From a virus (Duplodnaviria > Heunggongvirae > Uroviricota > Caudoviricetes), in the IMG/VR virus record IMGVR_UViG_3300046507_000526, positions 70,193 through 134,192 of that record: a stretch of 64,000 nucleotides of DNA, one strand, 5' to 3'. The notes under the pieces were generated by a model, which saw only the letters and a program-made list of their open reading frames with translations, ran no database searches and was not told the DNA's origin. How positions within the stretch are numbered: position 1 is the first letter of the stretch; each line of letters opens with the position of its first letter. Shown here piece by piece: positions 1 through 64,000 of this stretch. A program made the position numbers and the translations under genes.

Positions 1-1
1 G

Positions 2-2488
2 ATGCAAGTTCGTGGTCATAGCGAAGCTATCCTGAAACAGGAACATGTTGGCTGGTCTGATGGTGGTGTAGTAGCATATCTTGAAGCACTGGGTTTCGAT
101 GATGAAATCCTCGAAGCGTCGGGTCTTAAGAGTGGTAAGACGGGTCGTGATTTTCTTCCGTCCAGAGTGTTCATCTATCCTCATTATGTGAAAGGTCGTG
201 TCTCACACTTTACCTTCAAGGATCCTTTGAAGAAGCTTGCATATCAGCTTCCTAATAAGTATTCAATGAATGGTCATGAGTTCTGGGGTCAGGATACTGT
301 AAGTAAGAGCGACACGGTATATGTCGTAGAAGGTGAGAATGATCGCTTGAGCTTGCTGGATGTAGGCAAGGAAGCAGTTCTCGCAACCATCGGTCAGATT
401 TCTGGAAGCCAGCTCGATTGGCTGCGTGAAAACCTGTCCGATAAACACATCGTCACGTTCTTCGATAACGACAAGGCCGGTGGCAAGTACCGTGACAAAC
501 TTGAGAAGATTCGTAAATTCTTTAATAGCCTGACGCAAGTTGTGCCGGGAGCCGAAGACGATGACATTGATAAACTAATTCATGAAGGGGTGAATGTAGA
601 TGAACTCGTTACGGCGAGCAAAGGTACAACAAGAGAAGTCCCGGTATCAAATAACGAAGCAGCTGACACATATCTCGGACGCCTCGAAGCGGCGGCTGGT
701 GATGCTGGTGCTGGAGGGGACTCGGAAGTTTTTAGCGAAGCTGAAGATGCAGAAATCCTTCCTCCAGGTAAGGACCTTAGTCAAAATTCCGTTGTTCAAA
801 AGAAAAGTGCCTACTGGCGTGTAACGTTTAAAGACGGCGAACCGCAGTACAACAAGATCAGTGATTTTGTAATCGTTCTTAAGAACATCTACATCACTGA
901 AGATGGAGATAGACATCGTGAAGTCGTTATCATTCGGGAAGACGGACAGAAATCGAATCCCGTACTCATCGATTCAGAAACTAAGGTCAGCCTTAAGCCA
1001 TTTCGAACTTTACTCGCAAAAGCAGTCGATGCAGATTTTAAGGGTAACGAACGTGATATGTCAGGCGTATGGGACCTTGTATATGCTCAGTCCGCCGAAA
1101 CCCAGGTTCGTGTCACCCGCACAGTGGGAAGACATGAGGGAATGCGAGGGTGGATCTTCCGGAACAAGTTTATCTCCGATACAGGAGCTGTCATTGATCC
1201 AGACAAAGATGGCGTTTATTGGCTGGCCGGTAAAACAGTTGGAATTAGACCAGAGTCTCTCAACGTTGCCTCGAATCAGCCTAGTACAAATGGGGACAAC
1301 GCCGGGAAAGTCGATATCCCTTTCATTGACACAGCACTTAGTAGAGAAGATGTAGATGATCTGATGAAGGGTGTTGTAGAGAATCTTTCTAAGAATCTCA
1401 ATAATCCAGGTCAGGCTTTGAGTATTCTCGGTTGGATGTATTCCTGTATCTATTCGAACACGATCTTTTCCTTGAACAAGAGTTTCCCATTTCTATTCTT
1501 GTGGGGTACAAAGGGTAAGGGTAAAACGTCTATTGCGAAGTGGATTCAAGACTTCTACGATATGCGTGATTGCGGTTACACTTCTGTTTCGCAACTTAGG
1601 TCAGCTGTAGGTTGGGGGCGTAAGGTCGAATATTACTCGTCGCTCCCAGTGTTCATTGATGAGATTCGAGCTGACAAAGAGACAGGTGAGTATTTGAGCT
1701 TGTTCCGCAGTTATTTTGATAGAGCACCACGTACTATGGGGGTTAAAGATGGTTTTGGTGTCAAGACTCAGGAAGTTAGATCTTGCTTCATCTTCGTCGG
1801 TGAGGATCTATTTGACGACCCTGCGGCCCGTGAGCGCTGCATACCTGTGCGTATCCCGGTTAATAACCGTGAGTTGACTGATTCCTATCGCTGGCTGGAA
1901 GACCATCGTCATCTGTTTAGCGGCGCAGTCTATAATTGGATTATGGAATCTGCAGATGAAGATAAAGAGAAGTTGAAAGAGCAGATTCGTGAGCTGGATA
2001 AAGAACTTGTCCGTGAAGCAAAATGCTCCCAACGTACTTCAAAGAATTGGGCTGTAATTGGGGTATTCGCACAACGTCTTGCAGAACGTTACATGCCTGA
2101 CTTTGACTTTAAAAAGTACCTGTTTGAAGCATCGACTGAAGAAGCAAGTAGTCAGAAAGCGGATTCAACGGTCATGCAGTTTTTCGAGCACGTAGAAGCA
2201 ATGCAGGCTAATGAATTCTCCAAGGTTAATAATCAACATATTATGGCTGATGGTAATCTGGTTCACGTCTGGTTCCCAGCTGTGTATAAGGCAGTTGTCG
2301 ATGATAGTCGTGGCAAATTTCCATTCTCGAAAAATGCAGTCATTTCAGCTATTCGAGAAGAACCCTATTTTGTCAGTGATGATAGAAAGGTGAAAATGGG
2401 TATGAACGGTGCACGGAGAATCGTTTTAACCCTGGATATGGACAAGGCTCCGGATGTAATCAAGAACATTGGGAATTACAATGATTGA
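2..2488 (+). CDS. DNA primase-helicase (TOPRIM primase fused to D5/SF3-like P-loop NTPase); 5' end cut by window edge
   Basis: TOPRIM-like motifs VVEGENDRLS and FFDNDKAGG; downstream Walker A WGTKGKGKTS and Walker B VFIDEIR; zinc-binding N-terminus of primase presumably upstream of position 1. Confidence 0.8.
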   Translation: MQVRGHSEAILKQEHVGWSDGGVVAYLEALGFDDEILEASGLKSGKTGRDFLPSRVFIYPHYVKGRVSHFTFKDPLKKLAYQLPNKYSMNGHEFWGQDTVSKSDTVYVVEGENDRLSLLDVGKEAVLATIGQISGSQLDWLRENLSDKHIVTFFDNDKAGGKYRDKLEKIRKFFNSLTQVVPGAEDDDIDKLIHEGVNVDELVTASKGTTREVPVSNNEAADTYLGRLEAAAGDAGAGGDSEVFSEAEDAEILPPGKDLSQNSVVQKKSAYWRVTFKDGEPQYNKISDFVIVLKNIYITEDGDRHREVVIIREDGQKSNPVLIDSETKVSLKPFRTLLAKAVDADFKGNERDMSGVWDLVYAQSAETQVRVTRTVGRHEGMRGWIFRNKFISDTGAVIDPDKDGVYWLAGKTVGIRPESLNVASNQPSTNGDNAGKVDIPFIDTALSREDVDDLMKGVVENLSKNLNNPGQALSILGWMYSCIYSNTIFSLNKSFPFLFLWGTKGKGKTSIAKWIQDFYDMRDCGYTSVSQLRSAVGWGRKVEYYSSLPVFIDEIRADKETGEYLSLFRSYFDRAPRTMGVKDGFGVKTQEVRSCFIFVGEDLFDDPAARERCIPVRIPVNNRELTDSYRWLEDHRHLFSGAVYNWIMESADEDKEKLKEQIRELDKELVREAKCSQRTSKNWAVIGVFAQRLAERYMPDFDFKKYLFEASTEEASSQKADSTVMQFFEHVEAMQANEFSKVNNQHIMADGNLVHVWFPAVYKAVVDDSRGKFPFSKNAVISAIREEPYFVSDDRKVKMGMNGARRIVLTLDMDKAPDVIKNIGNYND

Positions 2489-2585
2489 CGCATTTGTATG
2501 TATCGGTATTATCTCTGTCGTGGCCGTCGGCTTTCTTATCGTGATTAAAGTTCTGGATTGGTTCGCAGATAGAAAAACGTTTTAA
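2481..2585 (+). CDS. small hydrophobic peptide (34 aa)
   Basis: ATG overlapping primase stop (ATGATTGA); hydrophobic stretch IGIISVVAVGFLIVI; not in ORF track (<60 aa). Confidence 0.25.
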   Translation: MIDAFVCIGIISVVAVGFLIVIKVLDWFADRKTF

Positions 2586-2601
2586 AAGTTATAAATAGTT
2601 G

Positions 2602-2636
2602 TTGACAGAAGACTTTGCTGATATTAAAGTAGAGTC
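2602..2636 (+). promoter_or_regulatory. sigma70-like promoter candidate (TTGACA-N17-TAAAGT)
   Basis: TTGACA at 2602 with 17-bp spacer to TAAAGT, upstream of ORF 2665. Confidence 0.3.
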
Positions 2637-2664
2637 TTCTAAACAACTTCTTGTCTAATAACAA

Positions 2665-2907
2665 ATGAACAAGACCTACAACGCGGAACGCCCGTTTCGC
2701 AAACCAAATCGCAGTTTTTACGGTCCAGGTAAATTCAAGTATGCTATTTACCCAGACTTTTGGAAGAATACCTGGGGTCAGAAACCGCTCCTAGGTTATG
2801 TTTGGGCGGATGATGAATTCTACGCCATCCGGGAAGCTTACTCGAAAAATCTGCTTACCTACAATTACACGTTTGGACCTAAAGCAGTAAAGATCCATTC
2901 GGCTTAA
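2665..2907 (+). CDS. hypothetical protein
   Basis: ATG ORF 80 aa, no recognisable motif. Confidence 0.45.
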   Translation: MNKTYNAERPFRKPNRSFYGPGKFKYAIYPDFWKNTWGQKPLLGYVWADDEFYAIREAYSKNLLTYNYTFGPKAVKIHSA

Positions 2908-2934
2908 CACTCTAGATATACAATTGGAAATTAA

Positions 2935-3210
2935 ATGACAACTAAAGCACAACTTATTAACTCTATCAGCGCAGACCTCGGTATCACCAAGAAGGCAGCA
3001 GCTGGTTTCCTCAACTCCTTTGCCAAGACGGTACAAACCGATCTCAGCGCAGGAGAAGCTCTGATTCCGGGTATCGGTAAACTGAAGACTCGTGATCGTG
3101 CAGCTCGTTCGGGCCGTAACCCTCGCACAGGTGAAGCTCTTCAGATCTCGGCTCGTAAGACTATTCGTCTTGCTGCTTCGAAGGGTCTCAAGGCGCTCGT
3201 TAACGCTTAA
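2935..3210 (+). CDS. HU/IHF-like histone-like DNA-binding protein
   Basis: 91 aa; C-terminal arm motif RNPRTGEALQISARKTIRLAASKGLK typical of HU/IHF beta-arm. Confidence 0.8.
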   Translation: MTTKAQLINSISADLGITKKAAAGFLNSFAKTVQTDLSAGEALIPGIGKLKTRDRAARSGRNPRTGEALQISARKTIRLAASKGLKALVNA

Positions 3211-3244
3211 AGAAAATACCAATTATTGGTATAAGAGTGTTGTA

Positions 3245-3270
3245 AGCCAGGCAATTGTCTGGCTTTTTTT
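3245..3270 (+). terminator. rho-independent terminator
   Basis: hairpin AGCCAGGCAATTGTCTGGCT followed by T7. Confidence 0.6.
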
Positions 3271-3282
3271 ATTGGTGTTTAA

Positions 3283-3642
3283 ATGCAAGATAAAGAATTA
3301 CTTTTGGTGTGGGCTCGTACAGAGCATAGCGAGTCGTTTACCGACAATGAAGGTACACCTTCGGGTGGGGCCGGTGGCAAAACAGAACTAAGAGGTGTCG
3401 CTTCGGATATGGTCTCTGCAATCGGATTGATATGGACAGACTATGCTCAGCTATTCGATGAAAGCGATCTGGACCAGAAAGACTTTCCCCTGGTGGAGAA
3501 ACAGAACGACGGAGAAGGGGATTATCTGGAAGTCGTAATAGAGCAAAATGTTTCAAATGAAGACGGCCAAGGTCACTATAAACAAACGATCCAGTGGTAC
3601 GTTGAAGAAATTACTTTAAATACTCTTATTGATGAAGATTGA
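3283..3642 (+). CDS. hypothetical acidic protein
   Basis: 119 aa ORF, D/E rich. Confidence 0.5.
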   Translation: MQDKELLLVWARTEHSESFTDNEGTPSGGAGGKTELRGVASDMVSAIGLIWTDYAQLFDESDLDQKDFPLVEKQNDGEGDYLEVVIEQNVSNEDGQGHYKQTIQWYVEEITLNTLIDED

Positions 3643-3645
3643 ACC

Positions 3646-4602
3646 ATGAAACTTAATCAGCCTTTCCGTCGTCCCTCTCTCAACTCTGAAGAACGTGTTG
3701 CTTTCAATACACCGGAGCCGGTTAAGGCTGAAGTTTCAGAACCGGTTATTCCTCCGCTCGTTTCAAATAAACCGGAAATGCCTTCTCTGGTAAAAACTGA
3801 GACTTCTGAACCGGCACTTCCTAAATTGGAACGAGTGCAAAAGAAACAAGTTGAACTATCGCCCCCACAATCCGCAGCGGAAGTTAAGGCTACGGCAGAA
3901 CCTGAAACTTCAGGCGGGGTGCCGAAACTTGTGAAAGAGGAAAAGCCTGCGGTAGCATGGCCTTTCTCAACAGATGAACAAAAGGATTTGCAAGAAGAGC
4001 TTCAGACAGAAATGGCTAAGCCTGCAGTTCCTGAACTTCAACAGCCCGTTGCTATTCCGAAGCTTGAAATCACTAAGGGCAATGGCGAGGTTAAGAAGGT
4101 CGACATCCCTGCACTCGATGCTTACAACAAGATGGAAGTCGTTCATCTGTTGATAGGGCGTTCTTCAGAGGACGAAGAAATCGTTTTGCTCCAATCTTTT
4201 TCGGAGAGATTCGTCAGAACAAAAAACAAGGATGAATTCAACCAGAGTGTCTATGCTCGTATCAGCGCTCACTACCAAGCGATGTTCTCTACTCATCAGT
4301 ACGATTTGTATGAGCGTCGAGCCCATCACAGTATACAAGTTCAAACTGTTACTCCTCAGCTCGCCAACAAGGGAGTCGAGTGGGTTGCGGCTTTGGCTGA
4401 TGATGGGCTACCTGCTGGAACCGATACTCAAGCATACGCAAACTCAGAAGGTATAAGCACGGAGGATGCGTTGACTGAAATCAGAGAATATGGTCTTTTC
4501 CGAAACCCCGCATCATTCATCTACACCTGGGCTTTGGTGAAAGTGAAAATCGGGCACGACTTCGGTTCATATCGACTCTCTGAGTTGATGCCGACTCTGT
4601 AA
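3646..4602 (+). CDS. hypothetical protein with Pro/Glu/Lys-rich N-terminal half
   Basis: 318 aa ORF; low-complexity PEP/PAL repeats then globular C-terminus. Confidence 0.5.
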   Translation: MKLNQPFRRPSLNSEERVAFNTPEPVKAEVSEPVIPPLVSNKPEMPSLVKTETSEPALPKLERVQKKQVELSPPQSAAEVKATAEPETSGGVPKLVKEEKPAVAWPFSTDEQKDLQEELQTEMAKPAVPELQQPVAIPKLEITKGNGEVKKVDIPALDAYNKMEVVHLLIGRSSEDEEIVLLQSFSERFVRTKNKDEFNQSVYARISAHYQAMFSTHQYDLYERRAHHSIQVQTVTPQLANKGVEWVAALADDGLPAGTDTQAYANSEGISTEDALTEIREYGLFRNPASFIYTWALVKVKIGHDFGSYRLSELMPTL

Positions 4603-4605
4603 CCA

Positions 4606-4636
4606 AGGAGGGGCCATTCGGCTCCTTCTTTTTTTA
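4606..4636 (+). terminator. rho-independent terminator
   Basis: GGGGCC-ATTC-GGCTCC hairpin followed by TTCTTTTTTT. Confidence 0.6.
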
Positions 4637-4779
4637 GCCGATCAGAGAGGCTGAAGAGACCTACCTTAGGTTGGGTATCAATTAGGCATAGCAGCCTGTC
4701 CTAGGCCTTGTACGCAAGCCTCAGATACATTCGTGTCCGATCTTTGTACTTCTTTTTCGGACATCAAATGAGATGTTTT

Positions 4780-5330
4780 AAAAACTGGACAGATGGCCAT
4801 TTCAAAATCTCCTTTAAAATCAACAACTTACGACAATGTGTCCAATTTGTCCAAAATCAAAAATAAAACTGGACAGCCGCAAACCCATACTGGGCTTGGC
4901 TTTCAGCGGATTTGTCCAATTGTCCTGGTTTTTTTTCAAACCATACCTCACTTTCTAATAGAGAAATAAAAAACAAAAAAAGAAAAACTTAGGGTTCACC
5001 CTAACAGTCACAGAATCCGGGGGTCTTATATATATATAATATTTGAACTTTTTAAAAAATATATTTATATATAAGAGAGGTATTTCTCTTTTTGCAAAAA
5101 GATGTGTGTTGCTATTTATAAGTGAGGTATGGTTTGAAAAAAAACCAGGACAATTGGACAAATCGTCTGAAAGCTAAGCTGGGCCTACGTTTGCGGCTGT
5201 CCAATTTCTAAATTTAAAAAGGACGTTTTTGGACACGTCTCATAAGCTCTTGATTTTAAAGAGAAATCTCAAAATAAAACTGGACACCATTTTTGGACAC
5301 ATTCAAAGTCATCATTCCTAGGGGTTTTTG
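4780..5330. repeat. iteron-rich palindromic element, copy 1 (TGGACA/TGTCCA iterons, about 95-bp inverted repeat arms 4869-4952 and 5121-5210, AT-rich core 4953-5120)
   Basis: about 10 TGGACA-type iterons; right arm is reverse complement of left arm (about 90 percent); core TATATATATAAT...TATATATAAG; copy 2 at 63741-63990. Confidence 0.6.
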
Positions 5331-5337
5331 GTATAAG
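5329..5337 (+). promoter_or_regulatory. TGGTATAAG promoter motif
   Basis: conserved extended -10-like box. Confidence 0.4.
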
Positions 5338-5434
5338 TAAAGTATGGAGAAGAACTGTTGATTTCGCCTTCAGCAATTCCTCTCAACCTTGAATAGGGTC
5401 TACGGTTTCGTAGGGCCTTGACAAGTTGGTCTTT

Positions 5435-5472
5435 TACCGGCAGCTGATCCCCAAGTCTTCAGCCGGTTTTTT
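5435..5472 (+). terminator. terminator/attenuator-like hairpin
   Basis: CCGGCAGCTG...CAGCCGG followed by T8, directly upstream of thg1-like start. Confidence 0.4.
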
Positions 5473-5484
5473 TTGGTAAATGAA

Positions 5485-6327
5485 ATGGACGACAACGTAC
5501 AATCTATTGAACAAATCCGTCACCTTGACTTTAACGCTCTCGGTGACCAGATGAAGATGTATGAGAAGAAGTACAACAGCGAATACCTGATGCCCGGTTT
5601 GCCGATTGTGATCAGATTCGATGGCAACGCTTTTCATACCTTTACGAAGCACATGCAAAAGCCTTACGACAAAGATCTTGCTCAGACTTTCCAGTGCACG
5701 GTCGATGATCTTATCAGGGAGTTGAATCCTGATCTTGCGTATCATCAAAGTGATGAGATCAGTCTGTTCTGGTTTAACCATGACACTACCAAGCAGTTGG
5801 CATTTGATGGCAAAGTACAGAAATGGCTCAGCGTATACGCAGCCAAATGTACAGCTATCTTTAATAGCTTCCTGCAAGGGTTCATGCCTGAAAGCTATTT
5901 GATGAGACCTGTGTTTGATGCCCGAGTTTTCCAGTTCCCACGCTGGGACTTTGCATACGACTATTTCGTGTGGCGTCAATGGGATGCTAGAAAGAATAGC
6001 GTAAGCATGGCTGCACATCACTACTTTACCAACTCAGAGCTTCACGGCGTGAATACTGCCGAGAAAATTGAGATGTTGCATAAGGTAGGCGTTAATTTTG
6101 CAGAGTATCCGGAATCTTTTAGACAAGGCACGTTCACCCGTAAGGTAAAACGTCTGATGCCTATTGATGACGAAACCTGGGCTCGTATCCCCGATAAGAA
6201 CAAACCTGAAAACAGATTTGTAGAACGTAGTTTCATCGGAGTAGTTAAAGGTGTACCTAAGCTTACTTCCCTGACAGTAAGCAACGGTAGTTTTCAAATC
6301 TTTCATTCTGACTATAGCGTTGCCTAA
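5485..6327 (+). CDS. Thg1-like protein (tRNA-His guanylyltransferase family 3'-5' nucleotidyltransferase)
   Basis: IVIRFDGNAFHTFTK and AYHQSDEISLFWF match Thg1 motifs vRiDGr.FhkF and gqSDEySFvf; FVWRQWDARKNS matches WRQ.D..NN; ORF track start 5473 is TTG, first ATG 5485. Confidence 0.8.
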   Translation: MDDNVQSIEQIRHLDFNALGDQMKMYEKKYNSEYLMPGLPIVIRFDGNAFHTFTKHMQKPYDKDLAQTFQCTVDDLIRELNPDLAYHQSDEISLFWFNHDTTKQLAFDGKVQKWLSVYAAKCTAIFNSFLQGFMPESYLMRPVFDARVFQFPRWDFAYDYFVWRQWDARKNSVSMAAHHYFTNSELHGVNTAEKIEMLHKVGVNFAEYPESFRQGTFTRKVKRLMPIDDETWARIPDKNKPENRFVERSFIGVVKGVPKLTSLTVSNGSFQIFHSDYSVA

Positions 6328-6344
6328 ATTAGTAGCAACAATTG

Positions 6345-6353
6345 CGGTATAAG
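6345..6353 (+). promoter_or_regulatory. CGGTATAAG promoter-like motif
   Basis: variant of TGGTATAAG box upstream of polymerase gene. Confidence 0.3.
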
Positions 6354-6424
6354 CGTACTACCAGGAAGATAGCCTGGTGGTACAATGTATTTTTAAGAGA
6401 GGTAACACAGTGGTAAAACTCGCC

Positions 6425-7666
6425 GACATGGCGCTAAACGACTTGTATGCAAAACCAAAGATTACAAGTACAGTAGAGGCGGTTATTCATGTTAAAGAAG
6501 ATTTCAGCAAAATCAGCCCGACGTATTGTGAACGGGTCTGTAAGCTGAAGTGCAAGAATTATGAATCTGTTTCTTTAGCCAAGAAAGAACTGGATATTCT
6601 GATTATTCAGGATCACGCTGCACCAGATGGTAAGTGGGATAAATACTCCGGTCAACAAGAGCAGCAAATGCAGGACATTATCTTCCATCTCTGTAAAGCA
6701 GCAGGGTTCGGAGATCTGAAGTATAAGCTGGTAGATTTATTGAAGTGCCCGCCAACGGAAGAGGACTTTCCTAAGGGTAAAGCGCCGACGGCAACGACGT
6801 TGATGAAATGTCGACCGTACTTGTGGCAGGAAATTGAATCGTGTAAACCTAAGATTATTATCAGCTTGGCCACTGCAGTGACTAAAGCGTTGGGTTACAA
6901 GAAACATAGTAATTCTGGGAACCGTGGTGAGTACGTGGATAATGTCGTAATCACGATCCATCCTAGGGCGTTGACAATGATTCGTCAGAACGCCTCAGGA
7001 GCATTTTGGGGTCAAGAGTTGTATGGGGTTATCCTTCGGGACTTCAAGAAGGCAGCAGCGATGGCCAGGGGTGAGTTGAATCCTCCGAAGCTGGAAGATG
7101 CGATCAAGTTTTACAAAGAGAATCGTATTCGAGTAGCAGAGTCGATTGAAGACGTAAAAGAGTACATGGGTATTCTTAATTCGTTACCAATATCTGCGAT
7201 TATTAGCGTAGATACTGAAACCGTAGGATTCGATGGGCTAGCCCCAGATGCAAAGCTATTGTGTATTCAATTTGGATATAGAGATCCGGTTGATAAAGTA
7301 GTTAAAGCATTGGTCGTTCCGTTGTGGCATAGAGAGAACACGTTCTATAGCGGTGATGAAGCTTGGACGTTGGTGAAACCGTTCTTAGAAGGTGAACAGC
7401 CGAAAGTTTTGCATAATGGCAAGTTCGATATACTGTATATATGGTTTACTACGAAGGTTAGAGTTAGAAATGTAGCGTTTGATACTCTTCTTCTTTTACA
7501 TAGTTTGGATTCAGGCGCACAAGGTACGTATTCGCTTAAAACTGCAGTTTGGGACATTGTTCCCTGGTCTGGGCTCGGAGGCTATGAAGATCTACTTCCC
7601 AAATTGACCAAAGCAAAAGATCTTGAAGAAGAAACAGAAGAAGAAGGTGAAGTAGATGGCGATTAA
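6425..7666 (+). CDS. DNA polymerase I-like, N-terminal polypeptide: UDG-like domain plus 3'-5' exonuclease Exo I and Exo II motifs
   Basis: IISVDTETVGFDG (Exo I) and KVLHNGKFDILYI (Exo II); N-terminal region with degenerate family-4 UDG-like layout (ITIHPRAL); ORF track begins at GTG 6377, first ATG 6425; acidic tail EEETEEEGEVDGD. Confidence 0.7.
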   Translation, partial: DMALNDLYAKPKITSTVEAVIHVKEDFSKISPTYCERVCKLKCKNYESVSLAKKELDILIIQDHAAPDGKWDKYSGQQEQQMQDIIFHLCKAAGFGDLKYKLVDLLKCPPTEEDFPKGKAPTATTLMKCRPYLWQEIESCKPKIIISLATAVTKALGYKKHSNSGNRGEYVDNVVITIHPRALTMIRQNASGAFWGQELYGVILRDFKKAAAMARGELNPPKLEDAIKFYKENRIRVAESIEDVKEYMGILNSLPISAIISVDTETVGFDGLAPDAKLLCIQFGYRDPVDKVVKALVVPLWHRENTFYSGDEAWTLVKPFLEGEQPKVLHNGKFDILYIWFTTKVRVRNVAFDTLLLLHSLDSGAQGTYSLKTAVWDIVPWSGLGGYEDLLPKLTKAKDLEEETEEEGEVDGD

Positions 7667-9362
7667 GCGTATAGCACCCAAGGCTAAGAAGCCAATTGCA
7701 GAAATGCTGGAAGAGAAGATTGTCGAAAAAGCAGTAGAAGCACCTGCAGAAAAGAAAGCGCGGAAGAAGAAAGAGCCAACCGTAGTTGAAGTGCCTGAAG
7801 AAAAGAAGATCTATCGTACATACGAAGATTATCCGTATGCTGACCTGATGACTTATGCTGGTATCGATAATATCGTAACGTCGGAAGTTCTAACAGCACT
7901 GTGGCCCGACTTGGTAAAGCCGCAAGAACTGTTGATGCCACAGAAGAACGGCCAGCCCAAGAAGATCAAGGCTCCTGGAATTATCAAGTCCGTTGTCGAG
8001 ACTGAAATGCTCTGTCATGAGTTCATTATCAATCTCGAAATTAACGGAATGCTTTATGACATAGCACGTAACCGTGCAATTTCGAAGCAGATGGTTGAGG
8101 AAGTAGCAGAGTTCGAAGAGAAGATCTTCAGCGCTATTGGGAAACGAATCAATCTTGATTCCGGTACAGAAGTAGGCAAGTACCTGTATGAAGAACTAGG
8201 GCTTGAGGCTCCATTCAAGACAAAGTCTGGTGACGATGCAACTGACGGTGCGGCACTTTTGACGCTGGCGGGTTTGAATCCGTTGGCTAACCAGTACACA
8301 GCTCCGGATCCAGCCAAGCAGTTTTTGGCGGATATGGCTAAGAGAAAGGATATTAATAGTGTCCATAACACCTTCATTAAAACGTATGTTGAAGACTTTG
8401 TTCGCTCGGATGGTCGCATTCATCCTAGCTACAACATGTTTGGTACTAGCAGCTTTCGGATCACTGGGGATAGCCCAAATCTTACACAGCTACCTAGGCC
8501 TAAGCACGGGTACAACGTACGTGAATGTTATACTGTGGCTGACGGGAATGTATTTATTGCATTTGACTTTAGCTCAGCGGAAGTAAAAATCCTCGGTGCA
8601 ATCTGCCGAGATAAGAACATGCTGAAGGCGATTTCTGAAGGTCTTGATTTTCACTCGTTCTCGGCAAGTGCAATGATGGGTGTGCCCTATGAAGAGTACA
8701 TTCATATTCTTGAAGACGATTCACATCCGCTGAAGAAAGAGTACAAGCGTATGCGACAAGTTGCAAAAGTTCTGACGTTCTCAATCCTTTATGGTTCGTC
8801 AGTAAACGGTATTGCAATGCAGTTGCAGTTAGAGAAGAGCGAAGCGGAACGTCTGGTTAATATGTACTTCAATGCGTATCCTGGTGTTAAGGACTATATT
8901 GATGAGTCGCATCAGATGGCACTGTTGAACCAGAAAGTATGGACACCTTTTGGTCAGTACAAGCACGAGTATGTTGCTCAGCCTGCGTTCAAGCGTACCG
9001 CAGCATATAACGCATCACTGCGCAATGCACAGAACGTTCGTATTCAAAGTGCAACGTCTACGCTGGGTCTGGTAACGTTTGCACATCTGGATCAGGCAAT
9101 TCAGAAGATTGACCCACGCTGCAAGAGTATCTGTACCGTGTATGACTCGGTGGAGTTCGAAGTGCCGCAGGAACGTGCAGCAGAAGTGATTGAAACAGCG
9201 TTCTATTACATGAACGAATGGCCTGTCCAACATTTCGATTGGCTTGATCTCCCGATTGGTGTTGAAGGTGAAATTGGATTTAACTGGGGTCAGGTGAAAG
9301 AAGTTAAGCCTGGCATTACGCAAGAAGCGGTAAATGAGATGTTAATGAAGATGAGAGCGTAA
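7656..9362 (+). CDS. DNA polymerase I-like, C-terminal polypeptide: Exo III motif plus family A polymerase domain
   Basis: YAGIDNIVT (Exo III, Y-x3-D); motif A FDFSSAEVKILG, motif B RMRQVAKVLTFSILYG, motif C TVYDSVEFEV; ATG overlaps upstream stop by 11 nt. Confidence 0.85.
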   Translation: MAIKRIAPKAKKPIAEMLEEKIVEKAVEAPAEKKARKKKEPTVVEVPEEKKIYRTYEDYPYADLMTYAGIDNIVTSEVLTALWPDLVKPQELLMPQKNGQPKKIKAPGIIKSVVETEMLCHEFIINLEINGMLYDIARNRAISKQMVEEVAEFEEKIFSAIGKRINLDSGTEVGKYLYEELGLEAPFKTKSGDDATDGAALLTLAGLNPLANQYTAPDPAKQFLADMAKRKDINSVHNTFIKTYVEDFVRSDGRIHPSYNMFGTSSFRITGDSPNLTQLPRPKHGYNVRECYTVADGNVFIAFDFSSAEVKILGAICRDKNMLKAISEGLDFHSFSASAMMGVPYEEYIHILEDDSHPLKKEYKRMRQVAKVLTFSILYGSSVNGIAMQLQLEKSEAERLVNMYFNAYPGVKDYIDESHQMALLNQKVWTPFGQYKHEYVAQPAFKRTAAYNASLRNAQNVRIQSATSTLGLVTFAHLDQAIQKIDPRCKSICTVYDSVEFEVPQERAAEVIETAFYYMNEWPVQHFDWLDLPIGVEGEIGFNWGQVKEVKPGITQEAVNEMLMKMRA

Positions 9363-9363
9363 A

Positions 9364-9816
9364 ATGGCTGAACAAGTAACTATCTATACAGACGGGGCTT
9401 GTTCAGGCAACCCTGGACCAGGCGGATTTGCATATTATGCAATCGATTCCCAAACTAATAAAATGATGGAGCAATGTTCTGGTGGCGAAAAAGCTACGAC
9501 TAATAATCGTATGGAATTAATGGCCGTCATTACAGCTTTGGAATCTTTTCTTCAAGGAAAACCGAACGAGATTCTGGTTGTAACAGATTCCAAATATGTG
9601 CTGCAAGGAATGACGGAATGGATCAAAGGTTGGAAAGCCAAAAATTGGATAGGTTCTAATAAGCAGCCTGTAAAGAATCGTGATTTATGGGAACGACTTG
9701 ATAAGGTTTGCGCACAACATCCTAATTTGAAATGGAAGTGGGTTAAAGGCCATTCCGGAGATGTGTACAACGAAATAGTTGATAAACTGGCGGTTGAAGC
9801 AATTCCAAAGGAGTAA
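9364..9816 (+). CDS. rnhA: ribonuclease H (RNase HI)
   Basis: TDGACSGNPGPGG, NNRMEL, VTDSKYV, VKGHSGDVYNEIVDKLA catalytic DEDD layout. Confidence 0.9.
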   Translation: MAEQVTIYTDGACSGNPGPGGFAYYAIDSQTNKMMEQCSGGEKATTNNRMELMAVITALESFLQGKPNEILVVTDSKYVLQGMTEWIKGWKAKNWIGSNKQPVKNRDLWERLDKVCAQHPNLKWKWVKGHSGDVYNEIVDKLAVEAIPKE

Positions 9817-9819
9817 GGC

Positions 9820-10563
9820 ATGATTGAGGTTGGCGTAACTATCACCGGTGCAGATGATCAGGTTGATCCTGATATTCTAGACGAGATCGGACATGAGTAC
9901 TCTGATGTTATCCAAGTAGAATGGGGTGTTCTGTTTTCTAAATCCCGAGAAGGCCAACCGCGTTATCCGACTGCTCAATGGCGAGAACAGTTTTATGGCG
10001 CAACGTTTAATCGCGGCAGCCTCTATTCTATTGCAGCACACTTGTGCGGTAAAAGCGTAGACGTTTTTCTTAGCTCATATGAACACTTCGAAAATGAAGT
10101 AACGATGGGCTTTAATGCAATTCAGTTCAACAAACTCACGGCTGAAAATAAGGAACAGATTTTCGACTTCGCTCATGAGCGCGGTGAAACCTGCGACATT
10201 ATCCTTCAGTACAACCAAAACACAGACGTACTTTTAAACGGGATGTTCGAAGATGAAGTTCCTAACGATATCAAAATCCTGCATGATGCTTCCGGTGGAC
10301 GCGGTACTTCTTATCTTGAGACTGGCGGTTGGCCAGACGCACCTGAACCGTTTGCGAGTAGGTTGGCAGTTGGCTACGCAGGCGGGATCGGACCAGAAAA
10401 CGTAGAGCAGACTTTGACTGAGCTTCTCCGGAAGTATAAAGGCAAAGATGGGTTCTTCTGGATTGACATGGAATCAGGAGTCCGGACTGAAGATCAGTTT
10501 GATATTGATAAAGTGATCGTTGTTCTTGAAAAAGCAAAGAAAATCGTAATGGAGAATAGATAA
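9820..10563 (+). CDS. TIM-barrel protein with phosphoribosylanthranilate isomerase (TrpF)-like phosphate-binding motifs
   Basis: GYAGGIGPENV resembles TrpF GGL.peNV; C-terminal IDMESGVRTEDQFDIDKV resembles TrpF D.nSgVE...G.KD; function unknown. Confidence 0.45.
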   Translation: MIEVGVTITGADDQVDPDILDEIGHEYSDVIQVEWGVLFSKSREGQPRYPTAQWREQFYGATFNRGSLYSIAAHLCGKSVDVFLSSYEHFENEVTMGFNAIQFNKLTAENKEQIFDFAHERGETCDIILQYNQNTDVLLNGMFEDEVPNDIKILHDASGGRGTSYLETGGWPDAPEPFASRLAVGYAGGIGPENVEQTLTELLRKYKGKDGFFWIDMESGVRTEDQFDIDKVIVVLEKAKKIVMENR

Positions 10564-10784
10564 TGGATTGGTATTTTTGCTTAGCGTTGATATTTTATGT
10601 AGTCTGGTGTGTCGGCGCACATGTTCTGCATCTTCGGAATAGATTAGATAAATTTGATGTAATCATGGCAAGCATACTTGGGGTTCCCTTCAGTGCGTTT
10701 TGGCCCATAGTAACAATAAGCTTTGTCATGTTTTGGGTAGTAAGATTTCTGGCAAAACTGGTTGTTAAATACACTAGAGGTTAG
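10563..10784 (+). CDS. small membrane protein
   Basis: 73 aa, two hydrophobic helices. Confidence 0.4.
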   Translation: MDWYFCLALIFYVVWCVGAHVLHLRNRLDKFDVIMASILGVPFSAFWPIVTISFVMFWVVRFLAKLVVKYTRG

Positions 10785-10786
10785 TA

Positions 10787-11791
10787 ATGGGCGGTAACGC
10801 ACTTAAACTTGAAACGGTTCGGCTTGAGAAGAAGTATTACGACCACGTAGCTGCTGGAACCGCCGAAGTACTTCAAACTGCATTTCCCAAAGCTAAAGTC
10901 GCAGTCATTCCGTCGTACGGAGAAAAGGAAAGTTTTGGAGATCTAGACGTTTTGATCTCTGGAATTTCTATGGATAAACTTCGGGAGTTCGTAACTCAGA
11001 AACTGAACTCTCCTGAATACTTCCAGAATGGCAATGTCCTTTCGTTTGGTTTAGAGATTACTGCCTTGCTTATGAAGAAGGCAATTTTCCAGATTGATTT
11101 CATTACGATACCAGAGGAAGACTTCGACTTTGCCTTGAACTACTTTGCCTATAACGATCTCGGAAACCTTATCGGTCAAACAGCTCATGGCATTGGATTG
11201 AAATTTGGGCATGATGGGCTCTGGTATAAATACATTATCGAAACACAGTTGGTTAAAGAAATCTGTATCACGAAAGACTTCGATACAGCTCTTCGTATTC
11301 TCGGATATAGTGTCTCCGATTACAAACGTGGTTTTCAAACTCTTGATGATATCTTTACATACGCTGTAAGTAGTGAGAATTTCAGCACATGGAATTATCA
11401 ACTTGAAAATCGGAATCACGTAGGTCGTATTCGAGATAAGAAACGAAAGACCTATATGGCATTTCTGGAGTGGATGGAGGACAAGGGCCTCCCTGGTGAA
11501 AGACAGGATAGAGATCTCGGTCTTGTATTGGCTGACTACAATGTCCCAGCAGTATCTTTCGAATTCATGATTACAACGCTGAATCACTTCAAAGTTGAAC
11601 GTGTCAAGAAGAAGTTTAGCGGAGAGAAAGTATCAGAGTGGACTGGACTTACCGGAAAAGAACTCGGTCAATTCATGAATGAATATCGAGGTCTTGATAG
11701 AGAACTGTTTATAAATCAAATGGATTTAACACCTACTGATAAAGTAGAAAAAGAAGTTAAAGAATTCTTTGAAAAATGGAGTAAGAAATGA
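10787..11791 (+). CDS. putative nucleotidyltransferase (Pol-beta superfamily-like G-x8-DLD motif)
   Basis: PSYGEKESFGDLDVLI fits hG[GS]...DhDh signature of Pol-beta NTases; no closer family assignable by eye. Confidence 0.4.
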   Translation: MGGNALKLETVRLEKKYYDHVAAGTAEVLQTAFPKAKVAVIPSYGEKESFGDLDVLISGISMDKLREFVTQKLNSPEYFQNGNVLSFGLEITALLMKKAIFQIDFITIPEEDFDFALNYFAYNDLGNLIGQTAHGIGLKFGHDGLWYKYIIETQLVKEICITKDFDTALRILGYSVSDYKRGFQTLDDIFTYAVSSENFSTWNYQLENRNHVGRIRDKKRKTYMAFLEWMEDKGLPGERQDRDLGLVLADYNVPAVSFEFMITTLNHFKVERVKKKFSGEKVSEWTGLTGKELGQFMNEYRGLDRELFINQMDLTPTDKVEKEVKEFFEKWSKK

Positions 11792-11979
11792 CGCTCACTG
11801 TTCACTTACAATGGTGGATGATCCCCGCTCTCATCACCATTCTTAGTTATTGCTGGGCTTTCTTTTGGCCTTTCAAAGACAACACTGGATTTATGGCTGG
11901 GCTTGTAAACCTGTTTGCACTTATTCCAGCTTCAGGGGTTTCTCTTATTGCATGGATTATTGCGGGATTTATGAAATGA
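11788..11979 (+). CDS. small membrane protein
   Basis: 63 aa, hydrophobic, start overlaps upstream stop. Confidence 0.4.
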   Translation: MTLTVHLQWWMIPALITILSYCWAFFWPFKDNTGFMAGLVNLFALIPASGVSLIAWIIAGFMK

Positions 11980-12209
11980 CTTGCGATCATATAATTCAAC
12001 TACCCGATAAATATGTTACCTGGACAGACGATTGGACCGGCGAAGAAATGAGCGAATGGGAATACAATCGTACAGAGAGTGCATTAACCGATATTGATAC
12101 TCATCGAATGAAGTGCTCTAAATGTGGCAAGATTGAATACTACTCTGGAGCAGCTCGTGCTTATTATACTGAAGGTAAACGTTCACCTGGAATTAGGGGA
12201 TTAGAATGA
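11976..12209 (+). CDS. small Cys-containing protein (possible zinc ribbon)
   Basis: internal ATG of ORF 11850; CDH...CSKCGK. Confidence 0.35.
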   Translation: MTCDHIIQLPDKYVTWTDDWTGEEMSEWEYNRTESALTDIDTHRMKCSKCGKIEYYSGAARAYYTEGKRSPGIRGLE

Positions 12210-12385
12210 CTGAAGCTCTCGAACATTGCCCTGAATGTGGCGAATCTAAAAAGTCTAATCTTGTCAACACGCCGGTATGGTTTGAATGTAAAACCTGTGG
12301 ATATTGCGAAGATGTCTTTAAAGGACCGGTAGCAACGTTTATTCGTATGCGTGATCCAGCAGGTCCACTTACTCAATACCTATAG
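12206..12385 (+). CDS. small zinc-ribbon protein (59 aa)
   Basis: CPECG...CKTCGYC; below ORF-track size cutoff. Confidence 0.3.
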   Translation: MTEALEHCPECGESKKSNLVNTPVWFECKTCGYCEDVFKGPVATFIRMRDPAGPLTQYL

Positions 12386-12390
12386 ATTTT

Positions 12391-12399
12391 TGGTATAAG
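12391..12399 (+). promoter_or_regulatory. TGGTATAAG promoter motif
   Basis: conserved box upstream of hen1. Confidence 0.4.
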
Positions 12400-12471
12400 A
12401 AAAGCATTAGGGGCAAGATACGTCTTGTCATTATATTGTTACTTTTAGCTCACTAACCACAAGGTGGAATA

Positions 12472-13773
12472 ATGGCCGTACTTACGATAGGTTCTTCGAA
12501 CCCTAAATTTTCCTGGATCATTTCCAAAAACCCTGCAACTATCCGGGAGAAAGGTGAGCCGTACAAAAAAGAGATCCGTCAAGGCAATGCATATGGCTGG
12601 TTTCTCACCAATGACCAGTCTTTTCGTCTCTGGTTTCGGGATAATCCTTTGACGTGTTCGTTTGCAGAAGGAATCAATGCGGAATTCGAGTATCTTGACC
12701 GCACTCGTTACGCTTCTCCTTACTTGCCGATTTCGTTGATCACGAACTGTCTGGCAACTGCATTCAAACAATCCCAAGAGGAAGATGAAGAAAAACCGTG
12801 GTCTGCATTTCTCACGACGACGGTAGAAATTCGAAGTGCTAGCATGCTTCGTCATCTCACAGAACACTTTAACGGGGCATTTGGATTTGACAAAGGGTAT
12901 AGCTTCACTGCTCAGAAATTAGCGGGCAACGCCTACGACGTCCATATTCAAGGCCCGAGCGTTCACAAGATGCTCAACGCTGCAATGGTTATTTTCCTGA
13001 TGTTCTGTGTTTCGACAAAAGGCATCTACATCAACCTCAAGGGGGATATCGTTGAGAAATACATTGCTGCAATTAACCGCATCAATGCTCCTTATTTTAT
13101 CCGGTATCTCTTTAAACGGAACGTGTTCTCAAATCGTGACACATTTCTTAAGAACAAATCGCTGCTTGATACGAACGAGATTTCGCTCTGGCACGGTGAC
13201 ACCCTTGCTCAGCGTAAAGAAGCTATCTTCCCCCACCTGGAAGGCGGAGCAATGCTTGTTGACATTGGGTGCGGTGAACTCAATTACACGCTCCCGCTCA
13301 GTTCGAAATATGAACAGGTCCTTGCGTTTGAAGCGGATGACGAACTCCGTGAAAACATGCTCGGAAAACTCAAAGGCCGAGAAGTCGAAAACGTTGTTCT
13401 CCGAGATGCTGCAACTCCCGAATCGATTGATGAGTGTTCCTCGCTCCTTAGCGGAGCAGACGTGCTCATCACAGAAGTTCTGGAGCACATTCCTCTTAAA
13501 GATGCAAGAGAGCTTGTTAATTCCGTTCTGAAAACTGAATTTAACAAGTTGGTTATCACGGTTCCGAACAAGGCTTTCAACGTGAACTATCTGATGGGAG
13601 AAGATGAGTTCCGTCACGATGATCACAAGTGGGAAATGACTCACGACGAATTTGAAGATTGGATTCTTCGTTCGAAATTCCCTGAATGGACTGAAGTTGA
13701 AATTAGAGGTATTGGCGATTCTGTCAACGGCACATTCACTTCCACGATGGTTGTTTTCTCCAAGAACAAATAA
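12472..13773 (+). CDS. hen1: Hen1-like RNA 3'-terminal 2'-O-methyltransferase (bacterial Hen1 architecture)
   Basis: C-terminal class I SAM MTase motifs MLVDIGCGELNY, VLAFEADDEL, DVLITEVLEHIP; about 430 aa with N-terminal non-MTase domain as in bacterial Hen1; directly upstream of pnkp. Confidence 0.7.
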   Translation: MAVLTIGSSNPKFSWIISKNPATIREKGEPYKKEIRQGNAYGWFLTNDQSFRLWFRDNPLTCSFAEGINAEFEYLDRTRYASPYLPISLITNCLATAFKQSQEEDEEKPWSAFLTTTVEIRSASMLRHLTEHFNGAFGFDKGYSFTAQKLAGNAYDVHIQGPSVHKMLNAAMVIFLMFCVSTKGIYINLKGDIVEKYIAAINRINAPYFIRYLFKRNVFSNRDTFLKNKSLLDTNEISLWHGDTLAQRKEAIFPHLEGGAMLVDIGCGELNYTLPLSSKYEQVLAFEADDELRENMLGKLKGREVENVVLRDAATPESIDECSSLLSGADVLITEVLEHIPLKDARELVNSVLKTEFNKLVITVPNKAFNVNYLMGEDEFRHDDHKWEMTHDEFEDWILRSKFPEWTEVEIRGIGDSVNGTFTSTMVVFSKNK

Positions 13774-13782
13774 GGACTTACC

Positions 13783-16203
13783 ATGAAAATTCAAACCAAG
13801 CTTCACACCGTGTTTATCCTGGTTGGCCCTTCTATGTGCGGCAAGTCGACGTTTTCCCTTGAGTTGCAGCACGCTCTAGGAGAACAGATGCGTAAAGCTG
13901 GACTGGGCGGTTCGTGTTCGATTCCCGTCATCAGTTCCGATGCGGAGCGAGAAAGTCTTTACGGCTACAAGAATCTCCATCGTTACGCACCTTTGATGAT
14001 GGAAGCCTCAGCTTCGGCCTTCGAAGTCCTTATGGCCAGGTACAAGGCAGCGATCTCGTTCCCGATCAATAGCGAATTCGTGATCATCGACACGACTGGC
14101 ATGAACGATACGTTCCGCAAGCAAATTCGTGAACTGGCCGAGGAAAAGGAATATCGTACTGAGTTGGTTACTTTCGAGTACTCCAACTATCAGTATTGGT
14201 CGGAATCCAATGCAGAAGAAAAGGTCATCGTCGAGTCGAGTGCCAAGCGATTCAAGCAGAGCGTCCTCCCGAATCTGGGGCGTAAAGATCACGACGGCTG
14301 TATCCGTGTGCGTGAACGTGACAAGAATTTCTGGCGTGACCTCGAAGTTGAGATTGAAGATCTGCAAAAGTACGCAGCTACTCAGTTGTATCTCAATAAG
14401 GACATGCAGATCAATATCATCGGAGATGTGCACGAACATGTCGAAGCGCTGGAAGAACTTCTTGTCAAACTCCCTGCTGGGAGCATCAACGTTATGGTGG
14501 GAGATTACATTGATAAGGGCAATGACACAGCAAATGCCATTGCTGCAGCTCGTAGGTTCCACGCTTCTGGTGGTATTATTGTTCACGGCAATCACGAGTC
14601 GTATGCTGTGAAACGTATCAAGGGAGAAATTAAGAACCCTGATCTGGAAATGGAAGCAAAGTACATGACTTCACTCAATGTACTGCTGAAAGATCCTGCG
14701 CTTGCAGCTGAGCTTGTAGATCTCTTCGACCTTTGTTCTGTACCTTTCCTCAAAATTCACGGTCATAACGTTCGTACCCTTTACGTTACCCATGCTCCTT
14801 GCGAGCAGAAATATCTGGGTAAGATGAGCCCTGCAGCACTTAAGGCTCAACGTAACCTGTACGGGGATCGTAAAGAAGACTACCGGAAGGCATATGACTT
14901 TATCTTTAAAGAAGCAGTTGGCAATTTCCCTTTGCATGTGTTTGGTCATGTTGCCCATAATGCTTCAAAGCTCGAATATCGGAACAAGATTTTTATCGAT
15001 ACCGGTGCTGTGTATGGCAATGCTCTTTCTGCTTTGTGCTATAAGGGAAACCGCTATTGGATCGAGTCTGTTAAGGCGACTGAAAAAGTAACGGTACATA
15101 AGGAACTTCAAAACTTCCTTACGCAACCTATTGCAGCTCCGGAAAAGCCCTTCAGCATCTACGACTATAAGTTGTCGCCTGATGATATGAAGTTCTTGAA
15201 GCGTACAATCGCAAACCGCGTTCAGTACATTTCCGGAACTATGGCACCAGCTCCGTCGACCAGCACTGAGATTGAAAGTCTGAAGGCTGGACTGGACTAT
15301 TTCCGTAACAAAGGCACGACGAAGGTAATTCTGGAACCGAAGTACATGGGTTCACGTTGCCAGATGTATCTGTTCCGTGGCCAACGCGAGAAATGCTTCC
15401 TGGTTTCCCGCAATGGTTTCAAGATTCGAATGAATGAAAAGCTTGACGCAATGCTTGACGCCGAGCTTGCGAAGTATGAAGCTTTGAGTCTTGATTTCTG
15501 GAATGAGTCAATGATTCTAGACGGCGAGCTTCTTCCTTGGACTACTCTCGGCGCTTCCTTGGTCGAAGAGCAATTCAAGGCGTATGAAGAGCTTGTACGT
15601 TACGAACTGGAAACTCTTGCAGGGGATGCGGAATTTGTGAAGCTTAACTTCAAGCAAAAGCCTGATTTATTAGCACGTCTGGCCGATCTGGCAACGTTCA
15701 AGAAAACCCTTGCAATCTACGGAGCAGAAGCCGATCCTTTCTATAAACCTTTTGCAATTCTGAAAATTGATAGCGAGGCCATGGGGAATAAATTTGAGGT
15801 TGCAGATTCGTTCGATACTCTCAACGAAGACGAATGTCGTGTCCTGCGTTTGGATAACGAATTCACTGACCAAACAGCGCAAGAATTCTTCGAAGCGTTG
15901 ACCGTAGATCGTAAAATGGAAGGCGTCGTCATTAAGCCTCTCGATGGTCCGGAAGATGTAGCACCGTACATGAAGGTTCGGAATGAGAATTATCTGACAC
16001 TTGTGTATGGCTACGACTATAAGAACCGTTACGAAGCTCTTTGCCGCCAGAAGAAGGTTGGTGGTAAACTACGTGTCTCCATTAAGGAGCATGATCTCGC
16101 AATGGCAATGCTTAATGTAGACAACGGCCCTGCCATGACTGAATTGATTGTGAAAATGATCTCACAACTCAATGAAGAAAAGGCTTTGGATCCTCGTCTG
16201 TAA
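13783..16203 (+). CDS. pnkp: bacterial-type polynucleotide kinase-phosphatase with C-terminal ligase-like adenylyltransferase domain (Pnkp)
   Basis: P-loop kinase VGPSMCGKST; calcineurin-like phosphoesterase GDVHEH...GDYIDKG...GNHES; C-terminal nucleotidyltransferase motif EPKYMGSRCQ; three-domain order matches bacterial Pnkp. Confidence 0.85.
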   Translation: MKIQTKLHTVFILVGPSMCGKSTFSLELQHALGEQMRKAGLGGSCSIPVISSDAERESLYGYKNLHRYAPLMMEASASAFEVLMARYKAAISFPINSEFVIIDTTGMNDTFRKQIRELAEEKEYRTELVTFEYSNYQYWSESNAEEKVIVESSAKRFKQSVLPNLGRKDHDGCIRVRERDKNFWRDLEVEIEDLQKYAATQLYLNKDMQINIIGDVHEHVEALEELLVKLPAGSINVMVGDYIDKGNDTANAIAAARRFHASGGIIVHGNHESYAVKRIKGEIKNPDLEMEAKYMTSLNVLLKDPALAAELVDLFDLCSVPFLKIHGHNVRTLYVTHAPCEQKYLGKMSPAALKAQRNLYGDRKEDYRKAYDFIFKEAVGNFPLHVFGHVAHNASKLEYRNKIFIDTGAVYGNALSALCYKGNRYWIESVKATEKVTVHKELQNFLTQPIAAPEKPFSIYDYKLSPDDMKFLKRTIANRVQYISGTMAPAPSTSTEIESLKAGLDYFRNKGTTKVILEPKYMGSRCQMYLFRGQREKCFLVSRNGFKIRMNEKLDAMLDAELAKYEALSLDFWNESMILDGELLPWTTLGASLVEEQFKAYEELVRYELETLAGDAEFVKLNFKQKPDLLARLADLATFKKTLAIYGAEADPFYKPFAILKIDSEAMGNKFEVADSFDTLNEDECRVLRLDNEFTDQTAQEFFEALTVDRKMEGVVIKPLDGPEDVAPYMKVRNENYLTLVYGYDYKNRYEALCRQKKVGGKLRVSIKEHDLAMAMLNVDNGPAMTELIVKMISQLNEEKALDPRL

Positions 16204-16223
16204 TTAAACAAATCTGTATTTCG

Positions 16224-16232
16224 TGGTATAAG
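16224..16232 (+). promoter_or_regulatory. TGGTATAAG promoter motif
   Basis: conserved box at start of structured 16.2-16.57 kb leader. Confidence 0.4.
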
Positions 16233-16570
16233 TAAGTTGGAATAACGTATGCATCACTTGCATTTTTTGTTAGTGTAAGGGGGGAGTAACTCTCTCCGTA
16301 TACGCTCTGGCTCCGATCTGTGAAAACAGATCTACGCCAGGGAAACGGGCTCCGCCCACGAGGTTATTCCAGTAACCAAATCGCCTGAAATCTAGGCGAG
16401 CTTCGCAAGTATCTATTCGCTTTAGCTTTACAAAGCCGAAGGCCAGCGAGTTACTTTCTGGTGATAAACTTCGGGATCACAATAGTACGGCTGCGCCGTC
16501 CTCGACCCGAGATACCCTGACGGGTGCGTGTTGCGAAGCACTTAACGTAACAACAAGGAGAAATAGGTTT

Positions 16571-16924
16571 GTGACTACCCAACGTAATGTGGAAGAGATT
16601 CGTCAGCATGAGACGAAACTCATTGAAGAACTAACAGCGGCTAACGCTGCTGGCGAAGCAATCGTGTATCCGATTGCAATTCGTACAAAGTATTGCGCAT
16701 GTAGTAGCTATGCGGAAACAGACTGTCGGTTCCATTCTCGAACAGAACCGGGTTGGGAAGTTTGCCCTGAAATTTCGGAAGCATCTCAGATCGGAAATCT
16801 CAAAAACGGTCGATGGCTTTACGTAACGACCGGTGAACCTCTAAACCAGGATGATCCAACTGAAGCTCAAGACAAGGCACTCGAAGAGCGTCTGTCAAAA
16901 GAGCTGATTAGCGCAGTCCAGTAA
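16571..16924 (+). CDS. hypothetical protein (GTG start)
   Basis: 117 aa; AGGAG 8 nt upstream of GTG. Confidence 0.45.
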   Translation: MTTQRNVEEIRQHETKLIEELTAANAAGEAIVYPIAIRTKYCACSSYAETDCRFHSRTEPGWEVCPEISEASQIGNLKNGRWLYVTTGEPLNQDDPTEAQDKALEERLSKELISAVQ

Positions 16925-16931
16925 CGAAAAG

Positions 16932-16958
16932 AGGGTGCCTAGCGCACCTTCTTTTTTT
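16932..16958 (+). terminator. rho-independent terminator
   Basis: GGTGCCTAGCGCACC hairpin plus T-run. Confidence 0.6.
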
Positions 16959-17107
16959 AGTCGAATAAAGAAACCTATACAGTACAATAGCTTCGAAAGA
17001 AGTTAAAAATTTCCTACGATATCATTGCTAACGGACTCTGAGAAACCGTTATACTAAGAATTCCCTCCAAGAATTCTGGCCAGGCATTCGGTCTGACCTA
17101 TAAGCAA

Positions 17108-17116
17108 TGGTATAAT
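17108..17116 (+). promoter_or_regulatory. TGGTATAAT promoter motif
   Basis: variant of conserved box just upstream of nrdA. Confidence 0.35.
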
Positions 17117-17117
17117 A

Positions 17118-19415
17118 ATGAACATACAAACAGAAAATATTGAAGCAAAGCATATGAAGTACGTAACAAAAAATGATGGCCGTAAAGAAGCGCAAGATCT
17201 GGACAAGCTGCATAAATTCGTAGCATTCGCCTGTGAAGATATTGAAGGAGTATCCCCTTCCGAACTGGAAATGGAGATCGCTCAACATTTGTACGATGGT
17301 ATCCCCACTAAGGAAATTAACGAGCAAGTAGTATCTGCATGTAAAAGCCTTATGACCGCGAGTAAATTTCACTATGACAAAGTGGGTGGCCGTGCAATTT
17401 CATACATTGTGCGTAAAGAAGCTTACGGCACTTTTAAAGCTCCGCATCTGCTTGATATCGTAACTCGCAATGTAGCAATCGGCAGATACGATCCGGCAAT
17501 TCCGGAGATGTATACTAATGAAGAATGGAATCAAATCAACGCAATGATTGATCACAACCGTGACGAGTTGTTCCGTCTCGCTGGTGCAGATCAGATGCGT
17601 ACGAAGTACCTTAGTAAGAATCGTGTAACCAAACAGATTTACGAAAGTTTTCAGATTCCGTTTATCCTTGTTCCTGCGGTCCTGTTTCGTAATGAGAAGA
17701 ATCGTTTGGAAGAAATCAAGAAGGCATACGATAATTTGAGTTTGTTTGATATCAGCGAACCAAGTCCGATTATGTCTGGTGTCCGTACCATCATGAAGCA
17801 ATTTTCGTCATGCGTTCTCGTGGACGTTGATGATGATCTGGATAGTATCGGTGCATCAAACCATGCAGTACAACGCTATGTAGCGAACAAAGCCGGTATG
17901 GGTATCAACATGGGCCGCAACCGTGGAATTGGAACTCCGATTCGTGGCGGCGAAGCGATTCATACAGGTGTTATTGGATTTATCAAACAGATCACTGCAA
18001 CTACCAAGAGCTGCTCACAAGGCGGTATGCGTGATGGTGCCTTGAACATCAACTTCCCGTTCTGGCATTATGAAACTCCTGAAGTTATCCTACTGAAGGA
18101 CTCTACACTTCCAGTGGAGCAAACGAATCGTCAGTCAGACTACACGATTCAGATGAACAGGTTTCTGTATAAGCGTGTCACTAGCAACAAGGAACTTTCG
18201 TTGTTTAGTCCGTACGACACTCCTGGGCTGTATGAAGCGTTCTTCAGCAACCAGTCGGAATTTGAGCGTCTGTATGAGAAGTATGAAGCTGATCCCAGTA
18301 TCCGTCGTCGTACGGTTTCGGCTCAAAAATTGTTTAACGATATGATTACCCAACGCAGTAATACGGGCCGTATTTATATCATGAACGTAGATCACGTGAA
18401 CGATAAATCTTCGTTCAAGGTACCGATCTACATGACGAACCTTTGCGTTGAAATTACGCTTCCGACTACACCCCTGCGAGATATTAAAGCAGGGTTCCCT
18501 TCGGAAATCAGTATCTGTACTCTAGGTGCTATTAACTGGGGCAAGATTAATAAACCTTCTGATTTTGAAGGTCCGTGCCGTACAGCCGTCCGTCTTGCAG
18601 ATGCAGTACTCGACTACCAGGACTATCCGGTAGAGGCTGCCAGGGTGTCTACGTTAGCTCGTAGGCCCATTGGCATTGGTATCATCGGTCTGGCTCACTT
18701 CCTTGCGAAGAAGGGTCTTCCGTATGGTCGTATGTCTCTTAACGTTATTGAGGAATACGCAGAGGCATGGTCGTACTATCTGATCAAGGCTTCAGTTGAA
18801 CTGGCGAAGGAAAAAGGTCCTTGTCCGCTGTGGAAAGAGACGAAATATTCGGACGGATGGGTTCCTCACGATACCCGTACTGCAGCACTTGATAAGCTGA
18901 TTCCTCACAAGGAACGTCTCGATTGGGATAGTCTGCGTGCAGATCTTAAGCAGTATGGTATTCGTAATAGTACCGTCATGGCAGGCATGCCGAGCGAAAC
19001 TAGCTCGCAACTGTCCAATGAAACTAATGGATTTGAACCGGCAATGGGTCCGGTGGTTGTTAAGACATCGAAGGATGTATCGACTCCGATTGCAGTGCCG
19101 GAAATCGATGATCTGTTTTACGCATACGACTGGTTGTGGGAACAACAGAGCCCGCGTGGGTATCTGGAAGTAACGGCAGTGATCCAGAAACATATGGATC
19201 AAGCTATGTCTATTAACACTTCGTATAATCCGAAATTCTTTACGGATGGTAAACTTGATACGGAAACTCTTGCTAAAGACCTTATCTATGGCTATAGTCT
19301 GGGTCATAAAAACTACTACTATCAAAATACTAAGAAACCTGGAGAAGCGGATATTCTCGGCTTCCTGGAAGACGCGGTAGATGATGGGTGTGCAGGCGGT
19401 GCTTGCAATATTTGA
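17118..19415 (+). CDS. nrdA: ribonucleotide reductase class Ia large subunit
   Basis: N-terminal ATP-cone; active-site NLCVEITLP; C-terminal GCAGGACNI redox tail like E. coli NrdA. Confidence 0.9.
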   Translation: MNIQTENIEAKHMKYVTKNDGRKEAQDLDKLHKFVAFACEDIEGVSPSELEMEIAQHLYDGIPTKEINEQVVSACKSLMTASKFHYDKVGGRAISYIVRKEAYGTFKAPHLLDIVTRNVAIGRYDPAIPEMYTNEEWNQINAMIDHNRDELFRLAGADQMRTKYLSKNRVTKQIYESFQIPFILVPAVLFRNEKNRLEEIKKAYDNLSLFDISEPSPIMSGVRTIMKQFSSCVLVDVDDDLDSIGASNHAVQRYVANKAGMGINMGRNRGIGTPIRGGEAIHTGVIGFIKQITATTKSCSQGGMRDGALNINFPFWHYETPEVILLKDSTLPVEQTNRQSDYTIQMNRFLYKRVTSNKELSLFSPYDTPGLYEAFFSNQSEFERLYEKYEADPSIRRRTVSAQKLFNDMITQRSNTGRIYIMNVDHVNDKSSFKVPIYMTNLCVEITLPTTPLRDIKAGFPSEISICTLGAINWGKINKPSDFEGPCRTAVRLADAVLDYQDYPVEAARVSTLARRPIGIGIIGLAHFLAKKGLPYGRMSLNVIEEYAEAWSYYLIKASVELAKEKGPCPLWKETKYSDGWVPHDTRTAALDKLIPHKERLDWDSLRADLKQYGIRNSTVMAGMPSETSSQLSNETNGFEPAMGPVVVKTSKDVSTPIAVPEIDDLFYAYDWLWEQQSPRGYLEVTAVIQKHMDQAMSINTSYNPKFFTDGKLDTETLAKDLIYGYSLGHKNYYYQNTKKPGEADILGFLEDAVDDGCAGGACNI

Positions 19416-19423
19416 GGTGAAAG

Positions 19424-19642
19424 ATGTACAATCTAGTTATAGTTAGGCATTTTGATAAGAATGAGCCTGACATGTATGACAAGGTCACTGTCGAGATGGA
19501 TGGTGAAACTCTCCATGAATTCGGAGACTATTATCACGACAAAGGCTATGAAAAAGCGTCTGCTTACACACTAGCGTTCTTTGATCTCTTCGGTACTGAT
19601 GAAGTAACAGTCAGAGACGAAGATAGAGGATCCGAAGAATAA
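19424..19642 (+). CDS. hypothetical protein
   Basis: 72 aa ORF between nrdA and nrdB. Confidence 0.4.
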   Translation: MYNLVIVRHFDKNEPDMYDKVTVEMDGETLHEFGDYYHDKGYEKASAYTLAFFDLFGTDEVTVRDEDRGSEE

Positions 19643-19647
19643 AACAC

Positions 19648-19669
19648 AGCCGGGGAAACCCGGCTTTTT
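19648..19669 (+). terminator. rho-independent terminator
   Basis: GCCGGGGAAACCCGGC hairpin plus T-run. Confidence 0.55.
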
Positions 19670-19673
19670 AATC

Positions 19674-19859
19674 ATGAAAAAGAAAGTAGCAGTTCTCCAG
19701 TATCTCGATTCAGAAGACCACCCTGAATACTACGAGATCGTTATGGACGGTAACGTTTTAAAAAAGTACGACGATCTTAGAAGGGTCCCTGGCTTTATTG
19801 ATGCGCTTAAAGTTATCTACGGCGAAGATAACCTAGAATGTGAATTGGAATACGATTAA
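19674..19859 (+). CDS. hypothetical protein
   Basis: 61 aa ORF. Confidence 0.4.
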   Translation: MKKKVAVLQYLDSEDHPEYYEIVMDGNVLKKYDDLRRVPGFIDALKVIYGEDNLECELEYD

Positions 19860-20965
19860 TGAGCAATCCGGAATTACACATTTTTAACCCTCGTAGTAAA
19901 TCACCATTGGACGTTAAGCTGTTCCTTGACGAATCAGGGACAGTTGATATCTCTCGCTCTGACCTTGTAAAGTACAAGATCTTTGAGAAACAGGCAGACG
20001 CGATGATGGCTGCGCGATGGGAACATACCGAGATTAATCTTACTCGGGACAAGATTGATTTTTATGATGTGTTGAATGAGAACGAACAGTTCATCTTCAC
20101 ATCAAATCTTAAACGTCAGATGATGCTGGATACGGTCCAGAGTCTGGGACTTGCTGAAGCTTTGCTTCCGCTCGCATCTGATCCAATGATTAAACGTTGT
20201 ATTAACGTTATTACATTCTTTGAAGAATTGCACAACATCACGTATGAGCACATTCTCAAGAACGTGTATAATGATCCTGCAGAAGTTAATGATAGTATCC
20301 GTGATATCGAGCTTATTGTAGAGTGTGGCAAAAGCATCAGTAAGTACTATGATGATCTTTTGATGGAAACTGCGAAATATCGGTTGAATATGACCACGCT
20401 TCATGAGCTGAAGAAGAAACTCTGGCTTGCCTTACATTCTATCAATGCACTGGAGGGTATCCGATTCTTCATTTCATTTGCATGTAGTTTTTCGTTTGGC
20501 CAGACTGGCCGGATGATTGGTAACTCCAGTCTAATCAAGCTTATTGCTAACGATGAATTGATGCATGTGGCATGGACTACCGCTCTAATTCGGATGCTTC
20601 CAACCGATGATGAAGAGTTTGCAGTCATTGCCCGTGAATGTGCGGAAGAAGCGCTTCATATCTTCATGGAAGTAGTTGATGATGAAAAGCGTTGGTCGAA
20701 GTACCTGTTCAAGGATGGTTCGCTTATCGGCTTGAACCAGCAGATGCTTGATCTGGAAATCGACTTTGATGCTGCCAAGAAGTGTCATGCAATCGGTCTA
20801 GTTTATCCGAACGACGCTCCTAAGAATCGTCCACTTCCGTGGATGAGCAAGTGGCTCAACGAAGGGGATATGCAACCTGCTCCGCAAGAGACAGAGAAAA
20901 CTTCGTATGTTAAGGGTATTGTGAATACCATGAATGAGAGTTCGTTCGATGACATCGACTTCTGA
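19859..20965 (+). CDS. nrdB: ribonucleotide reductase class Ia small subunit
   Basis: di-iron ligand motifs FFEELHNITY and FACSFSFGQTG...IANDELMHV. Confidence 0.9.
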   Translation: MSNPELHIFNPRSKSPLDVKLFLDESGTVDISRSDLVKYKIFEKQADAMMAARWEHTEINLTRDKIDFYDVLNENEQFIFTSNLKRQMMLDTVQSLGLAEALLPLASDPMIKRCINVITFFEELHNITYEHILKNVYNDPAEVNDSIRDIELIVECGKSISKYYDDLLMETAKYRLNMTTLHELKKKLWLALHSINALEGIRFFISFACSFSFGQTGRMIGNSSLIKLIANDELMHVAWTTALIRMLPTDDEEFAVIARECAEEALHIFMEVVDDEKRWSKYLFKDGSLIGLNQQMLDLEIDFDAAKKCHAIGLVYPNDAPKNRPLPWMSKWLNEGDMQPAPQETEKTSYVKGIVNTMNESSFDDIDF

Positions 20966-21197
20966 CACAGTTAAACAACTAGAAAGCCCTAATCTCAAAA
21001 CCCTGGAGTCAGTAGTCAGGGTTTTTGTAGAAGGTGTCTGGAAAGGAACAATGCCCGCTGAGGCTCTTAATAACCTGCAACAAGGTATTGCTGTTGCGGC
21101 TATTGAAGCCTTTTACGGAGAGAATTTTACAATGACGCTTGCAAATAAAGCGTTGGAAAGATTTAAGGAATTAGTAAATGACGATAGCGATGAATGA
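20934..21197 (+). CDS. hypothetical protein
   Basis: 87 aa ORF. Confidence 0.4.
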   Translation: MRVRSMTSTSDTVKQLESPNLKTLESVVRVFVEGVWKGTMPAEALNNLQQGIAVAAIEAFYGENFTMTLANKALERFKELVNDDSDE

Positions 21198-21459
21198 TGG
21201 GGAAAAGGACGTAGGTGTTCCTAATCAATTGGAAAATCCCGATTGGGCACAAGTACAAGACCTGGCTTTCCAGGCAGCAGCGTTTACGATGCAAGGTGAT
21301 ATGACTAAGGCAAACGATGTATATCAAAGCCTTGCAATTGAAGTGATGCATACACTGTATGGTCCTAATGCAGTCTTGAATTTCATCAAGTTTGCGATGG
21401 ATCAGGAAGCTCGTAAGGCTGGGATTATCGAACTGGATCCTTACCGGTTTAGAGTATGA
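21178..21459 (+). CDS. hypothetical protein
   Basis: 93 aa ORF. Confidence 0.4.
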   Translation: MTIAMNDGEKDVGVPNQLENPDWAQVQDLAFQAAAFTMQGDMTKANDVYQSLAIEVMHTLYGPNAVLNFIKFAMDQEARKAGIIELDPYRFRV

Positions 21460-21989
21460 CGTACGAGTATGGAATCGGGATTGATCCTGGATGGAAGAAT
21501 CTGGGACTTGCAGTTGTATGTAGAGAAGTTGGTAAAGAAGACATTCAACTTGTCCATTCAAGCACATTGAACCCTGCTGAGCTAGGCGGTATTTTACCGA
21601 CTCTAAAGAAGATCTGTGAACTTGTTGAGCCATTACTTGTCGGTGCAGATAGAGTATGCACAGGCATTGAACGATATGTAGCCTATGGCGATACAGTTAC
21701 GCACGAATCAGAAAACATCTTGATGATGATCGGGGCTTTGGTAGTAGGAATGAACTACTTCAATAAGGCTACCGACGGAACTAAAATGGTCCGGGCTATT
21801 GAGTGGAAGACAGGTTTAGTTAAAGCGTTGTTCAAGTGGAAAAAATTCAATAACCCAAGCACTAAGCTCGATAAGAAGTTTAGCGTTGCCGCCGCAGAAT
21901 CTATTCTAGAAGGAGTTAAAGTTGAAACTAATCACGAAAGCGATGCAATTTGTATCGCAGCTCTTCCGTTCATCCCAGGTTTCAAATAA
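21456..21989 (+). CDS. RuvC-like Holliday junction resolvase
   Basis: N-terminal GIGIDPGWKNLGLAVV resembles RuvC GIDPGsr.tGygv; C-terminal ESDAICIAA resembles RuvC DAADALAIA. Confidence 0.75.
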   Translation: MTYEYGIGIDPGWKNLGLAVVCREVGKEDIQLVHSSTLNPAELGGILPTLKKICELVEPLLVGADRVCTGIERYVAYGDTVTHESENILMMIGALVVGMNYFNKATDGTKMVRAIEWKTGLVKALFKWKKFNNPSTKLDKKFSVAAAESILEGVKVETNHESDAICIAALPFIPGFK

Positions 21990-22011
21990 GGACACTGAAG
22001 CGCTTTGGGCT

Positions 22012-22323
22012 ATGCACCAGGTCCTTGTTGATCACGAAATGGATCGATTCAATCGACCTCTAGAGCAGATTATCAATGAGGGAAGTCACGGAGAAGTTGA
22101 AAACAAGACGCCTGTTAAGTCTCAAACAGATCTTGACTACGAACTGATGGTTACAAAGTTCAATCCTAAAAGTGATATCATTGTTATGAGTCCGGAAAGA
22201 CTAGCAGGAATCATGGAAGCTCATCCGGTTTATCCTATTCCTGAAGGCGTAAGCATTAATGAGTTTCTGAGACACATCATTGTCTTCGACGGCGTTATGA
22301 ATATCGGCATCATAAAATCTTGA
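22012..22323 (+). CDS. hypothetical protein
   Basis: first ATG after ruvC stop within ORF 21922..22323. Confidence 0.35.
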   Translation: MHQVLVDHEMDRFNRPLEQIINEGSHGEVENKTPVKSQTDLDYELMVTKFNPKSDIIVMSPERLAGIMEAHPVYPIPEGVSINEFLRHIIVFDGVMNIGIIKS

Positions 22324-22328
22324 TTATT

Positions 22329-22337
22329 TGGTATAAG
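22329..22337 (+). promoter_or_regulatory. TGGTATAAG promoter motif
   Basis: conserved box upstream of tRNA-Leu. Confidence 0.4.
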
Positions 22338-22378
22338 AAAATTAGGAGAAACAATTTCTCCTCCTCTTAGCCTTTGAA

Positions 22379-22463
22379 GGCCCCGTGGTGAAATAGGCAG
22401 ACACAGCAGACTTAAAATCTGCCGCCGTTAGGCGTACCGGTTCAAGTCCGGTCGGGGCTACCA
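22379..22463 (+). tRNA. tRNA-Leu(UAA), type II, CCA encoded
   Basis: acceptor GGCCCCG/CGGGGCT, anticodon loop CTTAAAA, long variable arm, T-loop TTCAAGT. Confidence 0.8.
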
Positions 22464-22489
22464 CTAAACATAATTCTTTTAGGCTTGTC

Positions 22490-22855
22490 ATGGCACTTAG
22501 CAAACAACAAGTATTCGACAAGGTTGCACTGCATCTGTTGAAACAGAACAAGAGAAGTGAAGAAAGCGCAAATGGAGCCTGTCTATATCGAGGCCCTAAC
22601 GGAACAATGTGTGCAGTCGGATGCTTAATTCCAGATGAGCTTTACGATTCTACTGCCGAAGAGACTGCTGCGCATTACGTAATCACTGGAGATGACCGGC
22701 TTAAAGCACTATTTGAGCCTGATGTTATCAGGGACTTCTTTTTGGACAAGCTACAAATGATTCATGATGTAGACCCTATTGAAGGGTGGTACTTCAGCCT
22801 TATTGACTTTGCAGGACAGAGGGGCTTGAATACGGATGTCCTTACAAAGTCATGA
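22490..22855 (+). CDS. hypothetical protein
   Basis: 121 aa ORF. Confidence 0.45.
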   Translation: MALSKQQVFDKVALHLLKQNKRSEESANGACLYRGPNGTMCAVGCLIPDELYDSTAEETAAHYVITGDDRLKALFEPDVIRDFFLDKLQMIHDVDPIEGWYFSLIDFAGQRGLNTDVLTKS

Positions 22856-23000
22856 GACTGTTCAGCGACGATGAGGAATTGAATCCTCCGGATCCAGATT
22901 ATGACCCAATGGCAGGCATTCGCTTTTTTAGAGATGAGATGCCTGCACCTAATTTGCCGTATAAAGACGACGGCGATCCTAATTTTTTTGGACGTGAAAA

Positions 23001-23261
23001 ATGAAAGTTGTTTTTGCCCCTGGTGCTCTTGACGGAGTTCCTGAAGAAGACCGTGAAGAACTCATGAATGAGATTCTCAAGGCAGTTGAGAGCGGTGCTA
23101 TTTTTACTGATTCCGAACCTGTCGATTTCGACAAACTTGCGGAAGAAGACCCTGAAGCTTACGATGCCGTCGTAAGCAACATTGAACGTGAAGTGGTTGA
23201 AGGCGAAGGCCAAACGTTTGAAGTTGATGTCAAATCGTCGGCTGGACAAACGGTGCACTAA
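23001..23261 (+). CDS. hypothetical acidic protein
   Basis: 86 aa ORF. Confidence 0.4.
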   Translation: MKVVFAPGALDGVPEEDREELMNEILKAVESGAIFTDSEPVDFDKLAEEDPEAYDAVVSNIEREVVEGEGQTFEVDVKSSAGQTVH

Positions 23262-23659
23262 TGAAGGTAGCTCCGTCAAACAAACGGGGCGGCAAGAAGG
23301 GAAAATGGGCCTGCTTTAATTGCAGGCTTTGTTTTAAGGAAACTACCGTTTGCCCTTCTTGCAAAGCAGAGATGTACGACGTAGGTCCTAGGTTTAGAGC
23401 CCCGCCTAGAAGAGATGTAAAAGAATGGGCTATCATGAAAGTCTGGTGGATTGATACCCGAGTTGTTAGAGGTAGAAACGGAATTTGGCTAGGACATGGC
23501 CCTAAGCAGAACACGTTGCGAGAACAGAAACAACAATTAGCTAAAGATAGAGAATATTCCCACAGCCATAAGATTCCAAGTAAAAGAAGATGGGAATACA
23601 AAGACCCACTTTATAAACGTTTGAACCAGGAACGTTTCCCATATGTGACATTTAAATAG
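23261..23659 (+). CDS. hypothetical zinc-finger protein
   Basis: CFNCRLC...CPSCK motif; basic. Confidence 0.45.
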   Translation: MKVAPSNKRGGKKGKWACFNCRLCFKETTVCPSCKAEMYDVGPRFRAPPRRDVKEWAIMKVWWIDTRVVRGRNGIWLGHGPKQNTLREQKQQLAKDREYSHSHKIPSKRRWEYKDPLYKRLNQERFPYVTFK

Positions 23660-23671
23660 CGCGGGGTTAAA

Positions 23672-23932
23672 ATGACAGATACTATGAAATACATTATTAT
23701 CGAAGATCACTTCGCCGTAGTATTCCCAGCAGCTGTTTATCACAGCGACGCAGCTAGCATGATCGGTCAAGGGATCGGCTCCAATCATGTCACCGGCGCT
23801 GGATACATCGGCGCTGATGAGCAAGGAAAACTCTACGTGTATGGCCGTTCTGAGGGCTTTAATATGGACGCCAAGCCTGAAGATCTGGAGATCGTGATGG
23901 GAGCGTTGCATAGGCCTTGTAAGCCAATGTGA
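23672..23932 (+). CDS. hypothetical protein
   Basis: 86 aa ORF. Confidence 0.4.
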   Translation: MTDTMKYIIIEDHFAVVFPAAVYHSDAASMIGQGIGSNHVTGAGYIGADEQGKLYVYGRSEGFNMDAKPEDLEIVMGALHRPCKPM

Positions 23933-23940
23933 AATAATTG

Positions 23941-23975
23941 TTGACACATATACGTTTCCGTATTAAAATCATTTT
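23941..23975 (+). promoter_or_regulatory. sigma70-like promoter (TTGACA-N17-TAAAAT) ahead of tRNA cluster
   Basis: TTGACACATATACGTTTCCGTATTAAAAT. Confidence 0.45.
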
Positions 23976-23993
23976 TACCTGTCGGTGCTTTGT

Positions 23994-24067
23994 TCCGGAA
24001 TAGCTCAGTTGGTAGAAGCGCTTTACTGTTAATAAAGAGGTCCTTGGTTCGAGCCCAAGTTTCGGAG
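23994..24067 (+). tRNA. tRNA-Asn(GUU)
   Basis: acceptor TCCGGAA/TTTCGGA, anticodon loop CTGTTAA, T-arm CTTGGTTCGAGCCCAAG. Confidence 0.75.
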
Positions 24068-24100
24068 CACAGCATCGATAGGTTTAAGGAAAATTCTGGA

Positions 24101-24174
24101 GGGGATGTAGCTCCAATTGGTAGAGCAACTGCTTTGCAAGCAGAGGGTTATCGGTTCAAATCCGATCTTCTCCA
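24101..24174 (+). tRNA. tRNA-Ala(UGC)
   Basis: 74 nt; acceptor GGGGATG/CTTCTCC with G3:U70 wobble; anticodon loop TTTGCAA; T-arm ATCGGTTCAAATCCGAT. Confidence 0.75.
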
Positions 24175-24187
24175 GAATTTTCTTTAT

Positions 24188-24274
24188 GGGACTGTGGTGA
24201 AATTGGCTATACACGTCAGCCTTAGAAGCTGATGCCCTTGAGGCGTGTGGGTTCGACTCCCACCAGTCCTACCA
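24188..24274 (+). tRNA. tRNA-Leu(UAG), type II, CCA encoded
   Basis: acceptor GGGACTG/CAGTCCT, anticodon loop CTTAGAA, long variable arm. Confidence 0.8.
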
Positions 24275-24282
24275 CTATCTGT

Positions 24283-24358
24283 TGCGGTGTAGTTCAGTTG
24301 GTAGAACAACGGATTTTGATTCCGTGTGTCACAGGTTCGAGTCCTGTCGCCGTTGCCA
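24283..24358 (+). tRNA. tRNA-Gln(UUG), CCA encoded
   Basis: D-arm GTTCAGTTGGTAGAAC, anticodon stem ACGGA/TCCGT, loop TTTTGAT; U1-U72 mismatch. Confidence 0.7.
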
Positions 24359-24369
24359 GTGTACTTTAC

Positions 24370-24460
24370 GGAAGATTGGCAGAGTCCGGCTTATTGCACT
24401 AGTCTTGAAAACTAGCAGCCTCTTGACGGGGGTTCATCCGTTCAAATCGGATATCTTCCT
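24370..24460 (+). tRNA. tRNA-Ser(UGA), type II
   Basis: acceptor GGAAGAT/ATCTTCC, anticodon stem CTAGT/ACTAG, loop CTTGAAA, long variable arm; flanked by 8-bp leader/trailer pairing GTACTTTA/TAAAGTAC. Confidence 0.8.
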
Positions 24461-24470
24461 AAAGTACATT

Positions 24471-24545
24471 GTCACATTCGACTATCGATTAGGTCAACAC
24501 CCTTTCACGGTGTAGAGATGGGTTTGATTCCCATATGTGACTCCA
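24471..24545 (+). tRNA. tRNA-Glu(UUC), CCA encoded
   Basis: acceptor GTCACAT/ATGTGAC, anticodon stem ACACC/GGTGT, loop CTTTCAC. Confidence 0.8.
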
Positions 24546-24554
24546 TTAACAAAT

Positions 24555-24644
24555 AGTAGCTTGGGGGAGCGGTTTAACCCAGCATCCTGCTAAGATGCCA
24601 ACTCCGCAAGGGGTTCTCAGGTTCAAATCCTGAAGCTACTGCCA
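24555..24644 (+). tRNA. tRNA-Ser(GCU), type II, CCA encoded
   Basis: acceptor AGTAGCT/AGCTACT, anticodon stem GCATC/GATGC, loop CTGCTAA, long variable arm. Confidence 0.75.
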
Positions 24645-24659
24645 CATGAAGGATCCAAC

Positions 24660-24968
24660 GTGTCCAAATACGTTACTCGTACGTTTCCCAAGAAAGTGCT
24701 TCAAGATTTGCTACGGGAAGATATTGAGGATTTTGAAAATCTACCAATCGAAATTGTAGAAGATGAAGTCTATGACAATGGTCGATGGACAGTTCATCAT
24801 AGATTGATTTTTAGTCATGGAAATAAACACTATCAAGTTGACTACCAACGAGGCTCAACTGAGTACCAGGATGAACGTCCGTTTGAATACGATAGTAATG
24901 ATATTGTCTGTATTCTAGTAGAGAAGAAAGAAGTAACAGTGACCAGGTTTATGCCGGTCAACGAATAA
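24660..24968 (+). CDS. hypothetical protein
   Basis: 102 aa ORF inside tRNA region. Confidence 0.45.
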   Translation: MSKYVTRTFPKKVLQDLLREDIEDFENLPIEIVEDEVYDNGRWTVHHRLIFSHGNKHYQVDYQRGSTEYQDERPFEYDSNDIVCILVEKKEVTVTRFMPVNE

Positions 24969-24972
24969 CCAT

Positions 24973-25057
24973 GGGGTTGCGGCAAAGTTGGAGAGTTGCG
25001 GCTGACTGTAAATCAGTTCCTTCGGGTGAGTAGATTCGAATTCTACCAACCTCACCA
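24973..25057 (+). tRNA. tRNA-Tyr(GUA), type II, CCA encoded
   Basis: acceptor GGGGTTG/CAACCTC, anticodon stem GCTGA/TCAGT, loop CTGTAAA, long variable arm. Confidence 0.75.
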
Positions 25058-25071
25058 AACAGAGAAGAATT

Positions 25072-25257
25072 ATGTCTTCTAAAACAACGCAGTACAAGGA
25101 CATGGTCCTATCTACCAACACAGATCTTTTCAAAGCAGTTCAGGACGGTGAAACTGAAAAAGCTGCTCAGATGTACAAAGATCTGAATGACGCCTTCTAT
25201 AAGGCTAACCCTGGGTGGAAGCCCTATCCTTCGAAGGTGAAGCATGACGGATCGTAA
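25072..25257 (+). CDS. hypothetical protein
   Basis: 61 aa ORF. Confidence 0.35.
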   Translation: MSSKTTQYKDMVLSTNTDLFKAVQDGETEKAAQMYKDLNDAFYKANPGWKPYPSKVKHDGS

Positions 25258-25633
25258 GATAGCAGTATTGTTCTCTAATGAGCACTACGACAGATACGAC
25301 AATTATCGTGAAATTATAGAAGCAATAACGGAGTGGACAGTTGTTTCTGAAGAAGAGTTTAAACTGTTAACCCAGTACAGTTACGAAAAAGGATTTCATA
25401 TACTTGAAGTTCCTTTGAATCAAACTGAGTTCATTCGAAATACAGTGACGACTCTTCTTGAAGAAGCCAAGGCTAAAAAAGAAGCGGAAGAAAAACGTAA
25501 GGCTAAACAAAAGGCCGAACGAGAAGCTAACCGCGCCAAACAAGCCGAGAGAGATCGTGCTAATAAGCTTAAGCAACTTGAGAAGTTACAGAAGGAACTA
25601 GGCTTAGCCCCGGAGAGCGACAATGTCACATAA
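25244..25633 (+). CDS. hypothetical protein with Lys/Glu-rich coiled-coil tail
   Basis: 129 aa ORF. Confidence 0.45.
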   Translation: MTDRKIAVLFSNEHYDRYDNYREIIEAITEWTVVSEEEFKLLTQYSYEKGFHILEVPLNQTEFIRNTVTTLLEEAKAKKEAEEKRKAKQKAEREANRAKQAERDRANKLKQLEKLQKELGLAPESDNVT

Positions 25634-26054
25634 ACAAGTAATCGTAATGCGCAAAGATCTCGGAATGCGCAAAGGGAAAATGATTGCTCAAGGTGCGCAT
25701 GCAAGTCTTGCGGCGATTTTGAATGCCTTTTCTGAAGAAGTGAGTACGTACCCGGAAGGGTATTTCCAAAATACGGGACCTTTTCAAAGAATAGAATACA
25801 CATTTACGGATCTTAAAGGTGGCGTTATTCCCTGGCTCACAGGCAACTTCAAAAAAGTGTGTGTATATGTAAATTCGGAAGAAGAACTGCTCGCACTCTA
25901 TGAAAAAGCAAAAGCTTCTGGTATCATTACTTCATTGATTACCGATTCAGGATTGACCGAGTTTAACGGAGTTCCGACCAATACCTGCATCGCGGTTGGT
26001 CCGGATTTTGAAGATAAGATAAATGAAGTGACCGGTGGGTTGCCACTTCTATAG
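25623..26054 (+). CDS. pth2: peptidyl-tRNA hydrolase, Pth2 family
   Basis: VIVMRKDLGMRKGKMIAQGAHAS and ITDSGLTEFNGVPTNTCIAVGPD closely follow Pth2 (PTRH2) motifs. Confidence 0.85.
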   Translation: MSHKQVIVMRKDLGMRKGKMIAQGAHASLAAILNAFSEEVSTYPEGYFQNTGPFQRIEYTFTDLKGGVIPWLTGNFKKVCVYVNSEEELLALYEKAKASGIITSLITDSGLTEFNGVPTNTCIAVGPDFEDKINEVTGGLPLL

Positions 26055-26066
26055 AGGAAATGTATA

Positions 26067-26339
26067 ATGAGTTTTGTTCAAACAGTTGAAGACGAAGTTA
26101 AAAGCATCGTTGCAAAGATTGAAGGTTTTTTCCACAGCAAGACTGCTGAAGAGATCAAGGCGGAGCTAGAAGCAGAAGTCAAGAAGATTCAAGACGCTGC
26201 TGAAGCAAAGATTGAGGCACTACGTGCCAAGATCCAGCCGAAGATTGAAGCTAAGCTTGCCGAAGTTAAGGCCGATGTTGCAGCCGCAGTTTCGACAGCA
26301 GTTGCAGATGGCGTAAAGAGCGCAATCGAAAAGGCTTAA
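26067..26339 (+). CDS. hypothetical coiled-coil protein
   Basis: 90 aa, heptad-like AEAK repeats. Confidence 0.45.
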   Translation: MSFVQTVEDEVKSIVAKIEGFFHSKTAEEIKAELEAEVKKIQDAAEAKIEALRAKIQPKIEAKLAEVKADVAAAVSTAVADGVKSAIEKA

Positions 26340-26348
26340 AGTTTCAAT

Positions 26349-26423
26349 GTCGGGGTGGCCGAGCGATTTAGGCAGAGAGCTGCAACCTCTCCCAGGTGGG
26401 TTTGATTCCTTCCCTCGACTCCA
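26349..26423 (+). tRNA. tRNA-Cys(GCA), CCA encoded
   Basis: acceptor GTCGGGG/CCTCGAC, anticodon stem GAGAG/CTCTC, loop CTGCAAC; T-loop TTTGATT with one T-stem mismatch. Confidence 0.6.
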
Positions 26424-26466
26424 AATAACAGGTCAGCTGCTACCTGAAACAGAAAGCAGCCAAATG

Positions 26467-26541
26467 GGTCTAATCATATAACGGTTATTATGCTGGACTG
26501 TCTATCCGGACACTGGGGTTCAACTCCCCATTAGATCGCCA
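26467..26541 (+). tRNA. tRNA-Asp(GUC), CCA encoded (CCA overlaps next start codon)
   Basis: acceptor GGTCTAA/TTAGATC, anticodon stem CTGGA/TCCGG, loop CTGTCTA, T-arm TGGGGTTCAACTCCCCA. Confidence 0.7.
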
Positions 26542-26810
26542 TGAAACATAAACCGTATTTAGCGTGGATTGTGATGAGTAAAATCACAGATATTGTAAAA
26601 GCCGGAAAACCGGTAAAGTTTGTCAAGTATCAGAAGAATGAACTTTGGTATGTAACGGATTGCGGTTTCGAATTCCCCGTACCAATCTCGGACACAGGCG
26701 ATGCAGCATTTTTACCTGAAGATAAGCCGATGTTGTTTATGCGCTGGATGAATGCGCATATGAAGACGATTGAAAAAGCAAAGCAAGAACAAGAAGTAAG
26801 CATTGATTAA
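26541..26810 (+). CDS. hypothetical protein
   Basis: 89 aa ORF. Confidence 0.4.
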   Translation: MKHKPYLAWIVMSKITDIVKAGKPVKFVKYQKNELWYVTDCGFEFPVPISDTGDAAFLPEDKPMLFMRWMNAHMKTIEKAKQEQEVSID

Positions 26811-26912
26811 AAGAACCTCCTCCGTTAGGTTGCGCAGTGCCCCATACGGATCGCATTCCCTCGGGATGGGAAATTCGTCGACAGCCAGCGAATTAAAACA
26901 ATTGGCCCAAAT

Positions 26913-26990
26913 GCCCGTATAGCTCAGTTGGTAGTAGCACTCGCCTTGTAAGCGAGAGGTCACTGGTTCGAATCCTAGTTACGGGCACCA
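26913..26990 (+). tRNA. tRNA-Thr(UGU), CCA encoded
   Basis: acceptor GCCCGTA/TACGGGC, anticodon stem CTCGC/GCGAG, loop CTTGTAA; T-arm parse slightly irregular. Confidence 0.65.
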
Positions 26991-26996
26991 GTATTT

Positions 26997-27073
26997 CCCC
27001 CAGGTAGCTCAGTTGGTAGAGCGGCATGTTGAAGCCTTGCGCGTCGGAGGTTCGAGTCCTTCTCTGGGGACCA
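26997..27073 (+). tRNA. tRNA-Phe(GAA), CCA encoded
   Basis: acceptor CCCCAGG/TCTGGGG, loop TTGAAGC, T-arm GGAGGTTCGAGTCCTTC. Confidence 0.65.
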
Positions 27074-27120
27074 ATAACAAATAACGACCAAATCGGGGAT
27101 TTCTTTTAAGGATCCAAGTA

Positions 27121-28053
27121 ATGTTTTATGGTGTAAATGGTCATTATGATTATAATCAATCGATTGCTCAGCAAGTAGCTGACGTAAAAATGATGGGTTT
27201 CACGAGTTATCGTGCTACCTATGAAGGTAACGACGCAAGTCTTACTTATCTTAAAAATATCGCTACAGCATTGAAAGGCACGGGTATTACGCTAGTCTGC
27301 TGTATCGATTTAAGCATGTGCGATTCTACGGGTGCATTGTTTACCAGCGAAGCTTTGGCGTATCAAACTGGTTTCAATGAAGGACTACTCGTAGCTCAGG
27401 CGTTGGTTCCGCTTGGTGTTACTATTTTCGAATGCGGTAATGAGCTTGATTCCAAGAACAATATTCGAACTTACGTCGGCGAACAAGGCGGCGTTGCAGT
27501 TGATTTTCAGAACTCAGTATTCCCTGCGCTACGTGGGGTAATGAATGGTTGTATGACGGCTGTTCGTCTGGTTGGCGGCTCTAAGGTAAAATGCGCATCG
27601 AATGGCTTTACGGCAGCATCGATTGCGGTAGCAGATATGCTTTGGGATGGTACTCAACCTGATGGCACTTCTGGCCATATGCCGGTGCGTTGGGATATTA
27701 CCTCCTGGCACAACTATGAAGATTACGGTAATCCCTTTGATGGCACCATGTCGATGGATTATCAGAAACCAAACATTAACCTTTGTGATCACCTGAAGGC
27801 AAAATTTGGTAAACCAATTCTATTCACTGAGTGGAATTCCAAAGCGAGTAACACCGATGCTGAGCGTTCAGCGTGGGCAACCCAGTTTATGACAGGTGCT
27901 CGCAATGCAAAGGATGTTTTTGGCATAATGGGTATTATGGTTTATCAACTCTATTGCGGTGATCCATGGGGCGTGGTAAACTTTGACCTTACAATTAAAC
28001 AATCGTTTGGACAAACAGTTAAGAACTTTATCGCTGCAAATCCTGTAGCGTAA
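27121..28053 (+). CDS. putative glycoside hydrolase (clan GH-A-like TIM barrel)
   Basis: candidate catalytic pair FECGNELD (acid/base NE) and FTEWNSK (nucleophile TE) with spacing typical of GH5-like enzymes; no signal peptide. Confidence 0.45.
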   Translation: MFYGVNGHYDYNQSIAQQVADVKMMGFTSYRATYEGNDASLTYLKNIATALKGTGITLVCCIDLSMCDSTGALFTSEALAYQTGFNEGLLVAQALVPLGVTIFECGNELDSKNNIRTYVGEQGGVAVDFQNSVFPALRGVMNGCMTAVRLVGGSKVKCASNGFTAASIAVADMLWDGTQPDGTSGHMPVRWDITSWHNYEDYGNPFDGTMSMDYQKPNINLCDHLKAKFGKPILFTEWNSKASNTDAERSAWATQFMTGARNAKDVFGIMGIMVYQLYCGDPWGVVNFDLTIKQSFGQTVKNFIAANPVA

Positions 28054-28060
28054 AGTCTGG

Positions 28061-28137
28061 TGCGGGGTAGAGCAGTCCGGTAGCTCAGCAGGCTCATAAC
28101 CTGAAGGTCACGGGTTCAAATCCCGTCCCCGCTACCA
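28061..28137 (+). tRNA. tRNA-Met(CAU), CCA encoded
   Basis: D-arm GAGCAGTCCGGTAGCTC, anticodon loop CTCATAA, T-arm ACGGGTTCAAATCCCGT; U1-U72 mismatch. Confidence 0.65.
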
Positions 28138-28154
28138 AATAAACTTAAAAAGAT

Positions 28155-28331
28155 ATGACAGAAATAACATTTGTTAGAATGACGTACGATCTTGTGCCTA
28201 CTGAATTTGGAAGTGCATATATTCAGATAGGAGAAGCGAATCGATATTACCCAAATAATCCACTTGCAGCTTGGGCCGCTATGAGAATGCTAGCACAAAC
28301 TCTAGGCGTAGAAGTTGAATTTGTAGAATAA
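28155..28331 (+). CDS. hypothetical small protein (58 aa)
   Basis: ATG ORF below track cutoff between tRNA genes. Confidence 0.3.
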   Translation: MTEITFVRMTYDLVPTEFGSAYIQIGEANRYYPNNPLAAWAAMRMLAQTLGVEVEFVE

Positions 28332-28332
28332 C

Positions 28333-28408
28333 GGGACCTTAGCTCAGTTGGTAGAGCGCTTCTCTTACACAGAAGATGTCGGCGGTTCAAACCCGTCAGG
28401 TCCTACCA
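28333..28408 (+). tRNA. tRNA-Val(UAC), CCA encoded
   Basis: acceptor GGGACCT/AGGTCCT, D-arm GCTCAGTTGGTAGAGC, anticodon stem CTTCT/AGAAG, loop CTTACAC. Confidence 0.8.
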
Positions 28409-28409
28409 T

Positions 28410-28498
28410 CGAAACGAAGTACTTAAAGTGACTATGGGTTGGTTAGCCTGATATTTTTCAGGTGTACTTTATAGGTTCAACTCCTATCGTTTCGACCA
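28410..28498 (+). ncRNA. atypical tRNA-like element (89 nt) with CCA
   Basis: acceptor CGAAACG/CGTTTCG plus 6 further bp AAGTAC/GTACTT, canonical T-arm ATAGGTTCAACTCCTAT, ACCA 3' end; internal 45 nt does not fold as standard D/anticodon arms. Confidence 0.4.
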
Positions 28499-28516
28499 AA
28501 CAACAACGAGGTAAGC

Positions 28517-28720
28517 ATGGCAGATAGTAAAGAAATCATCCGCGTATTTCGTAGTTACAATAAAGAGAAAGGTTGGCCGATGGCTCATGAGGCCGCTGAC
28601 CTTATCGAGAAGTTAGAGAAAGAAAACGCAGACTTGAAGGTTGGATTTGAACTTGTCTGCAAACAACTAGGCGAAGCTAATCGTAAGCATCTTGCACATC
28701 TAGTTGGGCAATTGAAATAG
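28517..28720 (+). CDS. hypothetical protein
   Basis: 67 aa ORF. Confidence 0.4.
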   Translation: MADSKEIIRVFRSYNKEKGWPMAHEAADLIEKLEKENADLKVGFELVCKQLGEANRKHLAHLVGQLK

Positions 28721-28726
28721 ATTTAC

Positions 28727-28801
28727 CCCTGTGTAGCACAGCGGTAGTGCAACGTCTTGATAAGGCGTAGGTCAGTGGTTCGAATCCACTCGCAGGGACC
28801 A
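28727..28801 (+). tRNA. tRNA-Ile(GAU), CCA encoded
   Basis: acceptor CCCTGTG/CGCAGGG, anticodon stem ACGTC/GGCGT, loop TTGATAA, T-arm CAGTGGTTCGAATCCACT. Confidence 0.75.
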
Positions 28802-28937
28802 AACAAAGCAAAATGAACCACCTAGAAGAAGAAGCTGCCTGGTGTAGAGCACAGCTCAAAGAAACGGTCGGAGACAGGAAGTACAAATGTAGTTGCTGGA
28901 TTTTGCATACAGATGAATGTGAAAGAAGGAACAAAGA

Positions 28938-29201
28938 ATGTTTAATCGATCAGAACGTAGACACCACATCGAACGGTTAAAAGAAGCACGCAAAGGTTAC
29001 TGGGGGTATGGCAATCCTCGGGCTAGAGGTTCAGATAATATGGACGCTAGACAGTTAGGCCAAGTTACTCAACACCCGCAAATGTGTTCCTGCGCTGCGT
29101 GTGGAAATCCTCGCAGACACAAGTGGTTTAAAGGCGAGTGTTTGACTCTTCAGGAACGTTCACAATTAGAAGCTCTGAAAACTTACGAGTTTGAAGAGTA
29201 A
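28938..29201 (+). CDS. hypothetical protein
   Basis: 87 aa ORF with CSCAACGNPRRH. Confidence 0.4.
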   Translation: MFNRSERRHHIERLKEARKGYWGYGNPRARGSDNMDARQLGQVTQHPQMCSCAACGNPRRHKWFKGECLTLQERSQLEALKTYEFEE

Positions 29202-29209
29202 ACATCAAC

Positions 29210-29287
29210 CTCTCGTTCGCCTAGCCTGGTATGGCACCTGATTTGGGATCAGGCATAACGCAGGTTCAAATCCTGCACGAGAGACCA
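29210..29287 (+). tRNA. tRNA-Pro(UGG), CCA encoded
   Basis: acceptor CTCTCGT/ACGAGAG, anticodon stem CCTGA/TCAGG, loop TTTGGGA. Confidence 0.75.
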
Positions 29288-29295
29288 TTTTATAA

Positions 29296-29694
29296 ATGTC
29301 CGCACTGAGAAAATGTAAAAAATGCGGCGAGCAATACCCAGAAGAACAGTACCCATTAGCAGGACGTAAAATTAAGCTTAGTTTTAGTGGAACGCCTTAT
29401 AGGAGACATATTTGTTCAAAGTGTTACTACTCGTCAAAAAATGAAGCCAGATTAGCAAAGCTTCAATTATGGAATGAATACAAAAAGACTCTTAGATGTA
29501 ATCGGTGTGGACTTGCTGATCACAGAGTATTAGACTTCCATCATAAAGATCCGTCCCAAAAAGAATTCAATCTAAGTATTATGGCAGGTCGTAATCCTAA
29601 TTTTCAAACTCTATTAGACGAAGTGTCAAAGTGTGAAGTGCTTTGTTCAAATTGTCATCGTATTCATCACTACGAAGAAAGGTTCAATAAGTGA
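29296..29694 (+). CDS. HNH homing endonuclease
   Basis: CGLADHRVLDFHHKD...LCSNCHRIHH HNH motif; inserted within tRNA region. Confidence 0.8.
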   Translation: MSALRKCKKCGEQYPEEQYPLAGRKIKLSFSGTPYRRHICSKCYYSSKNEARLAKLQLWNEYKKTLRCNRCGLADHRVLDFHHKDPSQKEFNLSIMAGRNPNFQTLLDEVSKCEVLCSNCHRIHHYEERFNK

Positions 29695-29957
29695 CAACTG
29701 TAGCAGATATCAAGCGTGTTCTTGAGCGGGTATGTAGCGATTACGTAGCCGACACAGTTGGATTCATCGATGGCCTCAATGCCAGGAACACCATGACTCT
29801 TGAAGGTTTTGACCTCGATAGTCTGGATCTTCTGGAAATGGCAATGTCTATTGAAGATGAATTCGATGTAGATTTAGATGACTACAAACTGCAGAAGATT
29901 TCGAATGAAACTCTTCTCCAGGATCTTCCTGAACTTCTCTATAAAGCTATCTTTTAA
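29691..29957 (+). CDS. acyl carrier protein-like small acidic protein (GTG start)
   Basis: LDSLDLLEMAMSIEDEFDVDL resembles ACP DSLD...EEEF phosphopantetheine-attachment helix. Confidence 0.45.
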   Translation: MTTVADIKRVLERVCSDYVADTVGFIDGLNARNTMTLEGFDLDSLDLLEMAMSIEDEFDVDLDDYKLQKISNETLLQDLPELLYKAIF

Positions 29958-29966
29958 TGTTTAACG

Positions 29967-30398
29967 ATGCTTACTTTCACAACTGGCATATATGTAACTC
30001 AATGGAGACCATACATGTCACGCACTTACCGCCGTCAGAAAGGGTACATTCCGAACTACGTTAAGGAAGCTGCGCTTCCGATAGAGCCGCACAAATGCAT
30101 TGGCTACGATACGGAATGCTTCCGTTTCAGCCGATTCAAATTCTATCGCTGCATGGACTACCGAGACGGGCAATGGTTTGATTACAACGCCGTGTCTTTG
30201 GCCCAGCATAACGCCCGTTGGTTCGGAGATCACGGCTACGCCTGGCGTCGTACTTACGGCAAGGACACGACAAAGTTCACCCGTAACCACACGCAAGTGA
30301 AGTACCGAGCCGAAGCCCGTATGGAACTTAAGCGTTTCGAGAAGAACCCTGACTACGAAGTACAAATTCCCCGCAAGAATCTCTTGCCGTGGGACTAA
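29967..30398 (+). CDS. hypothetical basic protein
   Basis: 143 aa ORF. Confidence 0.45.
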   Translation: MLTFTTGIYVTQWRPYMSRTYRRQKGYIPNYVKEAALPIEPHKCIGYDTECFRFSRFKFYRCMDYRDGQWFDYNAVSLAQHNARWFGDHGYAWRRTYGKDTTKFTRNHTQVKYRAEARMELKRFEKNPDYEVQIPRKNLLPWD

Positions 30399-30404
30399 AC
30401 AAAC

Positions 30405-30428
30405 GCCCAGCTTCGGCTGGGTTTTTTT
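30405..30428 (+). terminator. rho-independent terminator
   Basis: CCCAGCTTCGGCTGGG hairpin plus T8. Confidence 0.65.
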
Positions 30429-30441
30429 ATTTGGAAGAAAC

Positions 30442-30615
30442 ATGGAAGTAATTGTAAAACTAACTGCTGATGAAATCAAAACGGCAGTTACCCGGTATAT
30501 CGCAACTCTAAGTATGAACCTGGATGTTAAAGAAGTAACATTTGACTCTCAAGGTAATGCAGTGGCCAAATGTGAAAAAGCTAAAGCTCCCAGTTTCAGC
30601 TATCAGGATCGTTAA
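30442..30615 (+). CDS. hypothetical small protein (57 aa)
   Basis: ATG ORF below cutoff. Confidence 0.3.
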   Translation: MEVIVKLTADEIKTAVTRYIATLSMNLDVKEVTFDSQGNAVAKCEKAKAPSFSYQDR

Positions 30616-30629
30616 TTCGATACGTAACT

Positions 30630-30638
30630 TGGTATAAG
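30630..30638 (+). promoter_or_regulatory. TGGTATAAG promoter motif
   Basis: conserved box. Confidence 0.4.
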
Positions 30639-30840
30639 AGTATTGGTAATAGCAATATTTTTATAGGAGTCTAGTATGTTTGCTCATCCGTATCTTTGGA
30701 TTACAGGTATTACAGTAGCTCTGATTGTATGGGCAAAGGTGGGTCCATGAGTTGGCCAGAAGCTTTCGTAGCCGCAGTCGTTGCAATTTGTCTGGCGTAT
30801 GTATTGACACACTGATTGTATACTTTTAAACTATCCGTAT

Positions 30841-30916
30841 GGGAACATAGCTCAATTGGCAGAGTAGCGGTCTTCAAAACCGTTGGTTTCGGGTTCGAGT
30901 CCCGATGTTCTCACCA
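30841..30916 (+). tRNA. tRNA with anticodon UCA (UGA reader; opal-suppressor / tRNA-Trp-like), CCA encoded
   Basis: canonical 76-nt cloverleaf: acceptor GGGAACA/TGTTCTC, D-arm GCTCAATTGGCAGAGT, anticodon stem GCGGT/ACCGT, loop CTTCAAA, T-arm TCGGGTTCGAGTCCCGA; resembles tRNA-Trp with C34 to U. Confidence 0.75.
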
Positions 30917-31040
30917 TTAACTAAGGAGTTACAAATGAAAAAGCAAAAACTATACGAGTTGTGAGTCATTGAGCCTCCGTAAGACATTCCTTACTTAAAA
31001 GAACCGTTGTATCTATATTTTTTACTTAAGGAAATTAATC

Positions 31041-31352
31041 ATGTCTTACATTTATTCAATCATTCGCAAAGATATCCCCCTCGCAGATCAAATTGTTCAG
31101 ACTGCGCATTCAGCTTTCCATGCTGGAAACGAAACCAAAGATTTGGATGGCAACGTGCCCTCCTTGATCTTGTTGGAAATTACCGACAAAGAATCTCTTC
31201 TGGCTTTGTCAAAGAAACTGTTTGACGCCCATATCCTGTATCACATGTTTTATGAGCCCGACGATGATTTTGGGTATACCTCGCTAACGACTCAGCCTCT
31301 AAACGAGGACCAACGCAAGCTCTTTAGCAATCTCCGTCTGTGGAGGCCGTAA
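31041..31352 (+). CDS. divergent Pth2-like paralog (putative peptidyl-tRNA hydrolase fold)
   Basis: IIRKDIPLADQIVQTAHSA and LILLEITDKESLLALSKK parallel the Pth2 motifs of ORF 25623. Confidence 0.45.
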   Translation: MSYIYSIIRKDIPLADQIVQTAHSAFHAGNETKDLDGNVPSLILLEITDKESLLALSKKLFDAHILYHMFYEPDDDFGYTSLTTQPLNEDQRKLFSNLRLWRP

Positions 31353-31582
31353 TGAGCGACAAGATCCTGATTTTTTATAATAAGGCGCATAATGCTGATT
31401 CCTCGATACCGCCGTGGGTCTGTCAATCTAAAGGTCAGACGCACAATGTCAATCACGTTACAATCGGAAGTGGTATTGGCTTCTCAACCAAGGAGAGACC
31501 CGACCACGCTAGTACCAAAGCGTGTCTCGTTGTCAAAGGTACGCTAACGATCAAAGACGGCGAAGCCAATATTACCCCGTAG
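31340..31582 (+). CDS. hypothetical protein
   Basis: 80 aa ORF. Confidence 0.4.
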   Translation: MEAVMSDKILIFYNKAHNADSSIPPWVCQSKGQTHNVNHVTIGSGIGFSTKERPDHASTKACLVVKGTLTIKDGEANITP

Positions 31583-31585
31583 TCT

Positions 31586-31594
31586 TGGTATAAG
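31586..31594 (+). promoter_or_regulatory. TGGTATAAG promoter motif
   Basis: conserved box. Confidence 0.4.
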
Positions 31595-31620
31595 AGAATT
31601 GTGAAAGAACATTTCTTTTA

Positions 31621-31688
31621 TAAACAATAGCTCAATCGGTAGAGCACACATCCATGTGAAGCTGGGGGTTCGAGTCCCCCTTGTTTTA
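31621..31688 (+). ncRNA. short tRNA-like gene (68 nt) with truncated anticodon arm; possible tRNA pseudogene or minimal tRNA
   Basis: acceptor TAAACAA/TTGTTTT (U1-U72 mismatch), D-arm GCTCAATCGGTAGAGC, T-arm GGGGGTTCGAGTCCCCC, but only 12 nt (CACATCCATGTG) where the 17-nt anticodon arm should be. Confidence 0.35.
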
Positions 31689-31691
31689 GTT

Positions 31692-31768
31692 GGGCCATTA
31701 GCTCAGTTGGTAAGAGCAGCGAACTCATAATTCGTTGGTCGCTGGTTCAAGTCCAGCATGGCCCACCA
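31692..31768 (+). tRNA. tRNA-Met or Ile2 (CAU), CCA encoded
   Basis: acceptor GGGCCAT/ATGGCCC, anticodon stem GCGAA/TTCGT, loop CTCATAA. Confidence 0.75.
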
Positions 31769-31780
31769 GCATTCCTCAAG

Positions 31781-31810
31781 CCCCTCTGAAGTTTAGAGGG
31801 GTTTTCTTTT
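31781..31810 (+). terminator. rho-independent terminator
   Basis: CCCCTCTGAAGTTTAGAGGGG hairpin plus T-run. Confidence 0.65.
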
Positions 31811-31853
31811 GCAGCACTTTTTGTAGCCCCTAAGCCTAATAGGCATAATCGAT

Positions 31854-33905
31854 ATGGAAACGAAGGAAATCAACGTGAGCGAAATTCAAGAAACCATCGC
31901 GGAATCGAATGCAGGCGCAGCTGTTTCGGCAGCTCCCGCAGTCACCCCGGCTACAGAACAGGTGGATCAGGCTGCTCTTATCGGTCAATCGATCAAGGCA
32001 GCTCTGGAAGGTCTCGGATTCAAGAAGCCTGAAGATCCCATCGTAGCAGCAGCAAAGGAAGAACTGCAGGAAGAACTGGCAATCGAGCATCGCCCTTCCG
32101 CAGACATCACCAAAACCCGTGCAGGGCAGATCAAAGTTTATATCCCCTTCGACATCCGTCAGGATATGAACGGAATCGGCCACATCATCGGTAGTGGTTA
32201 CCTTCGTCAGGACGTTAACGAGTTCAAGTATCTTTTGAACCCGGCGCAATTCGAAATCGGTAAGACCCTGGTCTCCGTCAAAGGCCTGGATGTGTTCCAC
32301 TCCAAAGCCAAGATTCAGGACTATCTCGAAGAACTCGAATGCTACCACGACGATGAAGAGTTCATCGGCCGTATCCGCAAAGAGATGACGAAAGTCCTGG
32401 AAGAAGTCAATGCTTTCTATGCGGCAACGCTTGGGAACATCGATAATCTTTCGCTGACCGACGAGTTTTCCTACGATGAACTCGTAGTTCTGCTCTCGCA
32501 AGCAGGGGTAAAGCTCGCCATCGAAGACGCTTACGCAACGATCTGTCTCAGCACGGTGACTGCAACTCAACGAGTCAGCATGATGGGCGGCCCGTACATC
32601 GAAGCAATCGGCACGATGCATGCCCGCAATGGCCAGGAAATTCAACAGTTCAAGCACACGTACTACTTCGGTGGATACGAAGGTAAGAAGTCGTTGAAGG
32701 AACTGGGCATCCAGCCGGTCATGAACAACCCGGAACTGAAGGCTAAGTTCCTGGAACGTGGCAAGCGCGCAGTTGAAGTTACCGCTTCGTCGTCGTATAT
32801 GTCCTACAAGGGTGACGTTATCCGTAAGGGCTGGTTCAGCGATTCGGCATTCCGTTCGACGGGTCGTGTGATGGTTGACTTCCAGGCTATGCGCGTCATG
32901 GATACGAACTACCGCAAGTATTTCGGCGGTACGCAGGATCGTGAATCGTACGGCTATACGCCGAAGTCGGAAACCGTGACTATCAGCGAAGACGTCTATC
33001 TGACGTTCTCTCCGTATGTCTACGGCTTTTCGTTCACTTCCAAGGTCTGGGGTGAAATGCTGGTCGACAACATCAGCCCGATTGTCTTCCGTGAAGATGC
33101 GTATGGCAAGCTGGTGATGGAAGAAAGTCAGAAGGAAATGATCGTGTCTCTGGTTGAAACCCAGCTGCAAGGTCGCAAGGTCGACATCATCGATGGCAAG
33201 GGTGGTGGTACGATTTTCCTGCTGGCAGGCGAACCGGGTACCGGCAAGACGCTCACTGCAGAAGTTACGGCAGAGCATCTGAAGCGTCCGTTGTACATGG
33301 TTGGCGTCGGTGAACTCGGTACGAGCGCATCGGAGCTGGAAGAAAATCTCCGTCAGGTTCTGGACATTGCCTCGACGTGGAATGCAGTGCTGCTGCTGGA
33401 TGAATGCGACATCTTCATGGAAGCCCGTACGGATAGCAATATCCAGCGGAATGCCATGGTCGGTGTTTTCCTTCGTCTGCTGGAATATTACCAAGGTGTT
33501 CTGTTCCTGACGTCGAATCGTGCTAACAACATCGACAAGGCGTTCTACTCCCGTATCAGCATGGCGATTAACTTCCCTGCGCTGACTACGGCAGACCGTG
33601 TTCAAATCTGGGAAAACAACCTCAGTATGAATTCGGTGAACCTCACGGACACTGAAATTCTTTACCTTGCTGAAAACTACGAGATCAATGGTCGTCAGAT
33701 CAAGACGGCTACTCGTAACGCTTCGGCACTGGCACTGAAGGGTAAGCGTTCGGTGAACATCCAGGACTTCCAGTTGATTCTCAACAAGGGTCTTGAGTTC
33801 CAGAAGGCAGTGTTCTCGCGTGGCGCTACTAACGACATGTCGTTGCTCGGCATGCACAAAGACGCACACGTTGTGGCTGACGTCGAATTCAAAGACGTTA
33901 AGTAA
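31854..33905 (+). CDS. AAA+ ATPase (classic clade) with large N-terminal domain
   Basis: Walker A GEPGTGKT, Walker B LLLDECD, SRH TSNRANNIDKAFYSR; GC-richer codon usage. Confidence 0.75.
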   Translation: METKEINVSEIQETIAESNAGAAVSAAPAVTPATEQVDQAALIGQSIKAALEGLGFKKPEDPIVAAAKEELQEELAIEHRPSADITKTRAGQIKVYIPFDIRQDMNGIGHIIGSGYLRQDVNEFKYLLNPAQFEIGKTLVSVKGLDVFHSKAKIQDYLEELECYHDDEEFIGRIRKEMTKVLEEVNAFYAATLGNIDNLSLTDEFSYDELVVLLSQAGVKLAIEDAYATICLSTVTATQRVSMMGGPYIEAIGTMHARNGQEIQQFKHTYYFGGYEGKKSLKELGIQPVMNNPELKAKFLERGKRAVEVTASSSYMSYKGDVIRKGWFSDSAFRSTGRVMVDFQAMRVMDTNYRKYFGGTQDRESYGYTPKSETVTISEDVYLTFSPYVYGFSFTSKVWGEMLVDNISPIVFREDAYGKLVMEESQKEMIVSLVETQLQGRKVDIIDGKGGGTIFLLAGEPGTGKTLTAEVTAEHLKRPLYMVGVGELGTSASELEENLRQVLDIASTWNAVLLLDECDIFMEARTDSNIQRNAMVGVFLRLLEYYQGVLFLTSNRANNIDKAFYSRISMAINFPALTTADRVQIWENNLSMNSVNLTDTEILYLAENYEINGRQIKTATRNASALALKGKRSVNIQDFQLILNKGLEFQKAVFSRGATNDMSLLGMHKDAHVVADVEFKDVK

Positions 33906-33956
33906 TTTGTGATGAAGGCCGGGAGAAATCCCGGCTTTCCCTTTAAGGAGAAAGAA

Positions 33957-34331
33957 ATGAGTACACTTAAAAAGCTTAAAAACCTTCGTCGCCAGATTAA
34001 GATGATTCCTAAAAAGAACATCGATCTCGATGCTTATGTGACCAGAGAAGCTACGAAGAAAAGCTTCCGAGACGCCATCATGTGCCCTGCTGGTTGGGCG
34101 GCTACAAATACCTGGAACGGAAAAGGTCTCTCCCTAACAAGCGAGGGCGAAGGCAGTTTCGAAATTTACAAGGGAGATTTGTATGGTTTCGAAGCTCTAG
34201 CCGAACAGTTCGGACTGGAGTATACTGACGCTCAATCCCTGTTTGGTCGTCGCAAGGAGTCAGACTGGGCCGGGAGAAGTGACAAGAAAGTCTTTCTCGA
34301 ACGTCTTGACAATATTATTGCTAAATACTAA
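33957..34331 (+). CDS. hypothetical protein
   Basis: internal ATG with AAGGAG RBS in ORF 33909. Confidence 0.45.
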   Translation: MSTLKKLKNLRRQIKMIPKKNIDLDAYVTREATKKSFRDAIMCPAGWAATNTWNGKGLSLTSEGEGSFEIYKGDLYGFEALAEQFGLEYTDAQSLFGRRKESDWAGRSDKKVFLERLDNIIAKY

Positions 34332-34335
34332 GGCA

Positions 34336-34539
34336 ATGTTTAAAAAAATCACAGCAGTTGCATACGGGATTCTCGCAACGCTTTACCTGCTCTTTCTGCT
34401 GTTACCCGTAACACAGCAGTTGGTCAATAACGGCGGAGACTTGATCTATTTCGTGCCTCTGCTGTGGTTGACCATTCCGCTAATCGCTTTTGGCGGTTGG
34501 TACTTCTTTCTCAAACCCAAGAAACAAAAAACACAATGA
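34336..34539 (+). CDS. small membrane protein
   Basis: two hydrophobic helices. Confidence 0.4.
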   Translation: MFKKITAVAYGILATLYLLFLLLPVTQQLVNNGGDLIYFVPLLWLTIPLIAFGGWYFFLKPKKQKTQ

Positions 34540-35378
34540 AGAAACTTCTTCTTATCGCACTGGTGTTCATGCTTGGTGCATGTACTCGTGTTGGTGCAGG
34601 CTTCGTAGGTGTTCAGGTTGACAACTACGGCAGCGACCGTGGCGTCCAGAACAAGGTCCTGGGTCCTGGCTCGTACTTCACGGGCTGGAATACTACCGTG
34701 TACGAGTATCCTACGTTCACGGAAAACTATGTGTACAGCAAGGCTCCGGAAGAAGGCCATCCGGCTGACGAGTCGATCACGTTCCAGGCAAAGGGCGGTG
34801 TTGCGATCAACGCTGACTTCGGTATTGCGTATCACATCAATCCGGATAACGCTCCGCTCGTGTTCCAGAAATATCACAAAGACCTGAATGGTATTACCGA
34901 CGGGCCTTTGCGTAATCTGATCCGGGATAGTCTGAACGAAGTCGCTGGTGGAATGTCTTTCGAAGACATCAGCAACAACATTCCAGAATTCATGACGAAA
35001 GTCAATCAAGAACTTTCGAAACGTGCAGCTCCGAATGGTTTGTCAGTGGAACTTCTTTCTAACGTCGGCGCGTTCCGCTGGCCTGAAGCGATCCAAGCTT
35101 CCATCAATGCACAGCAGCAAGCAAAGATGGATGCGATTACTTCGCAGAATCAATTGCAGAAAACGCAAGCTGACGCTGCAAAGCGTATCGCCAACTCGGA
35201 TGCAGATCTGAAGATTGCGACGAATGAAGCACAAGCTACGGCTATTCGTGGTCAGGCTCTGGCGAAGAATCCGGAAGTTCTTCAGCAAATGTGGATCGAG
35301 AAGTGGAATGGTCAACTGCCGGTGTATCAACTCGGCGGTGGGTCTTCGACACAGATTCAGCTCCCCGCTATTAAGTAA
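34536..35378 (+). CDS. SPFH (band-7/prohibitin-like) domain lipoprotein
   Basis: lipoprotein signal LIALVFMLGAC; SPFH-like core. Confidence 0.6.
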   Translation: MKKLLLIALVFMLGACTRVGAGFVGVQVDNYGSDRGVQNKVLGPGSYFTGWNTTVYEYPTFTENYVYSKAPEEGHPADESITFQAKGGVAINADFGIAYHINPDNAPLVFQKYHKDLNGITDGPLRNLIRDSLNEVAGGMSFEDISNNIPEFMTKVNQELSKRAAPNGLSVELLSNVGAFRWPEAIQASINAQQQAKMDAITSQNQLQKTQADAAKRIANSDADLKIATNEAQATAIRGQALAKNPEVLQQMWIEKWNGQLPVYQLGGGSSTQIQLPAIK

Positions 35379-35387
35379 GAGACTGTG

Positions 35388-35558
35388 ATGTTAGACTTTC
35401 TGATCTTCGCAGCTGGAAGCTTTGCAAAAGGGTCAATTGAGCACTATGAGAAGCTCACCCCTGAAGAACGTGAGGCTCTTAAAAAAGAGCTGAAGGAACT
35501 TAAGGAAAGTGCTGTGGAGAAAGGGAAGTCTTTAATCGACAAGTTCAAGGAGAAGTGA
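35388..35558 (+). CDS. hypothetical small protein (56 aa)
   Basis: ATG ORF below cutoff. Confidence 0.3.
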   Translation: MLDFLIFAAGSFAKGSIEHYEKLTPEEREALKKELKELKESAVEKGKSLIDKFKEK

Positions 35559-35559
35559 A

Positions 35560-35832
35560 ATGCATAAACTCATCGGTGGCATGATTGTTGGCGCAGCAAG
35601 CGCAGCTCTTCTTGCTGTAATAAGCGGGCTAGCAGTACTCGCAGGATTTCTTGCGTCGTTACTCATCGGCACGGTGGCATACTTTCTGTGGCACTGGGCA
35701 GCTCCGTTATACTTCGATTTTCTCCCAGTGAAGTATCTCGTGATTCCGTGGTTTCATGTCGTTCTTCTGACGTGGCTGTTCATGATCCTCGGAACCGTTT
35801 TGTTTCGGGATACAACAAGCTCGAAGTCCTGA
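35560..35832 (+). CDS. membrane protein
   Basis: 90 aa, three hydrophobic segments. Confidence 0.45.
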   Translation: MHKLIGGMIVGAASAALLAVISGLAVLAGFLASLLIGTVAYFLWHWAAPLYFDFLPVKYLVIPWFHVVLLTWLFMILGTVLFRDTTSSKS

Positions 35833-35853
35833 TTCAAATTTCCGCATGTGACT

Positions 35854-35862
35854 TGGTATAAG
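35854..35862 (+). promoter_or_regulatory. TGGTATAAG promoter motif
   Basis: conserved box. Confidence 0.4.
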
Positions 35863-36173
35863 AATATTACGGAACATACATAGTATTTTTATTATGTTTC
35901 GTAACCAACTTGTCAGGCATAACATGTTCCTTCCAAAATGCATTCGTGACCTTTTCAGGATCGACACAAACCCGGTTCTGTCAATAGACGAATCCAGTAT
36001 CCCTCAAGGTTGCAAGAAAGACCGCAGCAGAGTGATTCTGGATAACCAGACGGCATCCCCGGTCCTGGTCCACTACCGCAAGCGATATAAGGTAGTGGTA
36101 CAGCAAAAGTAGTACCTGTTTTTTCCCTCGTCAAAACTCGTTGAAGTTGTAATACTAAATGGAGAGTATCAAA

Positions 36174-36566
36174 ATGGCTGAAAACCGCCAAGCAAAGACC
36201 AACGCTCAAGGCAAAAAGTCCTTCGGCAACAAGGCGAATAGCAACGACAAAGAAATCGTTGTGAAAGACGGTCACAAGACCATTGTCACCAAGGGCGAAA
36301 AAGTGACGGTGTTCTGGAAAGGCATGGAAGTCACGGATTCGACGCACAGCCGTCCCCGTGTCGGAAAGACTTTGAAGGATCGTCTGGCCAATGCCCAACG
36401 CCGCAATGCCGATAACAAGGCTAGCCGCGCTCAGTGGCAGGGTGACAACCGCGCTTCGATCTCGAATTTCCCGTTCAATTCGTGCAACGGCAAGCGCAAC
36501 CGCACTGTTGTTACCGGCAAGGGTAACGAACGTGTGACGATCAGCTACAAGGCTAGCGGCAAGTAA
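36174..36566 (+). CDS. hypothetical basic (Lys/Arg/Asn-rich) protein
   Basis: GGAGAG RBS; followed by hairpin GCCAGGCAAAAGCCTGGC. Confidence 0.5.
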   Translation: MAENRQAKTNAQGKKSFGNKANSNDKEIVVKDGHKTIVTKGEKVTVFWKGMEVTDSTHSRPRVGKTLKDRLANAQRRNADNKASRAQWQGDNRASISNFPFNSCNGKRNRTVVTGKGNERVTISYKASGK

Positions 36567-36619
36567 CGTAGGGCCAGGCAAAAGCCTGGCTTCATAAATA
36601 AACCATACTGGAGTTGTAA

Positions 36620-36832
36620 ATGAAGAAAGTTTGGATCATTCGTGGCACGAACGGTGAACATCACCACGAGCAAAAGCAGGAACTGAAAAAAGTCCGTGAC
36701 CAACTGAACAAGGAAGCGGGTTTCGATCTGAACAAGGCAATCGCTGAGAACGGTGGAAACATCGGCAAAGCAACTGCTCTGATGCCCTTCAAAATCAAGA
36801 AGGGTCCAGATCATCCCCGTAGCGCTGTTTAA
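36620..36832 (+). CDS. hypothetical protein
   Basis: 70 aa ORF. Confidence 0.45.
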   Translation: MKKVWIIRGTNGEHHHEQKQELKKVRDQLNKEAGFDLNKAIAENGGNIGKATALMPFKIKKGPDHPRSAV

Positions 36833-36920
36833 GCGTCTGAAGTAAAACACTGCACTGGAACTAGCATTAGCTGGTTTCGGTGCATCTACCTTCTAATCCT
36901 TATTTTTTGTATGAGGCGGT

Positions 36921-37136
36921 ATGAATCAATGCGACGGATGTAGAGCCAAGATCCCTCTTAAGAAGACAGCCTTCGGAGGAGAACTTCACAAAGGTGACGA
37001 CTACAACAGCACATTCGGCTGTGATGCGTATCGTTACACAGAAGCTTTTAACGAGGAGTTTGAAAATGGATTTGAGCGAAGCACTGAAATTTGCAGAAGA
37101 ATGCAAGAAGAACGGAAACATCAGCACATCGGCTAA
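36921..37136 (+). CDS. hypothetical Cys-containing protein
   Basis: 71 aa; overlaps next ORF by 70 nt so end uncertain. Confidence 0.3.
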   Translation: MNQCDGCRAKIPLKKTAFGGELHKGDDYNSTFGCDAYRYTEAFNEEFENGFERSTEICRRMQEERKHQHIG

Positions 37137-37353
37137 GGCGGTTATCGCTCTAGCAGAAGCTTATGGAAAAGAGCGTGAACGATTTGCAAATCTCGACCGT
37201 TGGTTGAGCGCAAAGCCAGGTTGGTATGTGCATGACTATGCTGACGGCTGGATCTTTCACGATAACGAAAGCGATGCACGAATACTTGCCGCCGATATGG
37301 GTGGCGCAGCAATTAGAGAGGTAAAGGATGGAGTCTGTAGGCTCGTTGGGTGA
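37066..37353 (+). CDS. hypothetical protein
   Basis: GAGGAG RBS before internal ATG of ORF 36994. Confidence 0.4.
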   Translation: MDLSEALKFAEECKKNGNISTSAKAVIALAEAYGKERERFANLDRWLSAKPGWYVHDYADGWIFHDNESDARILAADMGGAAIREVKDGVCRLVG

Positions 37354-37699
37354 AGCTAACGGAGTTATTCTTCGATACGCTTTGCTTAAGACTGTGAACC
37401 GCCTGACTTTCGATATTATCGAACAGGCGGAATTCACACGGTATAGAGGTGAGGACGATGGTCCTTACTTCAAGTTTGTCGCATCAAATGGCTATGAGGT
37501 GTATTCCCGTAGCCGTATGGACATTCAGACGGAACGTCTTTGGCTTCTGGGAGCTAAAGAGCAGGACCGCTCTGGAAGCATGGTATTTTCCTCGAATGAT
37601 AAAAGAGATAAAGCTTATTCTGAATTCAAGACTGCCTTGAACGAATGGGCAGAAACGAATTTTGGAGTTGCACAAGATGTCAATGACGCTCGATCCTAA
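37328..37699 (+). CDS. hypothetical protein
   Basis: 123 aa ORF. Confidence 0.45.
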
Positions 37700-38339
37700 A
37701 GATATCCGCCTGGACTCGTTTGGTCATCAGCATGGTGGTCAAAGAGTAGGTATGGATACAGGTGTTAGGGCTACCCACCTACCTAGTGGGATTTCAACTG
37801 AATGTAACGATGACCGCAGCCAGCATCGTAATAAAGAAAAAGCCTTAAAAGAATTGGCTGAGTTGGTTAATGTTTGGAGCGAAAGTCTAGTTCGGAAGGC
37901 TACTCTTTTTGAAGTTTTGGATTACGGTTGGGCCTGCGGGTTTGATATTAAGCAAACTCTAGATGATTGTAAAGATGCCGGATACGAGGTACCAGAGGGA
38001 TTTGTAAAACGATATTGGACTGGCTGGGACCAGCAAGCCGAAAAAGACCTGCAACACAGCGATGATGTAGCAGTCGACAAGTTCGCAGCGATGATGAAAG
38101 TGAAGCTTGCCAAGTCTCGTGAGAAGGGTCGTGGTGGCTGGGACGATCCGGAACAATGCAGCGTTGAATTCTTGGCCAAGCTTCTAGTCGAGCATGTGGC
38201 TAAAGGGGATCCCGTGGACGTTGCAAATCTAGCTATGATGTTGACACTGAGAGAAGCTACCTCTGAATCGCTTAAAAACGCATTTGCCGATGAAGCTATG
38301 AAGATGATGGAGCGAGAAGGCTGGTCTTCAGGTGGCTAA
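37677..38339 (+). CDS. GGQ-motif peptidyl-tRNA hydrolase domain protein (ArfB/ICT1/RF-1 domain-like) with extra C-terminal domain
   Basis: [45 protein letters not shown] matches release-factor GGQ catalytic domain; no codon-recognition domains. Confidence 0.75.
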
Positions 38340-38355
38340 TTTAAAGGTTCATTTT

Positions 38356-38364
38356 TGGTATAAG
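38356..38364 (+). promoter_or_regulatory. TGGTATAAG promoter motif
   Basis: conserved box before paralog array. Confidence 0.4.
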
Positions 38365-38522
38365 AGAGTTGTATAAGAAGTAGCTTTTAATTCTGCATCT
38401 CTTTTTTGGCTGGTCAAAATGCGTCGTCGTAATACCCTCAAACTCGCAGGCTACGTAATGTCTATCGTAGTTGGACTTTCCTGCGTTCTACTAACAGCAA
38501 AGCTTGGAATAACGAGATAAAT

Positions 38523-38933
38523 ATGAATCCTGAGATCAAAGCCAAATGGGTAGCCGCTCTTCGTAGTGAAGAATACAAGCAAGGTAAGAAGGTTCTGAAT
38601 AACGGGGTTGGAAATTTCTGCTGCCTCGGCGTTCTTTGTGATTTATACGCAAAGGAAAATTCCGTGCAGTGGACGGATGTTTTAGGAGGCCACGAAGAAG
38701 AGACGCTTCAGGAATTTCTAGGAAACATAGCTGTACTTCCTGATGAGGTACAGAACTGGGCAGGTCTTTCAGGAAAAAACCCGTACGTTAAACATAATCG
38801 GAATCTGAATGAAGTGAACCAAGAGATCTATAAATTTGGACCTCTTGAGAAAGAGGAGAACCTGGTCACTCTTAACGACAGTGGGAAGTTCACCTTTAAC
38901 GATATTGCAGATCTTATCGAGGCACAATTATGA
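38523..38933 (+). CDS. paralog 1 of 4 (KWVAALRS...CCLGVLC family, unknown function)
   Basis: shares N-terminal motif and C-terminal F.F..IAD.IE with next three ORFs. Confidence 0.55.
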   Translation: MNPEIKAKWVAALRSEEYKQGKKVLNNGVGNFCCLGVLCDLYAKENSVQWTDVLGGHEEETLQEFLGNIAVLPDEVQNWAGLSGKNPYVKHNRNLNEVNQEIYKFGPLEKEENLVTLNDSGKFTFNDIADLIEAQL

Positions 38934-39349
38934 ACACCGAAATCAAAGCCAAATGGGTAGCTGCTCTTCGTAGTGGCAAGTATCGTCAGGCAAAGCACGT
39001 TCTCAAAGGTGACGACGGAATGTGTTGCCTGGGTGTGCTCTGTGACTTGTACATTCAGGAAACTGAGGGCAAGGAATGGAAGGAAAGACCTATTGACAAT
39101 ATAGATCCTACGACCTTCCAAAAGTATAAGGCTATCGGTACTTTCGGAGGAAGCGATGTAGTTCCTCCTGTGGAAGTGGTGAAATGGGCGAATCTTCCTA
39201 AAGAAAATCCCTACACGGGTATCACAACGTGGGGATCGGTTCTTTTTACGGCAAATCAAGATTTCGAGCAAAGCTATAGCCTCGCTGATCTCAATGATAA
39301 TGGTCTGACTTTCTCTCAGATCGCCGACGTTATTGAGTTTGTACTGTGA
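38930..39349 (+). CDS. paralog 2 of 4
   Basis: MNTEIKAKWVAALRSGKYRQ...CCLGVLCDLY; ATGA overlap. Confidence 0.55.
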   Translation: MNTEIKAKWVAALRSGKYRQAKHVLKGDDGMCCLGVLCDLYIQETEGKEWKERPIDNIDPTTFQKYKAIGTFGGSDVVPPVEVVKWANLPKENPYTGITTWGSVLFTANQDFEQSYSLADLNDNGLTFSQIADVIEFVL

Positions 39350-39702
39350 ATCCAGAAGTTAAAACCAAGTGGCTCGCTGCTCTTCGAAGCGGTGAGTTTG
39401 AGCAGGGTGCAGTGAGGCTCAAAACAGAAGTAAGGGACGGGACATCGAAGTTTTGTTGTCTAGGTGTTCTGTGTGAATTGCATGACAAAGAACATGGTTG
39501 CGAACAATCGTACGAAAGCATTTCAGGAGAATTGCCAGATCACGTAAGAGACTGGGCAGGACTTTCCGAAAACAATCCGTATATGAATCAACCTGTTTCG
39601 TTTGCTTATCCGAAAGAATGGAGAACCCATATTTCTGTTCTTAACGACATCAAGCAATTTTCTTTCAACCAACTAGCTGATCTTATTGAAGCACAACTGT
39701 AA
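39346..39702 (+). CDS. paralog 3 of 4
   Basis: MNPEVKTKWLAALRSGEFEQ...CCLGVLCELH. Confidence 0.55.
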   Translation: MNPEVKTKWLAALRSGEFEQGAVRLKTEVRDGTSKFCCLGVLCELHDKEHGCEQSYESISGELPDHVRDWAGLSENNPYMNQPVSFAYPKEWRTHISVLNDIKQFSFNQLADLIEAQL

Positions 39703-40070
39703 TGAAAAAGCGAATCAAAAACAAGTGGATCAAAGCGCTGCGTAGCGGTGATTATAAACAAACTGAGGGTGCTTTGCGGGCAGGCGATGCATTCTGCTGC
39801 CTCGGAGTTCTTTGTAATATCCATGCTCAGGAACATCCTGAAATTGCTGCGAAGGAAAAGAGTCCTCGATATTACATGGGCGCTCATGGATTGCTTCCCC
39901 CGGCAGTAGTTGAATGGGCGGGGCTTACAAATGTAGCCACCGAAGAGAATGGAGATCCTACGGACATCAAAGTAACCTACCGCGACAAAGAAACTACTCT
40001 CTCAAATCTTAATGACTCTGAGGAACTCAGTTTCAAGAAGATTGCAAAAGTTATTGAGCGCTGTTTGTAG
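39702..40070 (+). CDS. paralog 4 of 4
   Basis: MKKRIKNKWIKALRSGDYKQ...CCLGVLCNIH. Confidence 0.55.
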   Translation: MKKRIKNKWIKALRSGDYKQTEGALRAGDAFCCLGVLCNIHAQEHPEIAAKEKSPRYYMGAHGLLPPAVVEWAGLTNVATEENGDPTDIKVTYRDKETTLSNLNDSEELSFKKIAKVIERCL

Positions 40071-40098
40071 TCTGCGATTCAATTCTGTATATGCAGAT

Positions 40099-40107
40099 TG
40101 GTATAAG
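40099..40107 (+). promoter_or_regulatory. TGGTATAAG promoter motif
   Basis: conserved box. Confidence 0.4.
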
Positions 40108-40172
40108 CTAAATAGGAAGCAGTGTAATTTTATACAGTTTCCTTTTTTCAGCCTTTTTAAAAAAACAAAGAA

Positions 40173-40448
40173 ATGAAGAACTCGATTCTTGCCGTTGCAG
40201 CTATCGTCATCGCTACCACTCAGGCAGCATTCGGTGTTACTGTTTCGGCTCATGCCGTAGCCTCCGCTCATCCGGTTGCAGTCTCGCATTCTTCGAACAC
40301 TGCTCCGGTCCACGTTGTTGCAGTTCACGAGTCTGAAGCGCCTACGACGGCAGTACACGTCGTAAAACCGGCCCCGGTTGTAATGCCTATCGGTCACGTG
40401 TCTGCGGCAAGCCCTTCAAGCAGCGCTTCTGCTGTGAAGGGAAAGTAG
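40173..40448 (+). CDS. secreted His/Val/Ala-rich repeat protein
   Basis: signal peptide; repeats AHAVASAHPVAVSH, HVVAVHE, AVHVVKP. Confidence 0.5.
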   Translation: MKNSILAVAAIVIATTQAAFGVTVSAHAVASAHPVAVSHSSNTAPVHVVAVHESEAPTTAVHVVKPAPVVMPIGHVSAASPSSSASAVKGK

Positions 40449-40952
40449 TACTTCGTACCTTGCTGTACGCTTTGCGAGAAGGCGTGTTGTAACGATGACT
40501 GTCCCAGTGATCACGCGACGGTGTGAAAATCACCATAGACCCTCGTGGCCTTACTAACTGCAGCAATGCAGAGAAAGTCGCGTCGAGTAGTCCGAAGTTA
40601 AACGTTTGGATGTGGACAAAGATGTACAGTAGCCTACTCTGATACGAAGGCAATCTGTTCTATTGGCGACAGTAGAAGTCAATCCAGATAGGCTGTCACA
40701 GTCCGAGGAAAAGTGTGACTAGGTGTTTGGACCACCGAAACTAGACCGCGGAACCCCCGTAGTCCAGTACGGGTTTCCTCTTGAAGGGCTACTGTAGACC
40801 TTCCATTCTGGATGACGGAATGAAATGTGAGTACTTGATCGAAAGGTCGAGAGACAGGTGAATTAACACTGGCGAAGCATTTTAGAGGAATTCAACGCTT
40901 AAGCTTTGCGTGCTTGAGCAGAACTTAAACGTTGTGAATAAAGGAGAGAGAA

Positions 40953-41696
40953 ATGCAGACTTGTGGCGAATGCGCAAAGAACGTAGGCGGAACTTGCAAG
41001 GACACAAACACGAACGGGCTGAAACTGAATATGCCCGTAGATGACGATGATGGATCTTGTACTCCTGGTTTTGGTGGCTGGGAGGGATTCAAACCACGTG
41101 CAGTCGTCGAGGTCAAATCCGTCGGTAAACTCCTGAAAGAAAAGCTTTACGGTGAAACTTCACATCACCCGTATAGAGTTGTAGCAGAAGCATTTGAATC
41201 TGAAACCCTTCATAACAAGGAAACCGGCATCATGAGCAACGCAATCATTCGTTTGGCGGATTCGCAACTGAACAAGCAGATCGAAGACTTCGGCGGTCTG
41301 AGCCTCGACATCAAGGATGCCCTGGCTGACCTGCAAGCCCAGGAACGCAAGGAATCGGCTCAGGCTGCGGCGAAGGAAATCGTCGAAGTCCTGAAGCTGG
41401 CGAATTCCCAAATCGAGTATCAGGTCGGCTTCATCCGCGAGGCTCGTCGCCAGGAAGAGGCCGCGAAGAAAAAGATCGAAGCGGTCAATCGCGCCAAGGC
41501 TTACGGCCTCGAAACGAACAACTTCGTTCCGCTTGGCGTCGTCGTCGGCACGGTCTACCCGCATCAAGTCCACAACAAGGACCTGATCGAAGTGCCGAAG
41601 GACTGGGCTCCGAAGCCCAAACTTGATCTGCAAGCGAGCATTGCTAGCGGCCTCGCAGCTGATCGCCAGGGGTTGGAATTGGAAGGCAAGCTGTAA
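40953..41696 (+). CDS. hypothetical protein (Cys-rich N-terminus, coiled-coil middle)
   Basis: 247 aa, GC-rich codon usage. Confidence 0.5.
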   Translation: MQTCGECAKNVGGTCKDTNTNGLKLNMPVDDDDGSCTPGFGGWEGFKPRAVVEVKSVGKLLKEKLYGETSHHPYRVVAEAFESETLHNKETGIMSNAIIRLADSQLNKQIEDFGGLSLDIKDALADLQAQERKESAQAAAKEIVEVLKLANSQIEYQVGFIREARRQEEAAKKKIEAVNRAKAYGLETNNFVPLGVVVGTVYPHQVHNKDLIEVPKDWAPKPKLDLQASIASGLAADRQGLELEGKL

Positions 41697-42072
41697 AGTC
41701 AGCTAGGTAGTACCCTGTGTGACTCAGGGTCGGAGGGGGCGCTCTCACACGTCTCTTCCGCTACGCTTAATGACTTGTCTTACTGGTGCGAGTTACGTGT
41801 CCCGAAAGGGTTCTACTAGAAAGCCAGTATTTAAACTACTATTTGGATTAATTAACGGTGCTAGCTACCGGAACAAAGTAACTCTCGTCTATAACTAATT
41901 CGGCAAGAGTGAAAGCTTCAAATGAGAACTCATTGCAGACGGCTTGACCGCACGTAGTGAGAGCAAGGTTTCCTGGAGCAGTAAATGCACAGGAGCCTTG
42001 CAATGTAGTACCCGTTCTTCTTTTCCCGTTTCAAAAAACAACTCAACCAACCTGTTTCAAGGAAGCAAGAAA

Positions 42073-42840
42073 ATGCAAAACCTGTTCAACGCTAAGGGCC
42101 TGAATAAGCTGATTCGTAAGGTCGAAACGCTCGTGTGGGATCTGTCCAGTGGCAAGCTGGGCATTCAATCGCTCGACGGCATCATCACGCTGGAAACGGC
42201 TGGCGAAGGCTCGGCGCAAACCTTCAACGTGTCTCTCAACCCGTTCGACGCTTTCGCTCATCGCATTCCGGCCTACGCTGTGAACACGCCGAATGCAGAC
42301 ATCGAACTCGGCGACATCATCGTCGGTGCAAACGAAATCCTCGGCTGGGTTGTGAAGAAGAACCAGGCTTCGCTGGAGATCCTGAAGAAGGACGGTCAGA
42401 TCACGCGCTATTCGCCGGTGAAGACGCAAATCTTCGGCACGAACGGCTACATGGTCGTGAAGAATCTGTTCAATCTCCTCGGCACCGACGGCGCATCGAA
42501 CATGCAAAGCCAGCTTCTGCCGCTCATGATGATGGGCAGCGATTCGGGCATCGACATGGAATCGATTCTGCCGATGATGCTCATGCAGAGCCAGACTGGC
42601 CAAGGCGGCACGGGCATGAACCTGCAAGGCATCCTTCCGCTTCTGATGATGAAGGGCGGCATGGGTGGCGGCAAGAAGGACATGCTGATGATGCTGGCAA
42701 TGACCGGTGGCCTCGGTGGCGGTCAAGCCCAAGGCGGTCTGGGTGGCCTGCTTCCGCTGCTCATGATGGGCGGTCTCGACGACGAGCCTGAGGTCAAGCA
42801 ACAGCAGCCGCTGGTTCCGTCGCTGCGTCAAACGCGTTAA
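42073..42840 (+). CDS. hypothetical protein with Met/Gly/Leu-rich repetitive C-terminus
   Basis: AAGGAAG RBS then ATG; repeats LLPLMMMG, ILPMMLMQ, ILPLLMMKGGMGGG. Confidence 0.5.
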   Translation: MQNLFNAKGLNKLIRKVETLVWDLSSGKLGIQSLDGIITLETAGEGSAQTFNVSLNPFDAFAHRIPAYAVNTPNADIELGDIIVGANEILGWVVKKNQASLEILKKDGQITRYSPVKTQIFGTNGYMVVKNLFNLLGTDGASNMQSQLLPLMMMGSDSGIDMESILPMMLMQSQTGQGGTGMNLQGILPLLMMKGGMGGGKKDMLMMLAMTGGLGGGQAQGGLGGLLPLLMMGGLDDEPEVKQQQPLVPSLRQTR

Positions 42841-43015
42841 GCAACAAAACGACTGGGCTCACGAGGCCTAGTCTGTTTTGGAAAGGTCTTGAAGGCCTTT
42901 TCAAAGCAGTGTATAATTGCTTCTCTTTGGGGTTAAAGCTTTAAGGTGAAGCAACGGACTTTTAATCCGTAGAATAGGGGTCAGTACCCTGTAGCCCTAC
43001 CAATAATTTCTAATA

Positions 43016-43228
43016 GTGAGGTCCACCTTGGACGAAATCGTCGATAGCAATTCTTACTACCCGATTGAAATCCGGATGCACTCTGGCGAGATCAAAGTTT
43101 GTGCTACTCCTGAAGACGTTCCTTCCGGAGAAGCTTTCCGAGTTCTTCGTACGAAAGTGGAAACCTCCATCATTATCAACACCGGCATTGCTCACGTCTG
43201 GCCTTCCAGCATAGTCAGTGCCCCTTAA
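43016..43228 (+). CDS. hypothetical protein
   Basis: 70 aa ORF. Confidence 0.3.
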   Translation: MRSTLDEIVDSNSYYPIEIRMHSGEIKVCATPEDVPSGEAFRVLRTKVETSIIINTGIAHVWPSSIVSAP

Positions 43229-43240
43229 GGAAAAGAAGAA

Positions 43241-43639
43241 ATGATGACAAGTCGTGAACGTTCGGTTACGGTTGATCGTATTAAGCTGATCGAACAGCTG
43301 AAGCTCAATCTGGCTACACACAAAGCTGACTACGCTGAAGCAGTAGTCGGGTACAAGATTAAACTTGTGGCTGATCTGGAGGATAAGCTTTCAGCTGTCA
43401 AAATGCTTTCTGAAGAAAGGGTTCTTGACATTAAAGCAGTTCCCTTCAATCCTCCTCATAGCTACGAGAAGGAATACCTCGACGCTATCGAAATGCTTGA
43501 ATGGTCCACCGATGCGTCCATCACTCTCGACCAGGCTACGTTCAAGCAATACGTCCAGGACGAATGGAACTGGAAACAGTCGTTCGACGTGATGAACACA
43601 ACGTACAAGAGCTTCGCCGTGGGTGCTTCGTTGGGCTAA
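43241..43639 (+). CDS. hypothetical protein
   Basis: 132 aa ORF with AAGGAAAAGAAGAA RBS region. Confidence 0.45.
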   Translation: MMTSRERSVTVDRIKLIEQLKLNLATHKADYAEAVVGYKIKLVADLEDKLSAVKMLSEERVLDIKAVPFNPPHSYEKEYLDAIEMLEWSTDASITLDQATFKQYVQDEWNWKQSFDVMNTTYKSFAVGASLG

Positions 43640-43739
43640 CAAGTTTACAGAGCGGCTAAGCACAAGGTGTGTCGCCAGCCTTCCAAGCTGTGCAGAGTGG
43701 AATTCGATTTTCCCTAGCCGCTCCAACAGAATCTTTAAG

Positions 43740-43811
43740 AGGACCATAGGATAAAGGATAATCTCGCGGTCTTCTAAACCGCTCATCTGGGTTCAATTCC
43801 CGGTGGTCCTA
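43740..43811 (+). tRNA. tRNA-Arg(UCU)
   Basis: acceptor AGGACCA/TGGTCCT perfect 7 bp, anticodon stem GCGGT/ACCGC, loop CTTCTAA, T-arm CTGGGTTCAATTCCCGG. Confidence 0.7.
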
Positions 43812-43850
43812 CTAAAGTTTCTCCCTGGAGAATTAAATTGGAAACCAATC

Positions 43851-44009
43851 ATGAAACTCAGAGCAATCTTCCTGTTTGTGGTAACAATGATGACGATGGC
43901 AAGCTGCGCAATGGAGCCAGCCCACGTCCCGAATTACGCAAGGGCTTCAAACTCGCATGGTCTCTCAACGAAAACGAACCCGACCCCCTCGTCACGAATC
44001 CTTGAATGA
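43851..44009 (+). CDS. possible small lipoprotein
   Basis: LFVVTMMTMASC lipobox-like; alternative overlapping frame exists. Confidence 0.3.
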   Translation: MKLRAIFLFVVTMMTMASCAMEPAHVPNYARASNSHGLSTKTNPTPSSRILE

Positions 44010-44115
44010 AGTTCTTCTCGCCAAAGCCAAAGGCGGCGGTGAGCATAGGAATCGCAAGGATAAACGCACAACCAGAAAACAACTCGAAAAAGAGTTGCAG
44101 AAGGAGTTGGAGTAA

Positions 44116-44514
44116 ATGTGCAATCACGAATTACGTTCGTACGAGGAACTCAACGTAAAAAGAATCGTCTGTGTACAATGCGGGTGGGATACTTCTAGAG
44201 GAAAGTCTCTCAGGGCCTATACGTTGTTGAGTCATCATGAACGAATAAGACTTGGAATGAAAACTGAAATGAACAAGCAAGTTAAAGAGCTTAAGTTTGC
44301 TGATATCGGCTTTGCAGGCAAAGAAGAAACGCCTGTTCAGAAAGCGAATCGCCTCGGTGTTCCTTTGATCCCCAAGAAGGATCGTATCCCCTTCCAGGAA
44401 CCCAACCCCGTAATTGCAGTGTGTGGTCAATGCGGTCATGAGGTTCGCAGTATGGACCATCGTTCTTGTCCGCAAGGTGAATGTCCTTTCGGAAGTAACG
44501 TCACGCTGAACTGA
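44116..44514 (+). CDS. hypothetical zinc-ribbon protein
   Basis: CVQCGW...CGQCGHE...CPQGECP. Confidence 0.45.
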   Translation: MCNHELRSYEELNVKRIVCVQCGWDTSRGKSLRAYTLLSHHERIRLGMKTEMNKQVKELKFADIGFAGKEETPVQKANRLGVPLIPKKDRIPFQEPNPVIAVCGQCGHEVRSMDHRSCPQGECPFGSNVTLN

Positions 44515-44555
44515 TTTTTGTTGTAGGCAGTTGTTGTACATGGTCCTCCCCTTTT

Positions 44556-44583
44556 GGAGCTAGATGCCTAGCTCCTTTTTTTT
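44556..44583 (+). terminator. rho-independent terminator
   Basis: GGAGCTAGATGCCTAGCTCC plus T9. Confidence 0.7.
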
Positions 44584-44602
44584 GATTCTACAAGTTCTTA
44601 TT

Positions 44603-44611
44603 TGGTATAAG
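44603..44611 (+). promoter_or_regulatory. TGGTATAAG promoter motif
   Basis: conserved box. Confidence 0.4.
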
Positions 44612-44686
44612 AATAATGGAAATAAGTTGGACAATATACCTATAATAGAGGCGACTCTCAATCCACTTACAAGTAAAGAGGTAGCT

Positions 44687-44914
44687 ATGAGCATCAACTG
44701 TACACTAAAGCAGCAAACCGCTCTGGATGCAAAATTCAATGCGGTACGGATGAGTCGCAGTCTTCGGAATAAGAAGTCTAAAGCAGAAGGCGGACACGGT
44801 CAGTATAAAGCGTACTGCTGCAAAGAGTGCGGAGCGTGGCACGTTACCGAACATCCCGTGGTACAATCTCAACCCAAGCATCATCACGATGTCTTAATAC
44901 CAGCTATAACATAA
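44687..44914 (+). CDS. hypothetical protein
   Basis: internal ATG with AAAGAGG RBS in ORF 44564; CCKECGAWH. Confidence 0.4.
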   Translation: MSINCTLKQQTALDAKFNAVRMSRSLRNKKSKAEGGHGQYKAYCCKECGAWHVTEHPVVQSQPKHHHDVLIPAIT

Positions 44915-46309
44915 ATGAAAATCATCATCCAATCTCTAGCGAATGCGGAAGACAATGCAATGCTTCAAGCACTGTACTCCCGCAGCGCTGAATCTGTCAC
45001 GACCCATCTTGAAAGAGTTGAGAAAGCTGGGTCTGGCAAATTTATGGCCCAGTATTATCTGGGATATGGCCATGCGTCAATTGGCGATTGTGGAAGCGAC
45101 ACCGTCTTTATCGAAGGTGTTTCTATGCTTGCCGCAAAGGCCATCGAGGATAACCCTCTCTTTGTCGGTCAGGAATGCAGCTCCAGATATATCGACTTTA
45201 GCACGCAGGAATTTTATGTGCCCTGTGCTAAAGTGGAGATCATGGAGGAAATCCATCAACTGTACAACAAATTCCGGGCGTTCTACACTGCAAGCCTAGA
45301 GCCTTTGAAGGCTGCACTCCGTGAAAGATTTCCTAAGAAAGAAGATGACAAAGATACGGTTTACGAAAAAGCTATTGCTGCTAGGGCTTTTGATATCCTT
45401 CGTGGCTTTCTCCCTGCAGGTGCTACTACCAATGTGGCTTGGTCATTCCGACTTAGCAACGCTGATGAGCATCTCCGGTGGATGATGCATCACCCGTTGG
45501 AAGAGGTAAAACGAATCGGGGCATTGGTATATGAAATGCTTCATAAGAAATACCCTAATTCATTTCATAAAGACTACGCCGATGTTGTCCATGCGATGAA
45601 AGAACTGGACGATGGCGACGGGTTGCTTCTGGAAATAGAAGGTGACGCTACCTTCACGTATCTTTCTCAGATGGAGCATTTCTATACAGAGTTTAAAGAC
45701 TCTGGAAAGTTCAGTAAAATCGCCAGCGCCGAAGACGTATACACAGAAGTTGAATTCGACGAAGATTTGTCTATTCACCTCAAGTATTTCCAAGGGTATA
45801 AGGCTCGTCAGCGTAAAACTCGGCTTCCGAAGCATTCGCTTGTTCGCATTCAGAGCGTATATGTGTCTACGATGATTGACTTCGGCTCGTTCCGGGATAT
45901 TCAAAGGCACCGTAATGGATACTGCAACATGCCCATGTTGACATGTGACTACGGTATCCACCCGTGGTACTACGAAAATCTCACGGAAGAATTGCGGAAA
46001 GACGCATACATACTTCTGAATGAAATCGAGAAGGTGTATACTGAACTTCGCAAGACTGAAGAAGTTGTTCAGCTTCAGTACATTCTTCCTATGGGTTTCA
46101 TCGTACCAACGATGCTCAAGTATGATGTAGGTCAAGCTGTGTACGTGGCTGAGCTTCGTTCCGGAAAGACTGTCCATGCTACTCTACGTCCTGTTGCACA
46201 GAAACTTGCTGCTTCTCTTGAGGAACTCGGTATTCCGGTTTTTTATGACAAAGAGGAAAGTGACTGGACTGTGAAGCGCGGCGAGCAGGATATCGTTTCG
46301 AAGAGTTAA
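44915..46309 (+). CDS. possible tandem-domain ThyX-like (flavin-dependent thymidylate synthase fold) protein
   Basis: QECSSRYIDFSTQEFYVP resembles ThyX NELSGRYSKLSYEFYIP; second half has FRDIQRHRNGY (RHR) and ELRSGKTVHATLRPVAQ resembling ThyX LR.d.hAQwEI; assignment tentative. Confidence 0.4.
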   Translation: MKIIIQSLANAEDNAMLQALYSRSAESVTTHLERVEKAGSGKFMAQYYLGYGHASIGDCGSDTVFIEGVSMLAAKAIEDNPLFVGQECSSRYIDFSTQEFYVPCAKVEIMEEIHQLYNKFRAFYTASLEPLKAALRERFPKKEDDKDTVYEKAIAARAFDILRGFLPAGATTNVAWSFRLSNADEHLRWMMHHPLEEVKRIGALVYEMLHKKYPNSFHKDYADVVHAMKELDDGDGLLLEIEGDATFTYLSQMEHFYTEFKDSGKFSKIASAEDVYTEVEFDEDLSIHLKYFQGYKARQRKTRLPKHSLVRIQSVYVSTMIDFGSFRDIQRHRNGYCNMPMLTCDYGIHPWYYENLTEELRKDAYILLNEIEKVYTELRKTEEVVQLQYILPMGFIVPTMLKYDVGQAVYVAELRSGKTVHATLRPVAQKLAASLEELGIPVFYDKEESDWTVKRGEQDIVSKS

Positions 46310-46325
46310 ACAAACGTAGCAATTG

Positions 46326-46334
46326 TGGTATAAG
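46326..46334 (+). promoter_or_regulatory. TGGTATAAG promoter motif
   Basis: conserved box. Confidence 0.4.
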
Positions 46335-46390
46335 CAAGGTGTCGAGGGATAATATCTCGGCACCTTTTTTCTTTAGTCAGGAGATTTAAA

Positions 46391-46873
46391 ATGCAAGAAC
46401 TTGAAAACGGCCGCTTTACCATTATCCCTATCGAACTTCTCAGCCTTATTGTTGAAAAGACAGAAAATGGTTTGAAGCACATCGGAGCACCTGAAGATAT
46501 CTCGGTAGAAGATACGCTGAACGAAGTCCGGATTGCCATTAATTTTCAGATTCAGGATCAACGATCCAAAAGTGAAACTGTGAATCGCCTCTGGAAACGC
46601 TTTCAGGCTACGAAAGAATTCATGGATCCTCGTGAACTTCAGATGAATGAAGCTATGTGGGCTGGTTTCGACCATAAGAAGTACGAAGGCGATAAGACCA
46701 GAATTATTTCCGGACTTGAGAAGAGCATGTTCGAACTTACTGAAGTAATGCTGGATAACAATGTTCCTATCCATGCGCTTGATAGTATTGACGGCGAAGA
46801 CCCCGTAGAGATTCGTACGACTAGTCTTGAGGAAATCAAGAATATGTTTGACGGATTTGGCAAGAAAGAGTAA
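46391..46873 (+). CDS. hypothetical protein
   Basis: 160 aa with CAGGAG RBS. Confidence 0.5.
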   Translation: MQELENGRFTIIPIELLSLIVEKTENGLKHIGAPEDISVEDTLNEVRIAINFQIQDQRSKSETVNRLWKRFQATKEFMDPRELQMNEAMWAGFDHKKYEGDKTRIISGLEKSMFELTEVMLDNNVPIHALDSIDGEDPVEIRTTSLEEIKNMFDGFGKKE

Positions 46874-46884
46874 TATAGGTTTGT

Positions 46885-46915
46885 GCGGTAACAAAGAGTT
46901 GCCGCTTTCTTTTAC
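46885..46915 (+). terminator. rho-independent terminator
   Basis: GCGGTAACAAAGAGTTGCCGC plus T-run. Confidence 0.55.
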
Positions 46916-46931
46916 ATTCGAGAGGCTCGAA

Positions 46932-48014
46932 ATGTCACTAAAAACTGAAATATCCAAGTTGTACAAAGACGTTCCGTCGGAACGCGCAGAACCAGAATAT
47001 GAACTCGCAGTCGTGATTGGTAGATTTGAACCTCCGCACGTAGGCCATGGCATTCTTTTCAACAAAGCGTCCATGGTAGCAAAGAAGGTTCTTATCCTGA
47101 TCGGATCTTCCTATTCTCCACGTACGATAAAGAATCCATTTACGTTTGAAGAACGGGCTCAGATGATTTCTGAATCTCTACCTTCGGAGAACATCATTTG
47201 TATGCCTTTGGTGGATAACCTTTATTCGGATGACGATTGGGTTAACTCCGTCCAACGTAGCATTGCAGAATGTGTTCCTGCAGGTTCGAAGGTAGCCATC
47301 GTTGGCAACAAGAAAGACGAAAGTTCTTACTATCTCGATCTCTTTCCGCAATACAACTACGTAGCAGTGGATGAAGTGAAGCTCGGTTTCGATGCTACGA
47401 CTGTTCGTGAAGTTCTTTTTGAAAAGCCTGGTCTTGTAGATCTGCTTAAGAGCGTAGTGCCTGCTAATGTATTCGAATTCTTCAAAGAGTTCATGAAGAC
47501 GAGTGAGTATGTACGACTTCAGAAAGAGTGCTTCATGATCCGGAAATACAAAGAGGCGTGGTCAGTAGCTCCGTATGCACCTACGTTCGTAACAGTAGAT
47601 GCTGTTGTAAAGAAATCCGGACACATCTACCTAGTCAAACGTAAACATGCTCCGGGTCAAGGGCTTTGGGCACTCCCAGGGGGATTCGTAGAACCAAATG
47701 AAAGACTTAAAACTGCAGCGTTTCGTGAACTCATGGAAGAGACCAACATTGACCTTCCTCCTGGTCTGTTGCTTGGTTCTATGGGCGAAGGCGTTGTGTT
47801 TGATCATCCTGGGCGTAGCCTTCGTGGGCGCACTTTTTCGCATGCTTTCCTTTTTGACCTCGATAAGGCAGACAAGAAACCAGGCTTGCCGAAAGTGAAG
47901 GCAGCAGATGATGCATCGGACTGCAAGCCTTTCACGTATGATGAAATTCTGAGCATGCCCGAGCAGATTTTCGAAGATCACTTGTCCATCATCCGTAAGC
48001 TGGTGGGTATTTAA
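46932..48014 (+). CDS. natV: bifunctional NMN adenylyltransferase / Nudix hydrolase (NadM-Nudix, NatV-like)
   Basis: VIGRFEPPHVGH nucleotidyltransferase (H/T)xGH motif; C-terminal Nudix box LPGGFVEPNERLKTAAFRELMEETNI. Confidence 0.8.
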   Translation: MSLKTEISKLYKDVPSERAEPEYELAVVIGRFEPPHVGHGILFNKASMVAKKVLILIGSSYSPRTIKNPFTFEERAQMISESLPSENIICMPLVDNLYSDDDWVNSVQRSIAECVPAGSKVAIVGNKKDESSYYLDLFPQYNYVAVDEVKLGFDATTVREVLFEKPGLVDLLKSVVPANVFEFFKEFMKTSEYVRLQKECFMIRKYKEAWSVAPYAPTFVTVDAVVKKSGHIYLVKRKHAPGQGLWALPGGFVEPNERLKTAAFRELMEETNIDLPPGLLLGSMGEGVVFDHPGRSLRGRTFSHAFLFDLDKADKKPGLPKVKAADDASDCKPFTYDEILSMPEQIFEDHLSIIRKLVGI

Positions 48015-48568
48015 TGGGTTCAAAACCTTCTATTGGCGGTGGACAGGTTTTTAACTATCTGACTGTAGAAGGTTATGATAAGAAAACTAAAAGATATGTT
48101 TGCAATTGTATATGCGGCAATAAGACATTGGTAAGTAGTTTTAGTCTAAAGTCTGGAAAGTCTAAATCATGCGGTTGCGCAAGGGCTGAACTTGTATCTA
48201 AGTTGGTATATAAACCAAATTTTGAAGCTGCAAAAAACAAAGTTGTAGATCAATATAAGAGAGATGCGGTTAGACGAAACATAGAATTTTGCTTAACCAA
48301 GTCTGAAGTGGTTGAACTTATATCTAGGCCGTGTAAGTACTGCGGAACTGAAAATTCAAATAAAGTACTACCTCCTAAACCATATAAGATAGTTTCAAAT
48401 GAGCCTTTCAAATATAACGGAATAGATAGGGTGGATAATAATCTGGGGTATATACCGGATAACTGTGTGCCATGCTGTCGTATTTGCAATAGAGCTAAGA
48501 ATAATCTATCTGAAAAAGAATGGCTTGATTGGATAGATAAATTGTGTAAATTTAACTCAAAGTCTTAA
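48014..48568 (+). CDS. HNH endonuclease (homing endonuclease inserted between natV and nadV)
   Basis: GIDRVDNNLGYIPDNCVPCCRICNRAKNN HNH-like; AT-rich codon usage; TAATG overlap with natV stop. Confidence 0.65.
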   Translation: MGSKPSIGGGQVFNYLTVEGYDKKTKRYVCNCICGNKTLVSSFSLKSGKSKSCGCARAELVSKLVYKPNFEAAKNKVVDQYKRDAVRRNIEFCLTKSEVVELISRPCKYCGTENSNKVLPPKPYKIVSNEPFKYNGIDRVDNNLGYIPDNCVPCCRICNRAKNNLSEKEWLDWIDKLCKFNSKS

Positions 48569-48609
48569 GAATAGACCTTAAGCATTTTAATTAACGAGGC
48601 GTTAATATC

Positions 48610-50001
48610 ATGAAAGCAAATAAAATCCTTATCGGGGATAGTTACAAATATTCTCATGCCCCTCAGTACCCCCTAGGTACAGTAGGCATGCAGTCGTACG
48701 TAGAAGCTCGGAAAAACAACAGTGGATTCCCGATTGATAAAGTTTCATTTTTCGGACTGCAGGCTTTTATTAAAGAATATTTGCTAGACCCAATCACTCG
48801 GGATGACCTCAAAGAAGCGGAAGAAGTAACAAGGGCACAGGGAATTCCTTTTAATAAACAGGGATTTCAAGATATCATCGAAAAACATGATGGATATTAC
48901 CCTGCCGTTATCAGTGCGGTACCTGAAGGTAGTCAAGTAGAAATCGGGAACGTGCTGCTCACTGCGGAGTCTACTGATAGCTTGCTTCCTTGGGTAGAAA
49001 GCTTTCTAGAAACCCCTTTGCTTCAAGCAGCTTGGTATGGAACTACCGTTGCTACGATTTCACGTCATTGTAAAGAAGTGATTTTTGAGTTTCTAAAAGA
49101 AACCAGTGATGTGCCTATCAACGAGATTCCCTGGAAATTAGCCGATTTTGGATACCGTGGAAATAGTTCTCAAGAAAGTGCGGCTATTGCAGGGGCGGCG
49201 CATTTGACTAACTTTCTCGGGACCGACACTATCAATGCAATGCTGTTTGCTCGCAGGTACTACGGCGCTTCGCTTGAGCATTTAGGGTATAGCGTCCCTG
49301 CCAGCGAACACTCCACTACTACTAGTTGGGGCAAAGATGGGGAACGTGATTTTTACAGTCACGCCATTAAAACTTATGCAGGGAAATACCCGATTGTCAG
49401 TCTAGTAGCGGACTCATATGATATCGATAACTCTATTCAGAATATTTTTGGTAAAGACCTGAAAGAACAGATCGTAAACTGCGGATCTACCGTAGTTATT
49501 CGATTGGACAGCGGAGAACCTGTGGAAGGAGTTACCAAGGCACTTGGATATCTTGACGCAGCATTCGGATCAGTTCCAAATAGTAGGGGGTTTAAAGTCC
49601 TCAAAAACGTACGTGTACTTCAAGGAGACGGCGTAAATCCTACCTCTATTAAGAGAATTCTTACGGCTATGAAGTTGCAAGGCTTTAGCGCGGAAAATAT
49701 CGTGTTCGGTATGGGGGGTGGGTTACATTCCGCGTGGGATAGAGACACTTTTAGTTTTGCAATGAAGTGTTCCGCTATCAACGTAGAGGGTCAGTGGAGA
49801 GATGTGTATAAAGACCCTAAAGCTGGCGGTAAGACAAGTAAGCGGGGCAGACTTGCGCTTATTGAAGACGATGGTAAACTGGTGACCATCCGAGAAGATG
49901 CTTTGATGGGTCGAACTAGTCTTCTGGAACCTGTGTACGCCAATGGCGTTCTTATCCGTGACCAGTCGTTTAACGATGTTCGCAGGCTGGCTGCTATCTA
50001 A
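48610..50001 (+). CDS. nadV: nicotinamide phosphoribosyltransferase (Nampt/NadV)
   Basis: LIGDSYKYSH and ADFGYRGNSSQESAAIAGAAH match Nampt motifs. Confidence 0.85.
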   Translation: MKANKILIGDSYKYSHAPQYPLGTVGMQSYVEARKNNSGFPIDKVSFFGLQAFIKEYLLDPITRDDLKEAEEVTRAQGIPFNKQGFQDIIEKHDGYYPAVISAVPEGSQVEIGNVLLTAESTDSLLPWVESFLETPLLQAAWYGTTVATISRHCKEVIFEFLKETSDVPINEIPWKLADFGYRGNSSQESAAIAGAAHLTNFLGTDTINAMLFARRYYGASLEHLGYSVPASEHSTTTSWGKDGERDFYSHAIKTYAGKYPIVSLVADSYDIDNSIQNIFGKDLKEQIVNCGSTVVIRLDSGEPVEGVTKALGYLDAAFGSVPNSRGFKVLKNVRVLQGDGVNPTSIKRILTAMKLQGFSAENIVFGMGGGLHSAWDRDTFSFAMKCSAINVEGQWRDVYKDPKAGGKTSKRGRLALIEDDGKLVTIREDALMGRTSLLEPVYANGVLIRDQSFNDVRRLAAI

Positions 50002-50030
50002 GGGGAGATCAACCATGAAGTAACTCTACT

Positions 50031-50267
50031 ATGGAGGCTTTATGGCTTTTGACAACCACTATCCGAATCGCAAAGACAACCGTCGTAATTACAAGTACAG
50101 CTACGCCAAAAGCGTTTGCCGTTCATGCCGTAACCACGGTGGTTGCAACTATTGTGTCTCGAATAGACGAATTCACTGGCTACGTGAACTATTACGTACC
50201 CAGGTGGACCTTGACGAAGTTTGAACAACGGGGCTTTATGCCCCGTTTTAATTGGAGAAGAGAATGA
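50031..50267 (+). CDS. hypothetical protein
   Basis: two overlapping small ORFs; frame uncertain. Confidence 0.25.
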   Translation: MEALWLLTTTIRIAKTTVVITSTATPKAFAVHAVTTVVATIVSRIDEFTGYVNYYVPRWTLTKFEQRGFMPRFNWRRE

Positions 50268-50737
50268 CACATACCATGATTGAACTTTACTGGATTACAC
50301 GTCTGATTTACATGCATGACGTGTTCGGTAACCTGTTTGCCTTCGCTTGCTTCATAACGGCTTTTAGTACGGTTGTCTTTGTAGTAGCTGAACTGAATAA
50401 TGAAAAACATTTCATAATCAGAGCCTTTTGGGGGATTTTCCTTTTTCTTTGGATCTTCTCAGGCCTCGTTAACGTCTTCACTCCAACCAAGGAAGAAGCA
50501 GCGTTCATCGTAGCTGGCGGAGCAGTTGTAGCTGCTGCTCAAAGTGACGCTGGACAACGTATTGCTAGTAAGTCTGTGGCAGTACTGGAAGGTAGCCTTG
50601 ATACGATTCTCGGTAAGGAAGCTGTGGCTAAGGCTCAGCTCGATGTAGAGAAACGCGTTGTGGATGCGGTTAAGAATCAAATGGGGATTAAAGATGAAAG
50701 CAAAGGATCTGAAAAAGCTTCTGGAAACGGTAAGTGA
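50252..50737 (+). CDS. membrane protein
   Basis: 161 aa, three TM segments. Confidence 0.45.
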   Translation: MEKRMTHTMIELYWITRLIYMHDVFGNLFAFACFITAFSTVVFVVAELNNEKHFIIRAFWGIFLFLWIFSGLVNVFTPTKEEAAFIVAGGAVVAAAQSDAGQRIASKSVAVLEGSLDTILGKEAVAKAQLDVEKRVVDAVKNQMGIKDESKGSEKASGNGK

Positions 50738-50888
50738 TGACGTAGAGGTGGTTATTCGAGCAAGTGATCATAATTACCGAACCTGTTCCGTGGATATTGA
50801 ATCCGCAGAAGACTATGGTCATGGTGAATTCGGAGAGCTTGCAGATCCTAAACATCCAGATGTAAAAGATGTATTGGTGTTCTGGTAG
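50694..50888 (+). CDS. hypothetical protein
   Basis: internal ATG of ORF 50658. Confidence 0.4.
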   Translation: MKAKDLKKLLETVSDDVEVVIRASDHNYRTCSVDIESAEDYGHGEFGELADPKHPDVKDVLVFW

Positions 50889-50894
50889 AAGAGA

Positions 50895-50920
50895 GGCCGG
50901 GTTACGACTCGGCTTTTTTT
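50895..50920 (+). terminator. rho-independent terminator
   Basis: GGCCGGGTTACGACTCGGC plus T8. Confidence 0.6.
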
Positions 50921-50938
50921 ACTTTTCCTAAGCCTTTT

Positions 50939-50947
50939 TGGTATAAG
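50939..50947 (+). promoter_or_regulatory. TGGTATAAG promoter motif
   Basis: conserved box. Confidence 0.4.
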
Positions 50948-50998
50948 AAATTTGTAGTAGGAATAATTATACATTTTATAACCAAGGAAAAACGTACC

Positions 50999-51361
50999 AT
51001 GCAGACCACTTTTTTGATCGCTGTTATTTTCATGGCGGTCTCTCTTGCTGTAGCATCGGGATGCTCGATAATGTTTCAACGAAACACGGTGTTCATCTGG
51101 AAAGAAGAAATTGCAGATGAGCTTGTTCGCAGCTTCAACGTTGACTATCTTGAAGCATTCCGTATGGTAGACTCCATGTTCCCATTCAGGTCTGTGATGT
51201 ACCGGACAGAAGACATGGATCAACCGAATGCAATCGCTCTTAAATTGTTCTGGCATCGTGCCGATAATTCCGGCTGGATGCCGCATCACTTCAACAGTCA
51301 CCAGCTTCCGGAGGTTCTGTATAACCATCGCAGCTGGGGTGGAATCATAGTCGAGGCCTAA
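50999..51361 (+). CDS. putative lipoprotein
   Basis: signal/lipobox AVSLAVASGC. Confidence 0.45.
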   Translation: MQTTFLIAVIFMAVSLAVASGCSIMFQRNTVFIWKEEIADELVRSFNVDYLEAFRMVDSMFPFRSVMYRTEDMDQPNAIALKLFWHRADNSGWMPHHFNSHQLPEVLYNHRSWGGIIVEA

Positions 51362-51399
51362 CAAGAGGGGCGTAATGCCCCAGCTTCAGGAAAACAACA

Positions 51400-51750
51400 A
51401 TGCTTACTTTGATCTTTCTCTTAATCACGAAGCATTTTTTCGTGGACTTCCTTCTGCAGTCTAACTGGATGGCTTTCAACAAGCATAACTTCAAGCATCC
51501 AGGCGGGTACGTCCATGCAGGAATGCACGGAGCGGTTACGACTTTAATCCTCTGGGGTAGACCCGAATTCTGGGTCATGGGATTATTCGAAACTGCAGTG
51601 CATTACCTCATTGACAATGGGAAAATGAATCTCTCAAGAGCTTTGGAATTAACCCCAAAGACTAAGGGATTCTGGTATGCTCTTGGGTTCGATCAGTGGC
51701 TGCATTATTGTACGTACCTGCTGATTCTGTATTATTACTTCGGAACATAG
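51400..51750 (+). CDS. membrane protein
   Basis: 116 aa, multiple TM helices. Confidence 0.45.
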   Translation: MLTLIFLLITKHFFVDFLLQSNWMAFNKHNFKHPGGYVHAGMHGAVTTLILWGRPEFWVMGLFETAVHYLIDNGKMNLSRALELTPKTKGFWYALGFDQWLHYCTYLLILYYYFGT

Positions 51751-51751
51751 T

Positions 51752-51934
51752 ATGGCCGGTAACAAGAGTAAACTTCCTGAGGTAAGACCTCTTCAGTATG
51801 CGCTTCCTTGTCCTCTCTGTAAATCCGAACAAGTCCAGGTCTGCATGGACGCAAACAATCCTCTCAAGGACTTTGCCAAGTGCAGACTTTGTCATTGCCA
51901 GGCTCCTCTGAAGATCTGGAATCAACCGCGCTAA
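51752..51934 (+). CDS. small zinc-ribbon protein
   Basis: CPLCKS...CRLCHC. Confidence 0.35.
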   Translation: MAGNKSKLPEVRPLQYALPCPLCKSEQVQVCMDANNPLKDFAKCRLCHCQAPLKIWNQPR

Positions 51935-51978
51935 TTGCGCATGGAAGCTTCACGCTTCCTTTTTACATTTTCGAAATA

Positions 51979-52176
51979 ATGCTAACTAAAATCTCTGCCA
52001 CTCTTAAAGGCTTCTTCGACATCCCAGCCGTTTTGTATATCTGGGTTATCCTCCTGAGCATGGGTCTTCTTAATGCTCTTCAAAGCCATCAATATTACTG
52101 GGCTGCGTTCACGGCTTTATGTCTATTCATGGAATACATTGATTTCATTATCACCAATAAAGGTCGTGCAGTATGA
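51979..52176 (+). CDS. small membrane protein
   Basis: internal ATG of ORF 51880. Confidence 0.4.
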   Translation: MLTKISATLKGFFDIPAVLYIWVILLSMGLLNALQSHQYYWAAFTALCLFMEYIDFIITNKGRAV

Positions 52177-52778
52177 ATCGTAAAGTCATTCTTCTAATTG
52201 ATATGGACGGTGTTATTGCTGGCTGGTATCCCGGCCTTGTGAATCTGTACAAGGAAAAGTATCCAGACCGTTCGACGGTTCCTGCGGAAGAAGTAACACA
52301 GTTCTTCGTGGAAGGCTTCTATCCTGAAGAACATCGTGAAGACGTGCTCCGCATTGCACGCACCCGAGGCTTTTACACAAGTCTTCCTGTAATTGATGGT
52401 GCAAAGGAAGCCTTGAAAGACATTGAAGAAAACTGCCTGGACTTTATCGAGCCGTTTATCTGCACAGCGCCTGAAATGGAATTCGATGACCTCATGTGTC
52501 ATTCCGAGAAGGTGCAATGGCTCAACGATCATTTCGGCGAGTTCTGGGCTACTCGGGCGATTATCACCAAAGATAAGACTTTGGTTATGGGCGATTACCT
52601 TATCGACGATAAGCCAAAAGTCAAGGGAGTTAGACTGCCTGACTGGCAGCATATCCATTACGCTCAGCCCTACAATAATTCCACATTGATCGCTGATTAC
52701 CGGTTCACATGGGATCAGTGGAATGATCTAAAAATGGATCTCTACAAAGATTCCAATGCAAGGAAATTCCTCGTATGA
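52173..52778 (+). CDS. HAD-family 5'(3')-deoxyribonucleotidase-like phosphatase
   Basis: LIDMDGVIA DxDGV nucleophile motif; size and layout of 5'-nucleotidase family. Confidence 0.6.
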   Translation: MNRKVILLIDMDGVIAGWYPGLVNLYKEKYPDRSTVPAEEVTQFFVEGFYPEEHREDVLRIARTRGFYTSLPVIDGAKEALKDIEENCLDFIEPFICTAPEMEFDDLMCHSEKVQWLNDHFGEFWATRAIITKDKTLVMGDYLIDDKPKVKGVRLPDWQHIHYAQPYNNSTLIADYRFTWDQWNDLKMDLYKDSNARKFLV

Positions 52779-52933
52779 AAACTGCTAACTACGGTTTTCT
52801 GGCATTCCTGTTGATTAACGTTGCCATGGCTGCATTTTCATATGCTAAGGGTCTCGACGCCATTTATACATTCGTAGATGTATTCCTAGCTTTGATATGT
52901 CTGCTTGGAACCATTGCCGAGTTTAAGGAGTAA
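52775..52933 (+). CDS. small membrane protein (52 aa)
   Basis: ATG overlapping upstream stop. Confidence 0.3.
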   Translation: MKTANYGFLAFLLINVAMAAFSYAKGLDAIYTFVDVFLALICLLGTIAEFKE

Positions 52934-52949
52934 TTTACGATACTCTTTT

Positions 52950-52958
52950 TGGTATAAG
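52950..52958 (+). promoter_or_regulatory. TGGTATAAG promoter motif
   Basis: conserved box. Confidence 0.4.
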
Positions 52959-53119
52959 AGTATTAGTAGGACAATACTTTAGCCAAGGAGAGGTTGTGAA
53001 GGAAAAGCAAAGACTTTCTTTAATTGAAAAGCTTGCAGTTGCAGCTGTCTGGATCGGTATTGCATGCAATGTGTATACGATCTATGCTGTAAGCAGCCTT
53101 CCCTAACCGAGGAGAGATA

Positions 53120-53386
53120 GTGAAAGAACAACTAGATGTAGTCTTCAGAAGGGATGGCTTGCCTGCAGCTCTTGACTACGCAAAGCAGACGTTAGAAATA
53201 TACCGGAAATGTGCAAGACCTCAACGGGATGGTAGAAAGCATTTTGCACATGCTGTTCCGTTCCGCCCGCATTTTGTCAGGTCCATTATTCATCTTCGCG
53301 GTTTACTGAAACAGGAAAAGTTCTTGAGAGAGAATGAAGCCTTGATCATGACTGCACTTTTACACACCGAAGGAACCTTGCCGTGA
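53120..53386 (+). CDS. hypothetical protein
   Basis: 88 aa ORF. Confidence 0.4.
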   Translation: MKEQLDVVFRRDGLPAALDYAKQTLEIYRKCARPQRDGRKHFAHAVPFRPHFVRSIIHLRGLLKQEKFLRENEALIMTALLHTEGTLP

Positions 53387-54153
53387 ACGACATCGATTTG
53401 AAACGTAAGAAGTTTGCAGGGATTGTAAAAATCGCAATCGGAGCATTGGCAATTGCGGTCTTGGCTCCTGCTATCATGCTTTTGGTTAAGGGCATTATCG
53501 GCATTGCGATAGCCGGTACCGTGGGTCTGCTAATCGTCAATGGCGCTCCGGTGATTTCCATGAAACTGGCTAACTGGAAGGTCAAGGCGATTGTCTCCGA
53601 AGCCAAGACTAACCCGATTGAAACAATGGTCAACATTGCCAATGATCGGGCTGACAAGCTTAAGGAAGCGCTCCAGCGAATCGGAGACCTCTCTGCAAGC
53701 GTCAAAAACTTCGCAGATAAGGTTGTTGGGTTCAAGAAGCAGTGGCCCAACGATGCTGCGATGTTCGATCAGGCAGTGGCTAATGCCAACAAGGTATTGG
53801 AAAAGTGGAAAGGTGACTACAAGGTTGCGAAGCAAGCCTTGGAAGCTTATCTGCTTGAAATCGAGAAGTGCCGTGCTGTAAATGAGATGGCCGTAGAAAT
53901 GGCCGCTCTGAACAAAATGGCGCAGATGGATTCCGACAAGCTGATGGAAGAGTTGAAGTCCAAGACTGCTATCGACGAAGTAAGCCGTCGCATGAACAGT
54001 GCAATGGCTCAGCTTGAAACGTCGCTTCTGGAAGAGGTTAATTTCTCGGTAGCTCCTGGAAAGACGGAAGAAAAGCCCTTGGGACTGCAATATGTTGACG
54101 GCGACGTTCCGGAAATGAGAACCCTTTCTGTTAAACAACAGGTTAAAGTATGA
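53383..54153 (+). CDS. membrane-anchored coiled-coil protein
   Basis: two N-terminal TM helices then coiled-coil. Confidence 0.5.
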   Translation: MNDIDLKRKKFAGIVKIAIGALAIAVLAPAIMLLVKGIIGIAIAGTVGLLIVNGAPVISMKLANWKVKAIVSEAKTNPIETMVNIANDRADKLKEALQRIGDLSASVKNFADKVVGFKKQWPNDAAMFDQAVANANKVLEKWKGDYKVAKQALEAYLLEIEKCRAVNEMAVEMAALNKMAQMDSDKLMEELKSKTAIDEVSRRMNSAMAQLETSLLEEVNFSVAPGKTEEKPLGLQYVDGDVPEMRTLSVKQQVKV

Positions 54154-54875
54154 GCAAAGATTGGAGCGGAATCAATGATCGAAACGTTGCCCGCCAGCCT
54201 GTCGCTATCGACAAGCAATGCACATGCAAAGGTGTGTTCGGGCACAGTCGCCAATGCGCGATGTTCGATGAGTCGATGATGAGTATCGCCGCCCCGCTCG
54301 CCAATGAAGCAAGCAAGCCTATGCCATCGGTCGAGCAGGACGAGCGCGGAGAGTTGTTGCCGTGTCCCTTCTGTGGCGATAAAGCTGAATACAAGTACAA
54401 CGCCTTCCATGGGAATAATTCCTTGGCGGTGTGTAGGGGTTGCGGAGCCCAGGCTTTCTGGAGTAAATGGCAAGCCCGCGCCGCATCAACTTCCGCCAAT
54501 GTGGCGCAGGGGTCGAAGTTGTCGGTGTGGTACGGTTCGATGCCAGAGAGCAACGGCAAGACCAACTGGACCGCAATTCTGCATCGTGGCGATGTAACGA
54601 GCGGCATCACCATTGACATGAGCGAATACCCGGATCGTGTTCGCTACGAAGCTGACCGCATGCGCTGGATGATTGGAGAGCTTGACAAGGAACCGTTCAT
54701 TCTTGATTACGACGCCGACAAGCACAGCGGCTACGTTGCCAATGCAGGACCTAACGAAGGCTACGAGAACTGGTTTCACGATGCCATCTCTACTGGGAAG
54801 GTGTCGGCTGGACATGATGACCAGTTTAAGCTGTGTTGGGCTGCTGCGCTTGATTACGCCAAATCATTGAGGTGA
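54150..54875 (+). CDS. hypothetical protein with Lar-like zinc ribbon
   Basis: CPFCGDKAEY...CRGCGAQ. Confidence 0.45.
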   Translation: MSKDWSGINDRNVARQPVAIDKQCTCKGVFGHSRQCAMFDESMMSIAAPLANEASKPMPSVEQDERGELLPCPFCGDKAEYKYNAFHGNNSLAVCRGCGAQAFWSKWQARAASTSANVAQGSKLSVWYGSMPESNGKTNWTAILHRGDVTSGITIDMSEYPDRVRYEADRMRWMIGELDKEPFILDYDADKHSGYVANAGPNEGYENWFHDAISTGKVSAGHDDQFKLCWAAALDYAKSLR

Positions 54876-54878
54876 AAC

Positions 54879-55073
54879 ATGGTAAAAGTAGTTGGTCAGG
54901 ATACATCCGTCGTTAAGCGGGCAACCTGCAGACAATGCGGAGCTGTCAACGAATACCTGCCTAATGAAGTACGGGAGCTGTATCGGGGCAAAGACATAAG
55001 CGGTTGTAGAGAGGGCCAGGATGGCTTCAACTGCGGCCAGTGCGGAAACCAGGTCATAACCAGGAGTTGGTAA
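54879..55073 (+). CDS. small zinc-ribbon protein
   Basis: CRQCGA...CGQCGN. Confidence 0.4.
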   Translation: MVKVVGQDTSVVKRATCRQCGAVNEYLPNEVRELYRGKDISGCREGQDGFNCGQCGNQVITRSW

Positions 55074-55075
55074 GC

Positions 55076-55354
55076 ATGAGCACGAAAGAGGTTATCTGCA
55101 AACATTGTAACGTTAAGCTTGTGTTGGGCAGATTGATGCCAAGTCGCACCAATACCTGGCTTAATGAAAATCCCGGCCCTCTTTCCCAGTACTGTTGGGC
55201 TGACCCTGTACTCGGCTCCCAACTCCATGAACCCGTCGAACCGGATCTGAATGCCGAGATCACAAAAATCTGGGAGAAGTACGATCACACGACGTTCAAT
55301 CAACAATCCGTGGCAATCGCTTTCGCAAAGGAAGTGAGGGCTATCAAAGTTTGA
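55076..55354 (+). CDS. hypothetical protein
   Basis: AGGAG RBS; CKHCN. Confidence 0.45.
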   Translation: MSTKEVICKHCNVKLVLGRLMPSRTNTWLNENPGPLSQYCWADPVLGSQLHEPVEPDLNAEITKIWEKYDHTTFNQQSVAIAFAKEVRAIKV

Positions 55355-55492
55355 GGTAAACGTGTACACAAAAGAATACGATTTGCAAAACGATTGGTGG
55401 GAGATCCTCGATCCGGATGGTAATTTCATTGTTCCGGTAAAGATTGAATCTCAAGCGGACGCTTTGTTGTCTCATCTCAACCGAGGTTAAAA

Positions 55493-55672
55493 ATGCTGTA
55501 TAGAATCATTGGCAGCGTCTTGGTGGTCGTCGTCTGTGTGGGTGGCTATCTCGCCTTTGGCAGAGACTCTGCATCCGCTCAGACAGGCTCTGACGCAGTC
55601 CAAACCCAATCCGCAGCTCCTGCTGCAGCCCCGTCGGATGATCTTCCGCAAATCAACATCAACAACAAGTAA
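55493..55672 (+). CDS. small membrane protein (59 aa)
   Basis: hydrophobic N-terminus. Confidence 0.3.
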   Translation: MLYRIIGSVLVVVVCVGGYLAFGRDSASAQTGSDAVQTQSAAPAAAPSDDLPQININNK

Positions 55673-55681
55673 GGATCAGAA

Positions 55682-56599
55682 ATGAAAAGCAAGGTTACAA
55701 ACTTCCTGGGCATGTTTGCAGTGTTTTTCGCACTGTGCACGTTCTTCTCCCACGCGCAAGCCCAAACCCTCATCGTTGCCACTGGTGGCGTGAAGGGTTC
55801 GACGTACTCAGCAGTCTTTCAGGAGTTGAACAAGTACTGCGGTCAGAATGGTGAAATCACCGAAATGCATTCCGGAGGCTCGAATGACAACATCGACAAA
55901 CTCGTCGGCAACCAGGTCAACGCCGCCCTCGTCCAAACCGATGTCGTCTTCTTCCGTTCAGCCACCGAAGATCTCAGCAAGATCAAAACTGTGTTCGCCC
56001 TCTTCCCCGAACAAGTCCACTTCGTGGCTCGTGCGGAAGGTCAACAGGAAGGCGGCGTCCTCGGATTCGGCGGAAAGACAATCCACTTCAACACTATTGC
56101 TGACCTCGCAGGCCGAAATGTTGGTGCGGCTGGTGGATCTGTCCTCACATCGAAGGTTGTTTCCAAGTACGCAAAGCTGAACTACAACACTGTCGAATTC
56201 AAGACCAACGACGAAGCTCTGGCTGCGTTGCAGGACAAGAAGGTCGATGCGGTTGTCATTGTCGGCGGTCAACCGATGGCTGCGATTTCGGCGCTGTCGG
56301 CTGCATACAAGCTTCTGTCCGTGGGACCTGCCCAGATGACGGCCTTGAGTGGCGTGTATCAGCCTAGCCGTGCGAACTACCGTAACGTCAACGCGGCTGG
56401 TGTCCAGACGATTTCGACTCAGGCTATCCTGATTTCGCGTGAGTATCACTCGCCGAAGTTTGTGAATGCCTTATCGCAGTATCGTGCATGTTTCTACAAG
56501 AACCTGCAGGACATTCAGGACACGACGGGTACGCATCCGGCATTCCAGGAAATCGATCCGAACAATCACGGAAAGTGGGCCTGGATGGATCTGAAATGA
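55682..56599 (+). CDS. secreted TAXI-family-like solute-binding protein
   Basis: signal peptide; LIVATGGVKGSTYSAVFQEL resembles TAXI TRAP-SBP TGGTGGvYY motif; GC-rich codons. Confidence 0.45.
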   Translation: MKSKVTNFLGMFAVFFALCTFFSHAQAQTLIVATGGVKGSTYSAVFQELNKYCGQNGEITEMHSGGSNDNIDKLVGNQVNAALVQTDVVFFRSATEDLSKIKTVFALFPEQVHFVARAEGQQEGGVLGFGGKTIHFNTIADLAGRNVGAAGGSVLTSKVVSKYAKLNYNTVEFKTNDEALAALQDKKVDAVVIVGGQPMAAISALSAAYKLLSVGPAQMTALSGVYQPSRANYRNVNAAGVQTISTQAILISREYHSPKFVNALSQYRACFYKNLQDIQDTTGTHPAFQEIDPNNHGKWAWMDLK

Positions 56600-56796
56600 G
56601 CCTTACAAGTATTATGCTGCACATTTACGCCGCTGGTGTCTTGCTTCTCGGAGGTATCAATATCGGCTCATTCCTGATGACGGATGATGGGTATAGTTCC
56701 GCTGTCTTTCGGGAAATTGTGCAGGCTATCATAATTACCGTTCTCTGGCCTGTTACGTTCCCAGTAGTGCTTGTGCTCTGGGCGCTAGGGCTGTGA
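56596..56796 (+). CDS. small membrane protein
   Basis: ATGA overlap with upstream stop. Confidence 0.4.
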   Translation: MSLTSIMLHIYAAGVLLLGGINIGSFLMTDDGYSSAVFREIVQAIIITVLWPVTFPVVLVLWALGL

Positions 56797-56801
56797 CCGC
56801 A

Positions 56802-56828
56802 GGGGTGCTTTTACAGGCCCCTTTTTTC
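56802..56828 (+). terminator. rho-independent terminator
   Basis: GGGGTGCTTTTACAGGCCCC plus T-run. Confidence 0.55.
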
Positions 56829-56833
56829 TTTAG

Positions 56834-57025
56834 ATGGAACAAATCAAAAACAATATGAACAAACTTCAAAAACAGAATTTGAACGAGGCAATTGCTAAAA
56901 CTTTGTCTCAAGTCCGGAATGATTGGACCAAAATGGGGGGCGTGACCAAGACCTTGAAAAAAGCAGCGCATAAAGCTAGAATGAAGGCCTTTGAACAAAA
57001 TGCATTTAACAAGGATAAGAAATGA
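56834..57025 (+). CDS. hypothetical protein
   Basis: 63 aa ORF. Confidence 0.4.
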   Translation: MEQIKNNMNKLQKQNLNEAIAKTLSQVRNDWTKMGGVTKTLKKAAHKARMKAFEQNAFNKDKK

Positions 57026-57312
57026 GTGACGATAATTTTGAAAAGGTAGAACCGGTCCTTCCGGAAGACATGAAGATGTCATACGAAGATCCCAATGAGT
57101 ACTTCATTTATCGGCCAGATACCGATGTTGTGAAACTCAGCATGGGTATCCATGGTTCGGGCGTTCCCTTTGAAGTAGTGGAATTCGAAGGTACACGATT
57201 CTACGAAATCCAGAATGAACTCTGGCAAAGGGCAGATGTTGGTGTCGATGCGCTTGGCGTATACGTAGTATTTTATCGAATGAAGAAAGAGTTCAAAGGC
57301 TACGGAGTTTAA
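57022..57312 (+). CDS. hypothetical protein
   Basis: 96 aa ORF. Confidence 0.4.
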   Translation: MSDDNFEKVEPVLPEDMKMSYEDPNEYFIYRPDTDVVKLSMGIHGSGVPFEVVEFEGTRFYEIQNELWQRADVGVDALGVYVVFYRMKKEFKGYGV

Positions 57313-57313
57313 A

Positions 57314-57535
57314 GTGCATATTTTGTACTACATCATCGGTGCAGTGGTATCCTACTTTATCATCGTAGGTGTGGTGGCCAAATTCGTAGGTATTGACCCC
57401 AGAGACGCTGATGAATTCATGCCTGCGCTTTTGATACCGATGCTTCTTTCATGCGTATGGCCTATTGTATTGCCTCTTACCTTGTCAGGGTTCGGAGGCT
57501 ACGCAATTATCAAACACTTCAATAAGAAAAGGTAA
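57314..57535 (+). CDS. small membrane protein
   Basis: 73 aa, two TM helices. Confidence 0.4.
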   Translation: MHILYYIIGAVVSYFIIVGVVAKFVGIDPRDADEFMPALLIPMLLSCVWPIVLPLTLSGFGGYAIIKHFNKKR

Positions 57536-57537
57536 AC

Positions 57538-57966
57538 ATGACAACTCTGTATCAACATCTTAATGAACTGAAGACCGACGCTTTGAAACGCGGGGACTCT
57601 TTTACATTCACCAAGCTTGGTACTATCCTTGGTGAAGCCAAACAGGTTGCCACGAAGAAAGAAAATCGTGATCCTACCGATGAAGAAGTCATATCGATCA
57701 TCAAGAAAGGTCTCGAAGGCATTGCTGAAATGCTTAAGCATGAGAAGGAATATGACAAAGCCCACGTTTTGATTGTGGAACGTGATCTGCTTACCAAGTT
57801 CATGCCTACGCAGTTGTCTGAGCTTGAAATCAAGACTTTGATCGAGAATGCCGCTTTGGATAATCTCGGTAAGATCATGGGTCTGTTCAAGAAGAACTTC
57901 CAGGGAAAATATGATGGAAACGTTGTCCGAAATCTTGCCGAACAATTTTTGGCAAAGAGTGCTTGA
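57538..57966 (+). CDS. YqeY/GatB-domain protein
   Basis: PTDEEVISIIKK, DLLTKFMPTQLSELEIKTLIE, LGKIMGLFKKNFQGKYDG follow the YqeY pattern. Confidence 0.7.
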   Translation: MTTLYQHLNELKTDALKRGDSFTFTKLGTILGEAKQVATKKENRDPTDEEVISIIKKGLEGIAEMLKHEKEYDKAHVLIVERDLLTKFMPTQLSELEIKTLIENAALDNLGKIMGLFKKNFQGKYDGNVVRNLAEQFLAKSA

Positions 57967-58031
57967 CCAAGAAAAACAACGCTGCCCCGAGTGCGGATGT
58001 ATCGGGGCTCATTTCTGTGTAGGGAGGCAAA

Positions 58032-58763
58032 TTGACGAACGAGATTTCTACGAAGACTCTCAGGAAAGAAGCACCGGAGCTTGATACAGAGAAAGTGCGT
58101 TTGATTTTCCTGGATATCGATGGAGTCGTAATCTCTGCTAAGACCGCGCTTCTTGCAGGTGGATGGGGTAGACTTTTTGTAGACTATTCCATGTACGACG
58201 GAGGATGGTTCAATTCTTCCGAGAAGAAAGTGCTCTGCCCGCCGTATGTGCGCAACCTGGAGTCGGTTGATAAGCATGCAGTTGGGCTTATCAATCAACT
58301 TTGTAAGGTGACAAATGCACACATTGTTCTTTCATCAACGTGGAGGCTTGGAATAGATGTCTACCAGATTCGGCAAGTTCTCGAAGCGATGGGAATCGAC
58401 CCATACCGTGTCATTGGTAAAACGCACAGCGGTGGATCTAATCGCGGGGAGGAGATATTCCATTTCTTACAGGGAATTGGCGAGAAGCGGTCGCATCAGG
58501 ATCCAGACTTTTTTGTATCTCAAGGGCGTCTCCTCGAATCACTTAGCAAAGTTGTGCTCGAAGTCGAAAGTTATACCATTATCGACGATGTGCAAGCGTT
58601 CTTACCAGATCAACAGGCGCATTTTGTACAGACAGATGAAACCGAAGGATTTGGCCTTACAGATTGTCTACTAGCAGGGTATATTCTTACGGGCAAGGAC
58701 TTCGGTATCCCTCAGCTTCAGAGCGGAGAGGACTATGAGGGCAAACTGATTCTATCGACATGA
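58032..58763 (+). CDS. HAD-like phosphatase (DxDGV)
   Basis: LIFLDIDGVVISAKT motif. Confidence 0.5.
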   Translation: MTNEISTKTLRKEAPELDTEKVRLIFLDIDGVVISAKTALLAGGWGRLFVDYSMYDGGWFNSSEKKVLCPPYVRNLESVDKHAVGLINQLCKVTNAHIVLSSTWRLGIDVYQIRQVLEAMGIDPYRVIGKTHSGGSNRGEEIFHFLQGIGEKRSHQDPDFFVSQGRLLESLSKVVLEVESYTIIDDVQAFLPDQQAHFVQTDETEGFGLTDCLLAGYILTGKDFGIPQLQSGEDYEGKLILST

Positions 58764-58945
58764 AAGAACCTGTTCTTTGGCAATACTACGAGGATAGAGC
58801 GCCTGCTCCATGTTGGAAAACTATACCTGAGCATACGGTTGAAGGGTATAACCAGAGAGGTTACAAAACCAGGAGTCTAGGTGTTCTGGAAGAATTTGAC
58901 CCAGTCAAGATCTCTATGCCTTGGCCATTCCCTGTCGGTGTTTAA
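58760..58945 (+). CDS. hypothetical protein
   Basis: 61 aa ORF. Confidence 0.35.
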   Translation: MKEPVLWQYYEDRAPAPCWKTIPEHTVEGYNQRGYKTRSLGVLEEFDPVKISMPWPFPVGV

Positions 58946-58966
58946 TTTCAATAATTTTCTGTTTGT

Positions 58967-58975
58967 TGGTATAAG
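58967..58975 (+). promoter_or_regulatory. TGGTATAAG promoter motif
   Basis: conserved box. Confidence 0.4.
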
Positions 58976-58981
58976 CAAATT

Positions 58982-59317
58982 GTGAGGGAAGTCATAGCCG
59001 CGTTGACTTTCCTCATTTCTATTATTAGCGGCTTTTGTTTAGGTTCTACAAAGATGTCTACGATTTCTCTTCAAGCAGCAGCACGTACTTTTGTTCGTAA
59101 CACTACGAATCTCCGTAAGGAAAGCGATATCTCCATCGCTGATATGGCAGCAGCAACCAAGCTGTCGATTTCGACTCTCAAGCGTATTGAAAAATATGCA
59201 CGACTCGGCGCACTCGCGGGCAATTATCGTCCGACTCTGGCTACCGTCGTTAAGATTGCAAACGTTGCACAAGTAACGCCTGATGAACTTCTGCAACTTG
59301 AGTTGGAAGTTGCTTAA
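58982..59317 (+). CDS. helix-turn-helix (XRE-like) DNA-binding protein
   Basis: MAAATKLSISTLKRIEKY and ATVVKIANVAQVTPDEL HTH pattern; immediately upstream of ncRNA array. Confidence 0.5.
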   Translation: MREVIAALTFLISIISGFCLGSTKMSTISLQAAARTFVRNTTNLRKESDISIADMAAATKLSISTLKRIEKYARLGALAGNYRPTLATVVKIANVAQVTPDELLQLELEVA

Positions 59318-60085
59318 GCTTCGCTAAAGCAGTACAATTAAGGCGTAGGTTACGCTGCGCCTTTCTGTTAATCTCGGTACAACAGAGGCGATCATGATGA
59401 ACGAAGTTATTAGCGTTGCAGAGTATGAAGAAGGGTTTGCCCTCATCGAAGATACGCAGGGCAAGTATATGGTTACAAGAGACAGTCCCGAGATCACTGA
59501 AATCCAGTTTCCTCGGTGTTTTTTGACAGACCGTGATCGCCAGGCCCTTTTAACGTAAAGAACAATATGCACCGGAAGTAAGGTCCGTTTCTCCTGCCCC
59601 GAATGAGCAACCTGGGTTAACCTTACAGAATTGCTTCCATGACTTAGTATTTTAGTAATGGCAACATTGCTAGAGGAATTGTAACAATCCTCTAACGTTG
59701 TCTCGGCTGCGCCGAGATGAGGTGATGAGATGTCGTCGACCGAGACGCCGACGTCCTTGAGCTGGGATCCGTATAGGTACCATCCCAGTAGCTCGTGAAC
59801 CGAGCATGAGTCCGTCATGGACAACCAGAGTTTACCGCTCTGGTAGCAGAAGTTTGAAGTGCTCAAGCTGACCTTGTTAACCTTTACCCTTAAAGGTAGA
59901 GCGAAACTAAAGGACAGAGGGTATCTGTAACAGTACTCTACGCTTCCTTCGCACACCGCGAAAAGCAAAACCATTACCCAGCTGGGGCTGGGTAAAACTG
60001 ATTCTGCTCTTGGCCAGAACCTGGTTTATAGTTAGTTAACTTTAGATGCTAACCAGGCGTATTCTTAGCAGAATGTGTTCAAACA

Positions 60086-60175
60086 TTGAGAGCCGACGTG
60101 ATTGGGTTATCTCCAAAAATTACTCCACTCCAAATTTTGCTTTCAACAATTTCTGTATTAATGGTATAATAGTTT
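60086..60175 (+). ncRNA. Y-RNA-like repeat unit 0 (GAGCCG 60090, GGTTATCT 60105)
   Basis: conserved 5' box GAGCCG-N9-GGTTATCT. Confidence 0.4.
60162..60170 (+). promoter_or_regulatory. TGGTATAAT promoter motif about 10 nt upstream of unit 1 GAGCCG box
   Basis: places a likely transcription start at the conserved box. Confidence 0.4.
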
Positions 60176-60295
60176 TAGTGAGCCGTCTTATCTGGGTTAT
60201 CTCAATTGGTGAACTCTACCCCAGGTTACTCTTTAGTTCACTCTCCGCTTTAATCCTGAAGTGTCTTAGTGCCACAAGACATTTTGGAATTAAAG
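60176..60295 (+). ncRNA. Y-RNA-like repeat unit 1
   Basis: GAGCCG 60180, GGTTATCTCAATTGGTGAACTC 60195; recalled from memory, vertebrate hY1 reads GGUCCGA...GUGAGUUAUCUCAAUUGAUUGUUCAC. Confidence 0.45.
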
Positions 60296-60296
60296 T

Positions 60297-60371
60297 TCAC
60301 GGACCGCTCGAATCTCGGTTATCTATTGCTAAGAAACCTCCGAGTTTCATTTATTTGTCCGTTCCAGTTTT
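60297..60371 (+). ncRNA. Y-RNA-like repeat unit 2
   Basis: GGACCG 60301, GGTTATCT 60317. Confidence 0.4.
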
Positions 60372-60519
60372 AGTTGAACCGTAGAAATAGGTTATCAAGC
60401 CCAAATCGCCATTCACAGGTTCGAATCCTGTAACCCGTCGGTAGTTAGACGTCGGGTTTAGCCAAGCTGGCAAGGCAGCGATTCCGAAGTCTATTTCGAT
60501 CCTTTGTTCAACACCCAGT
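60372..60519 (+). ncRNA. Y-RNA-like repeat unit 3 with tRNA-like module
   Basis: GAACCG 60376, GGTTATCA 60390; T-arm ACAGGTTCGAATCCTGT (60415-60431), acceptor-like hairpin AACCCG.../...CGGGTT (60432-60458), TA, D-arm GCCAAGCTGGCAAGGC (60461-60476). Confidence 0.5.
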
Positions 60520-60682
60520 TTCATCGAGCCGATAGCTAAGGGTTATCTACTATGGAAGTTAAACGACGGTTACTCTGCATTACTCCGAAAGGAGAGAGTT
60601 TCAAGAGGGTTAACAAACTAGCTGTACCTCTGGTCTTAGGTTGAAGACTATCTCCCTTGCACTCCTTGCTCGTTTCAAGTTT
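60520..60682 (+). ncRNA. Y-RNA-like repeat unit 4
   Basis: GAGCCG 60524, GGTTATCT 60540. Confidence 0.4.
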
Positions 60683-60841
60683 CGCTGAGCCGTTAGTATT
60701 GCGTTACCTTCCTGTTAAGAACGAGTTTCAGGTTCGAACCCTGACGGCAGGGCTAAGAGTATATAGTGCTTTTAGTCCTGCTGTAGTTAAATCGGTATAA
60801 CACGCAAATTTCGCAGTACACCTTTTGTTCAGCATTAAATT
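60683..60841 (+). ncRNA. Y-RNA-like repeat unit 5 with tRNA-like module
   Basis: GAGCCG 60687; T-arm TCAGGTTCGAACCCTGA (60728-60744), 3' acceptor strand CGGCAGG (60745-60751) pairs 7/7 with CCTGCTG (60777-60783) across a 25-nt loop, then TA and D-arm GTTAAATCGGTATAAC. Confidence 0.5.
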
Positions 60842-60911
60842 TGTGAGCCGTTCAGGTTTGGATTATCCTTTTAAGATTTCCTCCAGATCAATTCTTTTGC
60901 TCACTTCATCT
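60842..60911 (+). ncRNA. Y-RNA-like repeat unit 6
   Basis: GAGCCG 60845, GGATTATC variant. Confidence 0.35.
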
Positions 60912-61141
60912 TTACGGACCGTTAGTATTAGGTTATCTACTTATGGGAAGTCGGGGTCGGGGGTTCGAATCCCTCCAGTGGCAATGCTACTGTAGCTCAG
61001 TGGTAGAGCACGAAAAATCTCCTAGTACGCCTTTTGTCCGTTTCAATTTTTTCACCTAGACGGTCATCTTGGAAAATGGGTCGCAACCTAATCTGAGAGA
61101 TTCGAGACAAACCCTATAGAAGGGCGGTGAAAGTTCAAAAT
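60912..61141 (+). ncRNA. Y-RNA-like repeat unit 7 with tRNA-like module
   Basis: GGACCG 60916, GGTTATCT 60931; T-arm GGGGGTTCGAATCCCTC (60959-60975), CAGTGGC (60976-60982) pairs 7/7 with GCTACTG (60986-60992) across AAT loop, then TA and D-arm GCTCAGTGGTAGAGC (60995-61009). Confidence 0.5.
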
Positions 61142-61300
61142 ATAGAGCCGCTAGAATTAGGTTACCGCTCCATTACTGCGGACGCCAGAAGGTCTGGATT
61201 ATCATTGGTTCGATTCCAATCGTCTATCCCTAGTTCATCTTTTGCTCTATTCCTAGATTACCTTTCGTATACTCAAGTTGCATGTTGAGAACATAGAGCA
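61142..61300 (+). ncRNA. Y-RNA-like repeat unit 8 (3' boundary uncertain)
   Basis: GAGCCG 61146, GGTTACCG variant; T-arm ATTGGTTCGATTCCAAT (61204-61220). Confidence 0.35.
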
Positions 61301-61641
61301 ACTCTATGGTTATTTCTCCACGGGATCCGCTCCACTACGGGTTACGGGCTTTGCCCTTCACCCTACGTTGCGCTACTCCCGAGGTCTTCTTTCGAGATCC
61401 CAGAAGGACCTCGATGAGGAAAGGTAGCTTTATCCATGACTTACGTATTATTGTTCTTCGAACATAGTGTAGAGTAACTCTACAGTTTATGCTTCGACTC
61501 TTCGTCCTACGGACTATCGAGTCGAGGAGCTGGGATGTTCTTCCCAGGTACCCTGGTGAAGAGCTGCAGGGCTCCAGCACCTCCAACCCAGCATGAGGTA
61601 AGTCGTTTTCAAATCCTGCCACCAAGCAGGGATTGCGTTTA

Positions 61642-61677
61642 AAGGTCTGTTAACTTCGGTTTCAGACCTTTCTTTTT
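61642..61677 (+). terminator. rho-independent terminator closing the ncRNA array
   Basis: AAGGTCTG...CAGACCTT hairpin plus TCTTTTTT, 22 nt before rsr start. Confidence 0.65.
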
Positions 61678-61699
61678 TAGTCCTTTAAGGAGCCGTAAC

Positions 61700-64000: not shown

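What the first reader, a model, noticed from the sequence alone, without database searches (positions are those of the whole stretch)
30841..30916. Canonical 76-nt tRNA with anticodon UCA (UGA decoder)
This is a perfectly regular cloverleaf: 7-bp acceptor, GCTCAATTGGCAGAGT D-arm, anticodon loop CTTCAAA, encoded CCA.

It is too short for tRNA-Sec, and its 7-bp acceptor is wrong for tRNA-Sec. It is very close to a tRNA-Trp with C34 changed to U. It should therefore insert an amino acid, probably Trp, at UGA.

Genes in this window use TGA as a genuine stop (the primase, for example). So either UGA is partially suppressed or read through, or UGA is recoded in genes outside the window, as in code-switching phages.

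The GGQ release-factor-domain protein at 37677 and the possible CCA/CAU tRNA-like gene at 31621 may be relevant.
Basis: partly seen in the sequence, partly recalled or inferred. Interest (0 to 1): 0.7.

Follow-up and report, generated by a model that had tools for sequence, protein, structure and literature searches.

The report
Suppressor tRNA gating a tRNA-hydrolase gene
The tRNA is a real UGA-reading suppressor in a phage that otherwise uses the standard genetic code, and its likely job is to read one matching in-frame UGA in a tiny upstream reading frame next to it, which would switch on a peptidyl-tRNA-hydrolase-like gene; the same tRNA-and-stop-codon pairing recurs in many large phages whose suppressor tRNAs had no known target.

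Summary
Bases 30841-30916 encode a canonical 76-nt tRNA with anticodon UCA, and it is not tRNA-Sec.

The code-switching reading is not supported:
- TGA ends about 30% of the window's genes, often in ATGA overlaps.
- Late genes sampled in a related phage are intact under the standard code.

What I found instead:
- Nineteen bases after the tRNA lies a 15-codon leader ORF, MKKQKLYEL-TGA-VIEPP-TAA.
- In about ten distinct related sequences, the tRNA anticodon and this in-frame stop always match: UCA with TGA, CUA with TAG.
- The stop is always followed by three codons, Pro-Pro and a stop the tRNA cannot read.
- The 14 nt after that terminal stop pair with the ribosome-binding site and start codon of the next gene.
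- That gene encodes a 103-aa protein with a Pth2 (peptidyl-tRNA hydrolase 2) fold.

Inferred mechanism: read-through by the suppressor brings a ribosome onto the base of the hairpin and unmasks the gene.

Distant cultured phages carry the matching stop inside the 5' end of a Pth2-family gene. Arash, ME3, XacN1 and Xoo-sp13 have TAG and a CUA tRNA; Atu_ph07 has TGA and a UCA tRNA.

Everything is computational. The inserted amino acid and the purpose of the switch are unknown.

The parts
30804..30832 (+). Sigma-70-like promoter TTGACA-17 nt-TAAACT, 8 nt upstream of the tRNA
   Evidence: Consensus scan gives 10 of 12 matches. The same TTGAC(A/T)-N17-TAAA(C/A)T motif sits in front of the orthologous tRNA in L003, L005, L006, L047, L048 and L050 (sequences). 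That the tRNA and the leader mRNA are co-transcribed is an inference.
30841..30916 (+). Opal suppressor tRNA: anticodon UCA, A73, encoded CCA
   Evidence: ARAGORN; Rfam RF00005 at 68.3 bits; orthologues carry UCA or CUA and show compensatory stem changes.
30935..30982 (+). Leader ORF: AAGGAG ribosome-binding site, then ATG AAA AAG CAA AAA CTA TAC GAG TTG TGA GTC ATT GAG CCT CCG TAA (MKKQKLYEL-stop-VIEPP-stop)
   Evidence: Read. It is conserved in about ten distinct relatives, always with 3 codons plus Pro-Pro between the internal and terminal stops, and with synonymous variation at the first post-stop codon (GTC/GTT/GTA/GTG).
30962..30964 (+). In-frame TGA of the leader, the proposed cognate codon of the tRNA
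   Evidence: It co-varies perfectly with the suppressor anticodon: TGA with UCA, TAG with CUA. It is the only TGA-3 codons-Pro-Pro-stop motif in the window.
30979..31049 (+). Hairpin that sequesters the initiation region of the next gene. The 5' arm is the last base of the Pro codon, the terminal TAA and the next 14 nt or so. The 3' arm is the ribosome-binding site UAAGGA plus AUGUCUUAC.
   Evidence: The RNAfold minimum-energy and centroid structures agree. All ten sequences give the same architecture, with the partners of the RBS/AUG always at +3..+16 from the terminal stop. Duplex energy is -16.4 kcal/mol, better than all 5889 local background windows.
31041..31352 (+). Gene for a 103-aa Pth2-fold protein (divergent peptidyl-tRNA hydrolase 2 family)
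   Evidence: AlphaFold2 pLDDT 93.4. The top 13 Foldseek PDB hits are all Pth2/Bit1, with TM 0.71-0.83 (normalised to the query) and E from 1e-6 to 4e-4. A profile search of PDB sequences hits Pth2 chains at E 0.03-0.8. There is no Pfam hit for the window protein itself, but fused homologues reach PF01981 at or just above its cut-off.
31352..31582 (+). 76-aa ORF overlapping the previous gene's stop (TAATG), so probably translationally coupled; function unknown
   Evidence: Only 10 homologues, all in this phage family. The AF2 model is an all-beta protein with pLDDT 88.7 and has no significant PDB fold match.
31621..31688 (+). tRNA-like RNA whose anticodon arm is reduced to a short hairpin; no encoded CCA
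   Evidence: Rfam RF00005 at 52.4 bits with 6 model positions of the anticodon loop missing. It is conserved in relatives with compensatory changes in the mini-stem.
31692..31768 (+). tRNA with anticodon CAU. That it is of the Ile2 type is judged from my memory of the E. coli tRNA-Ile2 sequence and was not tested.
   Evidence: ARAGORN; Rfam 73.6 bits.
31778..31812 (+). Intrinsic terminator closing the operon
   Evidence: 12-bp stem AAGCCCCTCTGA/TTAGAGGGGTTT followed by a T-rich tail.

Best explanation
The tRNA at 30841-30916 is a functional opal (UGA) suppressor. It is one half of a two-part translational switch, not a tool for genome-wide recoding.

One operon, running from the promoter at 30804 to the terminator at about 31810, encodes the following in order:
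- the suppressor tRNA
- a 15-codon leader ORF
- a Pth2-fold gene
- a coupled 76-aa ORF
- an anticodon-less tRNA-like RNA
- a tRNA(CAU)

Proposed mechanism:
1. Ribosomes start on the leader, which has a strong ribosome-binding site (RBS), and meet UGA at codon 10.
2. If a release factor wins, they terminate 17 nt upstream of a hairpin. In that hairpin the 14 nt or so following the leader's terminal UAA pair with the RBS and AUG of the Pth2-like gene. The gene stays masked.
3. If the charged suppressor wins, the ribosome translates Val-Ile-Glu-Pro-Pro and reaches the terminal UAA, which sits at the base of the hairpin.
4. Termination after Pro-Pro is slow (established knowledge). The paused ribosome therefore holds the 5' arm unwound, exposes the RBS and AUG, and the Pth2-like gene and its coupled ORF are translated.

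What is shown:
- the tRNA, the leader and the hairpin
- the codon-anticodon co-variation
- the Pth2 fold
- the recurrence in other phages

What is inferred:
- that read-through happens
- that it activates rather than represses
- that the tRNA and mRNA share a transcript
- the biological purpose

My best guess at the purpose is that synthesis of a tRNA-directed hydrolase is tied to the presence of working phage tRNA, either as a readiness timer or gate, or as feedback on suppressor activity. Placing the stop after a very short nascent peptide may make that one site unusually easy to suppress, so the phage's ordinary TGA stops are little affected. That last point is inference from the published minigene and peptidyl-tRNA drop-off work, recalled from memory.
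For: 1. Co-variation within the phage family.
- UCA with TGA: the window; L051-L056, which are six other samples of the same phage; L047 and L049; L048; L057; L058.
- CUA with TAG: L003/L004; L005/L007/L045; L006; L046; L050.
- There are no mismatches.
- The match holds even where one or two ORFs separate the tRNA from the leader (L005, L006).
- The terminal stop of the leader is never the codon the tRNA can read.

2. The post-stop codons look translated. The spacing is fixed at 5 codons, Pro-Pro is invariant, and the first codon varies synonymously (GTC/GTT/GTA/GTG).

3. The hairpin.
- Each of ten sequences, folded independently, pairs its RBS and AUG with positions +3..+16 after the terminal stop.
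- The arms co-vary: UCCUUA:UAAGGA, CUCUUU:AAAGAG, CCUUAAAU:AUUUAAGG, GUAAGACAU:AUGUCUUAC, GUAAACG:CGUUUAC.
- Those nucleotides are at least 95% paired when the RNA is free or a ribosome is modelled at the internal stop. They are 40-63% unpaired with a ribosome modelled at the terminal stop.
- Duplex energy ranks in the top 0.5% of local windows in 7 of 10 sequences and in the top 6-8% in the other 3.

4. The trees disagree. The tRNA tree and the Pth2-like protein tree are discordant, so matched tRNA-leader pairs have been kept through either repeated switches or exchange of the whole cassette.

5. The same coupling appears in distant cultured phages, with the matching stop inside the 5' end of a Pth2-family gene.
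- Arash: ML-TAG, with a tRNA-CUA nearby.
- ME3: MT-TAG, with a tRNA-CUA 450 nt upstream.
- XacN1: MK-TAG. Xoo-sp13: MKK-TAG. In both, a good RBS precedes the upstream ATG, not the annotated one. XacN1 has CUA suppressors whose targets its authors could not find (PMC5852040). Xoo-sp13 has two unannotated matches, 85% identical, to the Arash CUA tRNA; I did not read their anticodons.
- Atu_ph07: MIGEHF-TGA, and its single suppressor is UCA (PMC6102473).

6. No alternative target was found. The window has no TGA-interrupted long ORF, and no gene has TGA in the window but TAG in all CUA-type relatives.
Against: - Nothing is experimental. Read-through, the pause at Pro-Pro-stop and the unmasking are all predictions.
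- RNAalifold found no consensus structure on the MAFFT alignment, because the helices shift register between subfamilies. The covariation is therefore argued from individual folds, not from a formal test.
- In three sequences (L047, L048, L057) the arm-to-arm duplex is only in the top 6-8% of background windows. The modelled unmasking is partial: 0.40-0.63, not 1.
- The tRNA and leader are physically linked. The family-level association could trace back to as little as one switch plus recombination. Independence rests mainly on the distant cultured phages.
- About 117 kb of the window phage's genome, assuming it is about 181 kb like its relative, was not available, so additional UGA targets cannot be excluded.
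- The polarity, with the gene on when the suppressor works, has no obvious physiological rationale yet.
- An invariant Asp aligns with the catalytic Lys of archaeal Pth2 in the one HMM alignment I have. The protein may not be a conventional hydrolase.
Confidence: 0.75

Rival explanations
1. Code-switching phage. The tRNA reassigns UGA to an amino acid in late (structural or lysis) genes that lie outside the window, as in the stop-codon-recoded phages of gut microbiomes.
For: Phages that recode a stop usually carry the matching suppressor tRNA, and recoding can be confined to late genes (bioRxiv 10.1101/2021.08.26.457843, listed; PMC13037316). The window holds only early and metabolic genes, so its own late genes were never seen.
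Against: TGA ends about 30% of window genes. In a CUA-type relative (the contig of L003, with a second contig at 87% primase identity whose suppressor was not seen), 10 kb of late genes are uninterrupted and end in TAA, TGA or TAG: portal 632 aa, RNA-polymerase-beta-like 1125 aa, a virion protein and a tail-fibre-like protein. A further 50 kb or so of relatives shows no conserved in-frame TAG or TGA in real genes. The UCA-type loci L048, L057 and L058 also use TGA as an ordinary stop. A switch between amber and opal among close relatives would be very costly if hundreds of codons depended on it, but it is cheap if only one leader codon does.
Confidence: 0.05
2. A general or incidental suppressor. 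The tRNA causes low-level read-through of many stop codons, for example to make extended protein isoforms, to buffer nonsense mutations or to disturb the host. On this view the adjacent leader is not its purpose.
For: Suppressor tRNAs with no identified target have been reported in standard-code jumbo phages (PMC5852040, PMC6102473). One CUA-type genome has a TAG replacing a Tyr codon 21 codons before the end of an otherwise identical gene (L042:6261), which a suppressor might make tolerable.
Against: This does not explain the perfect anticodon-to-stop match in a conserved mini-ORF, the fixed 5-codon spacing, the Pro-Pro-stop, or the hairpin over the next gene's start. It also does not explain the recurrence of a matching stop at the 5' end of Pth2-family genes in unrelated phages. 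Stop-codon usage shows no avoidance of the suppressible codon. Extra, secondary targets remain possible.
Confidence: 0.1
3. A substitute tRNA-Trp. With U34 it reads UGG by wobble. It would replace a host tRNA-Trp that is scarce or is cut by an anticodon nuclease, and UGA suppression would be a side effect.
For: The window has no tRNA-Trp(CCA). All of the phage's tRNAs for two-codon NNR boxes carry U34. The phage carries tRNA-repair enzymes, namely Pnkp, Hen1 and a Thg1-like protein. The best DNA matches are tRNA-Trp genes.
Against: The orthologous tRNA in sister phages has anticodon CUA, which cannot read UGG. L005 and L007 lack a tRNA-Trp and still carry CUA. A73 and G1-C72 differ from the relatives' genuine tRNA-Trp, which has A1-U72 and G73.
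Confidence: 0.03
4. Ribosome-independent sensing, like a T-box. The tRNA anticodon would pair directly with the UGA or UAG in the leader RNA and remodel the hairpin without translation of the mini-ORF.
For: Codon-anticodon co-variation is also the hallmark of T-box riboswitches, and some of those control translation initiation (established knowledge).
Against: The mini-ORF has its own strong ribosome-binding site and ATG in every member. The post-stop segment keeps its frame, its length and its amino acids, with synonymous changes. In distant phages the stop lies inside the protein-coding frame itself, which needs real decoding. Rfam reports only tRNAs in 30700-31800 and no T-box.
Confidence: 0.04

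Closest known systems
Leader-peptide translational attenuation of the ermC / cat / cmlA type
   Same: A short upstream ORF with its own ribosome-binding site. A hairpin masks the RBS and start codon of the downstream gene. A ribosome arrested at a defined place in the leader opens the hairpin and turns translation on.
   Different: Here the input is not an antibiotic or an amino acid. It is whether an in-frame stop codon is read through by a dedicated, phage-encoded suppressor tRNA. The arrest site is a Pro-Pro-stop that is reached only after read-through. I found no natural example of this in the searched literature.
prfB (RF2) autoregulation through an in-frame UGA
   Same: An early in-frame stop codon in a translation-related gene acts as a sensor. 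The outcome of the competition at that codon sets how much protein is made.
   Different: prfB uses a +1 frameshift and senses RF2 itself. Here the competitor is a suppressor tRNA and the frame is kept. The codon can be UGA or UAG depending on the tRNA, so no particular release factor is being sensed.
Suppressor tRNAs of stop-codon-recoded phages (TAG or TGA reassigned in late genes)
   Same: A phage-encoded tRNA with anticodon CUA or UCA, in a phage that infects a standard-code host.
   Different: Those phages have hundreds of in-frame reassigned stops and low coding density under code 11. This family shows neither in the roughly 100 kb examined, and only one cognate in-frame stop was found.
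Engineered amber-suppression gene switches, in which a TAG is placed in a leader peptide or a gene and expression depends on an orthogonal suppressor tRNA
   Same: Identical logic: expression of the target needs translation beyond an inserted stop codon (PMC6412442).
   Different: Those are man-made and are controlled by an unnatural amino acid. This one is natural, conserved and carried by phages.
Pth2 (archaeal/eukaryotic-type peptidyl-tRNA hydrolase, PF01981)
   Same: The regulated 103-aa protein has the Pth2 fold (TM 0.8), the R-x-D-[LI] first strand and a D-x-G-x-T-like motif. Fused homologues pass the Pfam threshold.
   Different: The window protein does not hit PF01981 itself. The Lys of the GK motif appears to be replaced by an invariant Asp. 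A canonical PTH2 gene exists separately at 25623-26054.

Membership tests
Canonical elongator tRNA (Rfam RF00005) | Cloverleaf with 7-bp acceptor, 4-bp D, 5-bp anticodon and 5-bp T stems, a 7-nt anticodon loop with U33, and conserved D-loop and T-loop bases | tested here: met
   68.3 bits against a gathering score of 29, full-length match; ARAGORN; stems read; compensatory changes in orthologues.
tRNA-Sec (bacterial) | 8-bp acceptor plus 5-bp T stem, a long variable arm, a 6-bp D stem, and a length of about 90-100 nt | tested here: not met
   76 nt, 7-bp acceptor, 5-nt variable loop. Only RF00005 was reported at the gathering threshold.
Bacterial tRNA-Trp | Anticodon C34-C35-A36 | tested here: not met
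   The anticodon is U34-C35-A36, and sister phages have C34-U35-A36 in the orthologous tRNA.
Bacterial tRNA-Trp | Discriminator G73 (identity element, from my recollection of the E. coli and B. subtilis TrpRS literature) | tested here: not met
   A73 in the window tRNA. G73 occurs in the UCA tRNAs of L048, L057 and L058. The relatives' genuine tRNA-Trp(CCA) has A1-U72 and G73.
Bacterial tRNA-Trp | Charging with tryptophan | not testable with these tools
   Needs aminoacylation assays or mass spectrometry of the read-through peptide.
Stop-codon-recoded (code-switching) phage | Conserved genes interrupted by many in-frame copies of the reassigned stop, and low coding density under code 11 | tested here: not met
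   The window is 83-88% coding under code 11. There are no TGA-interrupted long ORFs. A relative's late genes are intact. The late genes of the window's own phage were not available.
Leader-peptide translational attenuator | Short ORF with its own ribosome-binding site immediately upstream of the regulated gene | tested here: met
   AAGGAG-N6-ATG, 15 codons, ending 58 nt before the gene. Present in every relative.
Leader-peptide translational attenuator | RNA structure that masks the downstream RBS and start codon, with its 5' arm lying where a leader-translating ribosome sits | tested here: met
   the same hairpin in 10 of 10 sequences, with co-varying arms.
Leader-peptide translational attenuator | Ribosome arrest in the leader that changes expression of the downstream gene | not testable with these tools
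   Pro-Pro-stop is invariant and is known to slow termination. The arrest and its effect need toeprinting or reporter assays.
T-box riboswitch | Specifier loop plus the conserved T-box sequence that pairs with the tRNA's NCCA end | tested here: not met
   No T-box family was reported by Rfam for 30700-31800. I saw no conserved UGGN bulge in the intergenic sequences.
Pth2 peptidyl-tRNA hydrolase (PF01981) | Pth2 alpha/beta fold | tested here: met
   The model has pLDDT 93.4. The top 13 Foldseek PDB hits are Pth2/Bit1, with TM 0.71-0.83.
Pth2 peptidyl-tRNA hydrolase (PF01981) | Sequence match to the family profile | tested here: inconclusive
   No Pfam or NCBIfam hit for the window protein. The PDB profile search hits Pth2 chains at E 0.03-0.8. 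Among fused homologues, XacN1 (25.3 bits), Xoo-sp13 (29.5) and Hallingskeid (23.5) pass the PF01981 cut-off of 23, while RAS14 (21.6) falls just below it.
Pth2 peptidyl-tRNA hydrolase (PF01981) | Catalytic residues (Lys of the GK motif and Asp of the D-x-G-x-T motif; recalled from the S. solfataricus Pth2 work) and hydrolase activity | tested here: inconclusive
   A D-x-G-x-T-like motif (D75/76, G78, T80) is conserved. In the HMM alignment the Lys position is taken by the invariant Asp16. Activity was not tested.

The most novel reading that the evidence does not exclude
In tRNA-rich phages that use the standard code, the 'orphan' suppressor tRNAs would be regulatory RNAs rather than decoding tools. 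Each would form, with a stop-gated Pth2-family gene, a conserved two-component switch. The switch would read out the state of the translation apparatus, meaning phage tRNA supply and charging against release-factor activity, and set the level of a tRNA-directed hydrolase. The gate takes one of two forms: a stop at codons 3-7 of the gene, or a separate leader plus hairpin as in this window. This would be a natural, trans-acting, tRNA-based gene switch present in many jumbo-phage lineages. It would explain suppressor tRNAs whose targets earlier genome papers could not find.
Probability: 0.5. Interest if true: 0.9.

Novelty: new variant of a known kind. Interest (0 to 1): 0.85.

Why it matters
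Suppressor tRNAs turn up regularly in large phages that do not recode their genomes. The papers on XacN1 and Atu_ph07 looked for, or speculated about, targets and identified none.

This analysis proposes a concrete, conserved target: an in-frame stop at the 5' end of a Pth2-family gene, or in a leader in front of one, that always matches the phage's suppressor anticodon.

If it holds, four things follow:
- It is a natural counterpart of the amber-suppression switches built in synthetic biology.
- It adds a new input, a dedicated tRNA reading a stop codon, to leader-peptide attenuation.
- It corrects the annotated starts of these genes in several reference phage genomes.
- It links phage tRNA sets to control of peptidyl- or aminoacyl-tRNA turnover during infection.

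The idea can be tested directly, because cultured phage-host pairs carry the module: Acinetobacter phage ME3, Salmonella phage Arash, Agrobacterium phage Atu_ph07 and Xanthomonas phage XacN1.

Tried and rejected
- **tRNA-Sec:** rejected on structure.
- **Near relatives among deposited phage genomes:** none by megablast. The closest cultured relatives by DNA polymerase are Arash (48%) and Vibrio phages (44%).
- **Recovering the window's own contig:** exact-protein look-ups found only 2-3 kb Logan contigs. An exact tRNA pattern found nothing in IMG/VR. One IMG/VR scan was wasted on a pattern with a spacing error.
- **Reaching late genes:** I walked upstream of the primase in a relative, got 10 kb of structural genes and found no recoding.
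- **All-against-all tblastn for stops inside conserved genes:** almost every hit was a spurious antisense ORF. The exceptions were one TAG-for-Tyr near the end of a gene in L042 and a possible TGA near the N-terminus of a minus-strand gene in L035, L041 and L042; neither was followed up.
- **A gene ending in TGA in the window and TAG in all CUA relatives (programmed C-terminal extension):** none.
- **Avoidance of the suppressible stop codon:** none evident.
- **RNAalifold on a MAFFT alignment of the leader region:** I used per-sequence folds, ribosome-occupancy constraints and a duplex-energy background instead.
- **The CCUCC of the Pro-Pro codons acting as an anti-Shine-Dalgarno element:** not supported by the folds. 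The anti-RBS lies after the terminal stop.
- **The 76-aa ORF:** no family and no fold match.
- **Suppressor tRNAs of CBB, XbC2, RsoM2USA and LR756511:** not located. BLAST with the Arash tRNA did not reach them.
- **Bacterial homologues of the Pth2-like protein (about 42% identity):** they lie in ordinary chromosomal contexts without tRNAs and were not pursued.
Full report
**1. The observation**

ARAGORN finds 20 tRNA genes in the window. One of them lies at 30841-30916 (+), is 76 nt long and has anticodon tca. Rfam's general tRNA model matches it full-length at 68.3 bits against a gathering score of 29, and nothing else reaches threshold there.

The sequence gives:
- a 7-bp acceptor stem
- a 4-bp D stem
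- the anticodon arm GCGGU-CUUCAAA-ACCGU
- a 5-nt variable loop
- a 5-bp T stem
- discriminator A73 and an encoded CCA

It is therefore a regular elongator-type tRNA that should read UGA, and its architecture rules out tRNA-Sec.

The A36-A37-A38 loop is the kind normally modified at position 37 in tRNAs that read U-starting codons. That point is established knowledge and was not tested here.

**2. Context**

The window is phage DNA with 45% G+C and nearly all genes on the plus strand. It carries:
- replication and nucleotide-metabolism genes
- a large tRNA array
- an unusual number of RNA and translation-maintenance genes

The maintenance genes are a Thg1-like enzyme, Hen1 plus Pnkp, a canonical PTH2, a GGQ-only release-factor-domain protein, and Ro60 with a Y-RNA-like element.

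No close relative exists among deposited phage genomes. The nearest cultured phages by DNA polymerase are Salmonella phage Arash (48%) and some Vibrio phages.

Uncultured relatives in IMG/VR share 65-87% protein identity and the same gene order. One relative's contig of 181,435 bp closes on itself, so the genome is about 181 kb and the window is about a third of it.

**3. Is UGA recoded?**

In the window, no.
- Plus-strand ORFs cover 83-88% of the sequence under code 11.
- About 30 of about 95 end in TGA, and in roughly 16 cases that TGA overlaps the next start codon as ATGA or GTGA.
- Their C-termini line up with orthologues that end in TAA or TGA.
- No mini-ORF-TGA-long-ORF arrangement exists on the coding strand.

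The window holds no structural genes. I therefore walked 30 kb upstream of the primase in the contig of L003, a relative that carries the CUA form of the tRNA; a second contig (87% primase identity, suppressor not seen) covered the same stretch. There the portal (632 aa), an RNA-polymerase-beta-like protein (1125 aa), a head-decoration-like virion protein and a tail-fibre-like protein are all uninterrupted. Both TAG and TGA serve as ordinary stops.

Code-switching is thus not supported for the family. For the window's own late genes it remains untested.

**4. The orthologous tRNA switches between opal and amber**

At the syntenic position, about 1.5 kb upstream of an AAA-ATPase gene, the IMG/VR relatives carry a tRNA that aligns base for base with the window's, with compensatory changes in every stem. 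Its anticodon, however, is CUA.

Three of these relatives also have a separate and quite different tRNA-Trp(CCA), with A1-U72 and G73. The window lacks one, but so do two of the CUA-type genomes. The suppressor is therefore not simply the phage's tRNA-Trp.

The closest DNA matches of the window tRNA are tRNA-Trp genes. A search with its D-arm and T-arm pattern instead returns mostly tRNA-Lys genes with A73. Among the UCA versions, some have G73 and others A73. The amino acid it carries is not settled. On the model below it need not matter.

**5. The leader**

Nineteen bases after the CCA, and behind an AAGGAG ribosome-binding site, lies ATG AAA AAG CAA AAA CTA TAC GAG TTG TGA GTC ATT GAG CCT CCG TAA at 30935-30982.

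The relatives have the same element with TAG in place of TGA. For example, L003 has ATG AAG CTC GAT AAG CTC TAG GTT ACG AAG CCT CCG TAA.

A metagenome scan seeded with the downstream protein, plus exact-protein look-ups, added more members.

| tRNA anticodon | Leader | Source |
|---|---|---|
| UCA | MKKQKLYEL-TGA-VIEPP-TAA | window; L051-L056 (six further samples of the same phage) |
| UCA | MKFKHDKMYER-TGA-VIVPP-TAG | L047, L049 |
| UCA | MNYKSEKLFER-TGA-VIVPP-TAG | L048 |
| UCA | MNYKSEKMYER-TGA-VLVPP-TAG | L057 |
| UCA | MNHKSEKMYER-TGA-VIVPP-TAA | L058 |
| CUA | MKLDKL-TAG-VTKPP-TAA | L003, L004 |
| CUA | MKLNKL-TAG-VTKPP-TAA | L005, L007, L045, L050 |
| CUA | MKPNKL-TAG-VTKPP-TAA | L006 |
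| CUA | MTL-TAG-ISKPP-TAA | L046 |

Four regularities stand out:
- There is no mismatch between anticodon and in-frame stop.
- The terminal stop is never the suppressible codon.
- The distance from the internal to the terminal stop is always five codons, and the last two are always Pro-Pro.
- The first post-stop codon varies synonymously (GTC, GTT, GTA, GTG), as expected if it is translated.

The match holds where one or two ORFs separate the tRNA from the leader (L005, L006).

The tRNA tree and the tree of the downstream protein disagree. The window's protein is closest to that of a CUA-type genome, and L003's is closest to a UCA-type genome. Matched pairs have therefore been kept through repeated switches or through exchange of the cassette.

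**6. The hairpin**

I folded the stretch from the leader to the next gene separately for each distinct sequence: eight with the folding tool and all ten with ViennaRNA. Every one gives the same architecture.

The last base of the second Pro codon, the terminal stop and the next 14 nt or so pair with the ribosome-binding site and start codon of the downstream gene.
- In the window the pairs are GUAAGACAU with AUGUCUUAC and UCCUUA with UAAGGA.
- The arms change together across subfamilies: CUCUUU:AAAGAG, CCUUAAAU:AUUUAAGG, GUAAACG:CGUUUAC.
- In the minimum-energy structures the partners of the RBS and AUG always fall at +3 to +16 from the first base of the terminal stop.

I also modelled a ribosome as an unpaired stretch.
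- With the internal stop in the A site, the RBS and AUG nucleotides stay at least 95% paired.
- With the terminal stop in the A site, they become 40-63% unpaired in all ten sequences.

The arm-to-arm duplex is stronger than 99.5% of local 22-nt windows in seven sequences and lies in the top 6-8% in three.

RNAalifold on an automatic alignment found nothing, because the helices shift register between subfamilies. The covariation argument therefore rests on individual folds.

A sigma-70-like promoter at 30804-30832 is conserved in the relatives. A strong intrinsic terminator at 31778-31812 closes the unit. Between them lie the tRNA, the leader, two genes, a tRNA-like RNA and a tRNA(CAU).

**7. 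The regulated gene**

The 103-aa product of 31041-31352 has no Pfam or NCBIfam hit. An alignment of 42 homologues gives a confident model with pLDDT 93.4. Its top 13 PDB neighbours are all Pth2-type peptidyl-tRNA hydrolases or human Bit1, with TM up to 0.83 and E around 1e-6. A profile search of PDB sequences also puts Pth2 chains on top at weak E-values.

In that alignment an invariant Asp occupies the position of the Pth2 GK-motif Lys, so the chemistry may differ.

A canonical PTH2 gene is present elsewhere in the window, at 25623-26054.

The next ORF encodes 76 aa and overlaps the stop as TAATG. It is family-specific and has no recognisable fold.

**8. The same coupling in distant, cultured phages**

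tblastn with the Pth2-like protein finds homologues at 27-37% identity in many jumbo phages. In these the matching stop sits inside the gene itself, a few codons after an ATG that has a good ribosome-binding site.

| Phage | 5' end of the Pth2-family gene | Suppressor tRNA |
|---|---|---|
| Salmonella phage Arash | ML-TAG-NKHWIYTFVRYDLP... | tRNA-CUA nearby, mis-annotated as tRNA-Phe |
| Acinetobacter phage ME3 | MT-TAG-IHENKKHTYVFVRRDIP... | tRNA-CUA 450 nt upstream |
| Xanthomonas phage XacN1 | MK-TAG, four codons before the annotated ATG | CUA; authors could not find a target (PMC5852040) |
| Xanthomonas phage Xoo-sp13 | MKK-TAG, four codons before the annotated ATG | two unannotated matches, 85% identical, to the Arash CUA tRNA; anticodon not read |
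| Ralstonia phage RsoM2USA | ML-TAG | not located |
| Pectobacterium phage CBB | MAQ-TAG | not located |
| Xanthomonas phage XbC2 | MAH-TAG | not located |
| Uncultured 595-kb phage LR756511 | MTH-TAG | not located |
| Agrobacterium phage Atu_ph07 | MIGEHF-TGA-INYEE...RIYSIVRDDLEMTAGK | one suppressor, reported as UCA (PMC6102473) |

In Atu_ph07 the annotated start is an internal Met that removes the conserved first strand. RaK2 and Hallingskeid have no such stop.

The Arash and ME3 suppressors have quite different bodies from the window's. The link is therefore between a suppressor function and a Pth2-family gene, not between two co-inherited sequences.

**9. Interpretation**

The best-supported reading is that the UCA tRNA is a dedicated activator of the adjacent Pth2-like operon.
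- Read-through of the leader's UGA carries a ribosome five codons further, to a Pro-Pro-stop at the foot of the hairpin.
- There it pauses and frees the initiation region.
- The more distant phages achieve the same dependence more simply, by putting the stop in the gene.

Known systems that work in a similar way are ermC-type leader attenuation and prfB's in-frame UGA. Engineered amber switches use exactly this logic (PMC6412442). My literature searches found no natural case.

Why a phage would tie a tRNA hydrolase to a suppressor tRNA is unknown. I consider three possibilities:
- a gate or timer, so the enzyme appears only once phage tRNAs are functional
- feedback that limits suppressor activity
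- a read-out of tRNA against release-factor balance

**10. Limits**

- Everything is computational.
- The window phage's late genes were not seen.
- The number of independent anticodon switches within the family is uncertain.
- The formal covariation test failed for alignment reasons.
- The direction of regulation is inferred from the geometry of the hairpin.

Noticed in passing
window 31621-31688 (+); also L005:9739-9811, L045:6589-6661, L046:1273-1345, L048:6588-6656: A tRNA-like RNA (Rfam tRNA, 52 bits) has normal acceptor, D and T arms, but its anticodon arm is reduced to a 4-5 bp stem with a 4-8 nt loop, and no CCA is encoded. It is conserved in the same operon across relatives, with compensatory changes in the mini-stem (CACAU/AUGUG against CACAA/UUGUG). 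It cannot decode, and its function is unknown.
   Followed up: partly
window 42929-42999 (+): A tRNA-Lys(UUU) with an unusual T loop (UCAGUAC) is found by Rfam (45.6 bits) but missed by ARAGORN. In three relatives a tRNA-Trp(CCA) sits next to it; the window has none.
   Followed up: partly
window 12472-16203 and 5473-6327 (+): A bacterial-type RNA repair pair is present: Hen1 N-terminal domain, and Pnkp with kinase, phosphatase and ligase domains. There is also a Thg1-like tRNA-His guanylyltransferase homologue. Together they suggest the phage expects damage to its tRNAs.
   Followed up: no
window 60930-61043 and 61700-63322 (+): A Ro60/TROVE protein gene is preceded by a YrlA-like Y RNA match (44.9 bits, below the gathering score of 69; E 7e-8).
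   Followed up: partly
window 37662-38339 (+): A 225-aa protein in which only the N-terminal 70 residues match release factors (the GGQ domain), with scores far below the RF1, RF2, PrfH and ArfB cut-offs. It is a codon-independent GGQ protein, possibly a ribosome-rescue factor. No link to the suppressor was tested.
   Followed up: partly
window 25623-26054 (+): A canonical PTH2 peptidyl-tRNA hydrolase (PF01981, E 1e-30) lies inside the tRNA array, in addition to the divergent leader-controlled paralogue. It has no in-frame stop.
   Followed up: partly
window 31836-33869 (-): A 677-aa ORF runs antisense to the whole AAA-ATPase gene (31854-33905). It is also open in L003 and L004 but broken by several stops in L005-L007, so it is probably a chance product of codon usage.
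   Followed up: partly
L042:6259-6261 (minus strand), the genome of IMGVR_UViG_3300046507_000371: In a genome that carries the CUA suppressor, a TAG replaces a Tyr codon 21 codons before the end of a 251-aa gene. The flanks are 100% identical to L041. It may be a nonsense polymorphism that the suppressor makes tolerable.
   Followed up: no
GenBank records OQ632216 (Arash), KU574722 (CBB), OP292654 (XbC2), AP018399 (XacN1), MN047793 (Xoo-sp13), MF403008 (Atu_ph07), MG752970 (RsoM2USA): These records contain likely annotation errors. The Arash tRNA at 49173-49247 is labelled tRNA-Phe, but ARAGORN reads anticodon CUA. The Pth2-family genes are started at internal Met codons, split, or left unannotated, because of the in-frame stop near the true start.
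   Followed up: partly
window 29691-29957 and 57538-57966 (+): There is a small acyl-carrier-like protein (PP-binding, E 3e-5) and a protein of PHROG 1460, annotated 'tRNA amidotransferase'. Both are further translation- or metabolism-related accessory genes.
   Followed up: no
window 63579-63680 (+): A weak match to the gammaproteobacterial rimP leader (33 bits, gathering score 47, E 0.014). It is possibly a hint about the host group, or chance.
   Followed up: no

Follow-up and report, generated by a model that had tools for sequence, protein, structure and literature searches.

NARP2 is a recently recognised phage route past NAD+-depleting immunity. In the paper describing it, NARP2 consists of Nampt and Nmnat and abolishes type I Thoeris and DSR2 defence, the tests having been carried out with KVP40 genes in B. 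subtilis and with two defence systems. The same paper reports that an Nmnat homologue is also encoded by 94% of the phages with a KVP40 Nampt homologue and that NARP2 raises NAD+ even in defence-free cells, in agreement with earlier work on KVP40.

PacI-type His-Me finger nucleases make up group 20 in a published classification, and their beta-beta-alpha-metal core lacks the catalytic His (Jablonska et al. 2017). An omega-loop Tyr and a metal-ligand Asp and Asn are conserved in the group, and PacI, an active restriction enzyme, uses the tyrosine (the PacI mechanism is taken here from two reviews and the classification paper). In lactococcal Skunavirus, two phage genes were PacI-like by HHpred and lay at one fixed insertion location (Yu et al. 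2025).

Here, we describe a locus in a large uncultured phage at which these two themes meet. It is probably explained jointly by a NARP2-type NAD+ pathway and a free-standing PacI-type homing endonuclease gene that was inserted between the genes of the pathway.

Genomic context of the natV-nadV locus

The window, the whole 64-kb stretch of DNA analysed, covers a replication and nucleotide-metabolism region. The coordinates and motifs quoted in an earlier sequence-only reading were all read back in the ORF translations, with natV, the middle gene, and nadV on the + strand. The features of the locus are as follows.

46391 to 46873, + strand: orfA, 160-aa protein with no Pfam or PHROG match
46885 to 46931, + strand: two-hairpin leader of natV, analogous to that of nadV (terminator-like scan, fold z = -2.7)
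46932 to 48014, + strand: natV, predicted NadM-type NMN adenylyltransferase plus Nudix (Pfam, NCBIfam, PDB, and KVP40 matches)
48014 to 48568, + strand: free-standing gene for a predicted PacI-type His-Me finger ("HNH-like") endonuclease, 184 aa (PDB profile, AF2, Foldseek)
48559 to 48606, + strand: two-hairpin leader of nadV (MFE fold, RNAalifold, conserved block)
48610 to 50001, + strand: nadV, predicted nicotinamide phosphoribosyltransferase (Nampt), 463 aa (Pfam, NCBIfam, PHROG, PDB)

The neighbours of this NAD module are the RNR genes nrdA and nrdB, a ThyX-like gene, an NT5C deoxyribonucleotidase gene, and a DNA polymerase gene. A megablast search with the locus as query returned no match among 50,697 phage records, and the locus therefore has no annotated close relative; among isolated phages, the best identities to the window proteins were 49% (NadV) and 43% (NatV). 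The orfA gene separates the ThyX-like gene from natV in every one of the syntenic relatives L034-L039, L042, L045, and L046 (identity, 23-49%), and it may or may not be part of the NAD module.

NatV and NadV match a NARP2-type NAD+ pathway

The natV ORF opens at a TTG at 46827; the ATG at 46932 is the start used in the NatV proteins of relatives and lies directly 3' of a conserved Shine-Dalgarno (SD) hairpin. NatV has an N-terminal adenylyltransferase domain (aa ~26-200), with the nucleotidyltransferase motifs H36-V-G-H39 (HxGH, within VIGRFEPPHVGH, aa 28-39 of the translation) and T156-T-V-R159 (TxxR; (S/T)TxxR), followed by a Nudix ADP-ribose pyrophosphatase-like domain (aa ~220-355) with the Nudix box G251-x5-E257-x7-R265-E266-L-x-E269-E270. 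In line with the original suggestion that NatV is an NMN adenylyltransferase joined to a Nudix domain, Pfam searches returned CTP_transf_like (2.8e-9) and NUDIX (4.4e-18). The NCBIfam model PRK05379 (bifunctional NMNAT/Nudix) matched over the full length at 1.3e-102, with 343.6 bits against an equivalog cut-off of 397 bits, and all seven PRK05379 equivalog sub-models matched (E = 2.5e-41 to 1.3e-102), each under its own cut-off. Matches to the PDB entries 2qjo (1.4e-73) and 2qjt (1.6e-70) were full length and collinear, and KVP40 NatV was 36% identical over the full length (E = 9e-56).

The evidence for NadV is of the same kind. Its assignment as Nampt, proposed from the motifs GDSYKYSH (aa 9-16 of the translation) and DFGYRGNSS (aa 179-187), was upheld by Pfam matches to NAMPT_N (2.5e-19) and NAPRTase (2.2e-44) and by an NCBIfam PRK09198 score of 544 bits, above the curated cut-off of 405. 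Further matches were found to phrog_448, annotated as nicotinamide phosphoribosyltransferase (9.9e-143), and in the PDB to bacterial Nampt 7yqo (1.7e-125) and mammalian NAMPT (1e-101). On alignment to 2gvl_A, the NadV residues Y12, F180, R183, D206, H234, R298, and D300, a GDG motif, and a GG...R motif fell at NAMPT active-site positions. We take the mammalian active site to comprise Tyr18, Phe193, Arg196, Asp219, His247, Arg311, Asp313, Gly353-Asp354, Gly383-Gly384, and Arg392. With every one of these residues kept, NadV is, as judged from its predicted protein, a bona fide Nampt.

The natV gene lies 595 nt upstream of nadV on the same strand, and by enzyme family the predicted pair is a match to NARP2, the KVP40-type NAD+ reconstitution pathway. 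An Adps (PRPS-like) partner, which would mark NARP1/Namat rather than NARP2, was not found among the ~36 window ORFs scanned, the 64-kb window being part of a contig at least 134 kb long. From these assignments we infer the enzymatic activities of the pair and a role in counter-defence. NadV would convert nicotinamide and PRPP to NMN, the N-terminal domain of NatV would adenylate NMN to NAD+, and the Nudix domain would most likely convert ADP-ribose to AMP and ribose-5-phosphate, as its Synechocystis and Francisella homologues suggest. Together, the two proteins would refill the NAD+ pool during infection, including in hosts with NAD+-destroying defences (Thoeris, DSR2, and similar systems). 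The sequence-only reading had named Thoeris, DSR, SIR2, and SEFIR as the systems countered; for NARP2 this stands for type I Thoeris and DSR2, while the longer list (Thoeris, DSR1, DSR2, SIR2-HerA, and SEFIR) belongs to NARP1 in the NARP2 paper.

The position of the module among nucleotide-metabolism genes (RNR, ThyX-like, NT5C, DNA polymerase), together with the reported rise in NAD+ in cells free of any defence system, would also suit a general auxiliary metabolic module that boosts NAD+ for replication in any host and is not dedicated to counter-defence. When tested, NARP2 genes did abolish type I Thoeris and DSR2, and the two roles are compatible; we regard this reading as possible but somewhat unlikely.

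The site between natV and nadV is empty or occupied in relatives

The stop codon of natV (TAA, 48012-48014) and the start codon of the middle gene (ATG, 48014-48016) overlap by one A in the sequence TAATG; the middle gene runs to 48568, and the first base of nadV is 48610. The window has a mean GC content of 0.455 (sd, 0.036), compared with 0.346 for 48014-48568 (z = -3.0). A value this low is reached in just 0.35% of 555-nt windows, and the minimum of the 64 kb (0.333) lies inside the middle gene. Both the AT richness and the TAATG overlap noted previously are therefore confirmed.

The gene order ThyX-orfA-NatV-NadV is common to six syntenic relatives. In L034, L036, L037, L038, and L039, the natV-nadV spacer is 52-53 nt long and consists of the two-hairpin leader alone (the L036 and L037 matches are identical, and these empty-site relatives are counted as four). 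In the window, L042, L045, and L046, the spacer is 592-595 nt long and contains the endonuclease gene. In L035, it is 736 nt long, with a gene for a 234-aa GIY-YIG + NUMOD-like endonuclease at the same point; across the module, L035 and L034 proteins are 93-99% identical, and their DNA differs by 0-28 mismatches per 100 nt. All five inserts have a GC content of 0.33-0.36, compared with 0.39-0.50 in the flanks. The inserted DNA in the window corresponds to ~48015-48555, about 540 nt, with its left boundary directly after the natV stop codon and its right boundary just upstream of the conserved nadV hairpin, and the natV and nadV genes beside it remain full length, each aligning collinearly with its homologues.

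Hairpin 1 of the nadV leader (48559-48588) has the endonuclease stop codon in its 5' arm, and hairpin 2 (48590-48606) presents the AGG of the Shine-Dalgarno sequence in a loop just 5' of the AUG. RNAalifold of eight loci revealed compensatory double changes in 10 of the 14 pairs, and this leader block makes up the whole 52-53 nt spacer of the empty-site relatives. The natV leader has a terminator-like hairpin at 46885-46905 (loop AAAGA, then UUUCUUUU) followed by an SD-in-loop hairpin at 46917-46931, with compensatory changes in 8 of 14 pairs across seven loci. A search for the leader hairpin (loop A[A/G/T]AGA) as a genome-wide repeat gave only two strict matches, indicating that the hairpin is local.

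The three closest homologues of the middle protein (59, 49, and 48% identity) occupy the same site in other relatives, and those with identities of about 44% or less are found in unrelated phage contexts. In a separate lineage, L016 has a homologue directly upstream of nadV, with a SLOG gene on its other side; the relatives L019, L021-L026, and L029-L031, whose NadV proteins are 82-86% identical, lack it. Neither paralogues of the endonuclease nor relatives of the L035 GIY-YIG protein were found in the 64 kb of the window. These comparisons show exact insert boundaries and a presence/absence polymorphism. The proposal that the gene sits exactly between natV and nadV is borne out by the empty sites, the alternative GIY-YIG occupant, and the site-specific close homologues; that of a homing-endonuclease invasion finds support as regards an inserted mobile endonuclease, homing itself being inferred.

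Comparison of L034 with L035 gave a divergence of 8-12% within 1 kb of the insert, compared with 2.5-6.6% elsewhere (summed); other divergent patches exist, and the rise near the GIY-YIG insert is only about twofold over background. Gene-by-gene affinities at the locus are mosaic, and sliding-window identities in this mosaic region showed no clean recombination breakpoint, or unambiguous tract end, at the insert. A comparison of natV 3' and nadV 5' sequences between occupied and empty genomes, made for a cleavage target, showed no consistent difference.

The closest empty-site relative of the window has NatV and NadV proteins of 71% and 58% identity. As no near-identical empty-site genome is available, a gain in the window is inseparable from ancient presence followed by loss in relatives. 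Among themselves, the copies of the endonuclease found at the site show 47-57% identity, a level similar to that of the flanking genes, and long residence consequently fits as well as recent invasion. An endonuclease gene that is ancestral to the phage group and was cleanly deleted in some relatives, with no gain in the window, would account for this divergence and for the presence of copies in four deeply separated relatives. We nevertheless consider it unlikely, because GC in each occupied genome is 0.10 lower in the insert than in the flanks, L035 has a nuclease of another family (GIY-YIG) at this very point, homologues of the middle protein lie at unrelated sites in other phages, and the empty sites have an intact leader and no remnant. 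Homing endonuclease genes are, moreover, expected to pass through cycles of gain and loss.

A further explanation is that a PacI-like protein was recruited for a phage function, such as host-DNA degradation, competitor exclusion, or nadV regulation, and is not a selfish homing element. The possible translational link to natV and the place inside a predicted counter-defence operon agree with this, as do two precedents: expressed I-HmuI-like HNH endonucleases of Skunavirus phages showed marker exclusion, and anti-defence genes have been shown to be amplified by SegB. However, the gene is patchily present among close relatives, which indicates that it is dispensable, only one copy is found in the window, and marker exclusion itself follows from homing-type cleavage. 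Recruitment is accordingly, in our judgement, distinctly unlikely.

The middle gene encodes a predicted PacI-type nuclease

No Pfam match to the middle protein was found at E<=0.01, and nothing in NCBIfam was significant. The canonical HNH model PF01844 was rejected, with an E value of 0.12 and 12.9 bits against a gathering threshold of 21.4, and with the catalytic His absent. Among PHROG nuclease families, the protein matched phrog_1035 (4.9e-17) and phrog_374, HNH (2.8e-14). A profile of the family gave PacI (3ldy) as its best PDB match (E = 7.9e-8). In a Foldseek search with the AF2 model (pLDDT, 91.7), the sole significant match was PacI 3ldy_A (E = 1.7e-4; probability, 1.0; ~22% identity). 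The identity of the protein comes from the family profile against the PDB and the fold search, not from domain libraries.

Predicted zinc sites are C32, C34, C53, and C55, and C107, C110, C155, and C158; predicted catalytic residues are D138, Y146, and N159, plus R139, N150, and K162. D138, Y146, and N159 align with D92, Y100, and N113 of PacI (residues counted from the profile alignment), and this Asp/Tyr/Asn set and all eight predicted zinc cysteines are invariant in 47 family members. The canonical His position is taken by R139, and no His is invariant across the family. By profile and predicted fold, the protein is a His-less PacI-type His-Me finger of group 20. The label HNH given to it earlier holds at the level of the HNH/His-Me superfamily; it does not hold for the type, which is PacI-like, with Tyr/Asp/Asn in place of a catalytic His and a score that fails the Pfam HNH threshold. 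No Pfam model was detected for the PacI-type family, yet the family is very large in metagenomes, and other members have up to 11 tandem copies of the N-terminal beta-hairpin/Cys4 module.

That the lack of a conserved His and the non-significant Pfam HNH score betray a nuclease that has decayed to an inactive remnant, or a protein that only binds DNA, is very improbable, given that PacI lacks the same His and is active through a tyrosine, that the Tyr, Asp, Asn, and eight cysteines are invariant in 47 sequences, and that the ORF is full length and confidently modelled.

A PacI site, TTAATTAA, is present at 48587, adjoining the middle gene. Two such sites occur in the 64 kb, where ~2 are estimated by chance, and the site is missing in some relatives; its proximity is therefore a coincidence, and no evidence points to TTAATTAA as the specificity of the window nuclease.

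Discussion

In the joint explanation that we favour, ~540 nt with a free-standing homing-endonuclease gene would have been inserted between natV and nadV, leaving the nadV leader intact. The middle gene is probably read from the natV transcript, and translational coupling through TAATG is possible. Its product would be a PacI-type beta-beta-alpha-metal enzyme in which Y146 acts as the base instead of His, with D138 and N159 as metal ligands and two Cys4 sites predicted to bind zinc. During mixed infection, the nuclease would cut related phages without the gene in their natV-nadV region, and recombinational repair would then copy the endonuclease gene with flanking natV/nadV sequence into the cut genome.

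A broader and more tentative idea, which we think rather unlikely as it stands, is that PacI-type nucleases are a very large free-standing homing family of phages, one lineage of which homes 5' of nadV and spreads, shuffles, or amplifies NARP2 genes among otherwise unrelated phages by co-conversion or SegB-like segmental amplification. If this is true, anti-defence genes would be carried between phages by a selfish nuclease. The locus offers a single intergenic point in three natural states (empty, with a PacI-type endonuclease, and with a GIY-YIG endonuclease), a series that provides a system for asking whether the transfer or reshuffling of counter-defence genes between phages is driven by homing endonucleases and that also bears on the role of PacI-type nucleases in phages. 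With the window locus, the range of NARP2 also comes to include an uncultured group of divergent, tRNA-rich phages.

The locus is clearly an example of known things, not a new kind of system, and current concepts are unaltered by it. Window NatV has the HxGH, TxxR, and REx2EE Nudix box motifs of the NadM-Nudix enzymes of Synechocystis (slr0787, PDB 2qjo) and Francisella (PDB 2qjt/2r5w), from which it differs in being phage encoded and in having N272 for the final G of the Nudix box. KVP40 NARP2 has the same enzyme families and domain architecture, and to this extent the earlier likening of the locus to KVP40 is sound; the arrangement differs, since natV and nadV are adjacent in the window, parted only by the mobile gene, while in KVP40 they are not neighbours, with no nadV within 4 kb of natV.

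PacI (PDB 3ldy/3m7k) and the middle protein have in common the motif C-x2-C...G-[IV]-D-R-x-D...G-Y...N...C-x2-C-N-x-x-K, the lack of a catalytic His, the Tyr/Asp/Asn set, and two Cys4 sites (zinc being predicted in the window protein). The N-terminal region of the window protein, a beta-hairpin/Cys4 module, is unlike that of PacI, and PacI is a bacterial restriction enzyme, whereas the window protein is the product of a mobile phage gene. The PacI-like genes of Skunavirus, predicted by HHpred, lie in the morphogenesis module, whereas the window gene lies in an NAD+ salvage operon; Lactococcus 936-group phages were among the tblastn matches of the window protein, at 36% identity. As for genomic setting, the free-standing homing genes of T4-like phages (Seg and Mob, including mobE between nrdA and nrdB, and F-CphI of S-PM2) are likewise intergenic, intron-less nuclease genes between conserved metabolic genes. 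T4-like Seg/Mob genes and the window locus are alike in being patchy in relatives and compositionally foreign, with nuclease families alternating at one site; the catalytic domain in the window is PacI-type, compared with canonical HNH in Mob, GIY-YIG in Seg, and Endo VII-type in F-CphI.

A NARP2-type pair interrupted by a third gene

Three open reading frames were confirmed, whose coordinates and TAATG overlap are as a sequence-only reading had described them. The module and its immediate neighbors are listed here.

Features of the NAD+ module and its flanks
44915-46309: ThyX-like gene, 464 aa, directly upstream of the NAD+ module
46885-46931: natV leader, with the same two-hairpin architecture as the nadV leader
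46932-48014, + strand: natV; the frame is open from TTG 46827, and ATG 46932 agrees with the protein starts of relatives
48014-48568, + strand: middle endonuclease gene, 184 codons
48559-48606: nadV leader, two hairpins
48610-50001, + strand: nadV
Downstream of the NAD+ module: NT5C nucleotidase gene

In the TAATG, the natV stop codon overlaps with the ATG of the middle gene. The claimed AT-richness of this gene also holds: the window averages a GC content of 0.455, this gene 0.346 (z = -3.0), and the lowest-GC 555-nt stretch of the entire 64 kb falls inside it.

NatV contains cytidylyltransferase-like (2.8e-9) and Nudix (4.4e-18) Pfam domains, and two NadM-Nudix enzymes of known structure, one from Synechocystis (2qjo, 1.4e-73) and one from Francisella (2qjt, 1.6e-70), align with it along its whole length. 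NCBIfam models of bifunctional NMNAT/Nudix proteins match it end to end (1.3e-102), with a score below their equivalog cut-offs. The HxGH, TxxR, and Nudix REx2EE motifs are all intact, and the protein is 36% identical to KVP40 NatV (E=9e-56). NadV carries the Pfam domains NAMPT_N and NAPRTase, exceeds the cut-off of NCBIfam PRK09198 (544 versus 405 bits), matches phrog_448 (9.9e-143), and can be aligned in full with bacterial Nampt 7yqo (1.7e-125) and mammalian NAMPT (1e-101). In the latter alignment, all of the residues that we take to form the mammalian active site are kept in NadV. The proposed identities, NMNAT plus Nudix for NatV and Nampt for NadV, are borne out by these domain matches.

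NARP2 has been defined as the Nampt and Nmnat of KVP40, which together abolish type I Thoeris and DSR2; the pathway occurs in ~1.1% of phage genomes, and among phages that have a KVP40 Nampt homologue, 94% encode an Nmnat homologue as well (bioRxiv 10.1101/2024.02.11.579819). By every testable sequence criterion, the NatV-NadV pair of the window belongs to NARP2. Homology evidence for both enzymes, combined with this definition, makes the pathway assignment, and with it the suggested two-step route from nicotinamide to NAD+ as in KVP40, well supported; enzymatic activity and a counter-defence role are inferred for the pair.

The middle gene encodes a PacI-like protein

The middle gene had been read as an HNH gene. 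A canonical HNH identity was rejected, the Pfam HNH match of the protein being not significant (E=0.12). An alignment of 47 family sequences contains no conserved histidine; invariant in these sequences are cysteines C32, C34, C53, C55, C107, C110, C155, and C158, along with D138, R139, Y146, N150, N159, and K162. When the PDB was searched with the family profile, the restriction enzyme PacI was matched (E=7.9e-8). A confident AF2 model (pLDDT 91.7) likewise led to PacI in Foldseek (E=1.7e-4, probability 1.0), and no other match was significant. PacI lacks a catalytic histidine and uses an omega-loop tyrosine instead, with metal bound by Asp and Asn and zinc by Cys4 motifs (PMC5714182, PMC3384342, PMC4081073). 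The Tyr, Asp, and Asn of PacI align with Y146, D138, and N159 of the window protein, as do the cysteines of the two proteins. This correspondence argues that the middle protein is plausibly an active PacI-type His-Me finger enzyme and not a degenerate HNH protein.

PacI-like HNH genes have already been noted in phages: among the 268 HNH endonuclease genes of 89 Skunavirus genomes, 2 were of this type (PMC12724721). A classification from 2017 listed only 88 members for the PacI group. In our exhaustive profile search, 15,739 cluster representatives reached E<=1e-30, a number that rose to 140,646 at a threshold of E<=1e-3. In many top-scoring proteins of this search, the N-terminal Cys4 module forms tandem arrays of as many as 11 copies, which suggests that this beta-hairpin/Cys4 module is a modular, repeatable DNA-reading unit. 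Among homologues P0121-P0268, the larger proteins repeat a ~60-aa beta-hairpin/Cys4 module corresponding to profile positions 5-63.

The gene occupies a precise and repeatedly used site

A search of IMG/VR with NatV yielded six syntenic relatives (loci L034-L039, with identical matches in L036 and L037), which share the gene order ThyX-like, orfA, NatV, NadV ... NT5C. The natV-nadV gap is only 52-53 nt in L034, L036, L037, L038, and L039, and this empty-site spacer is a conserved two-hairpin leader that is also present in the window. The endonuclease ORF of the window begins at the natV stop codon and extends as far as the 5' arm of hairpin 1, where its own stop codon lies. Because the same leader is present in the window and the ORF ends in its first hairpin, the inserted DNA can be placed at ~48015-48555, leaving the nadV leader untouched. 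With these empty sites, the proposed insertion exactly between natV and nadV stands, even though the canonical HNH label does not.

The module proteins of L035 and L034 are 93-99% identical. The L034 site is empty, and in L035 the natV/nadV junction is occupied exactly by a gene (7140-7844) for a GIY-YIG plus NUMOD-like endonuclease of 234 aa. This gene also begins on the natV stop codon, and in L035 the entire leader is replaced by a version that differs in sequence but has the same structure. At all five occupied loci, the insert has a GC content of 0.33-0.36, compared with 0.39-0.50 in the flanks.

A search with the middle protein gave 865 homologues, and no precomputed Pfam domain was found on the best 120 of these. 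Among homologues of known context, the top three (P0002, P0003, and P0010, with 59%, 49%, and 48% identity) all occupy the natV-nadV gap of additional syntenic phages (L042-L046), and homologues at <=44% identity lie in the neighborhoods of unrelated phages. In a second, unrelated NARP2 lineage, the order is NatV-like, a 111-aa SLOG/YspA-family gene, and NadV. Only L016 (3823-7476) in this lineage has an endonuclease homologue, which is 41.7% identical to that of the window and is inserted between SLOG and nadV, adjoining the 5' side of nadV; its relatives L019, L021-L026, and L029-L031, with NadV 82-86% identical, are without one. The window contains a single copy of the endonuclease gene, and the exact protein is on record in a 134-kb metagenomic contig. 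Taken together, the site-specific close relatives, the patchy presence, the low, foreign GC composition, and the alternation with a GIY-YIG nuclease in L035 are the hallmarks by which the middle gene can be recognized as a probable free-standing homing endonuclease gene, in agreement with the sequence-only reading.

Separately, the gene for a 270-aa PacI-like family member in L053 (3001-4658) directly precedes one for an Apyc1-like (anti-Pycsar) metallo-beta-lactamase, another case of this family beside a counter-defence gene.

The closest relative of the window differs by gene (ThyX, L045, 69%; NatV, L034, 71%; NadV, L042, 63%), indicating a mosaic, and the NadV proteins of L034, L036, L039, and L045 share 76-81% mutual identity. 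By our sums, L034 and L035 diverge by 8-12% up to 1 kb from the GIY-YIG insert and by 2.5-6.6% elsewhere. The mosaic identities and this divergence fit recombination and co-conversion at the site, neither being decisive. Among the relatives compared, none was a near-isogenic counterpart of the window with an empty site. At the natV-nadV site, the endonuclease copies have diverged to the same degree as the sequence on either side, so the gene may instead have resided there for long, with occasional loss.

Leaders and other regulatory elements

The nadV leader comprises a stem-loop with the loop A[A/U]AGA, followed by a 6-7 bp hairpin with the Shine-Dalgarno GAGG in its loop and then the AUG. 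Both leaders share one architecture: a stem-loop that has a U-rich tail and the conserved loop A[A/U/G]AGA, then a Shine-Dalgarno AGG in a short hairpin loop directly before the AUG. The stems covary across relatives, with compensatory double changes in 10/14 pairs of the nadV leader (eight loci) and 8/14 pairs of the natV leader. These findings suggest that natV and nadV are under shared post-transcriptional control.

The motif 'TGGTATAAG' occurs in window 46310-46390 and is kept at the same position in most of L034-L046, with small variants among relatives (TGATATAAG in L046). Between it and orfA come a terminator-like hairpin whose stem covaries (46336-46366) and a T-run. The region 46310-46390 looks like a phage promoter with a 5' stem-loop.

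Genomic surroundings

No close DNA relative of the window was found among 50,697 isolated phage records, in which the best protein matches are 49% identical for NadV and 43% for NatV.

Other genes of the window
6377-7666 and 7656-9362: DNA polymerase, two ORFs with an 11-nt overlap
Elsewhere: primase/helicase; RNR subunits; PNK/phosphatase/ligase-like protein; 20 tRNAs

The ThyX-like protein is about twice the usual length, a length kept in all syntenic relatives, and Pfam Thy1 covers residues 14-215 only. The DNA polymerase ORFs match successive parts of phrog_17 (positions 464-780, then 792-1248); the division could be natural or could stem from a frameshift or a sequencing error. Upstream of them lies a stretch of ~870 nt (4601-5470) whose GC content, 0.337, ranks second-lowest in the window. 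Flanked by two + strand genes and with no ORF of >68 aa, this stretch might serve as an origin or a regulatory region, or might be an insert that has decayed. The twenty tRNA genes span 22379-43812 and include a tRNA-SeC call (30841-30916) with the anticodon TCA, which might read or suppress UGA; a protein of 225 aa encoded nearby (37662-38339) has the RF-1 domain of release factors. Upstream of the tRNA array, an 806-aa protein (13783-16203) with polynucleotide kinase, phosphatase, and RNA-ligase-like matches may serve as a tRNA-repair counter-defence.

Comparison with known systems

The locus finding is correct and well resolved, and both of its parts are of already known kinds. Anti-defence genes are amplified by the free-standing endonuclease SegB (PMC13096335), and, by analogy, it is reasonable to ask whether a nuclease embedded in a putative counter-defence operon might do the same. 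The middle gene of the window behaves like the T4-type Seg and Mob genes but differs from them in its PacI-type catalytic core.
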